Part shown: piece by piece, positions 1-64,000 of the stretch
How positions within the stretch are numbered: the stretch's first letter is position 1
How the letters are laid out: each line of letters starts with the position of its first letter
Assembly: GCA_009836625.1 (NCBI GenBank)
Contig: VXVC01000003.1
Coordinates: forward strand, 17,218 to 81,217
Source of the DNA: Holophagales bacterium
GTDB taxonomy: Bacteria; Acidobacteriota; Thermoanaerobaculia; Multivoradales; Multivoraceae
Reading direction: 5' to 3'
DNA length: 64,000 bases
Notes under the pieces: generated by a model
Told to the model about the DNA's origin: nothing
The model's input: only the letters and a program-made list of their open reading frames with translations
Database searches by the model: none
Translations under genes and position numbers: made by a program

Positions 1-499
1 CGGCCTCCTGCCGCCGCCGCACGGCATCGGGCGGCGCGGGCCGGAGCAGCCACGACGCCAGGAGTTCCTCTCCGCTTCGGGTGCGGGCCCGGCTCAACAG
101 CCGAAACAGCGAGTCGGGGCCGAACAGGTCGAGGTCCGCAGCGTACACGTGCCCGTCGCGATCATCGGTAAAGCGCGAGCCGGACCGTCCGCCGGCGCGC
201 CAGTCGCCGTCGAGGCGGTCGAGCATGAATCGGTAGAAGGCTCGTGCCCGCTTCAGCCGTTCGGCCCGCTGCAGCACACGCTCGTGGAGAACGACGAGGA
301 CGAGAAAGAGCAATGCCGGAACCGCTGCCCAGAGCAGGGGGAAGAGCCTCGCCTGGACCGACAGCCAGACCAGCACGGCTGCCGCGAGAACGGCGGCCAG
401 CCGCGACCACGACACCGTCTTCTCGAACCGCCGCGTTCGCCGCAGTTCCCCGTCGCGCTGCGCCGCGCGCGGCTCGCAGATCGAACGCGGATCGCTCAC
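1..499 (-). CDS. Membrane-anchored MutS-family (domain V ATPase) protein, 5' part; runs off the window edge
   Basis: Not in the ORF track. Manual translation from GTG 499 gives MSDPRSICEPRAAQ...; two hydrophobic segments (SRLAAVLAAAVLVWLSV, LLWAAVPALLFLVLVVLH) are followed by HVYAADLDLFGPDSLFRLLSRARTRSGEELLASWLL...RARQEA, which I recognise as the N-terminus of TM-bearing MutS-like proteins. The frame is open to base 1. Confidence 0.75.
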   Translation of the reverse strand, partial: MSDPRSICEPRAAQRDGELRRTRRFEKTVSWSRLAAVLAAAVLVWLSVQARLFPLLWAAVPALLFLVLVVLHERVLQRAERLKRARAFYRFMLDRLDGDWRAGGRSGSRFTDDRDGHVYAADLDLFGPDSLFRLLSRARTRSGEELLASWLLRPAPPDAVRRRQEA

Positions 500-512
500 C
501 GTGCTACCGGCG

Positions 513-1772
513 TCAGGTCAGCGCCGGATAGACGATCGACTTGAGTTGACCCCGGAAGTTGAACGTGCCCGACATCCAGAACTGGACCATGAAGATGACG
601 ATCAGATCCTCTTTCGGGTCGATCCAGAAAGCCGTGCTCGCGGCGCCGCCCCAGCCGTACTCACCGACCGAGCCGATCGCTTGAGCGACCGCGAGGTCCA
701 GGGTTACCGAGACGCCGAGACCGAAGCCCACCCCTTCGTAGGTCGTCTCGCTGAAAGTGCCGACCGCCAGGTCGGTCAGATCGCTGCCGCTCGGAAGGTG
801 GTTCATCGTCATGAGTTCCACCGTCTTGCGGCCGAGGATGCGCGTGTTCTCCAGCGTGCCACCGTTGAGCATCATCTGGCAGAAGCGGTAGTAGTCGTGC
901 ATCGTCGATACGAGTCCGCCGCCACCCGAGAAGAAGCTGACTTTGCCGGTGTAGTGGCTGGTCAGGGGATCGTCCAGCAGGACCAGGTTCTTTTTCCGGT
1001 CGCGCCGGTAGTTGGCGGCGAAGCGGTCGACCTTGGACGCCGGCACGGTGAATCCGGTGTCGACCATGCCGAGCGGCTCGAAGATGTGCTCCTGCAGGTA
1101 CTCGTCGAACGGCTGGCCGGAGAACACTTCGACCAGGTAGGCGAGCACGTCGGTGGCGACCGAGTAGTTCCAGGCCTCGCCGGGCGAGAACTCGAGCGGC
1201 AGTTCGGCGAGCTGCTCGATCATCTGCCGCAGGCTGCCGCCGGCCGGCGGGCCGCCGATGCCGAGCTCCCGGTACGCGGCGTCGACGTTGGTGCGTTCCA
1301 TGAAGCCGTAGGTCAGCCCCGACTGGTGCGTGAACAGGTCGCGGACCGTCATCGGGCGATCGACCGGTCGGGTGAGGAAGTTCGGGTAGTTGCCACTCTC
1401 GAAGACCCTGAGGTCGCCCCACTCGGGGATGAACTTCCGGACCGGGTCGTCGAGCTGGAAGTGGCCCTGTTCGTAGAGCTGCATCAGGGCGACCGAGGTG
1501 ATCGGCTTGGTCATCGAGTAGATGCGGAAGATCGTGTCGGGGGGCATGGCGCGGTCCCGCTCGCGGTCCATCAGGCCCTGCGCCGAGAGGTAGGCCGGTT
1601 TACCGCCGCGCGCGACGAGGGTGAGGCAGCCCGCGATCTTCTCGGGCTCCAGGTAGCGGCGCCGCAGATGATCGTCGATGCGGGCCAACTGTGCGGCGTT
1701 CAGGCCGACCTCCTCGGGACGCGCGAGGTCGAGTTCGGGGGGTGCTGAAACGAGAACGGGCCGAGCCGGCAT
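513..1772 (-). CDS. Serine hydrolase, beta-lactamase-fold (family VIII esterase-like)
   Basis: SxxK motif in FRIYSMTKP, LFTHQSG, WNYS and GWGGAAST. ATG 1772 has a GGAGG RBS. No signal peptide. The ORF-track extension to 2657 is antisense to the ABC ATPase. Confidence 0.9.
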   Translation of the reverse strand: MPARPVLVSAPPELDLARPEEVGLNAAQLARIDDHLRRRYLEPEKIAGCLTLVARGGKPAYLSAQGLMDRERDRAMPPDTIFRIYSMTKPITSVALMQLYEQGHFQLDDPVRKFIPEWGDLRVFESGNYPNFLTRPVDRPMTVRDLFTHQSGLTYGFMERTNVDAAYRELGIGGPPAGGSLRQMIEQLAELPLEFSPGEAWNYSVATDVLAYLVEVFSGQPFDEYLQEHIFEPLGMVDTGFTVPASKVDRFAANYRRDRKKNLVLLDDPLTSHYTGKVSFFSGGGGLVSTMHDYYRFCQMMLNGGTLENTRILGRKTVELMTMNHLPSGSDLTDLAVGTFSETTYEGVGFGLGVSVTLDLAVAQAIGSVGEYGWGGAASTAFWIDPKEDLIVIFMVQFWMSGTFNFRGQLKSIVYPALT

Positions 1773-1850
1773 GGAGAGTCCTCCGCTTTGCTGGTCGTTC
1801 GAGTACGTACGGCGCGGCGATCTTTGCAGATGGCGAAACGGGAGGGGGCA

Positions 1851-1856
1851 TACAAT
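1851..1856 (+). promoter_or_regulatory. Putative sigma70 -10 element (TACAAT) for the ABC/ligase operon
   Basis: TACAAT in the divergent gap, 9 nt before GTG 1866. The same 10-mer TACAATCGCG recurs at 9577. Confidence 0.5.
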
Positions 1857-1865
1857 CGCGCAGCC

Positions 1866-2681
1866 GTGGCCCAAGCCCAACTCCAGGAGCCCCTGGCCTC
1901 GACCTGTCTCGAGGTCGACGGTGTCACGCTTTCGTTCGGCGGCGTACACGCCCTGGACGATGTCGCGCTCGACGTTCGCCACGGCGAAGTGTTCGCCATC
2001 ATCGGGCCGAACGGTGCCGGCAAGACGTCCCTCCTCAACTCGATCAGCGGTCTCTACCGGCCCCAGCAGGGCTCGATCACCTACACGCCGGAGCCGGAGG
2101 CAGCGCCGGTTTCGCTCGTCGGCCGCGCGCCCCACAAGGTGGCCCAGGTCGGCATCGCCCGATCGTTCCAGAACATCGAGCTCTTCCGCGGCATGACGGT
2201 GCTCGAGAACCTGATGCTGGGACGGCACATCCACATGCGCGGCAACGTTCTCGGTTGTGGCGTCTACTGGGGTCCGCAGCGCCGCGAGGAGATCCGGCAT
2301 CGGGCCGCGGTGGAGGACGTGATTGACTTCCTGGAGATCGAGAACCTCCGCCACCAGGCGGTCGGCACCCTCGCCTACGGCCTGCAGAAGCGGGTCGAAC
2401 TCGCCCGTGCGCTGGCGCTCGATCCCAAGCTCCTTCTGCTCGACGAACCGATGGCGGGAATGAACGTGGAGGAGAAGGAGGACATGGCCCGCTTCGTCCT
2501 CGATGTGAACGAGGAGTGGGGCGTGACGACCGTCCTGATCGAGCACGACATGGGCGTCGTCATGGACCTCTCGGACCGCGTCGCGGTGCTCGATTTCGGC
2601 CGCTCGATCGCCTGCGGCACGCCGGACGAGGTGCGGGCCGATCCCGCCGTGATTCACGCGTATCTGGGGGACCCCGAATGA
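1866..2681 (+). CDS. HAAT/Liv-type ABC transporter ATP-binding subunit (LivG-like)
   Basis: Walker A GPNGAGKTS, SFQNIELF, LAYGLQKRVELARAL, LLLDEPMAG and HAYLG. Start is uncertain (GTG 1866 or ATG 1830). Confidence 0.92.
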   Translation: MAQAQLQEPLASTCLEVDGVTLSFGGVHALDDVALDVRHGEVFAIIGPNGAGKTSLLNSISGLYRPQQGSITYTPEPEAAPVSLVGRAPHKVAQVGIARSFQNIELFRGMTVLENLMLGRHIHMRGNVLGCGVYWGPQRREEIRHRAAVEDVIDFLEIENLRHQAVGTLAYGLQKRVELARALALDPKLLLLDEPMAGMNVEEKEDMARFVLDVNEEWGVTTVLIEHDMGVVMDLSDRVAVLDFGRSIACGTPDEVRADPAVIHAYLGDPE

Positions 2682-4627
2682 CCGCGTTGGCGGAACTGCC
2701 GCGAGACGCGGACACGATGCCCAAGCTGCTGCTCCGGAATGCCCGTGAGCGCGGCGCCGAAGCGGCGCTCCGTGAGAAGGAGTTCGGTATCTGGCAGAGC
2801 TTCACCTGGGCGCAATACGCCGAGCGGGTCAGGAACTTCGCCCGCGGCCTGGTTGAACTCGGACTCAAGCGGGACGACATCGTCGCCGTGCTGGGGGACA
2901 ACCGGCCCGAGTGGCTTATTGCCCAGCTCGCGTCCCAGGCGGTCGGCGCCCGCTCCCTGGGCGTCTACCAGGACTCGGTGGCGAGCGAAGTGCAGTACCT
3001 GGTCGAGTTCGCGGGCGCCCGCTTCGTCATTGCCGAGGACCAGGAGCAGGTCGACAAGCTGCTCGAAGTCTGGGACCAGTTGTGTGGCGCCGCGGAAGAG
3101 GACGGGCAGGGAATCACGAAGGTCATCTACTACGACCCCCGCGGGCTCGGTTCCTACCCGCACGAGTTCCTGCTCGGCTTCTCCGAGGTGGAGAAGATCG
3201 GGCAGTCCGCCACGAGCAGCACCGCGGACGACTTCGAACGCTGGGTCGAAGCAACGACGGCCGATGACGTGGCCCTGCTGTCGACCACCTCCGGGACCAC
3301 CGGCAAGCCGAAGCTGGCGATGCTCTCGCACCGCAACCTGCTGACCATGGCGCACAGCTTTCAGAGCATCGATCCGATGCGGAGCGACGACGAGTTCGTC
3401 TCCTTCCTGCCGCTCGCGTGGATCGGCGAGCAGATGATCGGCGCTGCCTGCGGCATGCTGGTCGGCTTCACCATGAACTTTCCGGAAGAGCCGGAGACGG
3501 TGCAGCACGACATCCGCGAGATCGGACCGCACATGATGTTCTCGCCGCCCCGCATCTGGGAGAACATGGTGTCCGACGTCCAGGTACGGATCGAGGACTC
3601 CTCCTGGCTCAAGCGCAAGGTCTACAACTGGGCGCTGGGCGTCGGTTACAGGGCGGCCGACACCCGGCTGGCGCGGGGCGGTCTGCCCAGGTTGCTGGCG
3701 ATGCAGAACTGGATCGCCAACGCCGTCTGCTTCTTCTGGTTGCGCGACAAGCTCGGCGTGCGGCGAATCCGGCGCGCCTATACCGGCGGCGCGGCGCTCG
3801 GGCCGGACATCTTCCGCTTCTTCCACGCCATCGGCGTGAACCTGAAGCAGATCTACGGCCAGACCGAGGTGTCCGGGATTTCGGTGGCGCACCGCGACGA
3901 CGACATCAAGTTCCAGACAGTCGGCACGCCGGTGCCCGGGGCGGAGGTCAGGCTCGGCGACGGCGGCGAGATCCTGACCAGGAGTCCGTCCGTCTTCCTT
4001 GGCTACTACAACAACGAGGAGGCCACGGAAGAGGCCCTTCGCGAGGGTTGGCTCTACTCCGGCGACGCCGGCTACATGGACGACGACGGGCACCTGATCG
4101 TCATCGATCGCAAGAAGGACGTGATGGAGCTGCACGATGGCACCCAGTTCTCGCCGCAGTTCATCGAGAACAAGCTGAAGTTCAGCCCCTACATCAAGGA
4201 GGCGGTGGTGTTCGGCGGCGGCGACTACCCGTTTGTCACTTCGTTGATCACGATCGACTTCGCCAACGCGGGCAAGTGGGCCGAGCGCCGGCAGATTCCC
4301 TACACGACCTTCACCGACCTTGCCCAGAAGCCGGAGATCTACGAGCTGGTGCTGGAACACACCGCCGGAATCAACGGCGATCTGCCCGAGTCGGCCCGCA
4401 TCCAGCGTCTGCTGCTGCTGCACAAGGAACTCGACGCGGATGACGAGGAGCTGACCCGTACCCGGAAGGTGCGGCGCCGGTTCATCGCCGATCGGTACCG
4501 CCTGCTCGTCAACGCGCTCTACGGCGGGGACGAGGCGGTCGAGATCGAGAACGAGATCACCTACCAGGACGGCACGACCGCGGTCCTGCAGACCCGGCTG
4601 CGCATCGCTCAGCCCGCCACCGCCTGA
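2678..4627 (+). CDS. Long-chain fatty acid--CoA ligase (AMP-binding)
   Basis: TSGTTGKPK, YGQTE, SGDAG and DRKKD motifs; ATGA overlap with the upstream gene. Confidence 0.92.
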   Translation: MTALAELPRDADTMPKLLLRNARERGAEAALREKEFGIWQSFTWAQYAERVRNFARGLVELGLKRDDIVAVLGDNRPEWLIAQLASQAVGARSLGVYQDSVASEVQYLVEFAGARFVIAEDQEQVDKLLEVWDQLCGAAEEDGQGITKVIYYDPRGLGSYPHEFLLGFSEVEKIGQSATSSTADDFERWVEATTADDVALLSTTSGTTGKPKLAMLSHRNLLTMAHSFQSIDPMRSDDEFVSFLPLAWIGEQMIGAACGMLVGFTMNFPEEPETVQHDIREIGPHMMFSPPRIWENMVSDVQVRIEDSSWLKRKVYNWALGVGYRAADTRLARGGLPRLLAMQNWIANAVCFFWLRDKLGVRRIRRAYTGGAALGPDIFRFFHAIGVNLKQIYGQTEVSGISVAHRDDDIKFQTVGTPVPGAEVRLGDGGEILTRSPSVFLGYYNNEEATEEALREGWLYSGDAGYMDDDGHLIVIDRKKDVMELHDGTQFSPQFIENKLKFSPYIKEAVVFGGGDYPFVTSLITIDFANAGKWAERRQIPYTTFTDLAQKPEIYELVLEHTAGINGDLPESARIQRLLLLHKELDADDEELTRTRKVRRRFIADRYRLLVNALYGGDEAVEIENEITYQDGTTAVLQTRLRIAQPATA

Positions 4628-4637
4628 GGAGCGGACG

Positions 4638-5516
4638 ATGGACTCCGACGTCTTCCTTCAACTCACCGTTTCCGGGCTCTCGAACGGCATGGTCTATGCC
4701 CTGGTGGCGGTCGGCTTCGTCGTCATCTTCAAGGCGAGCGACGTGATCAATTTCGCGCAGGGCGAGTTCCTGCTCTTCGGCGCCTACCTGGCCTTCGCCT
4801 TCATTGCCCAGTTCGGGTTGCCCTGGAGTCTGGGTGTGCTGGCGACGCTTCTCACCGCGGCCATGATCGGCTTGATCGTGGAGCGTCTCGTCCTTCGGCC
4901 ACTGATCGGCGAGCCGGTGATCTCGATGATCATGGTCACGATCGGTCTCTCGAGCCTGCTGCGAGCGGTGGTGAACGGCATCTGGGGGGTGCGACCCAAG
5001 GCCTTCCCGAACTTCATCCCCTCGGGAGAAGTCGAGTTCCTGGGCGCGATCGTCGGTTTCGACCGTCTGCTCGTGATCGCGATCGCTGCGATCCTGCTGA
5101 CGGTTCTGACGCTGTTCTTCCGTTACACCCGGGACGGCATCGCGATGCGCGCCATCGCCGACGACCAGCAGGCGGCGTTGTCGATGGGCATCAGCATCAA
5201 GCGCGTCCTCGCCGTCGCTTGGGCGATGGCGGCGATCACCGCCGCGGTCGCCGGCATCATGCTGGCCAATACCGTCGGCGTCAGCCACGACATCATCTTC
5301 ATCGGACTGCGCGTGTTCCCCGTGGTCATCCTCGGCGGTCTGGATTCGGTGCCCGGCGCGATCGTCGGCGGCGGCGTGATCGGGTTGCTGGAGTCGTACA
5401 CGGCGGGCTACACGACCTCGGGCCTGGAGCTCATCGTCCCGTACATCGTGCTGATCCTGGTCCTGATGGTTCGTCCGTACGGCCTGTTCGGCAAGGAGAT
5501 CATCGAGCGGGTGTAG
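4638..5516 (+). CDS. HAAT ABC transporter permease (LivH-like)
   Basis: GLSNGMVYALVAVG, INFAQGE, GIAMRA, VILGGL; multi-TM. Confidence 0.93.
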   Translation: MDSDVFLQLTVSGLSNGMVYALVAVGFVVIFKASDVINFAQGEFLLFGAYLAFAFIAQFGLPWSLGVLATLLTAAMIGLIVERLVLRPLIGEPVISMIMVTIGLSSLLRAVVNGIWGVRPKAFPNFIPSGEVEFLGAIVGFDRLLVIAIAAILLTVLTLFFRYTRDGIAMRAIADDQQAALSMGISIKRVLAVAWAMAAITAAVAGIMLANTVGVSHDIIFIGLRVFPVVILGGLDSVPGAIVGGGVIGLLESYTAGYTTSGLELIVPYIVLILVLMVRPYGLFGKEIIERV

Positions 5517-5519
5517 GGC

Positions 5520-6563
5520 ATGGAATCCGGGATCTTCTTCAGCGACTACCGCTCGGACATGGCGCTGCGGCGCATGCCCTTGCAGAAGGTGCGCACGGGC
5601 CTGCTACTGGTCGGCCTCGTGGTGTTTCCGTTCCTGGCCACGCCGTACTGGCTCAATCTGGCCAACCAGATCGCGATCGCCACGATCGGAGCGATCGGAC
5701 TCAACATCCTGGTCGGCTACACCGGCCAGATCTCGCTCGGTCAGGGCGCCTTCATGGCGGTCGGCGCCTATGGCTCGGGTCTCCTGACGGTTCGGCTCGA
5801 CGTTCCCTTCTACCTGAGCATTCCAGCCGCGGCCGCCATCACCGCCGTTGCCGGCCTGGTGGTCGGTCTGCCTTCCCTGCGGCTCAAGGGCCTCTACCTG
5901 GCCGTCGCCACGCTGGCGGCGCAGCAGATCGTCGAGTTCGTGGTCACGCACTGGGACGGCCTCACCGGTGGAACGGAGGCGCTCGTCGTGCCGGCGCCCG
6001 AGCTGTTCGGCGCCCGGATGAACACCGACGGCCGGTTCTACTGGATCCTGGTCGTCGTCGCGCTCGCCGTCGCGCTCTTTGCCGCGAACCTGTTCCGTTC
6101 GCGGGTGGGTCGCGCCTGGGTGGCGATCCGGGACCAGGACATCGCGGCCTCGGCGATCGGCGTCAACGTGTTCGGCTACAAGCTGCTCGCGTTCGCCACG
6201 TCGTCGTTTCTGGTCGGCCTCTCCGGTGCACTGCTCGCCCACTACCGGTCGATCGTCACCTGGGAGCGGTTCACCATCGAAGTCTCGATCTCCTACCTGG
6301 CGATGATCATCATCGGCGGACTGGGGACGATTTCGGGTTCTTTCTTCGGCGCGTCGCTCATCGTCCTCCTGCCGGCGATGATCAACACCCTGGGGCGCTC
6401 GCTGCAGGACACGGCGCCCTGGGCGGCCACGGTCCTGCCGTATGTGCAGCAGGGCGTCTTCGGACTCGTGATCATTCTGTTCCTGGTGCTCGAACCGGAA
6501 GGGCTCGCCAAACTCTGGCGCAACGTGAAGGACTACTTCCGCGTCTGGCCGTTCTCGTACTAG
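5520..6563 (+). CDS. HAAT ABC transporter permease (LivM-like)
   Basis: GYTGQISLGQGAF, LRLKGLYLAVATL, GRAWVAIRD, EPEGL. Confidence 0.93.
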   Translation: MESGIFFSDYRSDMALRRMPLQKVRTGLLLVGLVVFPFLATPYWLNLANQIAIATIGAIGLNILVGYTGQISLGQGAFMAVGAYGSGLLTVRLDVPFYLSIPAAAAITAVAGLVVGLPSLRLKGLYLAVATLAAQQIVEFVVTHWDGLTGGTEALVVPAPELFGARMNTDGRFYWILVVVALAVALFAANLFRSRVGRAWVAIRDQDIAASAIGVNVFGYKLLAFATSSFLVGLSGALLAHYRSIVTWERFTIEVSISYLAMIIIGGLGTISGSFFGASLIVLLPAMINTLGRSLQDTAPWAATVLPYVQQGVFGLVIILFLVLEPEGLAKLWRNVKDYFRVWPFSY

Positions 6564-6578
6564 GCGCCTCTGCGCCGG

Positions 6579-6584
6579 TATGAT
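6579..6584 (+). promoter_or_regulatory. Putative internal -10 element (TATGAT) upstream of the binding-protein gene
   Basis: TATGAT in the 78-nt gap between the permease stop and ATG 6642, which has an AGGAG RBS. Confidence 0.4.
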
Positions 6585-6641
6585 CCCTTGTTTACGGACC
6601 GGCTGTTCCGGGGCGGTCATGCCCCTTCAGGAGACCACGAC

Positions 6642-7841
6642 ATGAACCGTCTCGTTTGCCTTGCTGCTGTAGCTCTGTTGCTCATCGCCGCCTGCGGAGG
6701 CGGCGACCCGGTCTCGGAAGCGGATGCGCCGATCACCATCGGTGCGATTTTCGACCTGACCGGCGCGACCTCGGACGTGGGCACCCTGTACGCCGAGGCG
6801 ATCCGCGATTACTACGCCCGCCTGAACGAACTCGGCGGCATCGCCGGCCGCGAGGTCGACCTGCTGTGGAACGACTACGGCTACGACGTGGCGAAGGCCG
6901 AGCAGCTCTACTCCGAGTACGTCCAGGCCGGAGCGGTCATGTTCATGGGTTGGGGCACCGGTGACACGGAAGCCCTGCGTGGCCGGATCGCGGCGGACCG
7001 CATTCCCTTCGTCTCGGCATCGTTCTCTCACGTACTGGGAGATCCGTCCGAGGCCCCCTTCAACTTCCTCGTCGGCACGACCTACAGCGACCAGCTCTTC
7101 ATCCTGCTCGACTACCTGATCGAAGAGGCGGAAGCCACGGGAGGCGAGATGCCGAACGTCGCCCTGATGCACCACCCGAGTCCGTTCGGTCTCTCGCCGT
7201 GGCGCCAGGGAGGCGAGGACTACGCGAAGCAGCGCGGCATCGAGATGGCGCCGCACGAGATGGCGCGGGGCAACACGGACTTCAGCGCCACGCTGACCCG
7301 GATCGCCGAATCCGGCGCCAACACGGTCGTGTTCCAGAACACGTCGGGACCGGTTTCCATTGCCGTCAAGAACGCGCGGGACCTGGGCCTGGACCTGCGC
7401 TTCGCCTGCCTGAACTACTGCAGCAACGAGGTGCTGGTGGATCTGGCGGCCGAGGCCGCGGAAGGTGTTCTGGCTTCGATCATCTACTCGCCGCCGGGCG
7501 AGGGGATCGACGGCCTGAACGAAGCGGCCGAGTACCTCGCGTCCAAGGGCGGGTCGATCGACGAGGAGGGGTTGCTCTACGGCCAGGGCTGGGCGGTCGC
7601 CAGCCTGGTGACCGAGGCGATCGAACGCGCGGCCGCGGCCGGCGAAGTGACCGGCGACTCCATCTTCGCTGCCTTCGAGACCTTCGACGGCTGGGACACC
7701 GGCGGTGTGACCGCGCCGGTCACTTTCACGTCCACCGACCATCGCGGCATCAAGGGCATGAGGATTTTCGAGATCAGGGAAGGCAAGTTCCAACCCGTGA
7801 CCGAGATGCGGATGGCCTCCACCCTGGAGGCGGCCGAGTAG
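6642..7841 (+). CDS. HAAT ABC transporter substrate-binding lipoprotein
   Basis: Lipobox-like LLLIAAC, IGAIFDLTGAT, GGIAGREV, GWGTGDT; PBP type 1 pattern; AGGAG RBS. Confidence 0.9.
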   Translation: MNRLVCLAAVALLLIAACGGGDPVSEADAPITIGAIFDLTGATSDVGTLYAEAIRDYYARLNELGGIAGREVDLLWNDYGYDVAKAEQLYSEYVQAGAVMFMGWGTGDTEALRGRIAADRIPFVSASFSHVLGDPSEAPFNFLVGTTYSDQLFILLDYLIEEAEATGGEMPNVALMHHPSPFGLSPWRQGGEDYAKQRGIEMAPHEMARGNTDFSATLTRIAESGANTVVFQNTSGPVSIAVKNARDLGLDLRFACLNYCSNEVLVDLAAEAAEGVLASIIYSPPGEGIDGLNEAAEYLASKGGSIDEEGLLYGQGWAVASLVTEAIERAAAAGEVTGDSIFAAFETFDGWDTGGVTAPVTFTSTDHRGIKGMRIFEIREGKFQPVTEMRMASTLEAAE

Positions 7842-7855
7842 GGCAGGCCCAAGCC

Positions 7856-8650
<795 letters not shown>

Positions 8651-8661
8651 ACACTGGGTGC

Positions 8662-8704
8662 GCCGGCCTTCTGGCCGGCATCAGGTGCGATGCCGCGAAG
8701 CGGC
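8662..8704. terminator. Two GC hairpins between convergent genes (possible terminator or 3'-end stabiliser)
   Basis: GCCGGCC-TTCT-GGCCGGC (8662-8679) and GCCGC-GAA-GCGGC (8692-8704); no poly-T tail. Confidence 0.3.
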
Positions 8705-8716
8705 TAGCACGAGTCG

Positions 8717-9499
8717 CTAGCGGTCAGGCCCGTCTGCCGTGGCCTCCTGCTCGATCGCCTCTTCGATCTCCCGAAGCCTCTCCCGGAGTTCCTTGCGGGC
8801 CGCGGCGGCGAAGGGGTTTTCGCGGGCGATGGTCAGGAACAGGTCGTCCGAGTCGTCGCGGAGGTTCTCCTCGATCTTCATCATGTGCCGGTAGGCGACC
8901 GTGCCGAGGGCCGGGTCCGGCACATGAATCTCCCTGAGCGCCTTGGCCATCCAGTGGGTGAGGCCCTGGATGTAGGCCATCTCCGAGTCGTGCTCCTCGG
9001 CTGACATCTCGAGCACCTGGAGTTCCAGGTCCGACTCGAGGAAGGTTCTCACCGCCTCGACGCGTTCGCTGTCGACCGGGCGCTCGGGGAGGCAGAGCAC
9101 GACCTTCAGGCCGCGGATCCCGCCGCGACCGCTCTGGGGACCGAACATCGGGTGCGTGCCGATGAACTGGACCTGCCGGGGCAGGCGCTGCTCGAGGATC
9201 CGGAGCGGCTTCACCTTGACCGAGGCGACGTCGACGACCAGCGCACCCGGTGCGAGGCGCGGGGCCAGGTCGGCGATCAGCCCGTAGAGATCCTGGACCG
9301 GGACCGCCGGGATCACGATGTCGCAGCCGGCGCAGCCTTCCAGGCCCGTCCAGCGCGCGCCCAGAGCTGCAGCTTCCGCGCTCAGGTCGCGGCGATCCCA
9401 GACTTGGACGTCGAACCGGCCGCCCAGGTGCCGGACCAGGAAGCGGCCGAAGCTGCCGAGACCGACGATGCCGATCGTCCTTGCCCAGCAGCCCTGCAC
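8717..9499 (-). CDS. tyrA: Prephenate/arogenate dehydrogenase (monofunctional)
   Basis: Rossmann IGIVGLGSFG, VDVASVK, THPMFGP, EEHDSEMAYIQGLTH. Confidence 0.85.
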   Translation of the reverse strand: MQGCWARTIGIVGLGSFGRFLVRHLGGRFDVQVWDRRDLSAEAAALGARWTGLEGCAGCDIVIPAVPVQDLYGLIADLAPRLAPGALVVDVASVKVKPLRILEQRLPRQVQFIGTHPMFGPQSGRGGIRGLKVVLCLPERPVDSERVEAVRTFLESDLELQVLEMSAEEHDSEMAYIQGLTHWMAKALREIHVPDPALGTVAYRHMMKIEENLRDDSDDLFLTIARENPFAAAARKELRERLREIEEAIEQEATADGPDR

Positions 9500-9609
9500 C
9501 GGGCGATCCTAGCTTGCGCCGCAGAACGCTACTTGTGCGCTTGCGGGGCAAGCTCCGGCACCGTTGCCGGTTCCCCTACAATCGCGTGCTGCGGGAGGAG
9601 GGAACCAGG

Positions 9610-10896
9610 ATGAGAAGACCAACCGGCGCTGTTCTTGGCGCCGTCGTGGCCGCGGCCGTGAGCTATGGTTCAGCGCCCGTGACCGACGCTCAGGAGGATC
9701 GCGCCAGCCGGGAGCACGTACTCGAGCTGCTCCGGGACGTGCCGCTGATCGACGGGCACAACGACGTGCCGTGGCAGTACCGGACGCGGGTTTCGAACCA
9801 CCTCGACGAGATCGACTTCCGGGATACCACGGCGCTCGAGCCACCGATGCACACCGACCTGCGGCGCCTGAAGCAGGGGGGAGTGGGCGCCCAGTTCTGG
9901 TCGGTCTACATCCCGACCTCCTACACCGGCGCCGGCGCGGCCCGGGTCGTGTTCGAGCAGGTCGACCTGACCAGGAGGCTGATCGAGCGCTACCCGGAGG
10001 ACCTGGAGCTGGCCCTCAGCGCGGACGACATCGAGCGCGTACACGCCGCGGGCAGGGTCGCGTCCCTGCTCGGCGCCGAGGGCGGCCACTCGATCGAGTC
10101 GTCCCTCGGCGTCCTGCGGCAGTTGTACGAGGTCGGCGTTCGTTACATGACGCTGACCCACGGGAGCAACGTCGCCTGGGCGGATTCGGCGACCGACCAG
10201 CCGGCACACGGGGGGCTGACGGCCTTCGGCCGGCGGGTGATTCGGGAGATGAACCGGCTCGGCATGCTGGTCGACCTCTCCCACGTTTCTCCGCAGACGA
10301 TGCACCATGCGCTGGACGAGTCCGAAGCGCCGGTCATCTTCTCCCACTCCTCGGCGTTCGCGGTCACCGCCAGCCCTCGCAACGTGCCTGACGACGTCCT
10401 GCGCCGGCTGGCCGAGAACGGCGGCGTGGTCATGGTCACGTTCGTACCGTCGTTCGTCAACGAGAACGTGCGGGAGTCCTTCCAGCGCGTGGATGCGGAA
10501 CGCCGTCGACTGATGACCGCGGGCACCGCGCCGGAGGAGATCCGCAGGCGGTTGATGGCCTGGCGAAGCGAGAACCCGGGCGCCCAGGCATCCCTCAACG
10601 ACGTGGCCGACCACATCGACCACATCCGCGGTCTGATCGGTACGGCGCACCTGGGGATCGGCTCCGACTACGACGGGATCCCGACCGTGCCGGTCGGCCT
10701 CGAGGACGCCTCGACGTTCCCGGACCTGTTCGTGGAACTCGTTCGGCGGGGCTACAGCGACGACGAACTGAAGGACATCGCGGGCCGCAGTTTCCTGCGC
10801 GCCATGCGCGCCGCGGAGGCCACGGCCCGGCGCCTGCAGGCCGCGGAACCCCCGGCCGACGACCTGATCGAAGAACTGGACGGCGAGAATGGTTGA
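9610..10896 (+). CDS. Membrane/renal dipeptidase (peptidase M19), secreted
   Basis: DGHND, AQFWSVY, AEGGH, DLSH, FSHS and GSDYDG motifs; signal peptide; GGAGG RBS region and TACAAT at 9577. Confidence 0.92.
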   Translation: MRRPTGAVLGAVVAAAVSYGSAPVTDAQEDRASREHVLELLRDVPLIDGHNDVPWQYRTRVSNHLDEIDFRDTTALEPPMHTDLRRLKQGGVGAQFWSVYIPTSYTGAGAARVVFEQVDLTRRLIERYPEDLELALSADDIERVHAAGRVASLLGAEGGHSIESSLGVLRQLYEVGVRYMTLTHGSNVAWADSATDQPAHGGLTAFGRRVIREMNRLGMLVDLSHVSPQTMHHALDESEAPVIFSHSSAFAVTASPRNVPDDVLRRLAENGGVVMVTFVPSFVNENVRESFQRVDAERRRLMTAGTAPEEIRRRLMAWRSENPGAQASLNDVADHIDHIRGLIGTAHLGIGSDYDGIPTVPVGLEDASTFPDLFVELVRRGYSDDELKDIAGRSFLRAMRAAEATARRLQAAEPPADDLIEELDGENG

Positions 10897-11755
10897 TCAG
10901 GCGACCTCCCCTGTGGCTGCCCGGCACGCTTCGACCGTCCTCCTGTTGCGGGACAGCGACCGCGGGGTGGAGGTGTTCATGGAACGCCGCCACATTCAGT
11001 CCGACTTCGTCGGAGGCGCCTACGTCTTCCCGGGCGGCCGGGTCGACCCCGAAGACCGGGTGGACGAAGCGCTGTGCCACGGTCTCAGCGACCGCGAGGC
11101 GAGCGCCCGGCTCGCGCTCGAAGAAGGCGGCCTGACCTTCTACGTCGCCGCGATCCGGGAGTGCTTCGAGGAGGCGGGCGTTCTGCTGGCCTATGACCGG
11201 GACGGACAGATCCTCGACTTCTCGGACCGGGCGGTCGAGCAGCACTTCGAAGGTCTGCGAGCCGAGTTGAATGCCGGCGAACGGTCCCTGCTCGAAATCG
11301 CCGCCGCCGAAGGGCTGACCCTTGCCACGGACCGCATCAGCTACTGGGCGCACTGGATCACCCCCGAGGGCCAGCCGCGACGCTACGACACCCGCTTCTT
11401 CGTGACGCGTGCTCCTCAGAACCAGACCGCAGCCCACGACGACCACGAACTGACGAGTTCCGCCTGGGTCACCGCCCGGGAAGCGCTCGAGCGCGGCCGT
11501 CGCAAGGAGTGGATGATCATCTTCCCCACCATCCGTAACCTGCAGAAGCTCTCCCGGTTCGAGACCGCCGACGCCGCCATCGCCGCCGTCGACGCCCAGG
11601 CGGAGTTCCCGGTCATGCAGCCCCGCGTACTGATGGGCCGGACACCGGACGAACCGGCGCGAGCCGTGCTGCCCGGCGACGAGGGCTACGAGGAAGCGGC
11701 AATGCGCCCCTCCGCGGCGAACGTCAAGGACTGGCAGCGGGCCTTCAGCCGCTAG
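10889..11755 (+). CDS. Nudix hydrolase, NUDT19-like (split Nudix box)
   Basis: VFPGGRVDPED-[insertion]-AAIRECFEEAG, plus WITPEGQPRRYDTRFF and IFPT. Confidence 0.85.
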   Translation: MVDQATSPVAARHASTVLLLRDSDRGVEVFMERRHIQSDFVGGAYVFPGGRVDPEDRVDEALCHGLSDREASARLALEEGGLTFYVAAIRECFEEAGVLLAYDRDGQILDFSDRAVEQHFEGLRAELNAGERSLLEIAAAEGLTLATDRISYWAHWITPEGQPRRYDTRFFVTRAPQNQTAAHDDHELTSSAWVTAREALERGRRKEWMIIFPTIRNLQKLSRFETADAAIAAVDAQAEFPVMQPRVLMGRTPDEPARAVLPGDEGYEEAAMRPSAANVKDWQRAFSR

Positions 11756-11766
11756 GGCGCCTGACA

Positions 11767-12627
11767 GTGAACACCCTCCTGAAGGGCACGCCGGTGCGGC
11801 TGTCCGAGCGCGTCGTGCGCGTCACCCAGGACAACCCGGGCATGTTCACCGGCCCGGGCACGAACACCTACGTCATCGGCGGTGACGGCGGCCCGGCCTT
11901 CGTGCTCGACCCCGGGGAAGAGGACGACGCCCACTTCGAGGCCGTCCTGAGCGCGGTCGGCGACCGGAAGGTGGCGGCCGTGCTGATCAGCCATACGCAC
12001 CGCGACCACTGGCCCCTGGCCCCGCGGATCGCCGAGCACACAGGCGCCGAGATCCGCGCCTTCAGCGAGCAGCCGCCGTTCACCGCGGGCCCGCGCCTCG
12101 AGGACGACTTCCGGCTCTCAGCCGGCGCTACGACCCTGGTAGCCCTCCACACCCCGGGCCACGCCAGCGACCACCTCTGCTTCCTGCTGGAGGAAGAACG
12201 GGCCGTCTTCACGGCCGACCTGGTGATGGGCTGGTCGACCTCGATCATCGCTCCACCCGACGGCAACCTGAACCAGTACATGGCCTCCCTCGAGCGGCTC
12301 CTCGAGTTAGGCCGGGGCGACGGCATCGACATCCTGTACCCGGGCCACGGCGAGTCGATCAAGCCACCGCTCGACCGGGTCCGCGAGATCCATCGCCACC
12401 GCCAGCAACGCACCGACCAGGCTCTCGAAGCCATTGCCGCCGGCGTCGCCACCATCCCCGAGATGGTCGAGCGCATCTACACCGACGTCGACCCCAAGCT
12501 CCACGGTCCCGCCGCCTTCTCGCTACGGGCACACCTGGATGCGTTGGTCGAAGAGGGCAAGGTGGCCGAGACCGAGCCGGGTCGATACGAGCTAGCGGTG
12601 AATCGGCGTGGTGCGGGAGGCGGCTGA
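11767..12627 (+). CDS. MBL-fold metallo-hydrolase, LACTB2-like, with C-terminal winged-helix-like region
   Basis: NPGMFTGPGTNTY, SHTHRDH, TPGHASDH, TADLVMG, YMASLERL, PGHG, HRQQR. Confidence 0.88.
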   Translation: MNTLLKGTPVRLSERVVRVTQDNPGMFTGPGTNTYVIGGDGGPAFVLDPGEEDDAHFEAVLSAVGDRKVAAVLISHTHRDHWPLAPRIAEHTGAEIRAFSEQPPFTAGPRLEDDFRLSAGATTLVALHTPGHASDHLCFLLEEERAVFTADLVMGWSTSIIAPPDGNLNQYMASLERLLELGRGDGIDILYPGHGESIKPPLDRVREIHRHRQQRTDQALEAIAAGVATIPEMVERIYTDVDPKLHGPAAFSLRAHLDALVEEGKVAETEPGRYELAVNRRGAGGG

Positions 12628-12642
12628 GGCCGCTGTCGCGCG

Positions 12643-14658
12643 TCAGCGCCGCCAGGGCGCCCGGACCGGTCGACCAGCCTGGTACGCGGCCAGCCGCTTC
12701 CGGGCATCCGGCAGCGCTTCTGTCGCCCCGGCACGTTCCAGGTTCTCGATGAGCCGTTGCTGCCAGGCGACGGCCTGCTCGAAGTCGCCGGTCTCGGCGT
12801 AGGCGAGGGCGACAGCAGCGCCGTGGGCCGGGGTCTGGGCGCGCTGGAACAGGTCGGTGGCCAGGTTCAGGGCCATGGCTCCGTCCCGGACGGAGTCGTC
12901 TTCGGAGGCGGCCAGGACCTCGGCTAGGAGCAGGGCAAAGAAGCCGCTGCCACCCTGGTCGGGAAGTGCGAGGGTCTGTTCCAGCATGAGGCGGACCCGG
13001 GCGTCTTCGCCGGCGAGCAGCAGGGCGGTTACCTCGGCCGCGCGGGCCCTGCTGTCGCCGGGGTCGAGTTCGAGCGCGCGGCGGGCGGCGAGGGCGGCTT
13101 CCGTGAACTGGCCCAGCCGGCCGAGCGCCGTGCCCAGGTTGAAGTACCCCTCCTTCAGTGTCGGGTTGGCCGCGATGGCCCGCTGGTAGAGGGGAATCGC
13201 CTCCTCGTAGCGCTCCTGCTGGGTGCGGATGTTGCCGAGTTCGAAGTGGGCCTGACTCAACAGGGGCGGGTCGGCCCCGGCTTCGATCAGTTGCTCGAAG
13301 CGGCGGGCGGCCGAGGCCGGCCGGCCGAGTTCCTGTTCGATTCGGCCGAGCAGCAGCACGATCTCGCGATCGAATCCGAAGTCCGCCAGCAGGGACTCGA
13401 ATTCGCGGAGGGCGAGTTCCCGGCGGCCGCCGAGCCGGTAGTTGCCTGCCCGGTGGAAGCGGAGATTGCGATCGTCCGGGGCCAATTCCAGTGCGCGGGT
13501 CAGGGCTTCCGCGGCTTCCAGGTGGTCGTCCGTCTCGCCGAGACTTCTTGCCAACTCCACCCACGCCGGCCCGAACGAGGGTTCGATCTCGACCGCGCGC
13601 CGGAGCCGCTGGGCCGCGGCCTGGTAGCGCCCCTCGTTGTTGTAGAGCAGCCCGGTCTGGAACAGGAGCCCGACATCGTTCGGGCTCAGGTTCAGGGCCT
13701 CCTGGTACCACATGGCGGCTTCCGCCCGCCGGCCCATGCCCTCCAGCGCCGTCGCCAGCGACCTCTTCGCCGCCGCGCTCTCCGGATAGTCGCGGACCGC
13801 CTCCCGGAACCGCTCTTCGGCGGTCTCGAACGCGTTCGCTGCCAGCGCGACGCGCCCGAGCAGCAACTGGGCCCCGATGCCGGTCGCTGACTCCTTGATT
13901 TCCGCGGCGATCGGGTCGGCGAAGGCCACCGTGGCTTCACCCCGGAGTTCCATCGCGGCGCGCATCGCCGCGTCGTCGCCGAGCGCGCGGTGAGCAAGGG
14001 CGATGTGGTAGTGGAGCGAATCGGCCCGCGGCTGCTCCCGCAGTGCCGTCCGGAAGTGCTGGAGCGCCGTGGTCGGGTCGTCCGTCTCGAAGGCGACGCG
14101 GCCGAGACCGAAGTGAGCCGCAGCCGTGGATCCGGGCAGTGCGAGGGCGCGCTGATAGTGGCCGCGAGCCTCTTCGTACCGTCCCAGCTCAAGATGCACA
14201 CGGCCGAGGCGGATCGCGGTCGCGGCGTCGTCGGGACGGAGCGTCCTGGCCAGGTCATAGGCCTCGACCGCTTCCTCGAGCTCTCCCAGGTGCTCCGCGG
14301 CGCTGCCGAGCAGATAGCGCCAGCGGAAGTTCCGGGGCTGCAGCTCCGCGGCGTTGGTGAGGCAGGCTCTCGCGGCCGGCAGGAGGTCGTAGACGAGGTA
14401 GAGCTGGCCAGCGTCGCCGAACAGGAGCCCCAACTGCTCGGCCGCGGCGCCGGTCGGCGTCCCCCGGGCGAGCGCCTCCTCGAGCAACCCGCGCTGCTGG
14501 TCGATCTGGTCGCGTACGGCCTCGTCGACCCCGCGCAGGTCGACTTCGGGCACCGGGATCAGCGTGGGCGTTGCGGTCTGTGCGTGGAGACCGGTGGCGA
14601 GAGGCGCCAGGAGCGCGATGATCAGCGCGCCGTCACGGAGGCGGATTGGCTTCGTCAT
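12643..14658 (-). CDS. Secreted tetratricopeptide repeat protein
   Basis: Signal peptide (ATGLHA-Q) and many TPR helices (e.g. AHFGLGRVA, YFNLGTALGRLG); C-terminal LAASEDDSVRDG..AL.LA motif. Confidence 0.88.
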   Translation of the reverse strand: MTKPIRLRDGALIIALLAPLATGLHAQTATPTLIPVPEVDLRGVDEAVRDQIDQQRGLLEEALARGTPTGAAAEQLGLLFGDAGQLYLVYDLLPAARACLTNAAELQPRNFRWRYLLGSAAEHLGELEEAVEAYDLARTLRPDDAATAIRLGRVHLELGRYEEARGHYQRALALPGSTAAAHFGLGRVAFETDDPTTALQHFRTALREQPRADSLHYHIALAHRALGDDAAMRAAMELRGEATVAFADPIAAEIKESATGIGAQLLLGRVALAANAFETAEERFREAVRDYPESAAAKRSLATALEGMGRRAEAAMWYQEALNLSPNDVGLLFQTGLLYNNEGRYQAAAQRLRRAVEIEPSFGPAWVELARSLGETDDHLEAAEALTRALELAPDDRNLRFHRAGNYRLGGRRELALREFESLLADFGFDREIVLLLGRIEQELGRPASAARRFEQLIEAGADPPLLSQAHFELGNIRTQQERYEEAIPLYQRAIAANPTLKEGYFNLGTALGRLGQFTEAALAARRALELDPGDSRARAAEVTALLLAGEDARVRLMLEQTLALPDQGGSGFFALLLAEVLAASEDDSVRDGAMALNLATDLFQRAQTPAHGAAVALAYAETGDFEQAVAWQQRLIENLERAGATEALPDARKRLAAYQAGRPVRAPWRR

Positions 14659-16433
14659 GGTGCCTCGTCTTCCCGCTCGTCGCGCCGTTCACCGGTGCCG
14701 CGAACCAGGGGAGTGTAGGCCCTGGGCGGGGGCGCGGGCCACTCCTCGATCGTCCCGTCCGTCCACTGGACCTCGACGCGGTCGATTCGGGGGCCGCCCG
14801 ATGGGATCGCGATCCGGGGATCTCCCCAGGAGGCGTAACTCCCGCCGCCCCCGGCAAGTCGGACCAGCGGCGGTGCTCCCGTTCGGTGCACGCGCACGGT
14901 GACGCCGGATGCTGGCCGGTGGCCGCGGCTCGCGTCCAGCAGGGGCGCCACGCCGAGCCAGCCGGCGTCCGTGTCGGCCCGGTTAAGCAGTAACCGGGCG
15001 GGGCCGTTGTTGTTCGTGATGACGAGGTCCGTGTCGCCGTCGTTGTCCACGTCGCCGGCGGCCAGACCGCGACTGACGAACGGGGTCTCGCCATCGAGTC
15101 GTCCGGTGGGCGCCGGTTCGAAGCGGCGCCCGACCCCGCCACCGGCCACGTTCAGGAAGGCCTGGTTCGGTTGATCGAGGGGGAACGGATCGTCTTCCGT
15201 GCGTGGTCTTCCGGCGGCGAACGTGACGGCGCCGTTGACCGCCGCGAGATCGAGCCAGCCGTCGTTGTCGAGGTCGACGAAGGCAGTGCCGAAGGACGTT
15301 GCGTCCCAGCTCGGCCGGCCGAGACCGGTCGCGTTCGTGCGATCCCGGAACTGGACCGCGCCCGGTTGCGAGTCGTTCCGGTAGAGCGTGTTCGTCTCGC
15401 GGTGGAAATGGGTCAGGAACAGGTCGAGGTCGCCGTCTCCGTCGTAGTCGCCGGCCGCGACGCCCATGCTCGCCTCGGCCTCGCCGTCCGCGTTGAGAGC
15501 CGCGCCGCTGATCAGCCCCTCCTCGACCAGTTGGCCGTTGCCCCCGTTGAGCCAGAGGTGATTCGGCATCAGATCGTTCGCGACGTAGAAGTCGAGTCTC
15601 CGGTCGCCATCGAGGTCGGCCGCGAGGATGCCCAGCCCGTTTCCCGGTCGCACCGCGGTCAGGCCGCCCGTGATCGTCGCGTTCTCAAATCCTCCGGAGC
15701 CGTCGTTCACCAGCAAGCCGTCGGGCGCCGGCTGGTAGGCGCTCGGCAGACAGTAGTCGACCTCTCCCCGCTCGGTCAGACAGGTCTTGTGCGTGGCTAG
15801 GGAGAAGTTGAGGTAGTTCACGATGAACAGGTCGAGGTCCAGGTCGCCGTCATAGTCGGCTGCCGCCGCGGCGACGCTCCAGCGGGGATCGCCCGTACCG
15901 CTCGCCTCGGTGCGGTCGCTGAAGGTCCCGTCGCCCTCGTTGTGCCAGAGCTGGTTGGCCCCCAGGTTCAGGACGTAGAGGTCCACCCAGCCGTCGTTGT
16001 CGAGATCCGCCGCGACGACGCCCATGCCGTAGCCCGTGGCCGCGATGCCGCTCTCCTCGGTGACGTCGATGAAGCGGACCGTGGCGCGGTCGTCGCTCAA
16101 CTCCAGGTCGTTGCGGTACAGGCGGTCCCGGGGTGGCCAGTCGCCCGTCCACGGTGTGGTCGCGGAGTTCCGGTCTCCGTCGTTGCCGAGGAGGTTGCCC
16201 TGGACCAGGTAGAGGTCGAGATCACCGTCGTTGTCGTAGTCGAAGAGCGCCGCGCCGGCGCCGACGACTTCCGGGTAGTAGAGCTGCCCGCTCATGCCGT
16301 TCCAGTGCTCGAAGGCGAGACCGGCACTTCTGGTGGCGTCGGTGAAGAGGACTTCACGCTCTCCCGCGCGCGCGGGGCCGGACAGCACGGCTGCCGCTAA
16401 CGCAACGGCGGCGCCGGCGGTGTGCGCCCTCAT
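14655..16433 (-). CDS. CRTAC1/ASPIC-UnbV family protein (FG-GAP repeats)
   Basis: Signal peptide; repeated DYDNDGDLD / DLDNDGWxD Ca-binding loops; EASMG, SRGLAAGD; C-terminal GGGSYAS...VQWTDG ASPIC domain. Confidence 0.9.
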   Translation of the reverse strand: MRAHTAGAAVALAAAVLSGPARAGEREVLFTDATRSAGLAFEHWNGMSGQLYYPEVVGAGAALFDYDNDGDLDLYLVQGNLLGNDGDRNSATTPWTGDWPPRDRLYRNDLELSDDRATVRFIDVTEESGIAATGYGMGVVAADLDNDGWVDLYVLNLGANQLWHNEGDGTFSDRTEASGTGDPRWSVAAAAADYDGDLDLDLFIVNYLNFSLATHKTCLTERGEVDYCLPSAYQPAPDGLLVNDGSGGFENATITGGLTAVRPGNGLGILAADLDGDRRLDFYVANDLMPNHLWLNGGNGQLVEEGLISGAALNADGEAEASMGVAAGDYDGDGDLDLFLTHFHRETNTLYRNDSQPGAVQFRDRTNATGLGRPSWDATSFGTAFVDLDNDGWLDLAAVNGAVTFAAGRPRTEDDPFPLDQPNQAFLNVAGGGVGRRFEPAPTGRLDGETPFVSRGLAAGDVDNDGDTDLVITNNNGPARLLLNRADTDAGWLGVAPLLDASRGHRPASGVTVRVHRTGAPPLVRLAGGGGSYASWGDPRIAIPSGGPRIDRVEVQWTDGTIEEWPAPPPRAYTPLVRGTGERRDEREDEAP

Positions 16434-18625
16434 CGGTCACCGCCGAGACGGAAGGAGGATGTCTCGACGCGTTCGAGAACGTCCTCGCGCTCGGAGACCC
16501 GGTACACCGCTCGCGGATCCACGTCCTCGAAGATCTGGGCCTTGCCGCTACCCATCCACCGCACGCGGATCTCATCGATTCGCGTGGCGTCTCCAAGGCC
16601 CACTTCGAGTTGCATGCTGTTGCCGCCGAAGGAGCCGCCCGAACCGACCAGACGATGGATCGTTCGGTTACCGCCGGGCCCGTCGACGGAGAGGGCGACC
16701 CGCGAACCGACGCCGAAACGGTTGGCGCCCGAGCCGGCCGGACCGGCGCCGGCGAAGCGCAGGGTGATCCAGGCGTTGTCACTGCCCGGATTCTCGAACA
16801 GGGCGTTGCCGAACGTGTCGGTGGGGTAGAAGCCGCCGAGCTGGTGGAGAAGGTCCATGTCGCCGTCGCCGTCCAGGTCGCCGAAGGCCACTCCGTGACC
16901 CTTCTGGAGGTGGCCGAAGCCGCCGGCGAAGGTGACTTCCTCGAAGCGCCGGCCGTTGTAGCGGTACATGACGTTCGGCATCAGGCTGGCGAGGTCCGGT
17001 TCGCCGGTACCCAGGTAGAAATCGAGCCAGCCGTCATTGTCCAGATCGCCGTAGTTCGCGCCCATCGGCAGAGCGGGCCGGCGGATCCCGAGTTCCCGGG
17101 AGACCTCCGTCATCCGCAGCCTGCCGCCGCAGGCGGGTTGCGGCCCGCAGTCGTTCCGGTACAGCAGGGGCTGGCCCACTCCGGGTTCCGAGCCCATGTA
17201 GGAGGCGACGACTTCGGTCGCCTGGTCGCGATAGTCGCCGACGTAGAGATCGAGGTCGCCGTCGTTGTCGTAGTCGAAGAACCAGGTCGCGAAGCTCTCC
17301 CGCTCCGGCTCGGTAACCCCCACCCGAACGGCCTCGTCCTGGAAGACACCCCCCGAGTTCCGGTAGAGGCGGTTGGCGCCGAAGTTGGATACGTAGAGGT
17401 CGAGGTCGCCGTCGTTGTCGACATCGCCCCAGGCGACACCCTTCGCGTAGCGCAGGTTGCTGACCCCGGCTTCGGCGGCTACGTCCTCGAACGTGCCGTC
17501 GCCCAGGTTGCGGAACAACTGCGAGGGGTACTCGTGGGCTTCGCTCGCCTCGTTGCCGACGTAGAGATCGAGGTCGCCGTCGCCGTCGTAGTCGCCCCAG
17601 GTGGCCGCCTGGGTCGGATAGGCCGGTTCGGCCAGGCCGGCCGCCTCGGTGACATCGATGAAGCGGCCGGCGTCGCCGCCGAGTTCGTTGCGCAGAAGCG
17701 AGTTGCGGATGCGGCCCTCCTCCAGCAGCCAGGCGCCGCGCAGCACGAACAGATCGAGGCGGCCGTCACCGTCGTAGTCGGCGTGGATCAGGTTCAGCCC
17801 ACCGAGCTGAGCGCTGAGCCCCCAGGCTTCGCCCGAGTCTTCGAAACCGCCGCTGCCGTCGCCCCGGAAGGCCTGGAGTGGGCCGCACGGATCCCAGGTC
17901 GAGGTGATCAGGTCGAGAATGCCGTCGCCGTCGAAGTCGTCCACGATGGCGCCGCCCGCAAGATCGAGCGCATCGACTCCGAGCTCCGGTCCAAGGTTGC
18001 GCCAGCGCCGGCCCGGGAATGAAGCGGAGGCGAAGACGCTCTCGCTGATGCGGAACTCGGGAGGCACTCCGTCCGGGAAGTCCCCGGTCAACCGTCGCGC
18101 TACGTTGAGAAGCCACCTGGCCCGGTGCCTCCATGGGCCGGTTGGGCGACCCTCCTCCAGCATGTCGAGGAAGAGGTCACCCGCCGCGCGGGCGTGTTCG
18201 GGACGGCTATGGACCGCGGCGGAAGTAAGCGGGAGGATGCAACTGTCGGCCGAGTGGCCCGCGTCGCCATGATGGACGCAGTTCAGATCCTCGGCGCGCT
18301 GGAGGTGGGCCAGGGCGAGGTTCCACTCGGGAATGGTCGGCCGTACGTCACGTGTCGCGGCCAGGGCCCCGGTAGCCGCCGACAGGTGGGTGATCGCCCC
18401 CGCCGTGTCGCCGAGCCGGAGCAGTTCGCCGCCGAGTTGCGCCTCGATCTCCGGGCTGTTCGGGTTGGAAGACAGGCTCGCTCGAAGCTCGTCCGCGAAT
18501 CTCGTGCCGAAGTAGGCGTTCGAGCCGTCCGTCAGCCGCTTGCACGATTCCGCGAAATCGTCGGGAGGCGCAGCCGCCAGGGGAGCTGCGAGCAGGACCA
18601 GACTGGCGAGCCCGCGGGCCGGCAT
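16430..18625 (-). CDS. CRTAC1/ASPIC-UnbV family protein with helical N-terminal domain
   Basis: Signal peptide; E..NC..H....SCILP segment; multiple GDxDxDG repeats; GHLQKGHG; GSGGSFGGNS..EVGLG ASPIC domain. Confidence 0.9.
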   Translation of the reverse strand: MPARGLASLVLLAAPLAAAPPDDFAESCKRLTDGSNAYFGTRFADELRASLSSNPNSPEIEAQLGGELLRLGDTAGAITHLSAATGALAATRDVRPTIPEWNLALAHLQRAEDLNCVHHGDAGHSADSCILPLTSAAVHSRPEHARAAGDLFLDMLEEGRPTGPWRHRARWLLNVARRLTGDFPDGVPPEFRISESVFASASFPGRRWRNLGPELGVDALDLAGGAIVDDFDGDGILDLITSTWDPCGPLQAFRGDGSGGFEDSGEAWGLSAQLGGLNLIHADYDGDGRLDLFVLRGAWLLEEGRIRNSLLRNELGGDAGRFIDVTEAAGLAEPAYPTQAATWGDYDGDGDLDLYVGNEASEAHEYPSQLFRNLGDGTFEDVAAEAGVSNLRYAKGVAWGDVDNDGDLDLYVSNFGANRLYRNSGGVFQDEAVRVGVTEPERESFATWFFDYDNDGDLDLYVGDYRDQATEVVASYMGSEPGVGQPLLYRNDCGPQPACGGRLRMTEVSRELGIRRPALPMGANYGDLDNDGWLDFYLGTGEPDLASLMPNVMYRYNGRRFEEVTFAGGFGHLQKGHGVAFGDLDGDGDMDLLHQLGGFYPTDTFGNALFENPGSDNAWITLRFAGAGPAGSGANRFGVGSRVALSVDGPGGNRTIHRLVGSGGSFGGNSMQLEVGLGDATRIDEIRVRWMGSGKAQIFEDVDPRAVYRVSEREDVLERVETSSFRLGGDR

Positions 18626-18637
18626 GGCGGGAGACTA

Positions 18638-20350
18638 CTACGCCCGAGCGTTCTCCTCTTCCGCGTCGGCCGTGTCGTCCCCGTCACTCGCAGGTGGAGG
18701 CGTCGGCGGCAGGGTCTGGGCCGCCTTTGCGCCGAAGCGAGACGTACCGAAGGCGGTCATGCAGGCGGCGCCGAGGCCGATCGTCCATGCCAGGTAGCAG
18801 ATCACGAGGCCCGGGAAGCCGAACATGAAGCGGAAGAACCAGGGCAGGCCGAGGAAGCCGAGCAGGTCGGCCACGAGGGCCAGGGCCTGGATCGTGAGCA
18901 CACCGAGAGCGAGAGCGCCGAAGCTGCCGGCCGCGACACCGCTGGCGCCCTTGAAGCGCTTCCGGAACCAGTCCCCGGCGGCGGCCGCCGCTCCGGTGTA
19001 CCCGAGCACGAGGGCGAGCGCCAGGGCAACCAGCGCCGCCGGCCACAGGAGGATGGCGAACGGAATGCCGATCACGGTTACCGCGAGCAGAATGCTGGCG
19101 ACGATCAGGGCCGGCAGGATGAGCAGTTCGATCCCGAAGCCGACCACGAGCATGATCAGCGGGTCAGAAACCGCGGCTGAGCGGACCCGGTCCACGCCCT
19201 TGGGCGACACGAGCAGCACCAGGCCGCTGAGCACGATGAGGAGGCCGGTGAAGATGATCGCCCGGACGAACTCGAACACCTTGCCCACCCGGAAGAAGGG
19301 CGGTCTTTCGCCGACACGAGGGAACCAGTCGCCGCGCCAGCCATCGAACCACTCGCCGTCCCAATCCCACTCGAAGTCGCCCCAATCGACCTCGGATATC
19401 TCTCCGAGCACGGTCGCGCCTTCCTCGCGGCTGACCCTGCCTCCGACGGTGACGATGTCCCCCAGTACCTCCGCCCCCGGACCGAGCTCGACGTCTCCAC
19501 CGATGGCGAGCACCTCGCCCGTCACGCGGCCGTCGATCTTCGCCTCGCCGCCGATTGCGACAGCGTCTCCACGGACTTCCCCGTCGACCTTGATGCCGCC
19601 GCCGATCGAGGTGATGTCGTCTGCCACTTCGTCGCGACCGACCCGCACCGTGCTGCCGAAGGCCACCTTGTTGTCGAGGTCAACGCGCACCACCGGCCCG
19701 CTCTCGTCGTCATCGTCCTCGGCCGCGGCGGCCTCTTCCCGCGTTTCCTCCTCCTGAGCTGCCTGGGCATCCGACTCCTGCTGAGGCTGGCCGAAAGCCA
19801 CACCCGTGCAGCACAGCCCGAAGGCGAGGAGCAGCGCGCCGGCTCTGAAGCCTCGACCCCGTGGCCGATGGACAGGGGCCCGCGACAACCGGTGAAGGAG
19901 ATGGACTCCCGTCAGACAGAGCAGCGTGACCACGGCGATCGCGATCGTCGCCGCCGGTGTGTTCAGGACCATGTCGAGGGCTTCCCCGACCCGGACCGCC
20001 CCGTTCAGGAAGGCCACGCTCTCCGCCAGCACGGCGGCCGCCTGGGTGAGGAGCCAGACCGCGGCGAACAGTGAGGCCTGAAGACCGTCGAGCAGACCCA
20101 GCCACGATGAGGGGACCAGCCAGGCCGCACCGGTGAGCAGGAGGAGCGCGGCCGCCACCGAGACGGCCAGCGGCAGCCGGGCCCAGCGGGGAATCTCGAA
20201 GGGCAGGATCGGCGAGGGGGCCGGCGTCGTGGCCGGTCGGCCGCTCGCGGCCACCTGCCGCATGATGCGTTCCGTGAGTCCCGCCGGAGCGGCGGGATCT
20301 TCCAGCGACTGGAACAGGGTCCGGAGGTCGATTCGGTTCCGCATGTTCAT
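18638..20350 (-). CDS. Anti-sigma-like N-terminus fused to bactofilin-like beta-helix and polytopic membrane domain
   Basis: ATG 20350 with GAGGA RBS. N-terminal L.SL..P.AP..L.ERIM..V then TMs; GG.V..DG.V.G repeats; W/D-rich linker; about 6 C-terminal TMs. Lies directly downstream of an ECF sigma. Confidence 0.7.
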   Translation of the reverse strand: MNMRNRIDLRTLFQSLEDPAAPAGLTERIMRQVAASGRPATTPAPSPILPFEIPRWARLPLAVSVAAALLLLTGAAWLVPSSWLGLLDGLQASLFAAVWLLTQAAAVLAESVAFLNGAVRVGEALDMVLNTPAATIAIAVVTLLCLTGVHLLHRLSRAPVHRPRGRGFRAGALLLAFGLCCTGVAFGQPQQESDAQAAQEEETREEAAAAEDDDDESGPVVRVDLDNKVAFGSTVRVGRDEVADDITSIGGGIKVDGEVRGDAVAIGGEAKIDGRVTGEVLAIGGDVELGPGAEVLGDIVTVGGRVSREEGATVLGEISEVDWGDFEWDWDGEWFDGWRGDWFPRVGERPPFFRVGKVFEFVRAIIFTGLLIVLSGLVLLVSPKGVDRVRSAAVSDPLIMLVVGFGIELLILPALIVASILLAVTVIGIPFAILLWPAALVALALALVLGYTGAAAAAGDWFRKRFKGASGVAAGSFGALALGVLTIQALALVADLLGFLGLPWFFRFMFGFPGLVICYLAWTIGLGAACMTAFGTSRFGAKAAQTLPPTPPPASDGDDTADAEEENARA

Positions 20351-20415
20351 TCCTCGCGGCGTGTGCGGTTGATACGACGGCGACTCGGGCACGACGTTCC
20401 GCATGCCCTTCGCCC

Positions 20416-20442
20416 TACGTTGGCGGGGTGGCCGTGGTTTCA
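20416..20442 (-). promoter_or_regulatory. SigW-type ECF promoter, TGAAAC-N17-CGTA
   Basis: Minus strand reads TGAAAC (20442-20437), 17 nt, CGTA (20419-20416), close to the B. subtilis SigW consensus TGAAAC-N16-CGTA. It overlaps the sigma stop codon and points into the anti-sigma-like gene. Confidence 0.55.
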
Positions 20443-21021
20443 CACTACGCCATCCTTGCGCAGGCGTTCTTCGATCTCGCGGCGCGCCCTGCGCAGATTC
20501 GTCTTCACGGTTCCAAGCGGCATGCCGGTCGCCTCCGCGATGTCCCGGTAGGGCAGTTCTTCCCGGAACCGGAGCAGAACGACGAGCCGATACTCCGGTC
20601 GGAGGGCCGCCACGGCCGCTTCAAGAGCGGACGACAGCTCACGCCGCTTGACCAGGGTGTCCGGGGACTCCGAGCGCTCGTCCTCGATGCGATCCAGGAT
20701 GGACGACTGGTCCGGGTCGCTGGTCTCGATCGGCGTTGTGGGGAGCTTCTTCCGGCGAAGCTGGTCGATTGCCGCGTTGCTCGCGATCTTGAACAGCCAG
20801 CTTGCGAAACGCCGTCTCGGGTCGTAGCGGGCGAGCGCCAGCCAGGCCTTGACGAAGACCTCCTGGGTGACGTCCTCCGCAATGCCGCGGTCCCGGACCA
20901 TGCGCAGGACCAGGCTGAAGACGGGTCGCTGGTAGCGCTCGACCAGCGTCCGGAAGGCGAGTTCCGAACCTCCGATCGCCTCCGCCACCAGGGCGGCTTC
21001 GTCCTGTGGTCCGTGGGGCAT
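20440..21021 (-). CDS. ECF RNA polymerase sigma factor, SigW-like
   Basis: Region 2 AEDVTQEVFVKAW...FASWLFKIASNAAIDQLRRKK; region 4 LPYRDIAEATGMPLGTVKTNLRRAR. The ORF-track 5' extension is antisense to the HAL2-like gene. Confidence 0.92.
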   Translation of the reverse strand: MPHGPQDEAALVAEAIGGSELAFRTLVERYQRPVFSLVLRMVRDRGIAEDVTQEVFVKAWLALARYDPRRRFASWLFKIASNAAIDQLRRKKLPTTPIETSDPDQSSILDRIEDERSESPDTLVKRRELSSALEAAVAALRPEYRLVVLLRFREELPYRDIAEATGMPLGTVKTNLRRARREIEERLRKDGVV

Positions 21022-21066
21022 CGGCTCAGTGTGGCATGAGGGGTGGCTGCCCATATCATTGCCGCG

Positions 21067-22065
21067 GTGCGCTCTGATCCCGACTTCACGAACTACGCAG
21101 AACTGACGGACGCGGTTTGCGCGGTGCGCGTCGCCAGCCGGGTTACCCGACGTCTGCAGGCCGCACTCGGGGGCGTCTTCCTGACCAAGGACGACCGCTC
21201 GCCGGTGACGGTCGCGGACTACGCGGCGCAAGCCCTGGTCAGCCTTGTGCTGCCAGCAGAGGACGCCATCGTCGGCGAGGAGACATCGCCGGATCTGGTG
21301 ACCTCCGAGGGGCGGGAGGTCATGGCCAGGGTTGCGGATGCGGTCAGGGCCGAACTTCCGGGCGTCGCCGCGAACCAGGTTGGCGAAGCGATCGATCGCT
21401 GTTCGAGCGCCGGCGGCGCGACCGGCAGGTTCTGGGTCCTCGATCCGATCGACGGTACGAAGGGGTTCCTCCGCGGCGACCAGTACGCGATCGCACTCGG
21501 TCTGATGGAGGATGGCGAGGTCGTGGGGGGAGTGCTCGGCTGTCCCAATCTGCCTTCGGCGGACGGTCGCGGGTGCCTGTTCGCCGCCGCACAAGGAGGG
21601 GGCTCCTGGGAGCTGCCGCTGGACGAGGAAGGGCCTGCGCCCCGCCGGATCGGGGTGTCCTCGGTTGCCGAGTCGACGGACGCCGTGTTCTGTGAGTCGG
21701 CGGTGTCCATGCACTCGGATCGGGGCGGGCACGCGGGGATAGCCGAGCGACTGGGTGTGACAGCCGCTCCGGTGCGCATGGACAGCCAGTGCAAGTACGG
21801 GGCGATTGCGCGGGGCGACGCTTCGATCTATCTCCGCCTGCCGTCTTCCGCCACCTATCGCGAGAAGATCTGGGACCACGCCGCGGGGTTCATCGTCGTG
21901 ACGGAAGCCGGCGGCGCCGTGACGGACGCCTTCGGCCGGGAGCTCGACTTCAGTCTGGGGCGGACTCTGGAAACGAATCGCGGCGTCGTGGCCACCAACG
22001 GCCTGCTGCACCGCAAGGTCCTGGCGGCGGCGGCGGCCGTCCTGCCGGAAGCTCCGGCTGCTTGA
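21067..22065 (+). CDS. 3'(2'),5'-bisphosphate nucleotidase, HAL2/Met22/SAL1 type
   Basis: KDDRSPVTVADY, GEE, FWVLDPIDGTKGFLRGDQYA, LGCPNL, DSQCKYG, YREKIWDHAAG. Confidence 0.88.
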   Translation: MRSDPDFTNYAELTDAVCAVRVASRVTRRLQAALGGVFLTKDDRSPVTVADYAAQALVSLVLPAEDAIVGEETSPDLVTSEGREVMARVADAVRAELPGVAANQVGEAIDRCSSAGGATGRFWVLDPIDGTKGFLRGDQYAIALGLMEDGEVVGGVLGCPNLPSADGRGCLFAAAQGGGSWELPLDEEGPAPRRIGVSSVAESTDAVFCESAVSMHSDRGGHAGIAERLGVTAAPVRMDSQCKYGAIARGDASIYLRLPSSATYREKIWDHAAGFIVVTEAGGAVTDAFGRELDFSLGRTLETNRGVVATNGLLHRKVLAAAAAVLPEAPAA

Positions 22066-22087
22066 CGGGCCGGCACCGGGAGTTCCA

Positions 22088-23199
22088 TTGACTGCGACCG
22101 AGACTCTGCTAGTTACCGGTGGCGCCGGTTTCATCGGCAGCAATCTCGCGGCCGCCGCGCTCGCCGACGCCCGCGGTGCGGACCGGCGAGTGGTCGTGTT
22201 CGACAAGCTGACCTACGCCGGCAGCCTGAGCAACCTGGAGCGAGTGGCCGACGACCCCCGCTACACCTTCGTGCTCGGGGACATCGCGGACCGTGAAGCG
22301 GTGCGAAAGGCGTTCGCCGAGCACCGGCCGTCGGCAGTCCTGAACCTGGCGGCCGAAAGCCACGTGGACCGCTCGATCGACGGCCCCGGAGCCTTCGTTC
22401 GGACGAACGTTCTCGGTACGTTCGAGCTCCTCGAGGCGGCCCGGCTCGATCTCGGCCGCCGGTCGGAAAAGGAACGGGCGGGGTTTCGGTTCATCCACGT
22501 CTCGACCGACGAGGTGTTTGGAAGCCTCGGCGAGTCAGGGCGGTTCCGCGAGGACACGGCCTACGATCCCAGCTCGCCCTACTCGGCCTCCAAGGCGGCG
22601 GCGGATCATCTGGTGCACGCCTGGTGCCGTACCTACGGCTTGCCGGCGATCGTGACCAACTGCTCGAACAACTACGGGCCGTACCAGTTTCCCGAGAAAC
22701 TGATTCCCGTCATGATCCTGAACGCCGCATCCGGACTGCCGCTTCCGGTGTACGGCGAGGGTGCGAACGTCCGCGACTGGCTTCACGTGGACGACCACTG
22801 CGAGGGGCTGCTCCGTGTGCTCCGGCTGGGCGAACCGGGCCAGAGCTACAACTTCGGCGGCGACGCGGAGAGAACGAACCTCGAAGTCGTCGAGGCGGTC
22901 TGCGCGGCGGTCGAGGCGGAGTTCCCGGCCGAGGAGAATCCCGCGCTGGCGACGAAGGGGACGGGGAGCTACCGTGAGCTCGTGACCTTCGTCGAAGACC
23001 GGCCGGGCCATGATCTCCGCTATGCGGTCGACGCCGCCAAGGCGCGGAGAGACCTGGCTTGGGCGCCAAGGCGCGACCTGGAAGCGGGTCTCCGCGAGAC
23101 GGTGCGCTGGTACCTGGATCACCTGGACTGGTGCGACGTGGTCGCTTCCGGTGGCGAACGGCGCCGGCTGGGCCTTCAGCAGCGGTTGACGGCGGCGAC

Positions 23200-23203
<4 letters not shown>
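22088..23203 (+). CDS. rfbB: dTDP-glucose 4,6-dehydratase
   Basis: [58 protein letters not shown]. Confidence 0.96.
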
Positions 23204-24083
<880 letters not shown>

Positions 24084-24087
<4 letters not shown>

Positions 24088-24650
24088 GCGCTCCGCCCGA
24101 GGTCCGCGCTACGGGGCTGCGCGGCGTCGTGATCGTCGAGCCGGTCGTTCATCGCGACGGCCGCGGGTTCTTCCTGGAGAGCTACAACGCGGCGATGTTC
24201 GCGAGGGGTGGCGTAGATCGGCCCTGGGTCCAGGACAACCACTCCCGATCGAACCGGGACACCGTGCGGGGCCTTCACCTTCAGTGCCGCCGGCAGCAGG
24301 CCAAGCTCGTCCGCGTCACCCGGGGCGAGGTGTTCGACGTCGCCGTCGATGTGCGGCGCGGCTCACCGTCGTTTCTGGAGTGGACCGGGTGCCTGCTCTC
24401 GGAGGACAACTTTCGCCAACTCTTCATTCCGCGCGGATTCGCCCACGGCTTCTGCGTGGTCAGCGAGACCGCCGAGGTGCAGTACAAGTGCGACGAGTAC
24501 TACGACGGCGACGATGAGCTCGCGATTGCCTGGAACGATCCGCAGATCGGCATCGACTGGCCCATCGAAGAACCGCTGCTCTCCGACCGGGATCGCGTCG
24601 CGCCGACGATCGCGGGATGTTTCGAGCAGTTGCCGACGTTCTCCTGGTGA
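24084..24650 (+). CDS. rfbC: dTDP-4-dehydrorhamnose 3,5-epimerase
   Basis: [40 protein letters not shown]. Confidence 0.95.
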
Positions 24651-24651
24651 G

Positions 24652-25989
24652 ATGAAGTCGGCAACCGCAGGTGAGGAGGATCTGCGCGCGGCCGACCGCG
24701 AGCAGCTCGAGGCGCACGGGATCGACATCGAAGAGGCGCGGCGACAGCTTGCCATTCTGCGGGACCCACCTCCGAAGGCGGAGCTGATCCGGCCGGCCGT
24801 GCCGGGTGACGGCGTCGCCGCGCTGCCCGTTGGGCCGGGGGCGGACCGGCTTGCCGAAGAGGGGCGTTCGGCGGCGCGGTCCGGGCGCATGATCCGATTC
24901 GTGCCGGCGTCGGGCGCGGCGTCCCGGCTGTTCGCGGAGCTCAAGGCGGCTGGCGCCGGCGGCGAGTCGGACCATCCCGTGCTCCGTCGCTTCGAGAATG
25001 CGCGGCGCCATCTGCCTTTCGACGGCGGCGCGGCTGACGTCCTCGATCGGTACGGCGAGACGCCGAAGGCCCTGATCCCCTTCCACCGGTATCCCGATGG
25101 CGAGGTGCGCACGGCGCTCGAGGAACACCTCGTCGAGGCGGCGGCCGTCCTCGGCGGCGGTGGCTCGGCGGCGCTCCACTTCTCGGTCGCTTCGCGACAC
25201 CGGCCGGCGTTCGAGGCGTTGCTCGACGAGCGGTTGCCGGCGCTCGAGCGGCGTTGCGGGTGCCGTTTCGGGGTCACGCTCTCACACCAGTCGCCGGCCA
25301 CCGACAGCATCGCCCTCGACGAGCGGGATCGACCGTTCCGATTGATGGACGATCCGGCGGCGCCCCTGCTGGTTCGGCCCGGCGGACATGGCGCGCTGCT
25401 CCGCAATCTCCAGCAGTTGGCCGACCAGGGCTTTGAACTCATCGCGATAAAGAACATAGACAACATGCAGCCGGAACCGTTCCAGGGCCCGGCGGTCAGG
25501 ACCCTCCGGGTTCTTGCCGGCATGGCGCGGGAGCTGGCGCGGAGTTCCGACCGGCCGTCCCGGGTTTGCGGCGTCGTGCCGACCCTTGGCACGGCCGGCG
25601 GCGGTCCGTTCTGGGTGCGGGACGCGTCGGGCGAGGTCGGGCTGCAGATCGTCGAGACGTCTCAAATCGACATGGACGACGCGGAGCAGTCGGCCATCCT
25701 CGGCGGGGCTGGTTACTTCAATCCCGTGTTTATGGTGTGCGCGGTCCTCGGTCCCGGCGGCGAGCCGTACCGCCTCGAGAACTACGTCGATCACGGCGCC
25801 AGCTTCCTCGTCCACAAGAGCCACGGCGGCAGACCGCTCTTCTCGCTGGAGCGTCCGGGTTTGTGGAACGGCTCGATGGCCGGGTGGAAAACACGGTTCG
25901 TCGATGTCCCCGGCGAGGTGTACACGCCCGTCAAGACCGTGTTCGATCTCGCCGGCGCGGAGCACCGCTGCGGTGGAGATGACGAATGA
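24652..25989 (+). CDS. DUF4301-family protein (nucleotidyltransferase-like)
   Basis: FVPASGAASRLF, PKALIPFH, RPGGHGALL.NL, IKNIDN, RVCG, GGGPFW, FNPV, LERPGLWNGSMA, PVKTV. Confidence 0.8.
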   Translation: MKSATAGEEDLRAADREQLEAHGIDIEEARRQLAILRDPPPKAELIRPAVPGDGVAALPVGPGADRLAEEGRSAARSGRMIRFVPASGAASRLFAELKAAGAGGESDHPVLRRFENARRHLPFDGGAADVLDRYGETPKALIPFHRYPDGEVRTALEEHLVEAAAVLGGGGSAALHFSVASRHRPAFEALLDERLPALERRCGCRFGVTLSHQSPATDSIALDERDRPFRLMDDPAAPLLVRPGGHGALLRNLQQLADQGFELIAIKNIDNMQPEPFQGPAVRTLRVLAGMARELARSSDRPSRVCGVVPTLGTAGGGPFWVRDASGEVGLQIVETSQIDMDDAEQSAILGGAGYFNPVFMVCAVLGPGGEPYRLENYVDHGASFLVHKSHGGRPLFSLERPGLWNGSMAGWKTRFVDVPGEVYTPVKTVFDLAGAEHRCGGDDE

Positions 25990-26711
25990 ACGAAGCTCCC
26001 GGAACCGCTGGTGCGAAGTCCTCGAAGGCGGGCCTGGCCTTCCGGGCCGCCGCAGTCGTCGTTCTCATCGCGGCCCTGCTCCTGTTCGGCCGGCGCGTGG
26101 CGGGCTACCTGCCGGAGTTCGGCGCCTGGGTGGATAGTCTCGGCGTGTGGGGCCCGATCGTGTTCGTCCTGGGCTACACCGTCGCGACCGTCGCCTTCAT
26201 TCCCGGTTCGTTGCTGACCCTCGCCGGCGGCGCCATCTTCGGTCTGGCCGAAGGCACCGCGCTCGTCTTCGTCGGCGCCTCCCTGGGGGCGACGGCGGCC
26301 TTTCTGGCGTCGAGGTACCTGGTCCGCGGGGCGATCGAGAAGCGCGTCGCCGCGGAGCCCCGCTTTGCCGCGATCGACCGGGCGGTGGGCCGCGAGGGAT
26401 TCAAGATCGTCCTCCTGCTGCGTCTAACGCCGATCGTCCCCTTCGTGTTGCTGAACTACGCTCTGGGACTGACCAGGGTGAGTCTGGGGGACTACGTCCG
26501 CGCTTTCATCGGCATGTTCCCGGCGACCTTGCTCTACGTCTACTACGGCAAGGTGATAGGCGACGTGGCCGAGATCGCGGCAGGCACTGGCGACGAGCGG
26601 GATTGGGGTACCTGGGTCGTCACGGGCGTTGGGCTGCTTGCCACGATCGCGGTGATTGCGCTCGTCACCCGCATCGCCAGGCGCGCGCTCAGGGAGGAGG
26701 TCGGCGAGTGA
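25986..26711 (+). CDS. TVP38/TMEM64 (VTT/DedA superfamily) membrane protein
   Basis: PGSLLTLAGGAIFG, GATAAF, LLRLTPIVPF..LNY..G, GMFP. Confidence 0.92.
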   Translation: MNEAPGTAGAKSSKAGLAFRAAAVVVLIAALLLFGRRVAGYLPEFGAWVDSLGVWGPIVFVLGYTVATVAFIPGSLLTLAGGAIFGLAEGTALVFVGASLGATAAFLASRYLVRGAIEKRVAAEPRFAAIDRAVGREGFKIVLLLRLTPIVPFVLLNYALGLTRVSLGDYVRAFIGMFPATLLYVYYGKVIGDVAEIAAGTGDERDWGTWVVTGVGLLATIAVIALVTRIARRALREEVGE

Positions 26712-28234
26712 CCAGGCCGGAGATACTGGCGGAGGACCGGCACGACCGGGAACTGACCGCTCAGGTGGCGCCGGCCGACTGGACGAATCCCGAACCGTCG
26801 GCTCGCTACCACCTCGTCGTGATCGGGGCCGGCACCGCCGGCCTCGTGACGGCGATCGTGGCGGCGGGTCTGGGCGCCCGGGTGGCGCTGATCGAGCGCC
26901 GGCTGATGGGCGGCGACTGTCTGAACTTCGGTTGCGTGCCGTCCAAGGCCGTGATCGCGGCCGCCAGGCGATGGAGTGCGAGTCGCGCCGATCCCCTGTT
27001 CGGAGCGCCCGGGTCCGAGAGTTCCGGCGATTTCGGCGCGGCGATGGAGCGGATGCGCCGCGTGCGCGCGGCGATCAGCCGGGACGACAGCGCCGAGCGC
27101 TTCCGGGATGCCGGGGTCGACGTCTACCTGGGCGAGGGGCGCTTCGTCTCCGATCGCCTGGTGGCGGTGACGGGCTCCGCCGGCGATCGGCAACTGCGCT
27201 TCCGGCGCGCTGTGATCGCGACCGGCGCCCGCCCCCAGGCGCCGCCGATACCGGGGCTCGAGCGCTGCGACTACCTGACCAACGAAACGGTCTTCACCCT
27301 GACCGAGCGGCCCGGGCGACTGGCCGTCGTCGGCGCCGGCCCGATCGGCTGCGAGCTCTCCCAGGCCTTCGCCCGGCTCGGCAGCCGGGTGACCACGTTC
27401 GACGTGCTGCCCGGCATCTTGCCGCGCGAGGACCCGGACGCCGCGGCCCTGGTCGAACGGGCGCTCCGGCGCGACGGCGTCGAACTGGCGCTCGGCGCCA
27501 CGATCGAGGAGGCCAGACCGGACTCCGGGACGATCCGGCTGGTCCACGTCGACGGTGACGGTGAACGTCGCGAGACGGTGTGCGACGAACTCCTCGTCGC
27601 CGCGGGCAGGACGCCGAACGTCGAAGGTCTGGGCCTTTCGGAGATCGGCGTCCGGTCCGACGCGAGCGGCATTCAGGTCGACACGAAGCTGCGGACGACG
27701 AATCGGCGCATCTTCGCCGCCGGCGACGTGACGCCCGCGCCCAACTTCACTCACCTCGCCGACGCCCACGCCGGCGTCGTGATCCAGAACGCGCTCTTCT
27801 TCCCCAGCGCGCGGGCCGATCGGCTGGTCGTGCCGCGCTGCACGTACACGTCGCCCGAGGTGGCGCACGTCGGTCTGGACCGCGCCAAGGCGGAGGAGCG
27901 GGGCATCGCCGTCGACGTGATCGACGTGCCGCTCGGTGAGAACCACCGCGCCATGCTCGACGGCGAGGAGGAGGGACTCCTGCGGGTCCTGCTCCAGCGA
28001 GGCAAGGACCGGGTGCTCGGCGCCACCGTGGTCGCGGCCGGCGCCGGCGATCTGATCGCGCCGCTCTCGCTGGCCGTCACCCATCGGCTTGGCCTTTCCC
28101 GGTTCACGTCGACCATCCTGCCGTATCCGACACGGGCCGAGGTGTTGAAGAAAGCGGCAAACAAGTGGCGCACGACCCGGTTCACTCCGCTGGCCCAGCG
28201 GATCTTCGCGCGCTGGTTTCGCCTTACGGGCTGA
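26708..28234 (+). CDS. Pyridine nucleotide-disulfide oxidoreductase, mercuric-reductase-like
   Basis: VIGAGTAG, GGDCLNFGCVPSK redox disulfide, ATGARP, GAGPIGCE, AAGD, PYPT. No C-terminal Cys-Cys and no HMA domain. Confidence 0.88.
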   Translation: MTRPEILAEDRHDRELTAQVAPADWTNPEPSARYHLVVIGAGTAGLVTAIVAAGLGARVALIERRLMGGDCLNFGCVPSKAVIAAARRWSASRADPLFGAPGSESSGDFGAAMERMRRVRAAISRDDSAERFRDAGVDVYLGEGRFVSDRLVAVTGSAGDRQLRFRRAVIATGARPQAPPIPGLERCDYLTNETVFTLTERPGRLAVVGAGPIGCELSQAFARLGSRVTTFDVLPGILPREDPDAAALVERALRRDGVELALGATIEEARPDSGTIRLVHVDGDGERRETVCDELLVAAGRTPNVEGLGLSEIGVRSDASGIQVDTKLRTTNRRIFAAGDVTPAPNFTHLADAHAGVVIQNALFFPSARADRLVVPRCTYTSPEVAHVGLDRAKAEERGIAVDVIDVPLGENHRAMLDGEEEGLLRVLLQRGKDRVLGATVVAAGAGDLIAPLSLAVTHRLGLSRFTSTILPYPTRAEVLKKAANKWRTTRFTPLAQRIFARWFRLTG

Positions 28235-28240
28235 GCCCGG

Positions 28241-29521
28241 CTACAGGTGACGCCGTCGCCGTCGCCGGCGTCTCCGCCTGGGTCGCGGCCGGGCGACGGG
28301 CTCCGGCTTGCCGGCCGGCGCGGCTGCGGCGTGTCGCTGCCACGCCTCCAGTGCTCCGGCGCCGCTGCCGGTGGCGCTGGAGAGGAGGGCGAAGAGCTCG
28401 AGAGCGGAACCGAAGGCCTCGCGCCGGACGAGGCTCTGCACGGTCCTCGAACTCCGGGGCTCTTCGCACAGGCGCTGGAAGGTCTCGAGCGTTTTCTTCA
28501 TCCTGCTGCGACGCGCGGCGGAGAGGGCGAAACGCTCGCCGAAGTCGGCCACCACATCGTCCACGAGTTGGTGGAGACGGCGGCGCTGAACCTTCGCGCC
28601 GCCCGCTTCCAGGCGGTCCCTGCCGACCACGACCCGCGGCAGCAGCAGGGACGAGAGGAGCACCGCGGTCGGCACCTCCGGGCCCACCCTCACGCGCTTG
28701 TCCAGGAGGCGGCCGAGCTTCGAGAAGCTGTTGGATCCGCTCGACTGTCCCGACACTTCGTCGACCTCGGGGAGGACGACCGGCAGCAGTCCGGAACGTC
28801 CCATCCAGTCGAAGGCCGCGGCGCTGCGGCCACTCGAGAGCAGTTGGAGCAGCTCCTCGATCAGACGGTGCGGAGAGGCCTTGACCAGGTCGCGGCGATG
28901 CGCGAAGGCGGCGCCGAGCGTCTCGTCCTCGATCTCGAAGTCCAGGCGAGCGGCGAACTCGCAGGCGCGCAGCATGCGCACCGGATCCTCCCGGTAGCGC
29001 ACGTTCGGATCGCCGATCACTCGCAGAGCGCGGTGCTCCAGGTCCTGTATGCCGCCGACGTAGTCGACGACCGCTCGGTCCGAGGCGCGATAGAGCAGGG
29101 CGTTGACGGTGAAGTCGCGGCGGAACGCGTCCTGCCTCGGGGTGCCGTAGGTGTTGTCGCTGGTCACGAGGAGTTCGCCGGGGGACCGGCGCTGGTCATC
29201 CGGGTCAGGCGCGCCGCGGAAGGTCGACACCTCGACCACCTCGCCGGCGAACAGGACGTGGACGAGACGGAAGCGGCGGCCGATGATCCGCGAGTTCCTG
29301 AACAGCCGACGCACTTCCTCGGGCCGCGCGTCGGTGACGACGTCGTAGTCCTTTGGCCGCCGATCGAGCATCAAGTCGCGCACGCTGCCGCCCACCAGGC
29401 AGGCGTTTCTGCCGCTCTGAAGGAGCCGGCGCAGGACCTTCTGCGCGCCGGTGGAGAGCCGGCGTGAGGCGATGGGATGCTTGGAGCGCGGCAGAACGGT
29501 GGCCGGGGCCGGCGCTTCCAT
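28241..29521 (-). CDS. pcnB: Poly(A) polymerase I
   Basis: VGGSVRD, KDYD, PAP-specific IIGRRFRLVHV, EVSTFR, DAFRRDFTVNAL, EDPVRMLRA; Arg-rich tail. Confidence 0.88.
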   Translation of the reverse strand: MEAPAPATVLPRSKHPIASRRLSTGAQKVLRRLLQSGRNACLVGGSVRDLMLDRRPKDYDVVTDARPEEVRRLFRNSRIIGRRFRLVHVLFAGEVVEVSTFRGAPDPDDQRRSPGELLVTSDNTYGTPRQDAFRRDFTVNALLYRASDRAVVDYVGGIQDLEHRALRVIGDPNVRYREDPVRMLRACEFAARLDFEIEDETLGAAFAHRRDLVKASPHRLIEELLQLLSSGRSAAAFDWMGRSGLLPVVLPEVDEVSGQSSGSNSFSKLGRLLDKRVRVGPEVPTAVLLSSLLLPRVVVGRDRLEAGGAKVQRRRLHQLVDDVVADFGERFALSAARRSRMKKTLETFQRLCEEPRSSRTVQSLVRREAFGSALELFALLSSATGSGAGALEAWQRHAAAAPAGKPEPVARPRPRRRRRRRRRRHL

Positions 29522-29571
29522 CGGGTCAGGGTATCAACGGGCGCACCGAGGCGCTGCTAGGCTCCGCCCCC

Positions 29572-30693
29572 GTGGGCGCGCTCGACGGATTGCGGGTTCT
29601 CGACCTGTCGCGGCTGGCGCCCGGCCCCTACTGCTCCATGCTGCTTGCCGACATGGGAGCGGACGTGCTGCGGGTAGACAACGCGGTCGGCGGGCCGGTC
29701 CGCTCGGGCGACATGCTCTCGCGCAACAAGCGCAGCATCGCACTCAACCTGAAGACCTCGAGTGGCCAGCGCATCCTGCACGAGTTGGCGAGGTCCGCCG
29801 ACGTCTTCCTCGAGGGCAACCGCCCTGGTGTCTGTGCGCGCCTGGGTTGTGACTACCCCACGCTTTCGGCTCTGAACGAGCGTCTGGTCTACTGCTCGCT
29901 GACGGGCTACGGGCAGACCGGGCCGATGTCCCAGGCCGCCGGCCACGACGTGAACTACATCGCGCTCGCCGGTGTACTGTCCCAGATCGGGAACGGGAGC
30001 GATCCGCCCCTGCCGCCACTCAACCTGGTCGCCGACTTCGGCGGCGGCGGGCTGATGGCCGCTTTCGGCATCCTCTGCGCGCTGTTCGAACGGCGGCGGT
30101 CCGGTCGCGGCCAGTACATCGACGCCGCGATGATCGACGGCGCGGCCTCGTTGATGGCGGTCCACTTCGCGCAGAAGGGCGCCCGCTCGACGCCGGGGAT
30201 CGGCCTGCTGGGGGGCGGCGCCGCGTTCTACCGCTGCTACGAGTGCAAGTGCGGCGGTCACGTCTCGGTTGGCGCCATCGAGCCGCAGTTCTTCGCGGCG
30301 CTGTGCGAAGGGACCGGGGTCGACGTGCTGGATCAGCAGATGGACACGGAGCGCTGGCCGGAACACATCGAGGCTTTCCGGCGCGCCTTCCTGACCCGCA
30401 CGCGGGATGAGTGGGCGGAGGTGTTCAGCGAACTCGATGCCTGCGTGTCGCCCGTGCTCGACCTCGACGAGGCCCCCCGGCACGCCCACAACGCCGAGCG
30501 CGGCACCTTCCCGATCGGACCTGACGGCGAGATCCACATCGCGCCCGCGCCGCGCCTGGAGCGTACGCCGGGCACGCTGCGGCGGCGCGAACCGCGGATG
30601 GGTGAGCACACGGAGGAGGTTCTCGCGGAACTCGGCTACGGCGCGGGCGACATCCTCGAACTGGAACAGAACGGAGCGGTCCTCAAGGCATGA
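29572..30693 (+). CDS. Family III CoA-transferase / alpha-methylacyl-CoA racemase-like (CaiB/BaiF)
   Basis: LRVLDLSRLAPGP, RNKRSIALNLK, EGNRPGV, GYGQTGP, GHDVNY, NLVADFGGGG. Confidence 0.9.
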   Translation: MGALDGLRVLDLSRLAPGPYCSMLLADMGADVLRVDNAVGGPVRSGDMLSRNKRSIALNLKTSSGQRILHELARSADVFLEGNRPGVCARLGCDYPTLSALNERLVYCSLTGYGQTGPMSQAAGHDVNYIALAGVLSQIGNGSDPPLPPLNLVADFGGGGLMAAFGILCALFERRRSGRGQYIDAAMIDGAASLMAVHFAQKGARSTPGIGLLGGGAAFYRCYECKCGGHVSVGAIEPQFFAALCEGTGVDVLDQQMDTERWPEHIEAFRRAFLTRTRDEWAEVFSELDACVSPVLDLDEAPRHAHNAERGTFPIGPDGEIHIAPAPRLERTPGTLRRREPRMGEHTEEVLAELGYGAGDILELEQNGAVLKA

Positions 30694-31211
30694 GCAGCGA
30701 CAACGTACATACCGGCCCCCCGGCGGATGGCGCCGGCAGAGTGTTTGAAGACTTCGCCGTAGGTCAGGTCTTCCGGCACGCGCTGGGTCGCACCGTTACC
30801 GAAGGCGACAACGTCTGGCTGACGATGATCACCCTGAACCCGAACCCGATCCACTTCGACCGGGAGTACGCGGGCCAGACGGAGTGGGGCCGGCCCCTGG
30901 TCAACTCCTGCTTCACCCTGTCTCTGGTGACGGCCCTGACCGTGGCCGACCTGTCCCAGAACGCGGTGAACCTGGGCTGGGACAGGGTCCGGCTACCCAA
31001 CCCGGTGTTCGAGGGCGACACCCTCTACGCGCAGAGCGAGGTGCTCTCCCTGCGCGAGTCGAGATCGCGACCGCACCAGGGAATCGTCGGTTTCCGGACC
31101 GTCGGCTACAACCAGGATGGCAAGCCCGTGATCACCTTCGACCGGACGATCCTGGTGTACCGCCGGGGCCACGTGCCGGCGAAGCCGACCCGGCCGGAGC
31201 TTCGTGCTTAG
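30690..31211 (+). CDS. MaoC-family (hot-dog) dehydratase
   Basis: FEDFAVG..F.H..GRTVTEGDN, NP.HFD, NLGW, PVFEGDTL, NQDG. Confidence 0.88.
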   Translation: MSSDNVHTGPPADGAGRVFEDFAVGQVFRHALGRTVTEGDNVWLTMITLNPNPIHFDREYAGQTEWGRPLVNSCFTLSLVTALTVADLSQNAVNLGWDRVRLPNPVFEGDTLYAQSEVLSLRESRSRPHQGIVGFRTVGYNQDGKPVITFDRTILVYRRGHVPAKPTRPELRA

Positions 31212-31214
31212 CCT

Positions 31215-32480
<1,266 letters not shown>

Positions 32481-32609
32481 CTTGACTGTCTCACCCCTTC
32501 TTCTTCCCCCCAGAGTTCTGCCCTTCCCGGCATCCGAATCGTCCTGGGCCGCATTCGGCGCGGAGTGTAGCAGTCCCCGAAGCGCTCGTGAGAGGCGGCG
32601 CGCTCCGGT

Positions 32610-33332
32610 TCAGACGCCGCGTTCTTCGCCGCCCCAGAGGCTCTTGTGAAGCTGCAGCGAGACCCTCGCCGGCAGCCGGTCCTCGAGCACCCACGAGGCG
32701 AGTTGGGCCGGCTCCAGCGCGTCCCAGACGGGCGAGAGGTGGACGGTGCACAGGCGATCGATCCGGTGCTTCCGAATGGCGTGTCGCGCCCACTCGTAGT
32801 CGCCGCGGTCCTGGACGACAAGCTTCACCTCGTCCGTGCTGCGCAGGTGCAGCAGGTTGGGCCAGTGGTTGTTCGCGGTCTCGCCGCTGGCCGGGCACTT
32901 CAGATCGACGATGCGCCTCACACGCGGGTCGACGCCTGCTATGTCGAGTCCGCCACCGGTTTCTAGCAGGACCTCGAGACCGCGGTCGCACAACCCGCTC
33001 ATCAGGGTGTGAACACCGGGCTGGAGCAGCGGCTCGCCGCCGGTGACTTCGGCCAGAGGACAACCGTACGAGAGCACCCGGTCGATGACGTCGTCGACCC
33101 GCATCCAGGCGCCTTCGTAGAAGCTGTACTCGGTGTCGCACCAGCTACAGCGCATCTGACAGCCGGTGAGTCGCACCAGTACGCAGGGGCGGCCCGCGAA
33201 AGTCGATTCCCCTTGGATCGAGTAGAAGATCTCGTTGATCCTGAGGCGCTCCCGGGCCGGCAGCGCGGCGACGCAGTTCAGGAGCTTGCGCCGTGGAGGC
33301 GCAACGCAGTGAGACTCGCGGCGGAAGCTCAT
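32610..33332 (-). CDS. queE: 7-carboxy-7-deazaguanine synthase (radical SAM)
   Basis: EIFYSIQGE, CQMRCSWCDT (CxxxCxxC), TGGEPLLQ, LETGG, QLHK. Start is uncertain; ATG 33332 is the nearest ATG. Confidence 0.9.
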   Translation of the reverse strand: MSFRRESHCVAPPRRKLLNCVAALPARERLRINEIFYSIQGESTFAGRPCVLVRLTGCQMRCSWCDTEYSFYEGAWMRVDDVIDRVLSYGCPLAEVTGGEPLLQPGVHTLMSGLCDRGLEVLLETGGGLDIAGVDPRVRRIVDLKCPASGETANNHWPNLLHLRSTDEVKLVVQDRGDYEWARHAIRKHRIDRLCTVHLSPVWDALEPAQLASWVLEDRLPARVSLQLHKSLWGGEERGV

Positions 33333-33350
33333 GGACGGGTGGTGGCTGGG

Positions 33351-33380
33351 GCCAAACACGGAGCGTGCGACGTGTTTGGC
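33351..33380. repeat. Perfect 10-bp inverted repeat downstream of acnA
   Basis: GCCAAACACG (33351-33360), 10-nt loop, CGTGTTTGGC (33371-33380); no poly-T tract. Confidence 0.7.
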
Positions 33381-33401
33381 GGCGCGACCGGAAGACGTCG
33401 A

Positions 33402-36131
33402 TCAGGCGTCGTCGTCAAGGAGCTGTCGCAGCACGTACTGGAGGATGCCCGCGTGCCGGTAGTACTCCGCCTCCTGGGGCGTGTCGAGGCGGACGCGCGC
33501 GCGGAAGGCGATCTCACCGTCGTCGCCCGTGGCCCGCACACGCACGGTCAGTCCGGGTTCGAAGTCCGCGGCGAGCCCGGCGGCAAGCCCTTCGATGGCG
33601 TACTCCTCGCGGCCCGTGAGCCCCAGTTCGGCAGGGCCCTCGCCGTCCAGGAACTCGAGCGGCGCGATCCCCATTCCGACCAGGTTGCTGCGGTGGATCC
33701 GTTCGTAGCTCCTGGCGATGACCGCTTCCACGCCGAGCAGCCGGGGCCCCTTGGCGGCCCAGTCGCGCGACGAACCCGTGCCGTACTCGAGGCCGGCCAG
33801 GATGATCTGGGGCACGCCTCGTTCGCGGTAGGCCATCGCCGCGTCGTAGATCGACATCTGCTCGCCTTCCGGCAGGAGCAGGGTGTACCCGCCCTCGACT
33901 CCCGGCACCAGGTGATTGCGCAGGCGAACGTTGGCGAACGTGCCCCGCATCATGACCTCATGGTTGCCGCGGCGGGCGCCGTAGGAGTTGAACTGGGCGC
34001 GCTCGACTCCCAGGTCGCGCAGGTAGGCGGCGGCCGGACTGTCGGGACTGATCGGGCCTGCGGGTGAGATGTGGTCGGTTGTCACCGTGTCGCCGAGCAG
34101 CGCCAGCACGCGGGCGCCGGCGATGTCCTCGACGGGTTCCGGCTGGCGCGGCATGTCGACGAAGAACGGAGGCTGCTTCACGTAGGTCGAGTCGTCCTGC
34201 CAGTCGAACGTCTGGCCGGAGGGAACGTCGAGCGCCTGCCAGGTCTCGCTGCCGGCAAAGACGTCGGCGTACTGGCGCGTGAACATGTCGGGCCGCAGCG
34301 AACTCTCGAGCGCCGCCTGGATGTCAGCCTGGGCGGGCCAGATATCGCGGAGGTACACCGGGCCGTTCGAGCCGCTGGCGAGGGGTTCGTTGTACAGGTC
34401 GACGTCGATGCGGCCCGCCAGCGCGTAGGCCACGACCAGGGGCGGTGAGGCGAGGTAGTTGGCCCGGACCTCGCTCGAGATCCGGCCTTCGAAGTTGCGG
34501 TTGCCGGAGAGGACGGAAACGGCGACGAGTTCATCCTCGGCGATGGCGGCCGAGATGGCCGGCGGCAGCGGACCGCTGTTGCCGATGCAGGTCGTGCAGC
34601 CGTAGCCGACGGTGTGGAAACCCAGTTCTTCCAGGTGGGGTGTGAGGCCGGCTTCCGCGAGGTAGTCGGTCACCACCTTGGAGCCCGGGGCCAGACTCGT
34701 CTTGACCCAGGGCCGGGTTCGCAGTCCGGCGCCGACGGCGTTCTTCGCCAGCAGGCCGGCAGCCAGCATGACGGAGGGGTTCGACGTGTTCGTGCAACTC
34801 GTGATCGCCGCGATGACCACGGAGCCGTCCGTCACTCCGGCTTGTTCCCCGTCATCCGCGGCTGTGGGTGGGGCCGCACCGCCAGCGCCGGCGGCGTCGA
34901 GCACGGGCAGTCCGCTCGAGCGGGTGGACAGTTGCGGCAACTGGTTCAGGAAGGACTCCTTGACCTCGGACAGCCGGACCCGGTCCTGGGGCCTGCGCGG
35001 ACCGGCCAGGGAGGGCTCGACCGTACCCAGGTCGAGTTCCAGCGTGTCGCTGTACTCGGCCTCCTGCGTGTCCGGTCCGTGGAAGAGCCCCTGTTCGCGG
35101 CAGTACGCCTCGACCAGCTCCACCTGCGATTCGCTGCGCCCTGTAAACCGGAGGTAGTCGATAGCGGCGCGGTCGATTGGGAAGATGCCGCAGGTTGCGC
35201 CGTACTCGGGCGCCATGTTCGCGATCGTCGCACGGTCGGCCAGTCTGAGTTCGGCGAGCCCGGGGCCGAAGAACTCGACGAACTTGCCGACGACTCCGTG
35301 GCTGCGCAGCATCTCCGTGACCCGCAGCACGAGGTCGGTGGCGGTGGTGCCCTCCGGCAGGGCGCCGACGAGACGGAAGCCGACGACCTGCGGCACCAGC
35401 ATGGCGATCGGTTGACCGAGCATCGCGGCCTCCGCCTCGATGCCGCCGACGCCCCAGCCCAGGACGCCCAGACCGTTGATCATCGTGGTGTGGGAGTCGG
35501 TGCCCACCAGGGTGTCGGGATAGGCGAAGGGCGGCTCGGCGCGACCGTTCTGCGAGGTCATGACGCCGCGGGCCAGGTACTCGAGGTTGACCTGGTGCAC
35601 GATGCCGGTTGCCGGCGGCACGACGCGGAAGTTCTCGAACGCGGTCTGCCCCCAGCGCAGGAACAGGTAGCGCTCCTCGTTGCGCTCGAACTCCCGTTCA
35701 GCGTTGATCAGGAGCGCGGCGGCGGAGCCGTACTCGTCGACCTGCACGGAGTGGTCGATCACAAGCTCGGCGGGCTGCAGGGGGTTGATGCGAGCAGCAT
35801 CGCTGCCCATGGCCGCCATCGCATCGCGCATCGCGGCCAGGTCTGCCACCGCGGGAACACCGGTGAAGTCCTGGAGCAGCACGCGTCCGGGCATGAAGGC
35901 GATCTCGACGTTCGGTTCGGCCCGGGGTTCCCAGCGAGCCACGGCCTCGATGTCGTCGGCCGGAACGACGCGACCGTCCTCCCGGCGGAGCAGGTTCTCG
36001 AGCAGGATCTTCAGGGCGTACGGCAGGCGCTCCACCGGCAGGCCTGCGTCTCCCAGGGTCGGCAGGTGCGCGATCCGGAAGGACCGGCCCGCGGCCGTCA
36101 TCGTTCTTATCGCGCCGAAGCTGTTCGTCAT
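33402..36131 (-). CDS. acnA: Aconitate hydratase A
   Basis: [65 protein letters not shown]. Confidence 0.97.
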
Positions 36132-36263
36132 GTCTGGTTCTTCCCTGGTCGAGCGAGGCGCCGGACCTTGATGGACGGATCGTGCCGTTGGGCGCACAAG
36201 ATAACCGAAAGCGCCCCAATCGTCAGTCGGAAGTGACCCGCGGCCGCATGTAGAGTCGCGCTC

Positions 36264-36854
36264 ATGTCGGGGGTGGACGACTTCGAGACGCCGACTCTGC
36301 TGGTCGCCATGCCCCAGGTTCTCGATCCTTTCTTCTTTCGGGCGGTCGTGCTACTCGCGGCCCACGAGGACGGCGGCGAAGGGGGCAGCCTCGGCTTCGT
36401 CGTCAACCGGCCAAGCCAGCTCAAGGTCGACGAAGTTCTGCGTGAGCTCGACATCGAGTGGTCCGGCGGCTCGGAAGTCGTGGCTTTCGTCGGCGGTCCG
36501 GTGCAGCCTGAGGTCGGCACGGTGCTGCTGTCTCTCGACGGCTTGACCGGCCTGGAACGGGACGGCATCACTGAGATCGCCCCGGGTGTCGGAGCCACGC
36601 AGAACATCCTGGCGCTGCGCACGCTCGCCCGCAGCGCGCCGGACCGGATGAGGCTGCTCCTGGGCCACGCGGGCTGGGCGCCGGGTCAGTTGATGCAGGA
36701 GGTCGGCCGCAGCGACTGGCTGACGGCGCCGGTCGAGGAATCGATCGTGTTCTCCGCCGACCCGGTAGATGCGTGGTCGGGCGCGCTTGCCTCACTGGGG
36801 ATCGATCCGGCGTCCCTGCCGAGCTGGACCGCCGGCGACGGCCATTCAAACTGA
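36264..36854 (+). CDS. YqgE/AlgH (UPF0301) family protein
   Basis: [36 protein letters not shown]. Confidence 0.92.
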
Positions 36855-36858
36855 TCCG

Positions 36859-37323
36859 CTAGGTACCGGTGGATCCGAAGCCGCCCTCGTTGCGGCCGCC
36901 TTCCGTGGGCCGTTGCCCGAGGGAGTCGTCCTCCTGGAATCTGATCTCGGGAACGGCGGCGACCACCATCTGCGCCAGCCGCTCGCCGCGTTCGACGTCC
37001 ACGGGCTCGTCGCCCAGGTTGGCCAGTAGCAGCTTGACTTCGCCTCGATAGTCGCTGTCGATCGTGCCGGGGGAGTTCAGGACCGTCAGGCCCTGGCGAA
37101 GCGCGAGTCCGCTGCGGGGCCGGATCTGCGCCTCGTAGCCCGGCGGCAGGCCGAGGACGAGACCGGTCGGGATGAGACGGCGCGTACCGGGGGCGATCCG
37201 GACCGGCTCGGAGGTGGCGGCACGCAGGTCGTAGCCGGCGCTGCGGGTCGAGGCCCGCTCCGGCAGGCCGGCGGCGTGCGGCAGCAGGCGGATCCTGACG
37301 GCGACGGCGGCTTCCCGGCTCAA
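36859..37323 (-). CDS. dut: dUTP diphosphatase
   Basis: SAGYDL, RPRSGLA, NSPGTIDSDYRGE, RLAQ, GGFGSTG. TTG 37323 chosen because the upstream gene ends at 37329. Confidence 0.95.
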   Translation of the reverse strand: MSREAAVAVRIRLLPHAAGLPERASTRSAGYDLRAATSEPVRIAPGTRRLIPTGLVLGLPPGYEAQIRPRSGLALRQGLTVLNSPGTIDSDYRGEVKLLLANLGDEPVDVERGERLAQMVVAAVPEIRFQEDDSLGQRPTEGGRNEGGFGSTGT

Positions 37324-37328
37324 CGGAC

Positions 37329-38045
37329 CTATCTGCCGGGCGCCGTGCCGTCCTGCACCTTGGGGCCGTCGAGCACTCCGGGTGGGAACGGCTTGCCGAT
37401 CCACTCGCTCGTCAGCCGCGGTGGTGGCCGCCCGTCGCCGGCGTTGCCCGGCCTGAGCTGGATCAGTTCGCTGGTGAAGTACCAGTCGCCGACATCCTGC
37501 TGGCCGTTGAAGACGCGCTTCGCGGGACCGGGCGTGGCACTGTAAACACCCAGGATCGGCCCGACGACGGGGCCTTCACCCTCTTCCTCGTTCGGCGGAG
37601 GCACGGCCGTCATCGATCCGCCGCCGGCGGCCGCGACGGCCGCCGCGTTGGTCGCCGGCTGGGTGCCGCCTGTCTGGTTGCCGCGCTGGCCGGCGTTGCT
37701 CGGCCCCCCCTGCATCAGCAGGCCCCAGCGGCCGTCCTCGGCCATCGGATTCGGCCACAGTTGGCGAATCGCCCGCGGCTCTACTTCGACGAGTTCCTCG
37801 AGCGCCGTCGGTAGGCGTCCCTGACGTACGCGGAAGATGCGGATCGCCTCGGCGTACTGCAAGCCGCGGAAGATGAGTTCGGCCTCCTTCTGTCGCTGCG
37901 CCCAACTGCTCCAGTAGGGCAGCGCGGCGGCGACCGCGATGTTCATCACCGTGATCAGGATGGCCAGGGCGACCAGGTTGTAGCCGGCCTCGGCTGAGTC
38001 GTGCCGGCGCCGCTCGCCGCGGCGCCTGCGGTCACCAGTTGGCAT
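37329..38045 (-). CDS. Minor pseudopilin-like protein lacking Glu5 (GspK/PilX-like)
   Basis: Prepilin site AG|YNLVAL followed by a hydrophobic helix; KEAELIFRG.QY..AI, P..LEEL, GVYS; last pilin of the operon. Confidence 0.75.
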   Translation of the reverse strand: MPTGDRRRRGERRRHDSAEAGYNLVALAILITVMNIAVAAALPYWSSWAQRQKEAELIFRGLQYAEAIRIFRVRQGRLPTALEELVEVEPRAIRQLWPNPMAEDGRWGLLMQGGPSNAGQRGNQTGGTQPATNAAAVAAAGGGSMTAVPPPNEEEGEGPVVGPILGVYSATPGPAKRVFNGQQDVGDWYFTSELIQLRPGNAGDGRPPPRLTSEWIGKPFPPGVLDGPKVQDGTAPGR

Positions 38046-38481
38046 AGGCCTCCCCGTTCAGCGAGTTCTCCTCCGAGCCGGAGTGGACGTCCTCGACTCC
38101 CGGATCTCCGAACGGCGACAGGTCGGTCTCGGCCCAGGGGTCTTCGTCGGCTGATGAAGGGAACTCGGCCAGCACTTCGACCCAGGTTTCGGTGCTGCGG
38201 GTAATCGGGTCGGGAGGTATGGCCCGCAGGTACTCCTGCTCGACGAGAGCCTGAAGGCTCGGCGGATAGTGGCCCTTGTCGGCGTAGTGCTGCTCGATCG
38301 CGTCGCGCATGACACGGAGGTTCTGCTTGAGAGCCGCCTCCTGGGCCCGCCGGGGCGCGTTCTTGAGGAGCGGCACGGCGACGGCGGCCAGGATTCCGAT
38401 GATCGCCATGACGATGATGAGTTCCAGCAGCGACATGCCACCCTGGGATCTTGGGCGCTGGGCCCGGATGCGTTCGTTCAT
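38032..38481 (-). CDS. Pseudopilin, GspG/OxpG-like
   Basis: QGG|MSLLELIIVMAIIGILAAVAVP; YP.SL..LV, IPPDPIT, DVHSGS. Confidence 0.9.
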   Translation of the reverse strand: MNERIRAQRPRSQGGMSLLELIIVMAIIGILAAVAVPLLKNAPRRAQEAALKQNLRVMRDAIEQHYADKGHYPPSLQALVEQEYLRAIPPDPITRSTETWVEVLAEFPSSADEDPWAETDLSPFGDPGVEDVHSGSEENSLNGEAYANW

Positions 38482-38482
38482 T

Positions 38483-38953
38483 TCACCACTCCCGGTAGCG
38501 GACCCGGTTCAGGCCGACCCCGTTGCTCAGGGAGTAGACGTCGTAGACGTTCTCGCCTCCCCAGGAACGGTCGTCCGGGTCATCCTGGTAGCTCAGGAGG
38601 CCCCACTCCGCCTCGCCCGTCATCGGGTCGACGGGGATGCGGCGCAGGAAACGGATCTCGCCCTCGACCTGGCCGATGAGCTGGATCGGCTCCACCAGGT
38701 TCTCGAGTTCGCCCGGATAGCCGTCGGTGCCGATCTCGATCGGGATGAGCCCCACGTCGCTGTAGCGCTTGTGCTCGTCGATCGCATTGCGCATCTGGCG
38801 GAGGTGGGAGCGCAGTTCGGCTTCCTTGATTCGCTTGTTCGTGTAGGTCGCGGTCGGCAGGGCGACGGCAGCCAGGACCAGCATCACGGCGCACACCGTG
38901 ACCAGCTCGACCAGCGTGTAGCCGGCCCGCCGCCACGCGCCGGTGGTCTTCAT
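38483..38953 (-). CDS. Pseudopilin, GspG-like
   Basis: AG|YTLVELVTVCAVMLVLA; GYP..LE.LV, FLRRIPVDPMTG, VYDVYS. Confidence 0.9.
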   Translation of the reverse strand: MKTTGAWRRAGYTLVELVTVCAVMLVLAAVALPTATYTNKRIKEAELRSHLRQMRNAIDEHKRYSDVGLIPIEIGTDGYPGELENLVEPIQLIGQVEGEIRFLRRIPVDPMTGEAEWGLLSYQDDPDDRSWGGENVYDVYSLSNGVGLNRVRYREW

Positions 38954-41370
38954 GCGACCGTCTCCGGCCGCTCACGATCCAGACTTTCGCCGTCCCGGAT
39001 CTCGATCTCGAGCGGCTCAACGATGGGCGAGGCAATCACCTCGAGAGCCGGACCTTTGGGTCTGGCCTGTTCGACGGCGATCGTCGCCGTGCCGGGACCT
39101 GTGGCCCGCACCTCGAGCGCCAGCAGACGTCCCCTGCCGGCTACGCCCGGCCGCTCGCCCAGCCGGCTGAGGCCGACGACGACCATGCCCGGGGTCGAGT
39201 CGTCGGTCATCAGCGAGATCTCCTCCTCGCCGCCCAGGAAGGACCCCGCCCGCACCGCCGTGACTTCGATCAGCGACGGGTTGAAGCGCAGCCGCAACGG
39301 CAGGTGGGAGAGCGGCGCCGTGGACCGGACGTCGAGCCGCACCTCGAAACTGTCGCCGACACTGGCACGGAGCGCTTCGGGGGCGAACGTCAGCTCGACT
39401 CCGGCGGTGGAGCGGGCCGCCGCTTCCTGGAATGCTGCCGGCACGATGATCTGCGGCGAACCGGGGGCGGGCGCGGAATCAAGCAGACCCGCGTTGCGCG
39501 GCGGATTGCTGGGCGGCGGTACGAGCTCGACGCCCAGCGGCGGTCCGTCGTCTTCCTCACCCGGTGACTGCCCGCCCTCCGGCGCCGCGTCGCGCAGGCC
39601 CGGCGGCAGACGTTCCTGGAGTTCGTCGCGGGCACCGCCTTCGGCTTGCGGTTCGTCGAAGGGGCCGTCGACGCCGGAGTCGACCCGCGGGCTCGAACCG
39701 CGGTAGACGACGTTGCTCTCCGTGCCGACCCAGATGGGCGCGAGGTCCTCCTCCCGGATGTCCGCGCGCCGGATGATGTGGGGGGTCAGGGTCAGCACGA
39801 TGTCGGTGCGTTCGTTGTCCGTCGAGCGCCGGGAGAAGAGGCGCCCCAGCACAGGGATCTCGGACAGCCCGGGGATGCCGCTCTGGCTGTTCGTCTCCGA
39901 CGTGCGGATCAGGCCGGCCAGGAAGTTCGTCTCGCCGTCGCGCAGCCGAATGCTGGTGTTGATGTTGCGGCTGCCGATGATCGGCTGGCTCTCGATCTGG
40001 CCGCTGATGTTGCTGACCTCGATGCTGAGATCGAGCGACACCTCTTCGTTGTGATGCACCCGCGGCGTGATGTCGACCTCGATGCCGACGTTCTGGTACT
40101 GGTAGGAGGTGATCGGCACGATGTTGCTGCCCGCCGTGTTCGCAGTGTTGAAGCTGGTGACCGGGATCGGCACCCGGTCGCCGATCGAGAAGGACGCCTC
40201 TTCGCCTTCGGTGATCCGCACCTGCGGTTTGGCCAGGGTCTGGGCGTCGGTCGCGTTCTTCACGAAGTCGAACAGGAAACCAGGAACGGTCAGCACCCAG
40301 TTGTTCTGATTCAGGGATTCCACGTCCGACATCCTGAGCGGAACCTCCTCGCCGCCAATGTCGAGGCGGATGCCGAGACTGGTCGCGTCCAGCCGGAGGC
40401 CGAGTTGCTGCAGCTTGTTCGTGTTGATCTGCAGCAGTTCGACGTCGACGACGACCTCGGCCTTCGCCTTGTCGTTCTGCTCGATCAGCCGCTCCGCGAT
40501 CTTGACCTTCTCCACGCTGTCCATCATGGCGATCGCGTTCAGCCGTTCGTTCGTCGCGATGAACCTCGTGTTCAGCAGGCTGCGCAGGATGGTCATCACG
40601 TCACTCACGTCCGAGTTCGAGAGAAAGAAGGTCTGGATGATGCGATCCTCGAACCGCTGCCGGTTCTGCTGCGTGTCCTGGAGGATCATGATCGTCTGTT
40701 CGTCGAGCACCCGGTAGAAGTGGCCGAGGCTGTGCATCAGGATCTCGAGTCCTTCGATCGCCGTCACGTCGCGCAACTCGATGCCTTCGGGCCCGACCGG
40801 CGCGTCGCGCAGCCTGGTGTCGAAGACGATATTGATCCCGAAGGCCTGCCCGATCGCCCGGTAGACCTCCATGAACGTCGCGTTCGGGAAATCGAAGCTG
40901 ACCGGCTCGTCGGATAGCGGATTGAGCGTCGGCGGCATCGGTTCCGCGGCGCGGGCGTCGTCCTTCATCTGGGAGATCGTCCTGGGCTGGAGGCCGCTGG
41001 TCTCGATCTTCGTCCGCAGCTTCTCGAGTTCGGTCAGGGCGTACTGGTTGGTCGGATCGAGCTGCACGGCTCGCTGCATCTCGAGCATCGCGTCCCGATC
41101 GCGGCCGGCCTCCTGCAGCTTCCGGCCCTCCTCGAAGTGGGCGTGAGCGGCCTGGGTCCTGGCTCGCAGCAGGCCAGCCCGGTAGCGGAGATCCGCCGGA
41201 TCCTGTGTGACCAGTTCCATGTAGCGCAGAACGGCGGTATCCCAGTCGCCCGTGAGCTCCGCGTGCTGCGCCTCCCGGAAGCCCCGGTAGCCACTGCAGG
41301 ACGCGAGGATCACGAGCAGCGCCAGTCCCAGCGAGAGAGCGTGCCGCCGTCGTCGATTGTGTTCTTTCAT
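38950..41370 (-). CDS. Lipoprotein secretin (GspD/PilQ family) with N-terminal TPR-like helices and C-terminal cohesin-like domain
   Basis: Lipobox ILASC; N domains; core motifs AEVVVDVELL, LAKPQVRITEGEEA, VGIEVDITP, LRDGET, IPGLSEIPVLGRLF, LTPHII; Pro-rich linker; cohesin-like VGDSFEV.L.V...LRFNP..IEV..V.AGSFL. Confidence 0.92.
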   Translation of the reverse strand: MKEHNRRRRHALSLGLALLVILASCSGYRGFREAQHAELTGDWDTAVLRYMELVTQDPADLRYRAGLLRARTQAAHAHFEEGRKLQEAGRDRDAMLEMQRAVQLDPTNQYALTELEKLRTKIETSGLQPRTISQMKDDARAAEPMPPTLNPLSDEPVSFDFPNATFMEVYRAIGQAFGINIVFDTRLRDAPVGPEGIELRDVTAIEGLEILMHSLGHFYRVLDEQTIMILQDTQQNRQRFEDRIIQTFFLSNSDVSDVMTILRSLLNTRFIATNERLNAIAMMDSVEKVKIAERLIEQNDKAKAEVVVDVELLQINTNKLQQLGLRLDATSLGIRLDIGGEEVPLRMSDVESLNQNNWVLTVPGFLFDFVKNATDAQTLAKPQVRITEGEEASFSIGDRVPIPVTSFNTANTAGSNIVPITSYQYQNVGIEVDITPRVHHNEEVSLDLSIEVSNISGQIESQPIIGSRNINTSIRLRDGETNFLAGLIRTSETNSQSGIPGLSEIPVLGRLFSRRSTDNERTDIVLTLTPHIIRRADIREEDLAPIWVGTESNVVYRGSSPRVDSGVDGPFDEPQAEGGARDELQERLPPGLRDAAPEGGQSPGEEDDGPPLGVELVPPPSNPPRNAGLLDSAPAPGSPQIIVPAAFQEAAARSTAGVELTFAPEALRASVGDSFEVRLDVRSTAPLSHLPLRLRFNPSLIEVTAVRAGSFLGGEEEISLMTDDSTPGMVVVGLSRLGERPGVAGRGRLLALEVRATGPGTATIAVEQARPKGPALEVIASPIVEPLEIEIRDGESLDRERPETVA

Positions 41371-41383
41371 GTGGTTCAGATCC

Positions 41384-41989
41384 TTAGCTGCCGCTCGGAC
41401 GGCCGCCGATGGCGAGCCGCACCGGCTGTTCGTCCGGGAAACCCACGAAGAGCAGATCGACCGACTCGTAGCCGATGTTCTGCACTTCGAACTTGTCCTT
41501 GACGAGGTCGCCCTCGAGTGCGTTGAAGATGGACTTGTCGGCGTCGACGAAGACCGCGATCGGATTGTCGCTGCGTCCGAAAGACCCGATGTAGAAGACG
41601 TCGACCGGCGGTGGCCTGGGTCCGAGCGGCTCCGGCGCGGGCGGGTCCCGAATGACGGGTGGCGCCGGCGTCTCCGGGATGGCGGGCTGCAACGGCTCGG
41701 GGGCCGGAGGCGCCGCGGGCTCGCCGGTTGCCTCAGGCGCGGGCCGGGTTCCGAAGGACCAGGGATCCCGTGAGGGGCGGCTGGGCGGTGGCGGCTGGTC
41801 GAGGGTGTAAGGAGCGAGCTCGACGACGTCGATCGTGGTCGAACGCAGGTCGGCCGCGGTCGTGCGGGTGAAGCCGGGCCCGCCCCCGAACGACGGCAGG
41901 TATCGCCACGCGGCGACCACCACGACGATGCCGAGCAGGCCCAGCAGCAGCGGGTTGGGGCGGTTGGAGCTGGCCCGGGCCGCGCTCAT
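41384..41989 (-). CDS. PilP/GspC-like accessory protein
   Basis: One N-terminal TM, RDPWSF motif, Pro-rich linker, C-terminal YIG...A.F...EGD.V...F.V..I beta domain; sits between PilO-like and secretin genes. Confidence 0.65.
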   Translation of the reverse strand: MSAARASSNRPNPLLLGLLGIVVVVAAWRYLPSFGGGPGFTRTTAADLRSTTIDVVELAPYTLDQPPPPSRPSRDPWSFGTRPAPEATGEPAAPPAPEPLQPAIPETPAPPVIRDPPAPEPLGPRPPPVDVFYIGSFGRSDNPIAVFVDADKSIFNALEGDLVKDKFEVQNIGYESVDLLFVGFPDEQPVRLAIGGRPSGS

Positions 41990-42567
41990 GCGCCTGCCTC
42001 CTGCCGGGCAGTCCTGGACTCGTCGCCGGAGAACAGGGTCGAAAGCCGGAGATCGATGCGCAGGTTCGGCGTGGCCTCGCTCAGGCTGATCGACTCGAGG
42101 GCCACGAAGGTGTCCGTGACCTCGAGCAGGTTGACCAGCCCCCGCAGCTGGCTGTAGTTCCCCTCGACCGTGAACACGATCGACTTCTCGACCAGGCCGT
42201 ACTGCTCCAGCGTCGCTTCCGGGTAGGAGATCGAACTGGGACCAAATCCCGAGCGGTCGGCCAGTTCCTTGACCTCGCCGATCAGGTCGGTCAGCCGTTC
42301 GCGCTCGGTCGCGAAGCCGTCGCGGTACAGGGTTCGCACCTGGCTGCGGGTCGCCTCGACCGTCGTGACCTGGCCCTCGCGGCGGGCTACCTCCTGGGTG
42401 GCGCGCGTGCGCAGGTTCTGGACCTGGGCGATCTCGTCCTCGAGCGCCTGGAAGCGACCGGCGTAGACGCCGCGGTAGGTGGACAGCAGAGCCGCGTTGA
42501 AGACGCACAGGCCCGCGCCGACCCAGAACCAGATACGCAGCCGCCAGCCGCGCCGCCGCCGTCTCAC
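41986..42567 (-). CDS. PilO/GspM-like protein
   Basis: N-terminal TM, coiled coil, VEGNYSQLRGLVNLLE ferredoxin-like segment; operon position. Confidence 0.75.
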   Translation of the reverse strand: MRRRRRGWRLRIWFWVGAGLCVFNAALLSTYRGVYAGRFQALEDEIAQVQNLRTRATQEVARREGQVTTVEATRSQVRTLYRDGFATERERLTDLIGEVKELADRSGFGPSSISYPEATLEQYGLVEKSIVFTVEGNYSQLRGLVNLLEVTDTFVALESISLSEATPNLRIDLRLSTLFSGDESRTARQEAGA

Positions 42568-43226
42568 GGCCCCTCCTCCGCGGGCGCCGCGGCGCTGGTC
42601 GCCGGGGTTTCCGCGGCGTTGCCGGGGGTGTCGCCAGGCAGGTAGACGACCGCGATCGTGAAGTCCAGCGGGCCGGCGTCCTGCCGGCTCTCGTGGAGCA
42701 GCTTGGGATCGTCGAAGGCGGGATGCTCGAACAGGGCGTCGATCAGGTCGAGCAGACCTTGGTCGTCGCGGGCTTCCCCGGTCAGGTCGAGGACCACCCG
42801 GGAGCGGTCACCGGTTCCGAGCTCCGCGCGCCGCCGCCGGTTCCGGTCGCCGCGCTCCGGCGCCAGGCTTCGCAAGCGCGTGTTCCACGGCAGCACCTGC
42901 TCGATGTCGTTGAAGAGTTGCCCCCAGGGGAAGCGCCGGTCCGCGATGCGCTCGTTCAGGAAGGCGACTTCGCGGTTCTGCCCCTCCAGGTCGAGCCGCG
43001 CCAGTTCCGCGCTCAACCGGTCGAGTTCCGTCTGGTCTCCGGCCAGTTGCTCCCGCAGCCCGGCAAGTTCGGCGCGGGCGTCGGCCGAGCCGGTGAGGTA
43101 GCCCCAGTACAGCACCGCGTTCAGTGTCAGCAGGGCGAGGCCCAGCGCCCACAGCAGGGCGGTCAGCCGGCGCCAGGGGCGGCGGTTGACGAACGGTCGG
43201 GCGGCGAGGTTCAGGAACCTGCTCAC
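42564..43226 (-). CDS. PilN-like protein
   Basis: LNLAARPF (INL-type motif), TM, coiled coil, PW..LF..IE..LP, LTGEA. Confidence 0.78.
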   Translation of the reverse strand: MSRFLNLAARPFVNRRPWRRLTALLWALGLALLTLNAVLYWGYLTGSADARAELAGLREQLAGDQTELDRLSAELARLDLEGQNREVAFLNERIADRRFPWGQLFNDIEQVLPWNTRLRSLAPERGDRNRRRRAELGTGDRSRVVLDLTGEARDDQGLLDLIDALFEHPAFDDPKLLHESRQDAGPLDFTIAVVYLPGDTPGNAAETPATSAAAPAEEGP

Positions 43227-44198
43227 GTTCTCACCGCGAGCGAGGCGCCCAGCATCGGCAGGGCGCGGTCGAGTTCGAGGTCTCCGGCCTCGGATCCGCC
43301 GCCGGAGGTCGTGTTGTCGTCGAGAACGCGAGCCGGCAGCCCCAGAGCCTCTTCGAGCCGTTCGCGCCAGGTATCCCGGCAGGCCTCGGCCGCCAGCATC
43401 AGGACGTGCTCGGGCAGGTCGGCTGCGGCGCCGAACAGGCCGCGCTCCTCGATGAAGCTCCTGGTCAGCCGCAACTCGCGCACTGCCAGCCGCGAAGCGA
43501 CCGAGGGAGGGAGTGCCGGATCGAAGTTCTTGTAGCGGTAGAGGGCGGGGCCCTCCTCCGTGTGCGCCAGGAGGGAGTAACCGTCGCGGTGGGCAAGCAC
43601 AAGCAGGAACGCGCCGCCAACGTCGTGCACCTGCCGGATGCCGTTCACCGCGCCGAGGCTCGCGTTCGTCACCATGCCGATGTGAATTCCGGCACGGCGG
43701 AAAGAATCCTCGATCTGGGCCAGCACACGCTCCACGCCGAAGGCAATCAGAAAACGGGTGGACGCGCCGCCGCCGTTGCCGGTCCGTGCGCCGCGTACGC
43801 GCAACTCCTCCACGCGGAAGGGCACCTGCTTGCGCAACTTGAAGCGAAGGGCCTCCTGGCGATGTTGCGGGCTCCGGGGCACGTCCTCGAGTTCCGCGAA
43901 CGTCAGCCGCAGCCAGCGGTCCGGGAGGACGAGTGCGGCGGCCGTGACCTGAGTTCCGGTGGCGGTGTCGGCGGCCTGCTGGAGTTCAGCGACCACGTCG
44001 TGGAACTGAGCGGGCTCTCGCAACGGCCCGCCCAGCGCCCCTTCCTGGAACGTGTCGGCCGGCAGCTCGCGTCGCCGGACGGCCTGCAACTCCGGAGTGG
44101 GCCCGTTCTGGCGCACGAAGTGGGCCAGAACGAGCTCGCGCTCGTCGAGCAGGAACACCGACGCCGGTCCCCGAGGGTCGTCGAGGCCGGCAAGGCGT

Positions 44199-45883
<1,685 letters not shown>

Positions 45884-45884
<1 letters not shown>

Positions 45885-47122
45885 CAGCCCTGCACCTGTC
45901 CCAGTACGCTGAAGAGCGGCAGGTACATCGAGAGCACGAGCATCGCGATCGTGCAACCCATGACGACCAGCATCACGGGTTCCACCAGTGAGAGGAGCCG
46001 CTCGGTTCGGGTTTCGACATCCTCGTCGAGGAAGTCGGAAACGCTGTTCACCATCTCGTCCAGCGCTCCGGTCGCCTCACCTACCTTGACCATGTCGATC
46101 GCCAGGTCGGTGAACACTCCCGATTCCCCAAGCGCCACGTGGAAGGCCTCGCCCTCGCGGATACGTGGTCCGAGCGCCACCGCCCGCTCGTGAAGGAACC
46201 GGTTCGTGACGGCCGACGTAGCGGTTTCGAGCGCCGCGGCGAGTGGCAGGCCGCCGTGCAGCAGCGTGGCCAGGGAGCGGCAGAACTCGGACAGCGCGAA
46301 GCGGTGGAAGATCGGCCCGATGATGGGCAACCGCAGTTTCAGGCGGTCGACCAGGGCGCCGATCCGGCCGCTCTTGCCGACTCGCCAGGTCGCCCAGCCC
46401 GCCACCACCGCTGCGGCGATGAGCACCAGGGTGGTCGGACTGCGCAGCACCTGGGACAGACCGAGGAGGAGCTGCGTGATCCAGGGCAGATCGAGGTCGA
46501 GCGCCACGTAGAACTCTTCGAAGCGGGGCATGACGAAGAACATCATCACCGCCACGATGACGACGGACAGGCAGATGAGGAGCGCCGGGTAGAAGAACGC
46601 GCTGACCACTCGCTTGCGGGAGCTCGTGACGAGCTTCAACTGGCGAACATACCTGCGGATGACCCGTTCCAGGCCGCCGCTCTGCTCCCCCGCCTTGAGC
46701 ATCGAGCTGTAGATCGGCGGGAACGAGTTGCCGGCCGCGGCAAACGCCTCGGAGAGCTCCTCGCCGCTCTCGACGCGGTCCCGGATCTCGCTCAGCGCCT
46801 CCTTGAAGCCGGCGTGTCGCTGTCGCTCGCATAGCAGGTCCAGGCACTGGAGCAGGGGCAGTCCCGCGCTGAGCAGGCCCGCCAACTGCTGGTTGAAGAT
46901 CAGGAAGTCCTGTCCCGGGATCGCTTTGCGGCCCCCGTCACCGGTGGCCGAACCCGCGCCCAGAAGCGACCCGAAGAGGTGCTGCAGGCCGCGGCGCCTG
47001 ATCTCGAAGACGTACAGCCCGCGGCGCTCGATGTCTCGCCGCGCGGTGCGCAGATCCGGCGCCTCGTGGATCTGCTCCACGATGCGACCGTCGGCGGTGC
47101 CAAGCCGGCAGACGAACTGCAT
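45884..47122 (-). CDS. GspF/PilC inner-membrane platform protein
   Basis: QLAGLLSAGLPL, AGEQSGGL, YPA, VGEATGAL, EPVML, MYLPLF. Confidence 0.95.
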
Positions 47123-47135
47123 GCCCCACCCGCTC

Positions 47136-47879
47136 CTAGTCGCCGGCGGCCAGGCCGTCTTCACGGGGAGACCGGACGGTCACGGCGACCACCAGGCCAC
47201 TGGCGTCGGATCCGGGGTAGGGGAGCGCCAGGACCAGCGGCTTTCCGACCCACACGTTCAGGTGGCCGTTGAAGACACGCTCGTCGAGGACGGCGCTGCG
47301 GCTCCGCTCGATCTCGACCCCATACAGCTTGAGCCGGCGGTCGAGCAGCACGGTTCCGACGCGGAAACCGAGCCGGAACTCGGTGCCGATTTCGTAGCGG
47401 ACGTTCTCGCCCTCCGTCGCTTCGAACTGGCCCTCGCCGAGCAGTCGGTAGCTCGTGAAGGCCAGCCAGTTGCCCAACTCGTCGGTGAGCTGCGCCGGCA
47501 GTTCGGAACGCGGGTCGCCGCTGCCGCGACGCGACGCCTCGAGGATGAAGATCTCGAACTCGATCTGACGGCGGGGGTGGTCGAAGTCACGCAGCAGGGC
47601 GAGCAGGTGTTCGAGCACGCTGCTCCGGTCCCTCAGCACCAGGGTGTTCGTCGCCCGCTGCAGTTCGATCGTTCCCTGGGGCGACATCTCGTTCTGCATC
47701 CACTCCAGGGCGTCGTCGGCACGCTGATGCTGGAGGGTGAAGGCGTGGCGGATCTGGGTTTCGGCCTCCTGCTGCGCGTTGCCGGGCTGGGCGAAGGTCG
47801 GCTGCGGCGTGCCGGCGGCAGCCAGGAGCGCTGCAACCAGGAACGCTGGGGCGGCCAGGGCCGGGCGAAGGGTGCTCAC
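47136..47879 (-). CDS. Exported 247-aa secretin-like protein (one N domain plus abbreviated secretin core)
   Basis: GTG 47879 overlaps the anti-sigma stop; signal peptide; Secretin_N-like AFTLQH...SPQGTI...TNTLVLRD...LL..FDHP followed by RQIEFEIFILEA and TEGE.....IG, mirroring the full secretin. Confidence 0.65.
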   Translation of the reverse strand: MSTLRPALAAPAFLVAALLAAAGTPQPTFAQPGNAQQEAETQIRHAFTLQHQRADDALEWMQNEMSPQGTIELQRATNTLVLRDRSSVLEHLLALLRDFDHPRRQIEFEIFILEASRRGSGDPRSELPAQLTDELGNWLAFTSYRLLGEGQFEATEGENVRYEIGTEFRLGFRVGTVLLDRRLKLYGVEIERSRSAVLDERVFNGHLNVWVGKPLVLALPYPGSDASGLVVAVTVRSPREDGLAAGD

Positions 47880-48415
47880 GGTGCCACCACCAGGACTACG
47901 TCGAGGCCGTCGCTGTCGTTGCCGGGAAGCTGGTAGACGTGCAGCGGTTCGTCGCCGAGCGGCTCGACCAACGGCGCCATCGCGATGTGGTCGGGCAGCA
48001 CCGGCGGGACGTCCGCGAGCTCCTCCGCTGGCGGCGCGGTCTTCGGCCACAGCAGGAAACTCAAACCGAGCGCCGCGGCCGCGGCGCCTGCGGCCAGTAC
48101 CGACGCCACGGGCAGGCGCCGGCGGGCGCTCCGCGCCTCGTTCAGCCGCCTCTCGGTTGCCCGTCCGTCGAGCTCGAGCCGTACGCGCTGGCGGATCGCG
48201 TCGATGTCGCCCGCACTGACCTCGTCGTAGTAGCCGCTGAACAGCAGCACCGGATCGACATCGAGCGAGGCCGCGCGGCAGCGTTCGCAGTCCTCGCGGT
48301 GACGGAGAGCCTCGTTCCAGGCGGCGTCCACCGTCGCGCCGCCGACCTCCGGACTCCGTTCGGCCCGCTCGCGTTCGCGCAGGAGGGCAGCCCAGTCGGG
48401 GCACAGAGAGGTCAT
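47876..48415 (-). CDS. Zinc-binding (ZAS) single-pass anti-sigma factor
   Basis: HREDCERC (HxxxCxxC), one TM (VASVLAAGAAAAALGLSFLLW), short periplasmic tail; ATGA overlap with the ECF sigma. Confidence 0.8.
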   Translation of the reverse strand: MTSLCPDWAALLRERERAERSPEVGGATVDAAWNEALRHREDCERCRAASLDVDPVLLFSGYYDEVSAGDIDAIRQRVRLELDGRATERRLNEARSARRRLPVASVLAAGAAAAALGLSFLLWPKTAPPAEELADVPPVLPDHIAMAPLVEPLGDEPLHVYQLPGNDSDGLDVVLVVAP

Positions 48416-49119
48416 GGGCGCTCCTTTCGTCCGGAACGGCTCCCGGCTCTTTGTGCGTACTCGGGGTATCGCCTGAGCAACTCCTCGCGAAGCAGCTTGC
48501 GGCTGTTGAACAGGTGGTTGCGGACGGTCGAGGGACGGATGCCGAGGATGCCCGCGATCTCCTTGCCGGCCAACCCCTCCATCTCGCGCAGCACGAACAC
48601 CGCGCGCTGCTTCTCGCTCAAAGTGGACGCGAGTTCGTGGAACACGGCCCGGACTTCACTGGCGGAGAGCGAATCGAGTTGCCGCGCGGAGACTTCGCCC
48701 CGTTGGTGCTCGTGGTGAAACTGGAAGCTCTGCAGCGAGCGGAGACGGGAGGAGCGGGAGCGCAGGTGGTCGATGGCGAGGTTCGAGACGATCCGGTAGA
48801 TCCAGGTGTTCGGGCTGTAGCGGCGGTCAAAGCGATGCCGCGAGTTCCAAATCCGCAGAAAGGAGATCTGGACGATGTCGCGGGCGTCTTCCCGGTCGCC
48901 CACCAGCCGGGTGGCCAGTTGCACCAGGCGGGTCGTCTTGCGTCTCATCAGTTCGTCGAGCGCGAGATCGTCGTCGCGGCGAAGGCCCTCCAGGAGTTCG
49001 GCGTCGGACGCGTCGGCCCACGCCACCTGACGCTGGTGGCGGGAGTACGCGATCGTGAGACCGCTCCGTGGAGGATCTTCGCGTGGCGGTTCCATGCGGA
49101 TGGCTTGCGCGGATCTCAT
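48412..49119 (-). CDS. ECF RNA polymerase sigma factor
   Basis: DARDIVQISF, TWIYRIVSNLAIDHLR, LSEKQRAVFVLREMEG...EIA.ILG...STVRNHL. Start may be a later Met. Confidence 0.9.
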   Translation of the reverse strand: MRSAQAIRMEPPREDPPRSGLTIAYSRHQRQVAWADASDAELLEGLRRDDDLALDELMRRKTTRLVQLATRLVGDREDARDIVQISFLRIWNSRHRFDRRYSPNTWIYRIVSNLAIDHLRSRSSRLRSLQSFQFHHEHQRGEVSARQLDSLSASEVRAVFHELASTLSEKQRAVFVLREMEGLAGKEIAGILGIRPSTVRNHLFNSRKLLREELLRRYPEYAQRAGSRSGRKERP

Positions 49120-49127
49120 GCCTCGCT

Positions 49128-49159
49128 GTTGATACGGAGGCCCGGGGCAAAGCGTCCAA
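49128..49159 (-). promoter_or_regulatory. Candidate ECF promoter, TTGGAC-N17-CGTATCAAC
   Basis: Directly upstream of the sigma gene; the 9-mer CGTATCAAC also occurs at 20376-20368 in the other ECF locus. Confidence 0.4.
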
Positions 49160-49261
49160 GAGGCCGCGCTTCGGGAGATGGAGAGCCCTCCGCCAGCAGG
49201 CGCCGGAATTATACTCGTGCGTCAATACGGCCCTGACCGGCCCGTCTCCGGCCGTCACCTT

Positions 49262-50539
49262 ATGTGGTTCCTCTACCAGCTCGCGATGGCGGCAGGGTTG
49301 GGCGTGGCGGCCCCGGTGCTGCTGGCCCGGCGCGGTCGGCACTACCTGCCGACGCTGCCCGCCCGGCTGGGACGCTTGCCGGAGGCCCGGGGGACCAGCC
49401 CGCTGTGGCTGCACGCCGCGTCGGTGGGCGAGGCCGGCGTCGCGGCGACGCTGGCGCGGGCCCTGCCGCCGGACCTCGACCTGGTGGTGACGACGGTGAC
49501 GCCCACCGGTCAGGCCGCGGCGGAGAAGCTCTTCGAGCCGCTGACCGCGGGCGGCAGAAGCGTGGTCGTCACGTACCTGCCGTTCGACCTGGGGTTGCTG
49601 GTCGGTCGTTTTCTGGATCGCTACGCGCCGCGCGGTCTGGTCCTGTTCGAGAGCGAACTCTGGCCCCTGCTGCTGCGGGACTGCCGCCGCCGGTCGATTC
49701 CCGTGGCCGTGCTCAACGCCCGCATCAGCGACCGCAGCTACGGGCGGATGAAGCGCGCCGGCCGTCTCTACCGGCGGTTCCTGCTCGACCCGCTGGGTCG
49801 CCTGGGCGCCCAGAGTCCGCAGGACGAGGAGCGCTTGCTGAGCCTGGGCGCGCGGCCTGCGCGCACCTCGCTGACCGGCAACCTGAAGTTCGATACCCCG
49901 GAACCGCTCCCGGTGGCCGGCCTGGAGCAGGCCCTGCGGGACCTCGCGGCGGATCGGCCGATCCTGGTCGCGGGCTCGACGATGCCCGGCGAAGAGCCGA
50001 TCGTCCTCGACGCCTTCGAACGACTGGGCCGCGAGGCGCTGCTGGTCCTGGCTCCCCGCCATCCGGAGCGCTTCGACGAGGTCTGGCGAGAGGTGGAGGC
50101 ACGCTCGCTGGCGGCGATGCGCCGGAGCCGGATTGTCGCGGCCGCGGGGGCGCTGCCGGCCTCGGCACCCAGGATCGTCCTCCTCGATTCCCTGGGCGAG
50201 CTGGCTTCGATCTACCGGCTGGCGTCGGCGGCGTTCATCGGCGGCACGCTCGTGCCGACCGGCGGCCACAACCCGATCGAGGCGGCGCGGTTCGGCGTGC
50301 CCGTGATCGTCGGCCCGTCGATGGAGAACTTCCGGCGCATCGCGCGCGACCTCGAGGCCGCGGACGGCCTGACCCTGGCGCCTGACGGCGAGGCATTGAC
50401 CGAAGCGTGGCGGCGCCTCCTGGACAGACCCGACGAAGCGGCGGAACAGGGCAGGCGCGGTCTGGCGATCGTCGACAGGAACCGGGGCGCGGTGAAGCGC
50501 TCGGTGGAACTCCTGAGCGAATTGGTGGACCTGAATTGA
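49262..50539 (+). CDS. waaA: 3-deoxy-D-manno-octulosonic acid (Kdo) transferase
   Basis: WLHAASVGE, TPTG, YLPFD, ESELWP, NARISDRS, GNLKFD, APRHPERF, GGHNPIE. Confidence 0.95.
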   Translation: MWFLYQLAMAAGLGVAAPVLLARRGRHYLPTLPARLGRLPEARGTSPLWLHAASVGEAGVAATLARALPPDLDLVVTTVTPTGQAAAEKLFEPLTAGGRSVVVTYLPFDLGLLVGRFLDRYAPRGLVLFESELWPLLLRDCRRRSIPVAVLNARISDRSYGRMKRAGRLYRRFLLDPLGRLGAQSPQDEERLLSLGARPARTSLTGNLKFDTPEPLPVAGLEQALRDLAADRPILVAGSTMPGEEPIVLDAFERLGREALLVLAPRHPERFDEVWREVEARSLAAMRRSRIVAAAGALPASAPRIVLLDSLGELASIYRLASAAFIGGTLVPTGGHNPIEAARFGVPVIVGPSMENFRRIARDLEAADGLTLAPDGEALTEAWRRLLDRPDEAAEQGRRGLAIVDRNRGAVKRSVELLSELVDLN

Positions 50540-51525
50540 GCGCGGCCCGCAGTCCCTGGCAGCGCTTCTACCAGTGGGCGCACCATCGCCGTCGCCATTC
50601 CTGGTCGGCGCGCGCCGCGAGCCTGGTCCGCAAGACGGTCAGCGTCGGCAACCTGCACTGGGGCGGCAGCGGCAAGACGCCGACGGTGATCGCCGTGGCG
50701 CGCGGCCTGGCCGACCAGGGCCTGAGGGTCGCCGTGCTGTCGCGCGGCTACCGCCGCAGGGGTCGTGAGCCCCGGGTCGTCAGCCTCGGTGAGGGGCCGC
50801 TCGCCTCGGTGGAACAGGCCGGCGACGAGCCGGTGATGATCGCCGAGCAGGCACCGGGCGTGGTGGTGGCCGTCGGCGCCGACCGCCGCGCGGCCGCCGT
50901 CCTGGCCCTCGAGCGGGCGCCGCACATCGACGTCTTCCTGCTGGACGACGGCTTCTCCCATGTGCGGGTACGCCGCGATGTCGAGATCCTGACCTTTCCG
51001 GCCGCCGACCCGTTCGCCGGCGGTCTCCTGCTGCCGGGGGGCCGGCTGCGCGAGCCTCTCGGTATGGTGCGCCTCGCCGACGCCGCGGTGCTCACCGGCC
51101 TCGAAGCCGGCGTCGAACCGCCGGCCGACTTCGAGCCGAAGCTGCGCCGGCACGGCTTCGCCGGCAGGGTGTTCACGTCGACGCTCCGGTCCGAGCTCGT
51201 GGGTGGCCCGTCAGCGGAGCGACCGCTACTCGTTACCGGCGTCGCCCGTCCGGAGCGCGTCGCCCGCACCGCGGTCGCCGCGGGCCTGGAATGCGTGGAT
51301 CACCTCCGCTTCCCCGACCACCACGGCTATCCGCCGCGTTCCCTCCGCGCGATCGAATCCGCCTGCGCCCGCCATCGCTGCGACTCCGTCGCCACGACCT
51401 CCAAGGACGCGGTCAAGCTCCGAGGCCGTTTGTCGGCGGGCGCGCCGCCGTTACTGGAACTAAGGGTCGAAGCGAAGGTGGAGGAGGAGTTCCTGCCCTG
51501 GCTCTCCGGCAGACTGGGGCGCTAG
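50536..51525 (+). CDS. lpxK: Tetraacyldisaccharide 4'-kinase
   Basis: SVGNLHWGGSGKTP, SRGY, GDEP, LDDGFSH, LLPGGRLREP, FPDHH, TSKDAVK; TTGA overlap. Confidence 0.93.
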   Translation: MSAARSPWQRFYQWAHHRRRHSWSARAASLVRKTVSVGNLHWGGSGKTPTVIAVARGLADQGLRVAVLSRGYRRRGREPRVVSLGEGPLASVEQAGDEPVMIAEQAPGVVVAVGADRRAAAVLALERAPHIDVFLLDDGFSHVRVRRDVEILTFPAADPFAGGLLLPGGRLREPLGMVRLADAAVLTGLEAGVEPPADFEPKLRRHGFAGRVFTSTLRSELVGGPSAERPLLVTGVARPERVARTAVAAGLECVDHLRFPDHHGYPPRSLRAIESACARHRCDSVATTSKDAVKLRGRLSAGAPPLLELRVEAKVEEEFLPWLSGRLGR

Positions 51526-51544
51526 CTCGTTTGCAGACCTTGCG

Positions 51545-52954
51545 TCAAGCGAACGACCGGCCGCCGATCACCGCCCAGATGATCCACAGGATCGCGATCG
51601 GGCAGACGAAGCGCAGCAGCACGTCGCGCCAGATGAAGTACCACCGGCTCACGTCGCCATGGCCGTTGGCGAGCGCGTCGCGGGACTTGCCGCGGCTCAG
51701 GAACCAGCCGACGAAGATCGCCAGCGTGAGGCCGCCGAGGGGCAGGATCCAGTTCGAGACGGTGTAGTCCATCGTGTCGAAGAAACCGGCCGTGCGTTCG
51801 CCCAGGGGCGCCCAGGAAGAGAAGCCGGTGACGGCGCCCAGGGAGAGGGCCGAGGGGATGCCGAAGAGGAAGACGGCGCCGCCGGAGAGCAGGCTGGCCT
51901 TTCGCCGGCTCAGGCCCCGCCGGTCGATCAGGTAGGCGGCGACGACTTCGAGCAGCGAGATGGTCGAGGTCAGCGCCGCGAAGCCGACCAGCAGGTAGAA
52001 CAGGGGCGCCAGGACGACACCGAGCGGCATCTCGTAGAACATCTGCGGCAGGGTCGTGAACAGGATCGTCGCGCTCTTGCCGAACGTCCCAACGCGTTCC
52101 GACGCGTCGACGCTGAAGATGATGGAGAACATGACGATGCAGGCCATCAGCGCCACCAGCGTGTCGAGCAGGGTGATCGCGGCGGCGCTCCTCGGGATCG
52201 ACTGCCTCGACCTCATGTAGGAGCCGTAGGTGATCATCGCCCCCATGCCGACGGAGAGGGTGAAGAAGGCATGGCCGACCGCCTCCAGCAGGCCATCGGC
52301 GGTGACCGGGCCGACATGGAACAGGAAGCGGACCGCCTCGCCGAAGCCCGGGCTCCAGAACGAGTTGACGACGAGCAGGATGAGGATGCCACCGAGCACC
52401 GGCATCAGCGTCTTGGCCACCCGTTCGATTCCGCCCTGCACCCCCAGGGCGACGACGCCGACCGTGACGAGCATGAACAGGGCGTGGAAGCCGATCTGGA
52501 GCGGCCCGTTGCCGAGGAAGGCGCCGAACGAGTCGCCGAGGGTCTGTCCGCCGGTGTCGAAGCCGCGAAACGACCAGCTCAGGCACTGGCCGAAGTAGTA
52601 CACGGTCCAGCCGGCGATCAGCGCGTAGTAGGACAGGAGGATGAAGCTGCCGAGCGTTCCCAGGGCGCCCACCGCGCCCCAGGCCCGGCCTCCCACCGCG
52701 CCTTTGGCGGCCTCGACGAAGGCGCCGACGGGGCTCTGGCGGGTACTCCGTCCGATGACCAGCTCCGCCATCATGATCGGCAGGCCGATCAGCGCGATCG
52801 CGACCAGGTAGACGAGGACGAAGGAACCGCCGTCGTTCGCGTAGGTGATGTACGGGAACTTCCAGATGTTGCCGAGGCCGATCGCCGAGCCGACGGCGGC
52901 GAAGATGAACCCGAGTTGACCGAACCTGCCGCGTCCGCCGGAGCCGTTTGCCAC
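51545..52954 (-). CDS. Sodium-dependent transporter, NSS/SNF family
   Basis: GSAIGLGNIWKFPY, GGSF, AFFTLSVGMG, TYGSY, ALTSTISLLE; AGGAG RBS. Confidence 0.94.
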   Translation of the reverse strand: MANGSGGRGRFGQLGFIFAAVGSAIGLGNIWKFPYITYANDGGSFVLVYLVAIALIGLPIMMAELVIGRSTRQSPVGAFVEAAKGAVGGRAWGAVGALGTLGSFILLSYYALIAGWTVYYFGQCLSWSFRGFDTGGQTLGDSFGAFLGNGPLQIGFHALFMLVTVGVVALGVQGGIERVAKTLMPVLGGILILLVVNSFWSPGFGEAVRFLFHVGPVTADGLLEAVGHAFFTLSVGMGAMITYGSYMRSRQSIPRSAAAITLLDTLVALMACIVMFSIIFSVDASERVGTFGKSATILFTTLPQMFYEMPLGVVLAPLFYLLVGFAALTSTISLLEVVAAYLIDRRGLSRRKASLLSGGAVFLFGIPSALSLGAVTGFSSWAPLGERTAGFFDTMDYTVSNWILPLGGLTLAIFVGWFLSRGKSRDALANGHGDVSRWYFIWRDVLLRFVCPIAILWIIWAVIGGRSFA

Positions 52955-53044
52955 GTCTGTTCTCCTGGTGCGTTCCTGGATAGTGGCGGCGCGCCGCGTC
53001 GCCGGCCGGCGGTTAGGTTAGCGGAGTGTGCGCGACGACTTGCC

Positions 53045-56000
53045 TCAGCGGCCTGAGGCGGGCGCCGAGACCGGGCTGAACGGCGTCTCCGGACCGACCA
53101 CCCGCGTCAGCCACTCGGCGCGGTAGGCGTCGAGTTCCGGCGTTCGGGGATAGGCCTCGCCCGGCGCGAACGGGTAGCCGGACATCGCCTGGAAGGGCAG
53201 CGGCAGGTTGCTGTCCGCCTTCCAGGTGTTGCGGTCGGCGTCCTTGTCCCAGCCGAAGCTCTCGAGGAACACGGTGCGGACATGACCGGGCTTCGGCGCT
53301 GGCAGATCGCGGGCGTCGAACAGGACCCGGATCTCGTCGCCCGGTCCGATCACGACCTGCCGGTCGTCGACGGTGCCGAGTAGCTCGCGGACATCGCCGA
53401 AGCGGGTGTAGCGGCCGGGGAAAGGCAGCCAGGGCGACTCCGTGGTGGTGCGCTGGTAATCGAACAGGTGCGGGCCGTTGGGTGCTGGCCGTGTCGGCGC
53501 CGAGAATCCGCGGTCGGAGAGATCGGCGCTCGCCGGGTCCAGACGCGCCTGGATGACGACATCGTCGCCGTCGATGCCGCCCAGTTCGGTGCTCCAGGCG
53601 ATGCGGTCCCAATGCAGCCAGCGGGTGGTCACGATGCGGAGCTTGCGGGCGCCCGCCGGCAGCGGCGGCGTGTCGACGACCATCGCCTTCGTCTTGCCGG
53701 GCGGGAAGCCCATCGGATCGAGCAGCGTCCGCCAGCCGTCCCCGGTTTCGACTTCGAGCCGGGTCACGACCATCTCCAGGTCGCCGTGCTCCACCGCCTG
53801 GGCGATGGCGAGGTTCAGGCTCGCATCGGCGGGGAACACCCAGCCGTCAAGCCACAGCCGGACCGGTTTGCCGGGCGCTTCGCCGAGGTCGAAGGTGAAC
53901 GTCCAGGGCTCTGTGGCGTGGCCCTGGAAGCGCGAGCGTGAGTAGCCGTCGGCGTAGACCTCGTCGCGAGCGCGGACCCGTTCCGTCACGTCGCGGCCGC
54001 GGCCGTCGATGGCGTGCGCGACGGGCCGGACGACGGCACTCGAGACGATGTCGTCGGACGGCCTGCCGATGGGCCCCCGGCCCGGGACGATACGGAGGTT
54101 GCTTGCGACTTCCACGCCTTCGCGATGGTCGACCACCCAGAGCCGCACCCGGTCGATGTAGGCGGCCTCCCACAGCTCCTCGGTGATCCGCAGGTCATAG
54201 AACCCGTCGCGGGTCCGGGCTCCGTCGACTCGCACGAGCTCGTCCGGGTCGTAACTGTTCCAGACGCCGTCGGCGAGCGGCATGCCGAGCGGCGCGCCCC
54301 ACAGCAGGTCGGTGACGAAGGTGATCTTCTCGCCGTCCCAGGTGTACAGGAAGGGACAACTGCCCTTGAGTACCTGTTCCTCGACGATCGTCTGGTTGCC
54401 GCCCGGGCTGAGCCGGTTCTGCGGCACGCCGTTTGCCCACACGACGCGGATCAGGTCGGGCCGGCGGCGGTTGCCGAGTCCGATATGGGTGATCGGTCGG
54501 TCGACCTCGAAGTACTGGTACGCGCGCTCCGATTTGACCTCGATCGTCGTGCCGCGTCCGAAGACGTTGTTCTTCTGGTTCCCCAGGTCGAGGCCGACCA
54601 GCCGGACACGCAGCCAGTTGTTCTCCGAACCGTCCAGGTTCTCGATGCGGTAGAGCCCGGTGGCGCCGGCAGCTACGAGATCCTGGTCGCCGTCGCCGTC
54701 CAGGTCGTCGGCCCGCACCGCGGTGAACCCGGCGTCGCGGGGCAATCCGGTGACCTGGGCGAGGCGGAACTCGAGCGCCGGGGAGCCGGAGTTCGAGGTC
54801 TGGGTCAGGATCCGAAGCTCGCCGTCGGCCACGAAGGCGAGATCGCGGCGGCCGTCGTTGTCCGCGTCCAGCAGGGCGAGATCCGTCGCGCCGGCGGGCA
54901 GGGCGATCGATTCGGAGGTCAGCGGGAAGGGGGTCACCGCCCCGTCCGCGTCCCGGCGCAGGATGTAGGTAGACTCGCCGGCGAGCAGAAACTCCGGCAG
55001 GCCGTCAGCGTCGAGGTCGGCGGTGCGGACGACCCGCACCGGCGATCCGGTGACGAGCCCCTGGGTTGCGGGTTCCTCGCTGCGCAGCCTGCCCAGGAGC
55101 CTTCCGAGGACACTCCGGCTCGGCGCCGGCGGAATGCGTTCCGCGAACCGCCCCTGGCGCAGGTTGTCGAGCCAGAGGACTCCCTCGTCGTGAGCGAGCA
55201 GCAGGTCGGTGTCGCCGTCGCGATCGGCGTCGGTGGCCTGGAGGTGGTGGTAGCTGCGCGCCTCGGCGTCGGGCAGCGCCCTCGATCCCAGGGCCTCGAG
55301 AGGACCGTCGAAGACGCCCTCGCCCGAGACGTTGCGCAGCAGGTCGGGCGCGCCGTCCGCCGGCACCACGGCCAGGTCGAGGTCGCCGTCGCTGTCGAAG
55401 TCGATCAGGTCGGCGGCGGTCGCGTCCATCCCGTTCGCCAGGAACCGGTCGCTAGCGTCCGTGAATTCCGGCGTGTCGTCGACCTGCCAGACGGCCAGGG
55501 GGTCGCCGACCGCGATCAGGTCGAGTCTGCGGTCATTGTCGGCGTCGCCGACCAGGAGGGCGCGGGCGCCGGTTTCCGGCGCTAAAGCAGGGGCTGCGTA
55601 GCCCCCGGCGGCACGCCGTAACTCCAGTCGTGTGGCCGGGTCGCCGCCGACGGCCGCCGCGACCCGCGCGATGTCGGGCCGGTCGTCGCTGTCGAAGTCG
55701 GCGACCTCCAGGGCCCGGTTCGGAGTAGGGGCATTGTCGACTCGGGTCGCCCGGAAGCGGACTGGCAATGCGTTGCCGAAGTCTTCGATCGGCGACTCGT
55801 CCACGAAGCGCTCGACCGGAATGCCCCGGATGTTCGTGTAGACCTCGGCCAAACTGCTGTGCCAGCCCGGAGTCGCCAGCAGTACGTTTCGCAACCGGGG
55901 AGCGTAGGCGCGGGCGCGTTCCAGATCGTCCGTCTCCAGGGCGTCGAGCACCTCTTCGATGACGCGTTCGGCTGCCGGCTGCGCCTGCCAGAGGAGCTCG

Positions 56001-56581
56001 CGGATCCGCAGGTAGTCGTCGCTCGCGCGGCCCCGGTCGCCGTCTTCCAGCGCGGCGGCTCCGCTTAGAAGCAGGACGACCAGGTTGTCCGGCCTGAGCG
56101 CCCGCAGACGATCGACGGCGGCCCGGTGATCGGCCTTGGCTTCGGGACCGCTCATGATCTCGGCGTGCCGGAAGAGCGCGTACTGCACTTCGGGGTCGTC
56201 GGGCGCGGCGCGCGCCGCGCGGCGGTAGTCCGCCAGCGCTTCTTCGTTGCTGCCGGCGCCTCCCTGGAGAACGTCGGCGCGGACCAGCAGCAGATCGCCT
56301 CTGTTGCCGCCCAGTTCCACAGCCCGGTCGATGGCGGCGAGCGCCGCGTCCTTCCGGTCCTGCCGCAGCAGCGCGACGGCCAGGTTGGCGTGACCGAGGG
56401 GCTCGTCGGGCGCGAGTTCGATCAGTTCCAGGTAGGTGCTCTCGGCGTCGACTTCCCGCTCGTTCTCGAGTTGCGCGTAGCCGATACCGTGCAGCCGCAC
56501 CTGTTCCGCGGTCGGCTGCGCGGACGCCGCGGCCGGGGCGAGCGCGGCGAGGAGAACAAGGACGGGGAGGTTGCGAGGCAT
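53045..56581 (-). CDS. Large secreted TPR + FG-GAP + ASPIC/UnbV protein
   Basis: Signal peptide (AAASA-Q), TPRs, many DxDxDG loops, ASPIC HIGLG...VVWANG, then KGSCPFLYTWDG and a long C-terminal region ending LPF..M..YP. Confidence 0.88.
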   Translation of the reverse strand: MPRNLPVLVLLAALAPAAASAQPTAEQVRLHGIGYAQLENEREVDAESTYLELIELAPDEPLGHANLAVALLRQDRKDAALAAIDRAVELGGNRGDLLLVRADVLQGGAGSNEEALADYRRAARAAPDDPEVQYALFRHAEIMSGPEAKADHRAAVDRLRALRPDNLVVLLLSGAAALEDGDRGRASDDYLRIRELLWQAQPAAERVIEEVLDALETDDLERARAYAPRLRNVLLATPGWHSSLAEVYTNIRGIPVERFVDESPIEDFGNALPVRFRATRVDNAPTPNRALEVADFDSDDRPDIARVAAAVGGDPATRLELRRAAGGYAAPALAPETGARALLVGDADNDRRLDLIAVGDPLAVWQVDDTPEFTDASDRFLANGMDATAADLIDFDSDGDLDLAVVPADGAPDLLRNVSGEGVFDGPLEALGSRALPDAEARSYHHLQATDADRDGDTDLLLAHDEGVLWLDNLRQGRFAERIPPAPSRSVLGRLLGRLRSEEPATQGLVTGSPVRVVRTADLDADGLPEFLLAGESTYILRRDADGAVTPFPLTSESIALPAGATDLALLDADNDGRRDLAFVADGELRILTQTSNSGSPALEFRLAQVTGLPRDAGFTAVRADDLDGDGDQDLVAAGATGLYRIENLDGSENNWLRVRLVGLDLGNQKNNVFGRGTTIEVKSERAYQYFEVDRPITHIGLGNRRRPDLIRVVWANGVPQNRLSPGGNQTIVEEQVLKGSCPFLYTWDGEKITFVTDLLWGAPLGMPLADGVWNSYDPDELVRVDGARTRDGFYDLRITEELWEAAYIDRVRLWVVDHREGVEVASNLRIVPGRGPIGRPSDDIVSSAVVRPVAHAIDGRGRDVTERVRARDEVYADGYSRSRFQGHATEPWTFTFDLGEAPGKPVRLWLDGWVFPADASLNLAIAQAVEHGDLEMVVTRLEVETGDGWRTLLDPMGFPPGKTKAMVVDTPPLPAGARKLRIVTTRWLHWDRIAWSTELGGIDGDDVVIQARLDPASADLSDRGFSAPTRPAPNGPHLFDYQRTTTESPWLPFPGRYTRFGDVRELLGTVDDRQVVIGPGDEIRVLFDARDLPAPKPGHVRTVFLESFGWDKDADRNTWKADSNLPLPFQAMSGYPFAPGEAYPRTPELDAYRAEWLTRVVGPETPFSPVSAPASGR

Positions 56582-56639
56582 GACTTGCGGCGACCGTTGG
56601 CTGTAGGGCAACGCAATCCTACGACTCGACACTAGAGTA

Positions 56640-59327
56640 ATGGCCGCCGTGACCGCGAAACGTCTCTACCTGATCGACGGCTACTCTACGATCTTCCGCG
56701 CCTTCTACGCGATCCGCGGGCTCTCCACCTCGACGGGAGAGCCGACGAACGCGATCTATGGCTTCATCAACATTCTGCGCAAGCTGCTGCGCGAGGAGGA
56801 GCCGCCACTGCTCGGCATCGCACTCGATGTCGGGCGAGCCACGGTCCGCACCGAGGCGTACGCCGAATACAAGGCGAACCGGGCCCCGATGCCGGAGGAT
56901 CTGAAGGCGCAAATGCCCGCGATCCGCCGGGCGATCGAGGCCTTCCGCATCCCGATCCTCGAGCTCGAGCGCTACGAGGCGGACGATGTCATCGGCACGC
57001 TGGGGCGGAAGGCGCAGGACGCGGGCTATGAAGTCACGATCGTCAGCGCGGACAAGGACCTGTTCCAGCTCGTCGGCGATCGCGTCTCGCTGCTTCACAC
57101 CGGCCGCGAGAAGACCTACGACCCGGCGCTGGTCGAGCAGGACTTCGGGGTGCCGCCGGGGCAGGTGGTCGATGTACTGGCCCTGGTCGGGGACAAGGTG
57201 GACAACGTGCCCGGCGTGCCGGGGATCGGCCAGAAGGGCGCTCAGACCCTGATCAGGGAGCACGGCAACCTCCAGGCGCTGCTGGCAGCCGCGTCCGAAC
57301 TCAAGCGCAAGGCCTACCGCGAGGGGCTGCAGGAGCACGCCGATCAGGCCCTGCTGTCCAGGGAGCTGGTCACGATCCACACGGACCTGGATGTTCCGTT
57401 CGAGCCCGAGGCCCTGAAGATGGAGTCCCCGGACTACGAGGCGCTGGCCGACCTGTGCCGCGAGTTCGAGTTCTGGAGCCTGCTCAAGGAACTCGAGAGC
57501 GAGAGCGGTGGTCCGGAGATCGAGCCCGCCGTCGTCCTGGACTCCGTCGAGGCGTTCGACGCAGCGGCCCGGGAGATGGGATCCCGGATCGCCATTGGCG
57601 TCGTCTTCCGGCGCGGCGGCGAGGCGGCCGGGCTCTCCTTCGCGGCGGTGAAGGAGGGTGCCGAGGGCGACGTGGAAGTCGGTCGTGCCTGCTTCGCCGA
57701 TTTCCGGACGCCAGGCCTGCGCGAGGCGGTAGCGACGAGGCTGCGGGCGTGGCTTGCCGACCCGGGCCTGGAGCTGGTCGGCCACGACCTGAAGGAGGCT
57801 GTCCGGCTCTGCCCGCAGCGCGAGGGTCGACCGGTGGTCGTTGCTCGCCTGGTGGACACGATGCTGATGGCCTACCTCGTCCACTCCGCCGTGCGCAGTT
57901 TCGGACTGGCGACCGTCGCGCTTGACCGTCTCTTCTACCAGGCGACGACGCCGGCGGACGCGGGTCTCGGTGAACCTGGAGGGCAGGCGGAGGCGCTGGG
58001 CGACGACACCGGGCTACGGCTCTATGCTGCCGAGCAGGTGGTGCTGCCGGCGTTGATCCTCGAGGCGCTCGCGTCGCAGTGGAGCGAGTCGCCGGGGGCG
58101 CGCAAGGTCTACGACCAGATCGAGGCGCCGCTGCTGCCGGTGCTGGCGGCGATGGAGGAAGAAGGCATCGAACTCGACTCCGACGTGCTGGCCGAGATGT
58201 CGCAGGAGCTGGAGCGGAACGCCGGCGTCCTGGCGGATGAGATCTTCGAGCTCGCCGGGGAGCGCTTCAACATCCTGTCGCCGCAGCAGCTAGGCGTCGT
58301 CCTGTTCGAGCACCTGGGCCTGCCGGCGCCCGGCCGGACGCGCAAGACGAAGAAGTACAAGACCGGTGCCGACGTGTTGGAACAGCTCGCCCGGCAGGGC
58401 CACGACGCGCCGGCCAAGGTACTCCAGTACCGGGAACTGACCAAGCTGAAGTCGACCTACGTCGATGCACTGCCGCACCTGGTGGCGGAGGACGGCCGTC
58501 TCCACACCCGCTACCACCAGGCGGTGGCGGCCACCGGCCGGCTGTCCTCGCACGACCCGAACCTGCAGAACATCCCGATCCGCACCGACATCGGCCGCCA
58601 GGTGCGCCGCGCCTTCCGCGCCCGCGACGGCTACCGGCTCCTGGTCGCCGACTACAGCCAGATCGAGCTTCGCGTGCTCGCTCACATCTCGGGCGACGAG
58701 GCCCTGGTCGACATCTTCCGGCATGGCGGCGACATCCACCGCTCGACCGCGGCCACCGTGTTCGGCGTGGTGCCCGCTCTGGTCACCGACGAGCAGCGGC
58801 GCGCCTCGAAGACGATCAACTTCGGGATCATCTACGGCATGAGCGCCTTCGGCCTGGCCCGCGCGCTGGGCATCGCCCGCGGCGAGGCGCAGGCCTTCAT
58901 CGACGCCTACTTCGAGCGCTTCCCCGGTGTGCGCGCCTACACCGAGCAGACCCTGTCCAGCGCCGAGGAGACGCTCCAGGTCGAGACCCTCTACGGCCGA
59001 GTCCGCTACATCCCCGACATCAAGAGCCGCAACCGGGCGGTGCGCGAGAACGCCCGCCGGATGGCCGTCAATGCCCGCATCCAGGGTACGGCCGCGGATC
59101 TTCTGAAGCTGGCGATGATCGCCGTCGACCGCCGTCTGCGATCGGAACTCGGGGCCGCCCGGCTGCTCCTGACCGTCCACGACGAACTCGTGCTCGAAGC
59201 GCCCTCGGCGGACATGGACGCGCTCGCGTCCCTGGTCCGCGAAGAGATGGAGGGAGTCGCAGATCTCAGCGTTCCCCTTGTCGTCGACATCGGGACGGGC
59301 CCGGACTGGTACGACGCCAAGGCCTAG
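56640..59327 (+). CDS. polA: DNA polymerase I
   Basis: LIDG, YKANR, EADDVI, GDKVDNVPGVPGIG; polymerase motifs TGRLSS, DYSQIELR, KTINFGIIYG, VHDE. Start ATG 56640 or GTG 56649. Confidence 0.97.
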   Translation: MAAVTAKRLYLIDGYSTIFRAFYAIRGLSTSTGEPTNAIYGFINILRKLLREEEPPLLGIALDVGRATVRTEAYAEYKANRAPMPEDLKAQMPAIRRAIEAFRIPILELERYEADDVIGTLGRKAQDAGYEVTIVSADKDLFQLVGDRVSLLHTGREKTYDPALVEQDFGVPPGQVVDVLALVGDKVDNVPGVPGIGQKGAQTLIREHGNLQALLAAASELKRKAYREGLQEHADQALLSRELVTIHTDLDVPFEPEALKMESPDYEALADLCREFEFWSLLKELESESGGPEIEPAVVLDSVEAFDAAAREMGSRIAIGVVFRRGGEAAGLSFAAVKEGAEGDVEVGRACFADFRTPGLREAVATRLRAWLADPGLELVGHDLKEAVRLCPQREGRPVVVARLVDTMLMAYLVHSAVRSFGLATVALDRLFYQATTPADAGLGEPGGQAEALGDDTGLRLYAAEQVVLPALILEALASQWSESPGARKVYDQIEAPLLPVLAAMEEEGIELDSDVLAEMSQELERNAGVLADEIFELAGERFNILSPQQLGVVLFEHLGLPAPGRTRKTKKYKTGADVLEQLARQGHDAPAKVLQYRELTKLKSTYVDALPHLVAEDGRLHTRYHQAVAATGRLSSHDPNLQNIPIRTDIGRQVRRAFRARDGYRLLVADYSQIELRVLAHISGDEALVDIFRHGGDIHRSTAATVFGVVPALVTDEQRRASKTINFGIIYGMSAFGLARALGIARGEAQAFIDAYFERFPGVRAYTEQTLSSAEETLQVETLYGRVRYIPDIKSRNRAVRENARRMAVNARIQGTAADLLKLAMIAVDRRLRSELGAARLLLTVHDELVLEAPSADMDALASLVREEMEGVADLSVPLVVDIGTGPDWYDAKA

Positions 59328-60349
59328 GTCCGCAGCGCCGGAATCACCTGCTCGCCGTACGCCGCCAGCGTCCCCTCCTTGTCGTCGTGCATCAGGTAGA
59401 CGGCGAAGTGGTCGACGCCCAGGGACTTCAGTTCCCGGAGCTTCTCGATGTGGTCTTCCGCCGTACCGAGCACGCACAGCCGGTCGACGATGCCGTCCGG
59501 CACGAACTCGGTGTCCGGGTTGCCGCTACGGCCGTGGTGGGTGTAGTCGTATCCCTGCCGCTGGCGAATGTACTCGGCGAGCGCGTGAGGCACCTTCGAG
59601 TCGTCCTCGCCGTAGCGCATGACGAGGTCGTGGATATGGTTGCCGACCATGCCGCCGAACCAGCGCAACTGGTCCCGCTGGTGCGCCAGGTCGTCGCCGA
59701 CGTAGGCCGGCGCCACGACGCAGACGGTGATCGCATTCGAGTCGCGTCCCTCGTCCTCGGCCGCGTCGCGCACCGCCTGGAGCGTCCACTCGAGGATCTT
59801 CGGGTCCGCCAGTTGCAGCACGAAGCCGTCGGCGTGACGGCCGACCGTGTCCAGCGCCTTCGGGCCGTAGGCGGCGAACCACACCGGCAACTCGGCGCCG
59901 CTCTCCTCGCGCCAGGGGATCCGCACCGTCGCGCCGCCCAGGTCCGCATCGCGGCCCGCGAACAGCGCCCGGATGACGTTCATCGCGTTCACCGACGCCG
60001 CGAGTGATTCGGGCCGCCGGCCGATGTAGCGCAGCGCCGAGTCTCCCCGCCCCATCGCGCAGAGGGTGCGTCCCGGGTACATGGAGTCCAGGGTCGCGAA
60101 CAGCGAACCCAGCACCGTGATGTCCCGTGTGCCCGGGTTCGTCACCATCGGTCCGACGCCCATCCGCTCCGTCCTCGCCAGGATCTGCGAGAAGATGACG
60201 AACGGCTCCGGCCACAGGACGTGGGAATCGAAGAGCCAGCACTGGTCGAATCCACGGCCCTCGGCCATGACCGCGAGTTCGACCACGCGGGAGATCGGCG
60301 GGTCCGGCTGGAGGACCACGCCAAAGGACATCTGGTCAGTACTGGTCAT
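59324..60349 (-). CDS. LLM-class flavin/F420-dependent oxidoreductase (TIGR03842-like)
   Basis: FGVVLQPDPP, FDSHVLW.EPF, GPMVTNP.TR, GRGDSA, AAYGPKAL, LQLADP, WFGGMVGNH; AGGAG RBS and TGCTAACCT upstream. Confidence 0.85.
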   Translation of the reverse strand: MTSTDQMSFGVVLQPDPPISRVVELAVMAEGRGFDQCWLFDSHVLWPEPFVIFSQILARTERMGVGPMVTNPGTRDITVLGSLFATLDSMYPGRTLCAMGRGDSALRYIGRRPESLAASVNAMNVIRALFAGRDADLGGATVRIPWREESGAELPVWFAAYGPKALDTVGRHADGFVLQLADPKILEWTLQAVRDAAEDEGRDSNAITVCVVAPAYVGDDLAHQRDQLRWFGGMVGNHIHDLVMRYGEDDSKVPHALAEYIRQRQGYDYTHHGRSGNPDTEFVPDGIVDRLCVLGTAEDHIEKLRELKSLGVDHFAVYLMHDDKEGTLAAYGEQVIPALRT

Positions 60350-60400
60350 GGCCTTGCTCCTTTCCCGGGGCAGGCCGGGCAGGTTAGCAGCGAGTGTGGC

Positions 60401-62326
60401 CTACTCCCTCGACCGCAGGATCCGCCGCCGGTCCCCTTCCCGCAGCGTCAGCCGCTGTCGGTCCATGTGCTCGAGCAGCGGAATCGCCCACTTGCGGGTC
60501 AGCCCGAAGCGGTCCTTGAAGTCGGCGACAGTGAAGGTGTCCCAGCCGGTGGCGAGAACGTCGGCCTGGAAGCGTTCCAGGGCGGACGCGGCGAGGAGCA
60601 GTCCGTTCGGAAGCCGAACGAGCTTGCCGCGGTCGACGAGATAGCGGAGCACGCCGTCGAACACCTGGGCCTTGGCCCCCAGGCTGCGACAGAGCTCCTC
60701 GGGAGAGCCCGGGGTCAGGCCCTGCCGCTCGAAGCCCTCCACGAGGTCTCGGGCGAGCTTCGACTCGGCGCCGGTCAGTTCGCCGGTGCGGCCCGGGAGG
60801 GTCACGAGTTCACCCTCGACGACGATGCCCAGGTCCTTGCCGCCGCGGCTCGACCACTCCAGGTAGGCGGAGGCGAGGTCGGCGGCGCGCACGCCCAGTA
60901 GCCGGCGAACCAGTTCGGCCTTCGGCATGCCTCGTGACAGGCGATCGGCGGCGAAGTGCGCTTCGACCAGATGGCGAGCGCGCCGGGTCACGCGGCGGAC
61001 GACGGCGGCGGTGACGAAGCGACCTGAGCCTGCCCGCAGCAACAGTCCATCCCGCGCGGCGCCGTTCAGCTCGTCCTCGGCATCGGCGGGGACGACGCCC
61101 AGGCGCAGGGCAAGTTCGGCCACAGCCAGGCCGGCCTCACGGCCGTCGGCGGTCCACTGCACGGTGGCGGCCTGCCGGTCGCTGGAGTTGAGCGCCTCGA
61201 TCGTCGGTCCGAGAGATCTGCCGCGAGGACGCCTCCAGGCCGGGTCGAGGACCTCGCCGCCACCGAGCGTCGTCTGGGGCGAGGGTCTCCGGATGACGAA
61301 GCGGTCGCTGCGGACCGCCACCAGCGGCTCGTCGAGCCGGACTTCGGCCACCGCCTCCTGACCGGGCGCCAGGCGCTCGGCCTCGAGTGGCCGCAGCTTG
61401 CCCATCCGCTGCGCGGCGTTGACGTGAAGCCGCACCGGGCTGCTGCCCTCGAGCGGCTCGGGCGCCGTGGAAAGCAGACGGCAGCGCACGAGCAGGGAAG
61501 TCGTGGCGCGGTAGACACCGGGGGCGGTCAGTTCGTGGCCGCGGGCGACCTGTTCGAGGTCGACGCCGACGAGCTGGAGCGACGTGCGCTCACCGGCCTC
61601 CGCCTGTTGGCGGCGGTCGCCGTGAACCTCGATGCTGCGCACCCGGGCACGGCCGACGTCGGGCAGGATGTCCAGCTCGTCGCCGACGCTCACGATGCCA
61701 CGGGCGAGGGTGCCCGTAACCAGCACACCGAGTCCGCGCAGGTGGAACGCACGGTCGATCGGCAGGCGGGCAGGCAGGGAGCGATCGCGGTCGATCGGGG
61801 TCGCCGACCTGGCAAGCTCCACCAGGGCCGCGCGGAGTCGTTCCAGGCCCTCGCCGGTCTCGGCGGACACCGGCAGGATCGGCGCGCCGGCGAACGGGGT
61901 TTCGGCAAGCGCCTCCTCGAGCTCCAGTTCGGCAAGCTCCACCAGGTCGGAAGACACGAGGTCCGTCTTCGAGAGCACCGCCAGGCCGGCCGGGATCCGG
62001 AGCAGCGAGCAGATCGCGAGGTGCTCCAGGGTCTGCGGCATAACGCCCTCGTCGGCGGCCACGACCAGGACCATCATCTGGATGCCGCCAAGCCCGGCGA
62101 GCGCGTTGTGGACGAACCGCTCGTGGCCGGGCACGTCGACGAAGCCGATCTGCCAGCCGTCCTCGACCATCGACGCGAAGCCGAGGTCGATCGTGATGCC
62201 GCGCTGCTTCTCCTCTTCCCAGCGGTCGCAGTCGATCCCGGTCAGGGCCTGGACCAGCCGCGTCTTGCCGTGGTCGACGTGGCCGGCGGTGCCGACGACG
62301 AACCGGTTGGCGGCTACCTCGCTCAC
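60401..62326 (-). CDS. selB: Selenocysteine-specific elongation factor
   Basis: GTAGHVDHGKT, EEKQRGITIDLGF, DVPGHERF, C-terminal winged helix GLTRKWAIPLLE; GTG 62326 overlaps the ntrX stop. Confidence 0.95.
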   Translation of the reverse strand: MSEVAANRFVVGTAGHVDHGKTRLVQALTGIDCDRWEEEKQRGITIDLGFASMVEDGWQIGFVDVPGHERFVHNALAGLGGIQMMVLVVAADEGVMPQTLEHLAICSLLRIPAGLAVLSKTDLVSSDLVELAELELEEALAETPFAGAPILPVSAETGEGLERLRAALVELARSATPIDRDRSLPARLPIDRAFHLRGLGVLVTGTLARGIVSVGDELDILPDVGRARVRSIEVHGDRRQQAEAGERTSLQLVGVDLEQVARGHELTAPGVYRATTSLLVRCRLLSTAPEPLEGSSPVRLHVNAAQRMGKLRPLEAERLAPGQEAVAEVRLDEPLVAVRSDRFVIRRPSPQTTLGGGEVLDPAWRRPRGRSLGPTIEALNSSDRQAATVQWTADGREAGLAVAELALRLGVVPADAEDELNGAARDGLLLRAGSGRFVTAAVVRRVTRRARHLVEAHFAADRLSRGMPKAELVRRLLGVRAADLASAYLEWSSRGGKDLGIVVEGELVTLPGRTGELTGAESKLARDLVEGFERQGLTPGSPEELCRSLGAKAQVFDGVLRYLVDRGKLVRLPNGLLLAASALERFQADVLATGWDTFTVADFKDRFGLTRKWAIPLLEHMDRQRLTLREGDRRRILRSRE

Positions 62327-63690
62327 GAACCGCGTTCGGGATCGATGCCGTAGGCCTGGAGCTTGCGGTACAGGTGGCGGCGGTCGATTCCGAGGTCCCG
62401 GGCGGTTTGAGAGACGTTGCCGCCCGCGGCGCCGAGCCGTCGCTCGATGTAGAGCCGCTCGAAGGTCTCGCGGGCCTCCTTGAGCGAGGCGTAGTCGCTT
62501 TCGACCGGAGCGGTCGCGTCCGTGCCGCGAACCCGCGGCGGCAGGTCCGCCTCCGTGACCACGTCTCCCGGCGCCATGATCATCAGGCGTTCGCTCAGGT
62601 TGCGGAGTTCCCGCACGTTCCCCGGCCACGAGTAGGCGACCAGCCGCTCGAGCGCTTGAGCGTCGATCGTCTTGGGACGACGGCCTGCCTCGGCTGCGAA
62701 GCGCTGTAGGAAGTGGTCGATCAGGGCCGGGATGTCCTCGCGCCGCTCACGAAGCGCCGGCACGTGGAGCGGAATGACGGCGAGGCGGAAGTAGAGGTCC
62801 TCGCGGAACCGGCCGGCCGGGAGTTCACCCTCTTCCAGGTTCTTGTTCGTCGCCGCCAGCACCCGCACGTCGACCTCGATCGGCTCGGAACCTCCCACCC
62901 GTTCGAACCGCTGCTCCTCGAGCACGCGCAGCACCTTGGCCTGGGTGTTCAGCGACATGTCGGCGATCTCGTCCAGGAACAGGGTGCCTCCGTCGGCCTG
63001 CTCGAAACGTCCCCGGCGGTTCTCCGAGGCTCCGGTGAAGGCGCCCTTGATGTGGCCGAACAGTTCGCTCTCGATCAGCTCCTCCGGGATCGCGGCGCAG
63101 TTCACTTCGACGAAGGCGCGGCTCCTGCGCTGGGAGAGGTTGTGGACACGCCGTGCGACCAGCTCCTTGCCTGTGCCGTTCTCGCCGGTGATCAGGATCC
63201 GGCTTTCGGCGCGCGCCGCGAGCTTCAGCTCGTCCTTCAATTGCCTCATCGGCGGGGAGTCGCCGATGAGCTGCCGCTCCGGATCGAGCCGGTTCGACAG
63301 CTCCCGCACTTGGCGTTCGAGACGGTTGCGCTCCAGCGCGTTTTCGACCGACACGACGACCCGGTTGAGCGCCAGCGGCTTCTCCAGGAAGTCGTGCGCG
63401 CCGATTCGCATCGCCTTGACCGCCGTGTCGATGTTCCCGTGGCCGGAGATGACGATCACCGGGGTCTGGAAGTCGCCTTCCCGTAGTTCTTCCAGGATCT
63501 CCAGGCCGTCGCGGTCGGGCAGCCAGACGTCGAGCAGGACGAGATCGAACTCGTCGCTCGCCATCAGCGCCTGGCCGCTCACCGCGTCCGCCGCCGCGGT
63601 CACCGAGTGGCCTTCGTCCTCGAGGATGCCCCGCAGCGTCTGGCGGATGCCGGCCTCGTCGTCGACGATCAGAATGCGCGCCTTGCTCAT
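62323..63690 (-). CDS. ntrX: Sigma54-type response regulator, NtrX-like
   Basis: REC domain (VDDE, LDVWLP, ISGHG, EKP), GENGTGKE, intact GAFTGA, FLDEI, WPGNVREL, Fis-type HTH. Confidence 0.85.
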   Translation of the reverse strand: MSKARILIVDDEAGIRQTLRGILEDEGHSVTAAADAVSGQALMASDEFDLVLLDVWLPDRDGLEILEELREGDFQTPVIVISGHGNIDTAVKAMRIGAHDFLEKPLALNRVVVSVENALERNRLERQVRELSNRLDPERQLIGDSPPMRQLKDELKLAARAESRILITGENGTGKELVARRVHNLSQRRSRAFVEVNCAAIPEELIESELFGHIKGAFTGASENRRGRFEQADGGTLFLDEIADMSLNTQAKVLRVLEEQRFERVGGSEPIEVDVRVLAATNKNLEEGELPAGRFREDLYFRLAVIPLHVPALRERREDIPALIDHFLQRFAAEAGRRPKTIDAQALERLVAYSWPGNVRELRNLSERLMIMAPGDVVTEADLPPRVRGTDATAPVESDYASLKEARETFERLYIERRLGAAGGNVSQTARDLGIDRRHLYRKLQAYGIDPERGS

Positions 63691-63711
63691 CTTCGGTTGG
63701 TTGGCGCGGAG

Positions 63712-64000
63712 CTACCGCGGCAGCTCGGACTGGGGCAACTCGATGGTGAAGGTCGTGCCGTGAGGCTCATTGTCCTCGACCCGGATCGAGCCGTTGTGGT
63801 CGCTCACGATGCGCTGGACGATGGCGAGGCCCAGCCCCGACCCCCGTCCCTTGGTCGAAAAGTACGGCAGGAAGAGCTTCTCGCGGGCCCCCTGCGGCAC
63901 GCCGCTGCCGGTGTCCCTGACGGAGAGGTCGAAGACCCCGTTGCTGCGGCTGGCCCGGACCGTCACCTGGCCGGGCGGGTTGGTGGCGGCGATGGCGTTG
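63712..64000 (-). CDS. Sensor histidine kinase, C-terminal HATPase (NtrY-like); 5' part outside the window
   Basis: NAI, DTGSGV, LFLPYFSTK, GSGLGLAIV, HNG; upstream of the NtrX-like gene. Confidence 0.88.
   Translation of the reverse strand, partial: NAIAATNPPGQVTVRASRSNGVFDLSVRDTGSGVPQGAREKLFLPYFSTKGRGSGLGLAIVQRIVSDHNGSIRVEDNEPHGTTFTIELPQSELPR

Follow-up and report, generated by a model that had tools for sequence, protein, structure and literature searches.

Signaling of the FecI/FecR/FecA type couples an ECF sigma factor and a membrane anti-sigma factor to an outer-membrane protein. In another arrangement the periplasmic protein RseB binds the periplasmic part of the anti-sigma factor RseA, and protects it against initial cleavage by protease. 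For most groups of ECF sigma factors no input is known, to our knowledge, and secretins are described only as large channels for export.

In the Pseudomonas Fox system the secretin-like signaling domain of the receptor binds the anti-sigma factor's C-terminal domain when there is no signal, and protects it from proteolysis (PMC11637429). In the PUMA3 system of Pseudomonas aeruginosa (VreA-VreI-VreR) the sigma factor induces the adjoining Hxc type II secretion cluster; VreA comprises an STN signaling domain and a TolA/TonB-like C-domain, and is mostly soluble in the periplasm (PMC2729926). The ECF re-classification paper gives RseA, RseB and RseC as the conserved context of ECF02, and ECF32/HrpL as an ECF sigma factor lying beside type III secretion genes that it controls (PMC7826278). 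The word secretin does not occur in the main text of that paper, nor in the available part of one supplement. A search of the full-text literature found no description of a module of sigma factor, zinc-motif anti-sigma factor and cut-down secretin; subscription journals could hold one.

We have analyzed a module of this composition in a window of 64,000 nucleotides, i.e., the whole stretch of DNA studied, from a Holophagales bacterium of the Acidobacteriota. Three minus-strand ORFs of 235, 179 and 247 aa (the last counted from its GTG) encode an ECF sigma factor, an anti-sigma factor and a protein that we call the mini-secretin. They are followed on the same strand by a run in the order pilC-pilB-pilMNOP-secretin-pseudopilins. 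The features are:

49208-49213, minus strand: conserved TATAAT box between the sigma gene and kdtA (in sequence invariant in nine same-genus loci)
49133-49158, minus strand: TGGAC-N17-CGTA, a candidate promoter of ECF type lying 14 nt upstream of the ATG of the sigma gene
48412-49119, minus strand: ECF (group IV) sigma factor, 235 aa (Pfam and NCBIfam matches)
47876-48415, minus strand: membrane anti-sigma factor, 179 aa (zinc motif, hydrophobic span, alignment with relatives)
47136-47879, minus strand: mini-secretin, 247 aa (P0001; family profile, structure model)
47574-47756, minus strand: Secretin_N (ring-building) domain of the mini-secretin, residues 42-102 (profile and structural matches)
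47139-47573, minus strand: reduced secretin-core-like beta domain of the mini-secretin, residues 103-247 (C-domain model, structural matches)
45884-47122, minus strand: GspF/PilC platform protein (T2SSF 193.8 bits; GspF model 306 bits, below the equivalog cut-off)
44199-45956, minus strand: GspE/PilB assembly ATPase, ORF coordinates with the start codon uncertain (T2SSE 431.6 bits, MshEN 59.9 bits)
41384-44230, minus strand: PilM-, PilN-, PilO/GspM- and PilP-like alignment genes (weak matches and conserved order), individually and in that order 43223-44230, 42564-43226, 41986-42567 and 41384-about 42040
38950-41370, minus strand: full-length secretin, 806 aa (Secretin 147.2 bits)
37329-38953, minus strand: pseudopilin/pilin genes closing the operon (N_methyl, weak GspG/PilA-type and phmmer matches)

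The original prediction of three overlapping genes leading, after a 13-nt gap, into a pilC/gspF operon agrees with the ORF coordinates. The sigma and anti-sigma genes overlap in an ATGA at 48412-48415, and the GTG start of the mini-secretin overlaps the anti-sigma stop in a GTGA at 47876-47879. The mini-secretin stop codon, TAG, occupies 47136-47138 and the next ATG, that of pilC, lies at 47122. The module had been drawn to 49159, which is 40 nt past the first in-frame sigma start at 49119; there is no in-frame start further up, and the extra bases are therefore promoter region and not gene. Among the alignment genes the PilN and GspM matches are weak (20.9 and 23.9 bits), and the names PilM and PilP are assigned from gene position only. 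Their order is kept in 31 loci searched by phmmer with the window proteins, and pseudopilin genes recur in the same loci; the pilin ORF at 38483-38953 matches N_methyl at 21.1 bits and GspG/PilA-type models weakly. The full-length secretin has an N-terminal TPR region followed by Secretin_N and Secretin domains and a weak cohesin-like C-terminus, and is the only PF00263 match in its genome.

The assignment of the sigma factor is clear from Pfam matches to Sigma70_r2 (62 bits, residues 62-123), Sigma70_r4_2 (52.9 bits, residues 160-210) and Sigma70_ECF (25.1 bits), and from TIGR02937 sigma70-ECF at 98.1 bits against a cut-off of 42.9. A Pfam scan found no match to the r3 or r1 domains, leaving the sigma-2 and sigma-4 domains only.

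The anti-sigma factor carries an H-x3-C-x2-C motif (HREDCERC) in its N-terminal cytoplasmic anti-sigma domain, one hydrophobic span at about residues 103-123, and a periplasmic tail of some 56 aa (124-179). Alignment A2 joins it to 38 homologous ORFs, each situated between a sigma gene and a mini-secretin gene. The zinc motif is present in 33 of these 38 relatives, and 33 passed a crude transmembrane test. The window protein matches no Pfam family at E≤0.1 and NCBIfam 'antisigma' weakly (E 0.0019); the relatives L065 and L069, which were scanned as well, match zf-HC2 at 30.4 and 29.1 bits. The tail ends, as in the relatives, in a conserved two-strand hairpin at the very C-terminus, with the consensus ..VY.L..turn..VVMIFDE.LDL across the alignment. 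The window protein terminates in VVLVVAP, without the DE.LDL end found in most of the others.

The family of the third protein is real: at E≤1e-3 it comprises 346 representative clusters (180 at E≤1e-10), and its members match end to end, nearly all of them at 230-280 aa. Relatives in the ESM Atlas fall only in 'hypothetical protein' clusters of Acidobacteriota and one labeled Aminicenantota. The single Secretin_N domain proposed for the protein is confirmed: in the window it scores 28.1 bits over residues 46-105, 0.1 bit below the Pfam cut-off, and 114 of 115 family members match it. The family profile matches solved structures of PilQ and GspD in the last of their N domains (E 2e-10 to 2e-8), and NCBIfam secretin models match residues 22-117 only. 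None of the 115 members matches PF00263, the Pfam Secretin family, at E≤1, and reading of the window protein and of the family consensus bears out the reported absence of the IPGL..IP.LG.LF stretch. Export, which had been proposed together with the 247-aa length, is a reading of the hydrophobic N-terminus ending TFA/QP; the length itself is correct.

The relationship of the C-terminal part to secretins was originally argued from four segments aligned by eye with the secretin of the operon. Pairwise comparison alone shows no homology, since the best BLASTP match between the two proteins, which is the second segment, has a non-significant E of 0.36. Profile-profile alignment of the family with 32 Acidobacteriota secretins gave a probability of 82% and E 1e-5 over 162 colinear columns. 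The first and second segments are reproduced exactly in this alignment, the third comes up only when the alignment is extended under relaxed settings and with low confidence, and the fourth is absent. With the C-domain alone hhalign gave a probability of 18% (P 0.0013).

The predicted structure bears out the proposed likeness to the secretin core. The whole mini-secretin was modeled with pLDDT 87.3 and pTM 0.77, and the C-domain (m8d4d1d5cb19b, 145 aa) with pLDDT 90.2 and pTM 0.83; the model is of a monomer, and may misrepresent a protein that oligomerizes. The C-domain fold comprises one strand, one helix and seven strands. In a VIA-align search with this model ranks 1-12 are all secretin cores (Z 10.4-7.7), superposing with rmsd 3.3-6.2 over 112-121 of the 145 residues at 10-23% identity, and the first non-secretin match has Z 6.3. 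Ten of the 11 Foldseek matches at E≤1e-3 are secretins, with RcpA at the top (E 1.6e-4). The N domain superposes on 4e9j with Z 11.4 and an rmsd of 1.4 Å over 64 residues, and the whole protein on secretin protomers with rmsd 7-9 Å. As modeled, the mini-secretin is the last secretin N domain joined to a core of about half the normal length, from which the long hairpins and the IPGL...LF segment are missing. Like GspD, PilQ, InvG, phage pIV and RcpA it has Secretin_N ahead of a beta core of two layers, but its core has 145 residues as against about 230-275, and it is without the PF00263 signature, the long gate and lip hairpins and the S domain.

These properties bear on whether the protein forms an oligomeric ring or small channel in the outer membrane, acting as a FecA-like surface transducer whose occupancy or gating is read by the anti-sigma tail, and not as a soluble partner in the periplasm. 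As in secretin protomers a ring-building N domain directly precedes the core, and the closest small relatives, RcpA and phage pIV, form rings according to the titles of their structure entries. Below the secretins, a second group of structural matches is made up of 8-stranded outer-membrane barrels (the OprF N-domain at Z 5.8, NspA at 5.6 and a designed transmembrane barrel at 5.5). However, the core is about half of any solved one, with 142 residues aligning to spans of 230-275, and the missing PF00263 match and IPGL...LF segment argue in the same direction. Reading of the sequence also found neither a lipobox nor a pilotin-binding S domain. We regard a ring or channel of this kind as unlikely.

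Does the mini-secretin contact the anti-sigma factor? The periplasmic tail of the anti-sigma factor was modeled with the mini-secretin, as the original prediction had suggested, and a contact was predicted with ipSAE values of 0.74, 0.53 and 0.73 (median 0.73), as against 0.00 for the best of three controls. The prediction comes from one structure-prediction job with unpaired alignments of our own; the partner was modeled at pLDDT 56-64, and at least 66% of contacts are shared between the runs. Among solved complexes 116 of 157 reach the ipSAE mark, as do 2 of 215 mismatched pairs; with our own alignments in use these counts hold only roughly. Mini-secretin residues 203-210 and 213-220 face anti-sigma residues 147-154 and 170-178 in the predicted interface, conserved elements on both sides. 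The model indicates that the mini-secretin probably holds the outer tail of the anti-sigma factor.

If so, the module resembles the Fec and Fox systems in having an ECF sigma factor, a single-pass anti-sigma factor and a third envelope protein with a secretin-related domain that, in the model, touches the periplasmic C-terminus of the anti-sigma factor. There are several differences. The mini-secretin is no TonB-dependent transducer, with no match to TonB-receptor or STN domains in Pfam or NCBIfam; its N domain is Secretin_N and not STN, and the predicted contact is made mainly through the beta core. The anti-sigma factor is short and carries a zinc motif and a tail of about 56 aa, whereas FecR-type proteins have an STN-like domain of their own; no FecR-family match was found in Pfam or NCBIfam for the window protein. 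The genes run in the order sigma, anti-sigma, partner, and overlap. Judged by these domain assignments, the module is not Fec-type by membership, lacking the TonB-dependent transducer, the STN domain and the FecR-type anti-sigma factor.

The likeness to RseA/RseB is that of a periplasmic protein lying on the periplasmic part of an anti-sigma factor and, as we propose here, shielding it, but the folds are unrelated and no homology was detected. PUMA3 shares an ECF system whose third protein is cut down, receptor-like and without a barrel, and which is followed directly by a type II secretion cluster. It differs in gene order (vreA-vreI-vreR) and in phylum, and the description of VreA sets it apart from a Secretin_N domain with a reduced secretin core. 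ECF32/HrpL is similarly encoded beside secretion-apparatus genes, their control by the module being here a proposal, but those sigma factors use two-component or other inputs and no secretin-derived partner, as that paper describes them (PMC7826278).

On balance we lean toward reading the triplet as a three-component ECF module, in which the sigma factor is held by a single-pass zinc-motif anti-sigma factor, and a secretin-derived partner with a putative signal peptide binds the anti-sigma hairpin, shields the anti-sigma factor and so sets the expression of the machine. As we propose, the mini-secretin would bind the C-terminal periplasmic hairpin by the addition of strands at the edge of its beta-sheet. 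While it is bound, the anti-sigma factor would stay intact and the sigma factor sequestered. By analogy with the described systems, an envelope event that removed or re-arranged the mini-secretin would expose the tail to periplasmic proteolysis, and the freed sigma factor may then transcribe its own operon. Since the operon is unbroken, the module would set the expression of the only type II secretion or type IV pilus-like machine of the genome, for which it is a candidate regulator. The predicted interaction is small and testable, between a tail of about 56 aa and a protein of about 215 aa.

We have also examined the occurrence of the module across the phylum. The C-domain profile finds members in 146 of 401 Acidobacteriota genomes and 112 of 228 genera, including every sampled genome of the class of the window, and some genomes carry two triplets. 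The conserved linkage to sigma and anti-sigma genes that was originally expected is found. Of the 60 loci examined, which represent about 50 families, 59 have a same-strand ECF sigma gene just upstream of the mini-secretin, and the sole exception is cut by the contig end. These are 39 of the first 40 loci and all of 20 further ones, of which 8 are second copies and 12 are distant members. An anti-sigma ORF lies between the two in 38 of 39 loci, and in 15 of the 20 further loci. Full-length conservation over 346 clusters and 146 of the 401 genomes, a stable length, confident models and the conserved open frame and linkage leave almost no room for the notion that the protein is a functionless, decaying remnant of a duplicated secretin, despite a length below that of any secretin and the missing signature motifs; the conservation data contradict it.

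The secretion operon follows the triplet directly in 31 of the 60 loci, with a gap from the mini-secretin stop to pilC of median 8 nt (range -1 to 120). In the other 29 (9 of the first 40 and all 20 further loci) no secretion genes occur in the fetched flanks, and among the loci examined the mini-secretin was never seen beside the machine without a sigma gene. The mini-secretin thus travels with the sigma/anti-sigma pair and not with the machine, since the triplet also stands alone. These data bear directly on whether the protein might be a structural or assembly accessory of the machine (such as a ring acting as spacer in the periplasm, a chaperone for the secretin or a cap), its adjacency to the sigma gene reflecting no more than a shared operon. 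The position directly before pilC in 31 loci is what such an accessory would show, and secretin N domains are known to stack with each other (PMC11637429). Against this, the 29 triplets without flanking secretion genes keep sigma and anti-sigma genes, the mini-secretin is not found with the machine alone, its first codon shares bases with the anti-sigma stop, the complex model places it on the anti-sigma tail, and some genomes have two triplets. We consider an accessory role improbable.

The analysis partly supports a relay resembling cell-surface signaling with a secretin-derived partner. Of the original proposal of a Fec-like relay that reports secretin assembly or envelope state, the relay is favored by the contact model and Fec membership is contradicted. 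Secretin assembly as the signal is weakened, since 29 of the 60 triplets have no adjoining secretion genes and the module is not tied to one machine. A secretin-derived domain has apparently been recruited as the third, sensing part of a sigma/anti-sigma switch, in roughly a third of the sampled genomes of a phylum that is abundant and little studied experimentally. A channel protomer cut down to a stand-alone domain is also relevant to the question of how the cores of secretins fold and come together. More tentatively, and as a possibility that we rate below an even chance by some distance, the triplets may constitute an undescribed phylum-wide signaling class. A miniaturized secretin protomer would there serve as sensor, mimicking or co-assembling with secretins or inserting at the outer membrane, and would pass this on to the ECF sigma factor by its grip on, or release of, the anti-sigma hairpin; the class would have multiplied within genomes and been wired to varied targets, including the machine in the window.

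How might the operon be transcribed? The motif TGGAC-N17-CGTA occurs once in the window, where 0.15 matches are expected (at least one in 13 of 100 shuffles). It falls within a block that is nearly invariant in nine same-genus loci while the flanks diverge, and the motif recurs in much the same position in 3 of 39 further loci (L033, L036 and L039). It may act as an ECF promoter. Phylum-wide searches upstream of the sigma genes, whose starts are approximate, gave no common promoter: a regular expression matched 6 of 39 loci (3.7 ± 1.9 in shuffles), and the best 4-mer pair occurred in 10 sequences (7-11 in shuffles). No regulon can be read from the genome, because TTGGAC-N17-CGTA has three matches as against five for a reversed control.

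The original reading placed pilC under the same transcription as the sigma genes. In keeping with this, we saw neither a separate promoter for pilC nor a terminator, and the gap has a median of 8 nt in the 31 loci; an internal promoter is possible. A scan of 36500-49600 for sigma-70 promoters and terminators was uninformative, with no promoter sites and four terminator-like sites where 5.5 are expected. In metatranscriptome run X1 a 6281-nt contig, 90-95% alike, spans 45800-49398. Its support is weak, since a contig cannot prove a single transcript, and an RNA library may contain DNA. Runs X2, X3 and X7 gave short contigs over parts of genes only, the gaps between which carry no meaning.

No -35 partner was found for the TATAAT box in the sigma-kdtA intergenic region. 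The region of the box, GAGTATAATTC, is invariant in the nine same-genus loci.

The window, which has a G+C content of ~69%, contains a tight row of minus-strand genes running from 49119 down to ~37329:

48412-49119, minus strand: ECF sigma factor (Sigma70_r2, 62 bits; r4_2, 52.9 bits)
47876-48415, minus strand: anti-sigma factor of 179 aa, with an H-x3-C-x2-C motif (HREDCERC), a single hydrophobic span and a 56-aa tail
47136-47879, minus strand: mini-secretin of 247 aa, the third gene of the triplet
Rest of the row, after the mini-secretin, minus strand: GspF/PilC, GspE/PilB, PilM/N/O/P-like proteins, an 806-aa secretin and pseudopilins

The two gene overlaps, ATGA and GTGA, and the 13 nt that separate the mini-secretin gene from pilC are as the original prediction had them. 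Its layout also holds, but its upper bound of 49159 does not, lying 40 nt past the first start codon in frame. One PF00263 secretin and one mini-secretin are present in the genome. At its N-terminus the full secretin (38950-41370, minus strand) carries a TPR region, and at its C-terminus a weak cohesin-like match (PF00963, 16.7 bits, under the cut-off), a layout that is unusual for secretins; its N-terminus also weakly matches the NCBIfam model of the Myxococcus TraC lipoprotein. The pilB ORF as listed (44199-45956, minus strand) overlaps pilC by 73 nt; with an alternative ATG having one base in common with the pilC stop (TGATG; 45884-45886, minus strand), the junction would be tighter and the product 561 aa long.

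The mini-secretin is a member of a genuine family that is conserved. When 1.84 billion representatives were searched exhaustively with phmmer, 346 proteins reached E ≤ 1e-3 and 180 reached E ≤ 1e-10; with few exceptions they were 230-280 aa long and covered nearly the whole query. A word-indexed search gave 26 matches, named, where a name was given, as Acidobacteriota 'hypothetical protein'. The family alignment comprises 115 of 150 listed phmmer matches, fragments and partial matches having been excluded by eye. At E ≤ 1e-6 a profile of the C-domain (residues 103-247) matched 146 of 401 sampled Acidobacteriota genomes (a tally that takes in the unpublished genomes G024 and G152), 133 of 371 good-quality genomes and 112 of 228 genera, including all genomes sampled from the window's class; some genomes had two copies. 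True secretins were not matched by this profile in HMMER.

Secretin_N was matched in the N-terminal third of 114 of the 115 aligned proteins. In solved chains of PilQ and GspD, the family profile matched the final N domain at E = 2e-10 to 2e-8, extending into the first core strand. BLASTP of the mini-secretin against the operon's secretin was not significant (E = 0.36), and none of the 115 proteins matched PF00263 at E ≤ 1. Profile-profile comparison of the family with 32 secretins from related operons gave a probability of 82% (E = 1e-5) over 162 colinear columns. Four segments of the two proteins had earlier been paired by eye; the first two pairs were recovered in this alignment, the third only when it was extended under relaxed settings, and the fourth was absent. 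For the C-domain alone the probability was 18% (P = 0.0013), with the register unchanged. The mini-secretin is secretin-derived, yet by signature it is no secretin.

The AF2 model of the whole mini-secretin (pLDDT 87.3, pTM 0.77) gave secretins throughout its best 37 Foldseek matches (E = 1.5e-8 to 7e-6). Since the N domain alone might account for these, residues 103-247 were modeled separately from 41 sequences (pLDDT 90.2, pTM 0.83). On comparison of this model with 48,161 chains by VIA-align, ranks 1-12 were secretins, including GspD, PilQ, ExeD, InvG, pIV, XcpQ, RcpA and PulD (Z = 10.4-7.7, rmsd 3.3-6.2 Å over 112-121 residues, 10-23% identity), followed by a match at Z = 6.3. The predicted fold thus bears out the proposed likeness to the secretin core. 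The best Foldseek match of the C-domain model was RcpA (E = 1.6e-4). In solved secretin chains its 142 aligned residues span 230-275 residues, and therefore about half of the core is absent from the mini-secretin. By reading of the sequence, the IPGL...LF segment and the long hairpins are among what is absent, in agreement with the original prediction that the IPGL..IP.LG.LF motif and most long hairpins are lacking.

We examined 40 loci picked from ~110 full-length family matches, representing ~35 families and skipping unpublished genomes; neighboring genes were identified by phmmer with the window proteins as queries. The anticipated linkage to a sigma gene is conserved: in 39 of the 40 an ECF sigma gene lies upstream on the same strand, at 0.95-1.5 kb (2.7 kb in one case), and the remaining locus (L054) is cut by a contig end. 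In 31 of the 40 the mini-secretin runs directly into pilC-pilB-pilMNOP-secretin-pseudopilins, with a median projected gap from its stop to pilC of 8 nt (range -1 to 120). The other nine have unrelated neighbors, as judged by Pfam scans of 120 flanking ORFs, and all nine genomes carry at least two full secretins elsewhere. A further 20 loci, made up of eight second copies and 12 weak C-domain-profile matches, all had the sigma gene upstream, with an anti-sigma profile match between it and the mini-secretin in 15; neither pilC nor pilB was present in any of their fetched flanks. The sigma gene is kept and the machine is variable, which makes the triplet the unit that is conserved; its fusion to the machine is frequent, not obligatory. 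The second copies (L072-L079, in genomes G070, G304, G054, G364, G163, G388, G194 and G046) have no secretion genes beside them in the fetched stretches. That they are never so placed suggests that the triplet has been duplicated and re-wired.

An ORF between the sigma and mini-secretin genes was recovered at 38 of 39 loci (the exception being locus L041). H-x3-C-x2-C was present in 33 of these 38 ORFs, and 33 of 38 passed a crude transmembrane test. The order in their alignment is zinc motif, DP..LF motif and membrane span, then a variable linker followed by a P.vE element and, at the extreme C-terminus, a two-strand hairpin (..VY.L..turn..VVMIFDE.LDL), whose acidic DE.LDL tail closes most family members. 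The anti-sigma factors of the window and its genus (47876-47905, minus strand) end a few residues short, at VVLVVAP, and are without this tail. A contig from metatranscriptome run X1 has several short indels at 47781-47914, across the signal peptide of the mini-secretin and the final anti-sigma codons, and the overlap region is therefore a hot spot at which strains differ in length.

A complex of mini-secretin residues 31-247 and anti-sigma residues 124-179 was predicted using the two family alignments. The ipSAE values were 0.74, 0.53 and 0.73 (median 0.73), and the best of three controls gave 0.00. Of 157 solved complexes, 116 reach the ipSAE mark, versus 2 of 215 mismatched pairs, a calibration that is rough here because the alignments were our own. 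The partner had a pLDDT of 56-64, and contact agreement between runs was at least 66%. The lowest-error pairs join mini-secretin residues 204-209 and 215-218 to anti-sigma residues 147-153 and 173-175, placing the conserved LNL.L..P..LGLA hairpin of the former against the P.vE element and terminal strand of the latter. The model supports binding of the anti-sigma tail to the mini-secretin.

The nearest worked-out systems are cell-surface signaling and PUMA3. As described in PMC11637429, the secretin-like signaling domain of a cell-surface signaling receptor binds the anti-sigma factor's C-terminal domain, even in the absence of signal, and shields it from Prc. The mini-secretin might similarly cap the C-terminal hairpin of its anti-sigma factor; loss of the cap would lead to degradation of the anti-sigma factor and release of sigma, which would then drive transcription from a promoter upstream of its own gene. 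In the window's genome such transcription would take in the whole machine. We infer the proteolysis, the autoregulation and the signal alike. As close to half of the triplets examined are not beside a machine, secretin assembly is just one candidate signal; general outer-membrane or periplasmic state is an alternative candidate. The triplet appears to work like a three-component ECF relay, a known kind of system, but differs in its domains from both the Fec type and VreAIR (PUMA3) and is a member of neither. What may be new is an ECF/anti-sigma pair using a partner derived from the secretin core. Our full-text literature searches gave no description of such a pair, and a secretin-derived partner is absent from the main text and part of one supplement of the ECF re-classification paper.

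Across nine same-genus loci the sigma-kdtA intergenic region contains two invariant blocks with diverged flanks. The first, GAGTATAATTC, contains TATAAT at 49208-49213; the second, TTGGACGCTTTGCCCCGGGCCTCCGTATC, ends 14 nt ahead of the sigma ATG and holds the following feature:

49133-49158, within TTGGACGCTTTGCCCCGGGCCTCCGTATC: candidate ECF-like -35/-10 pair, TGGAC-N17-CGTA

We take this pair to resemble ECF promoters. It occurs once in the window (0.15 expected), and 3 of 39 other loci have it in the corresponding position; it is enriched neither across the phylum loci nor genome-wide. A scan gave no terminator-like site between the triplet and pilC. The contig from run X1, a sponge metatranscriptome, is 6281 nt long and 90-95% alike and covers 45800-49398, and two further studies yielded shorter contigs over portions of the sigma, mini-secretin and pilC genes; these contigs establish presence in RNA libraries, not one single transcript.

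Upstream of the kdtA-lpxK-like genes lies a 1195-aa ORF with a signal-like N-terminal sequence (53045-56632, minus strand). The kdtA/waaA-like ORF is listed from 49178 on the plus strand, but its sequence is kept in the nine same-genus loci only beyond the stretch 49178-49262, from the ATG that precedes WFLYQLAMAAG. This ATG, ~84 nt into the ORF as listed, is therefore the probable start, which would widen the sigma-kdtA intergenic region to ~140 nt.
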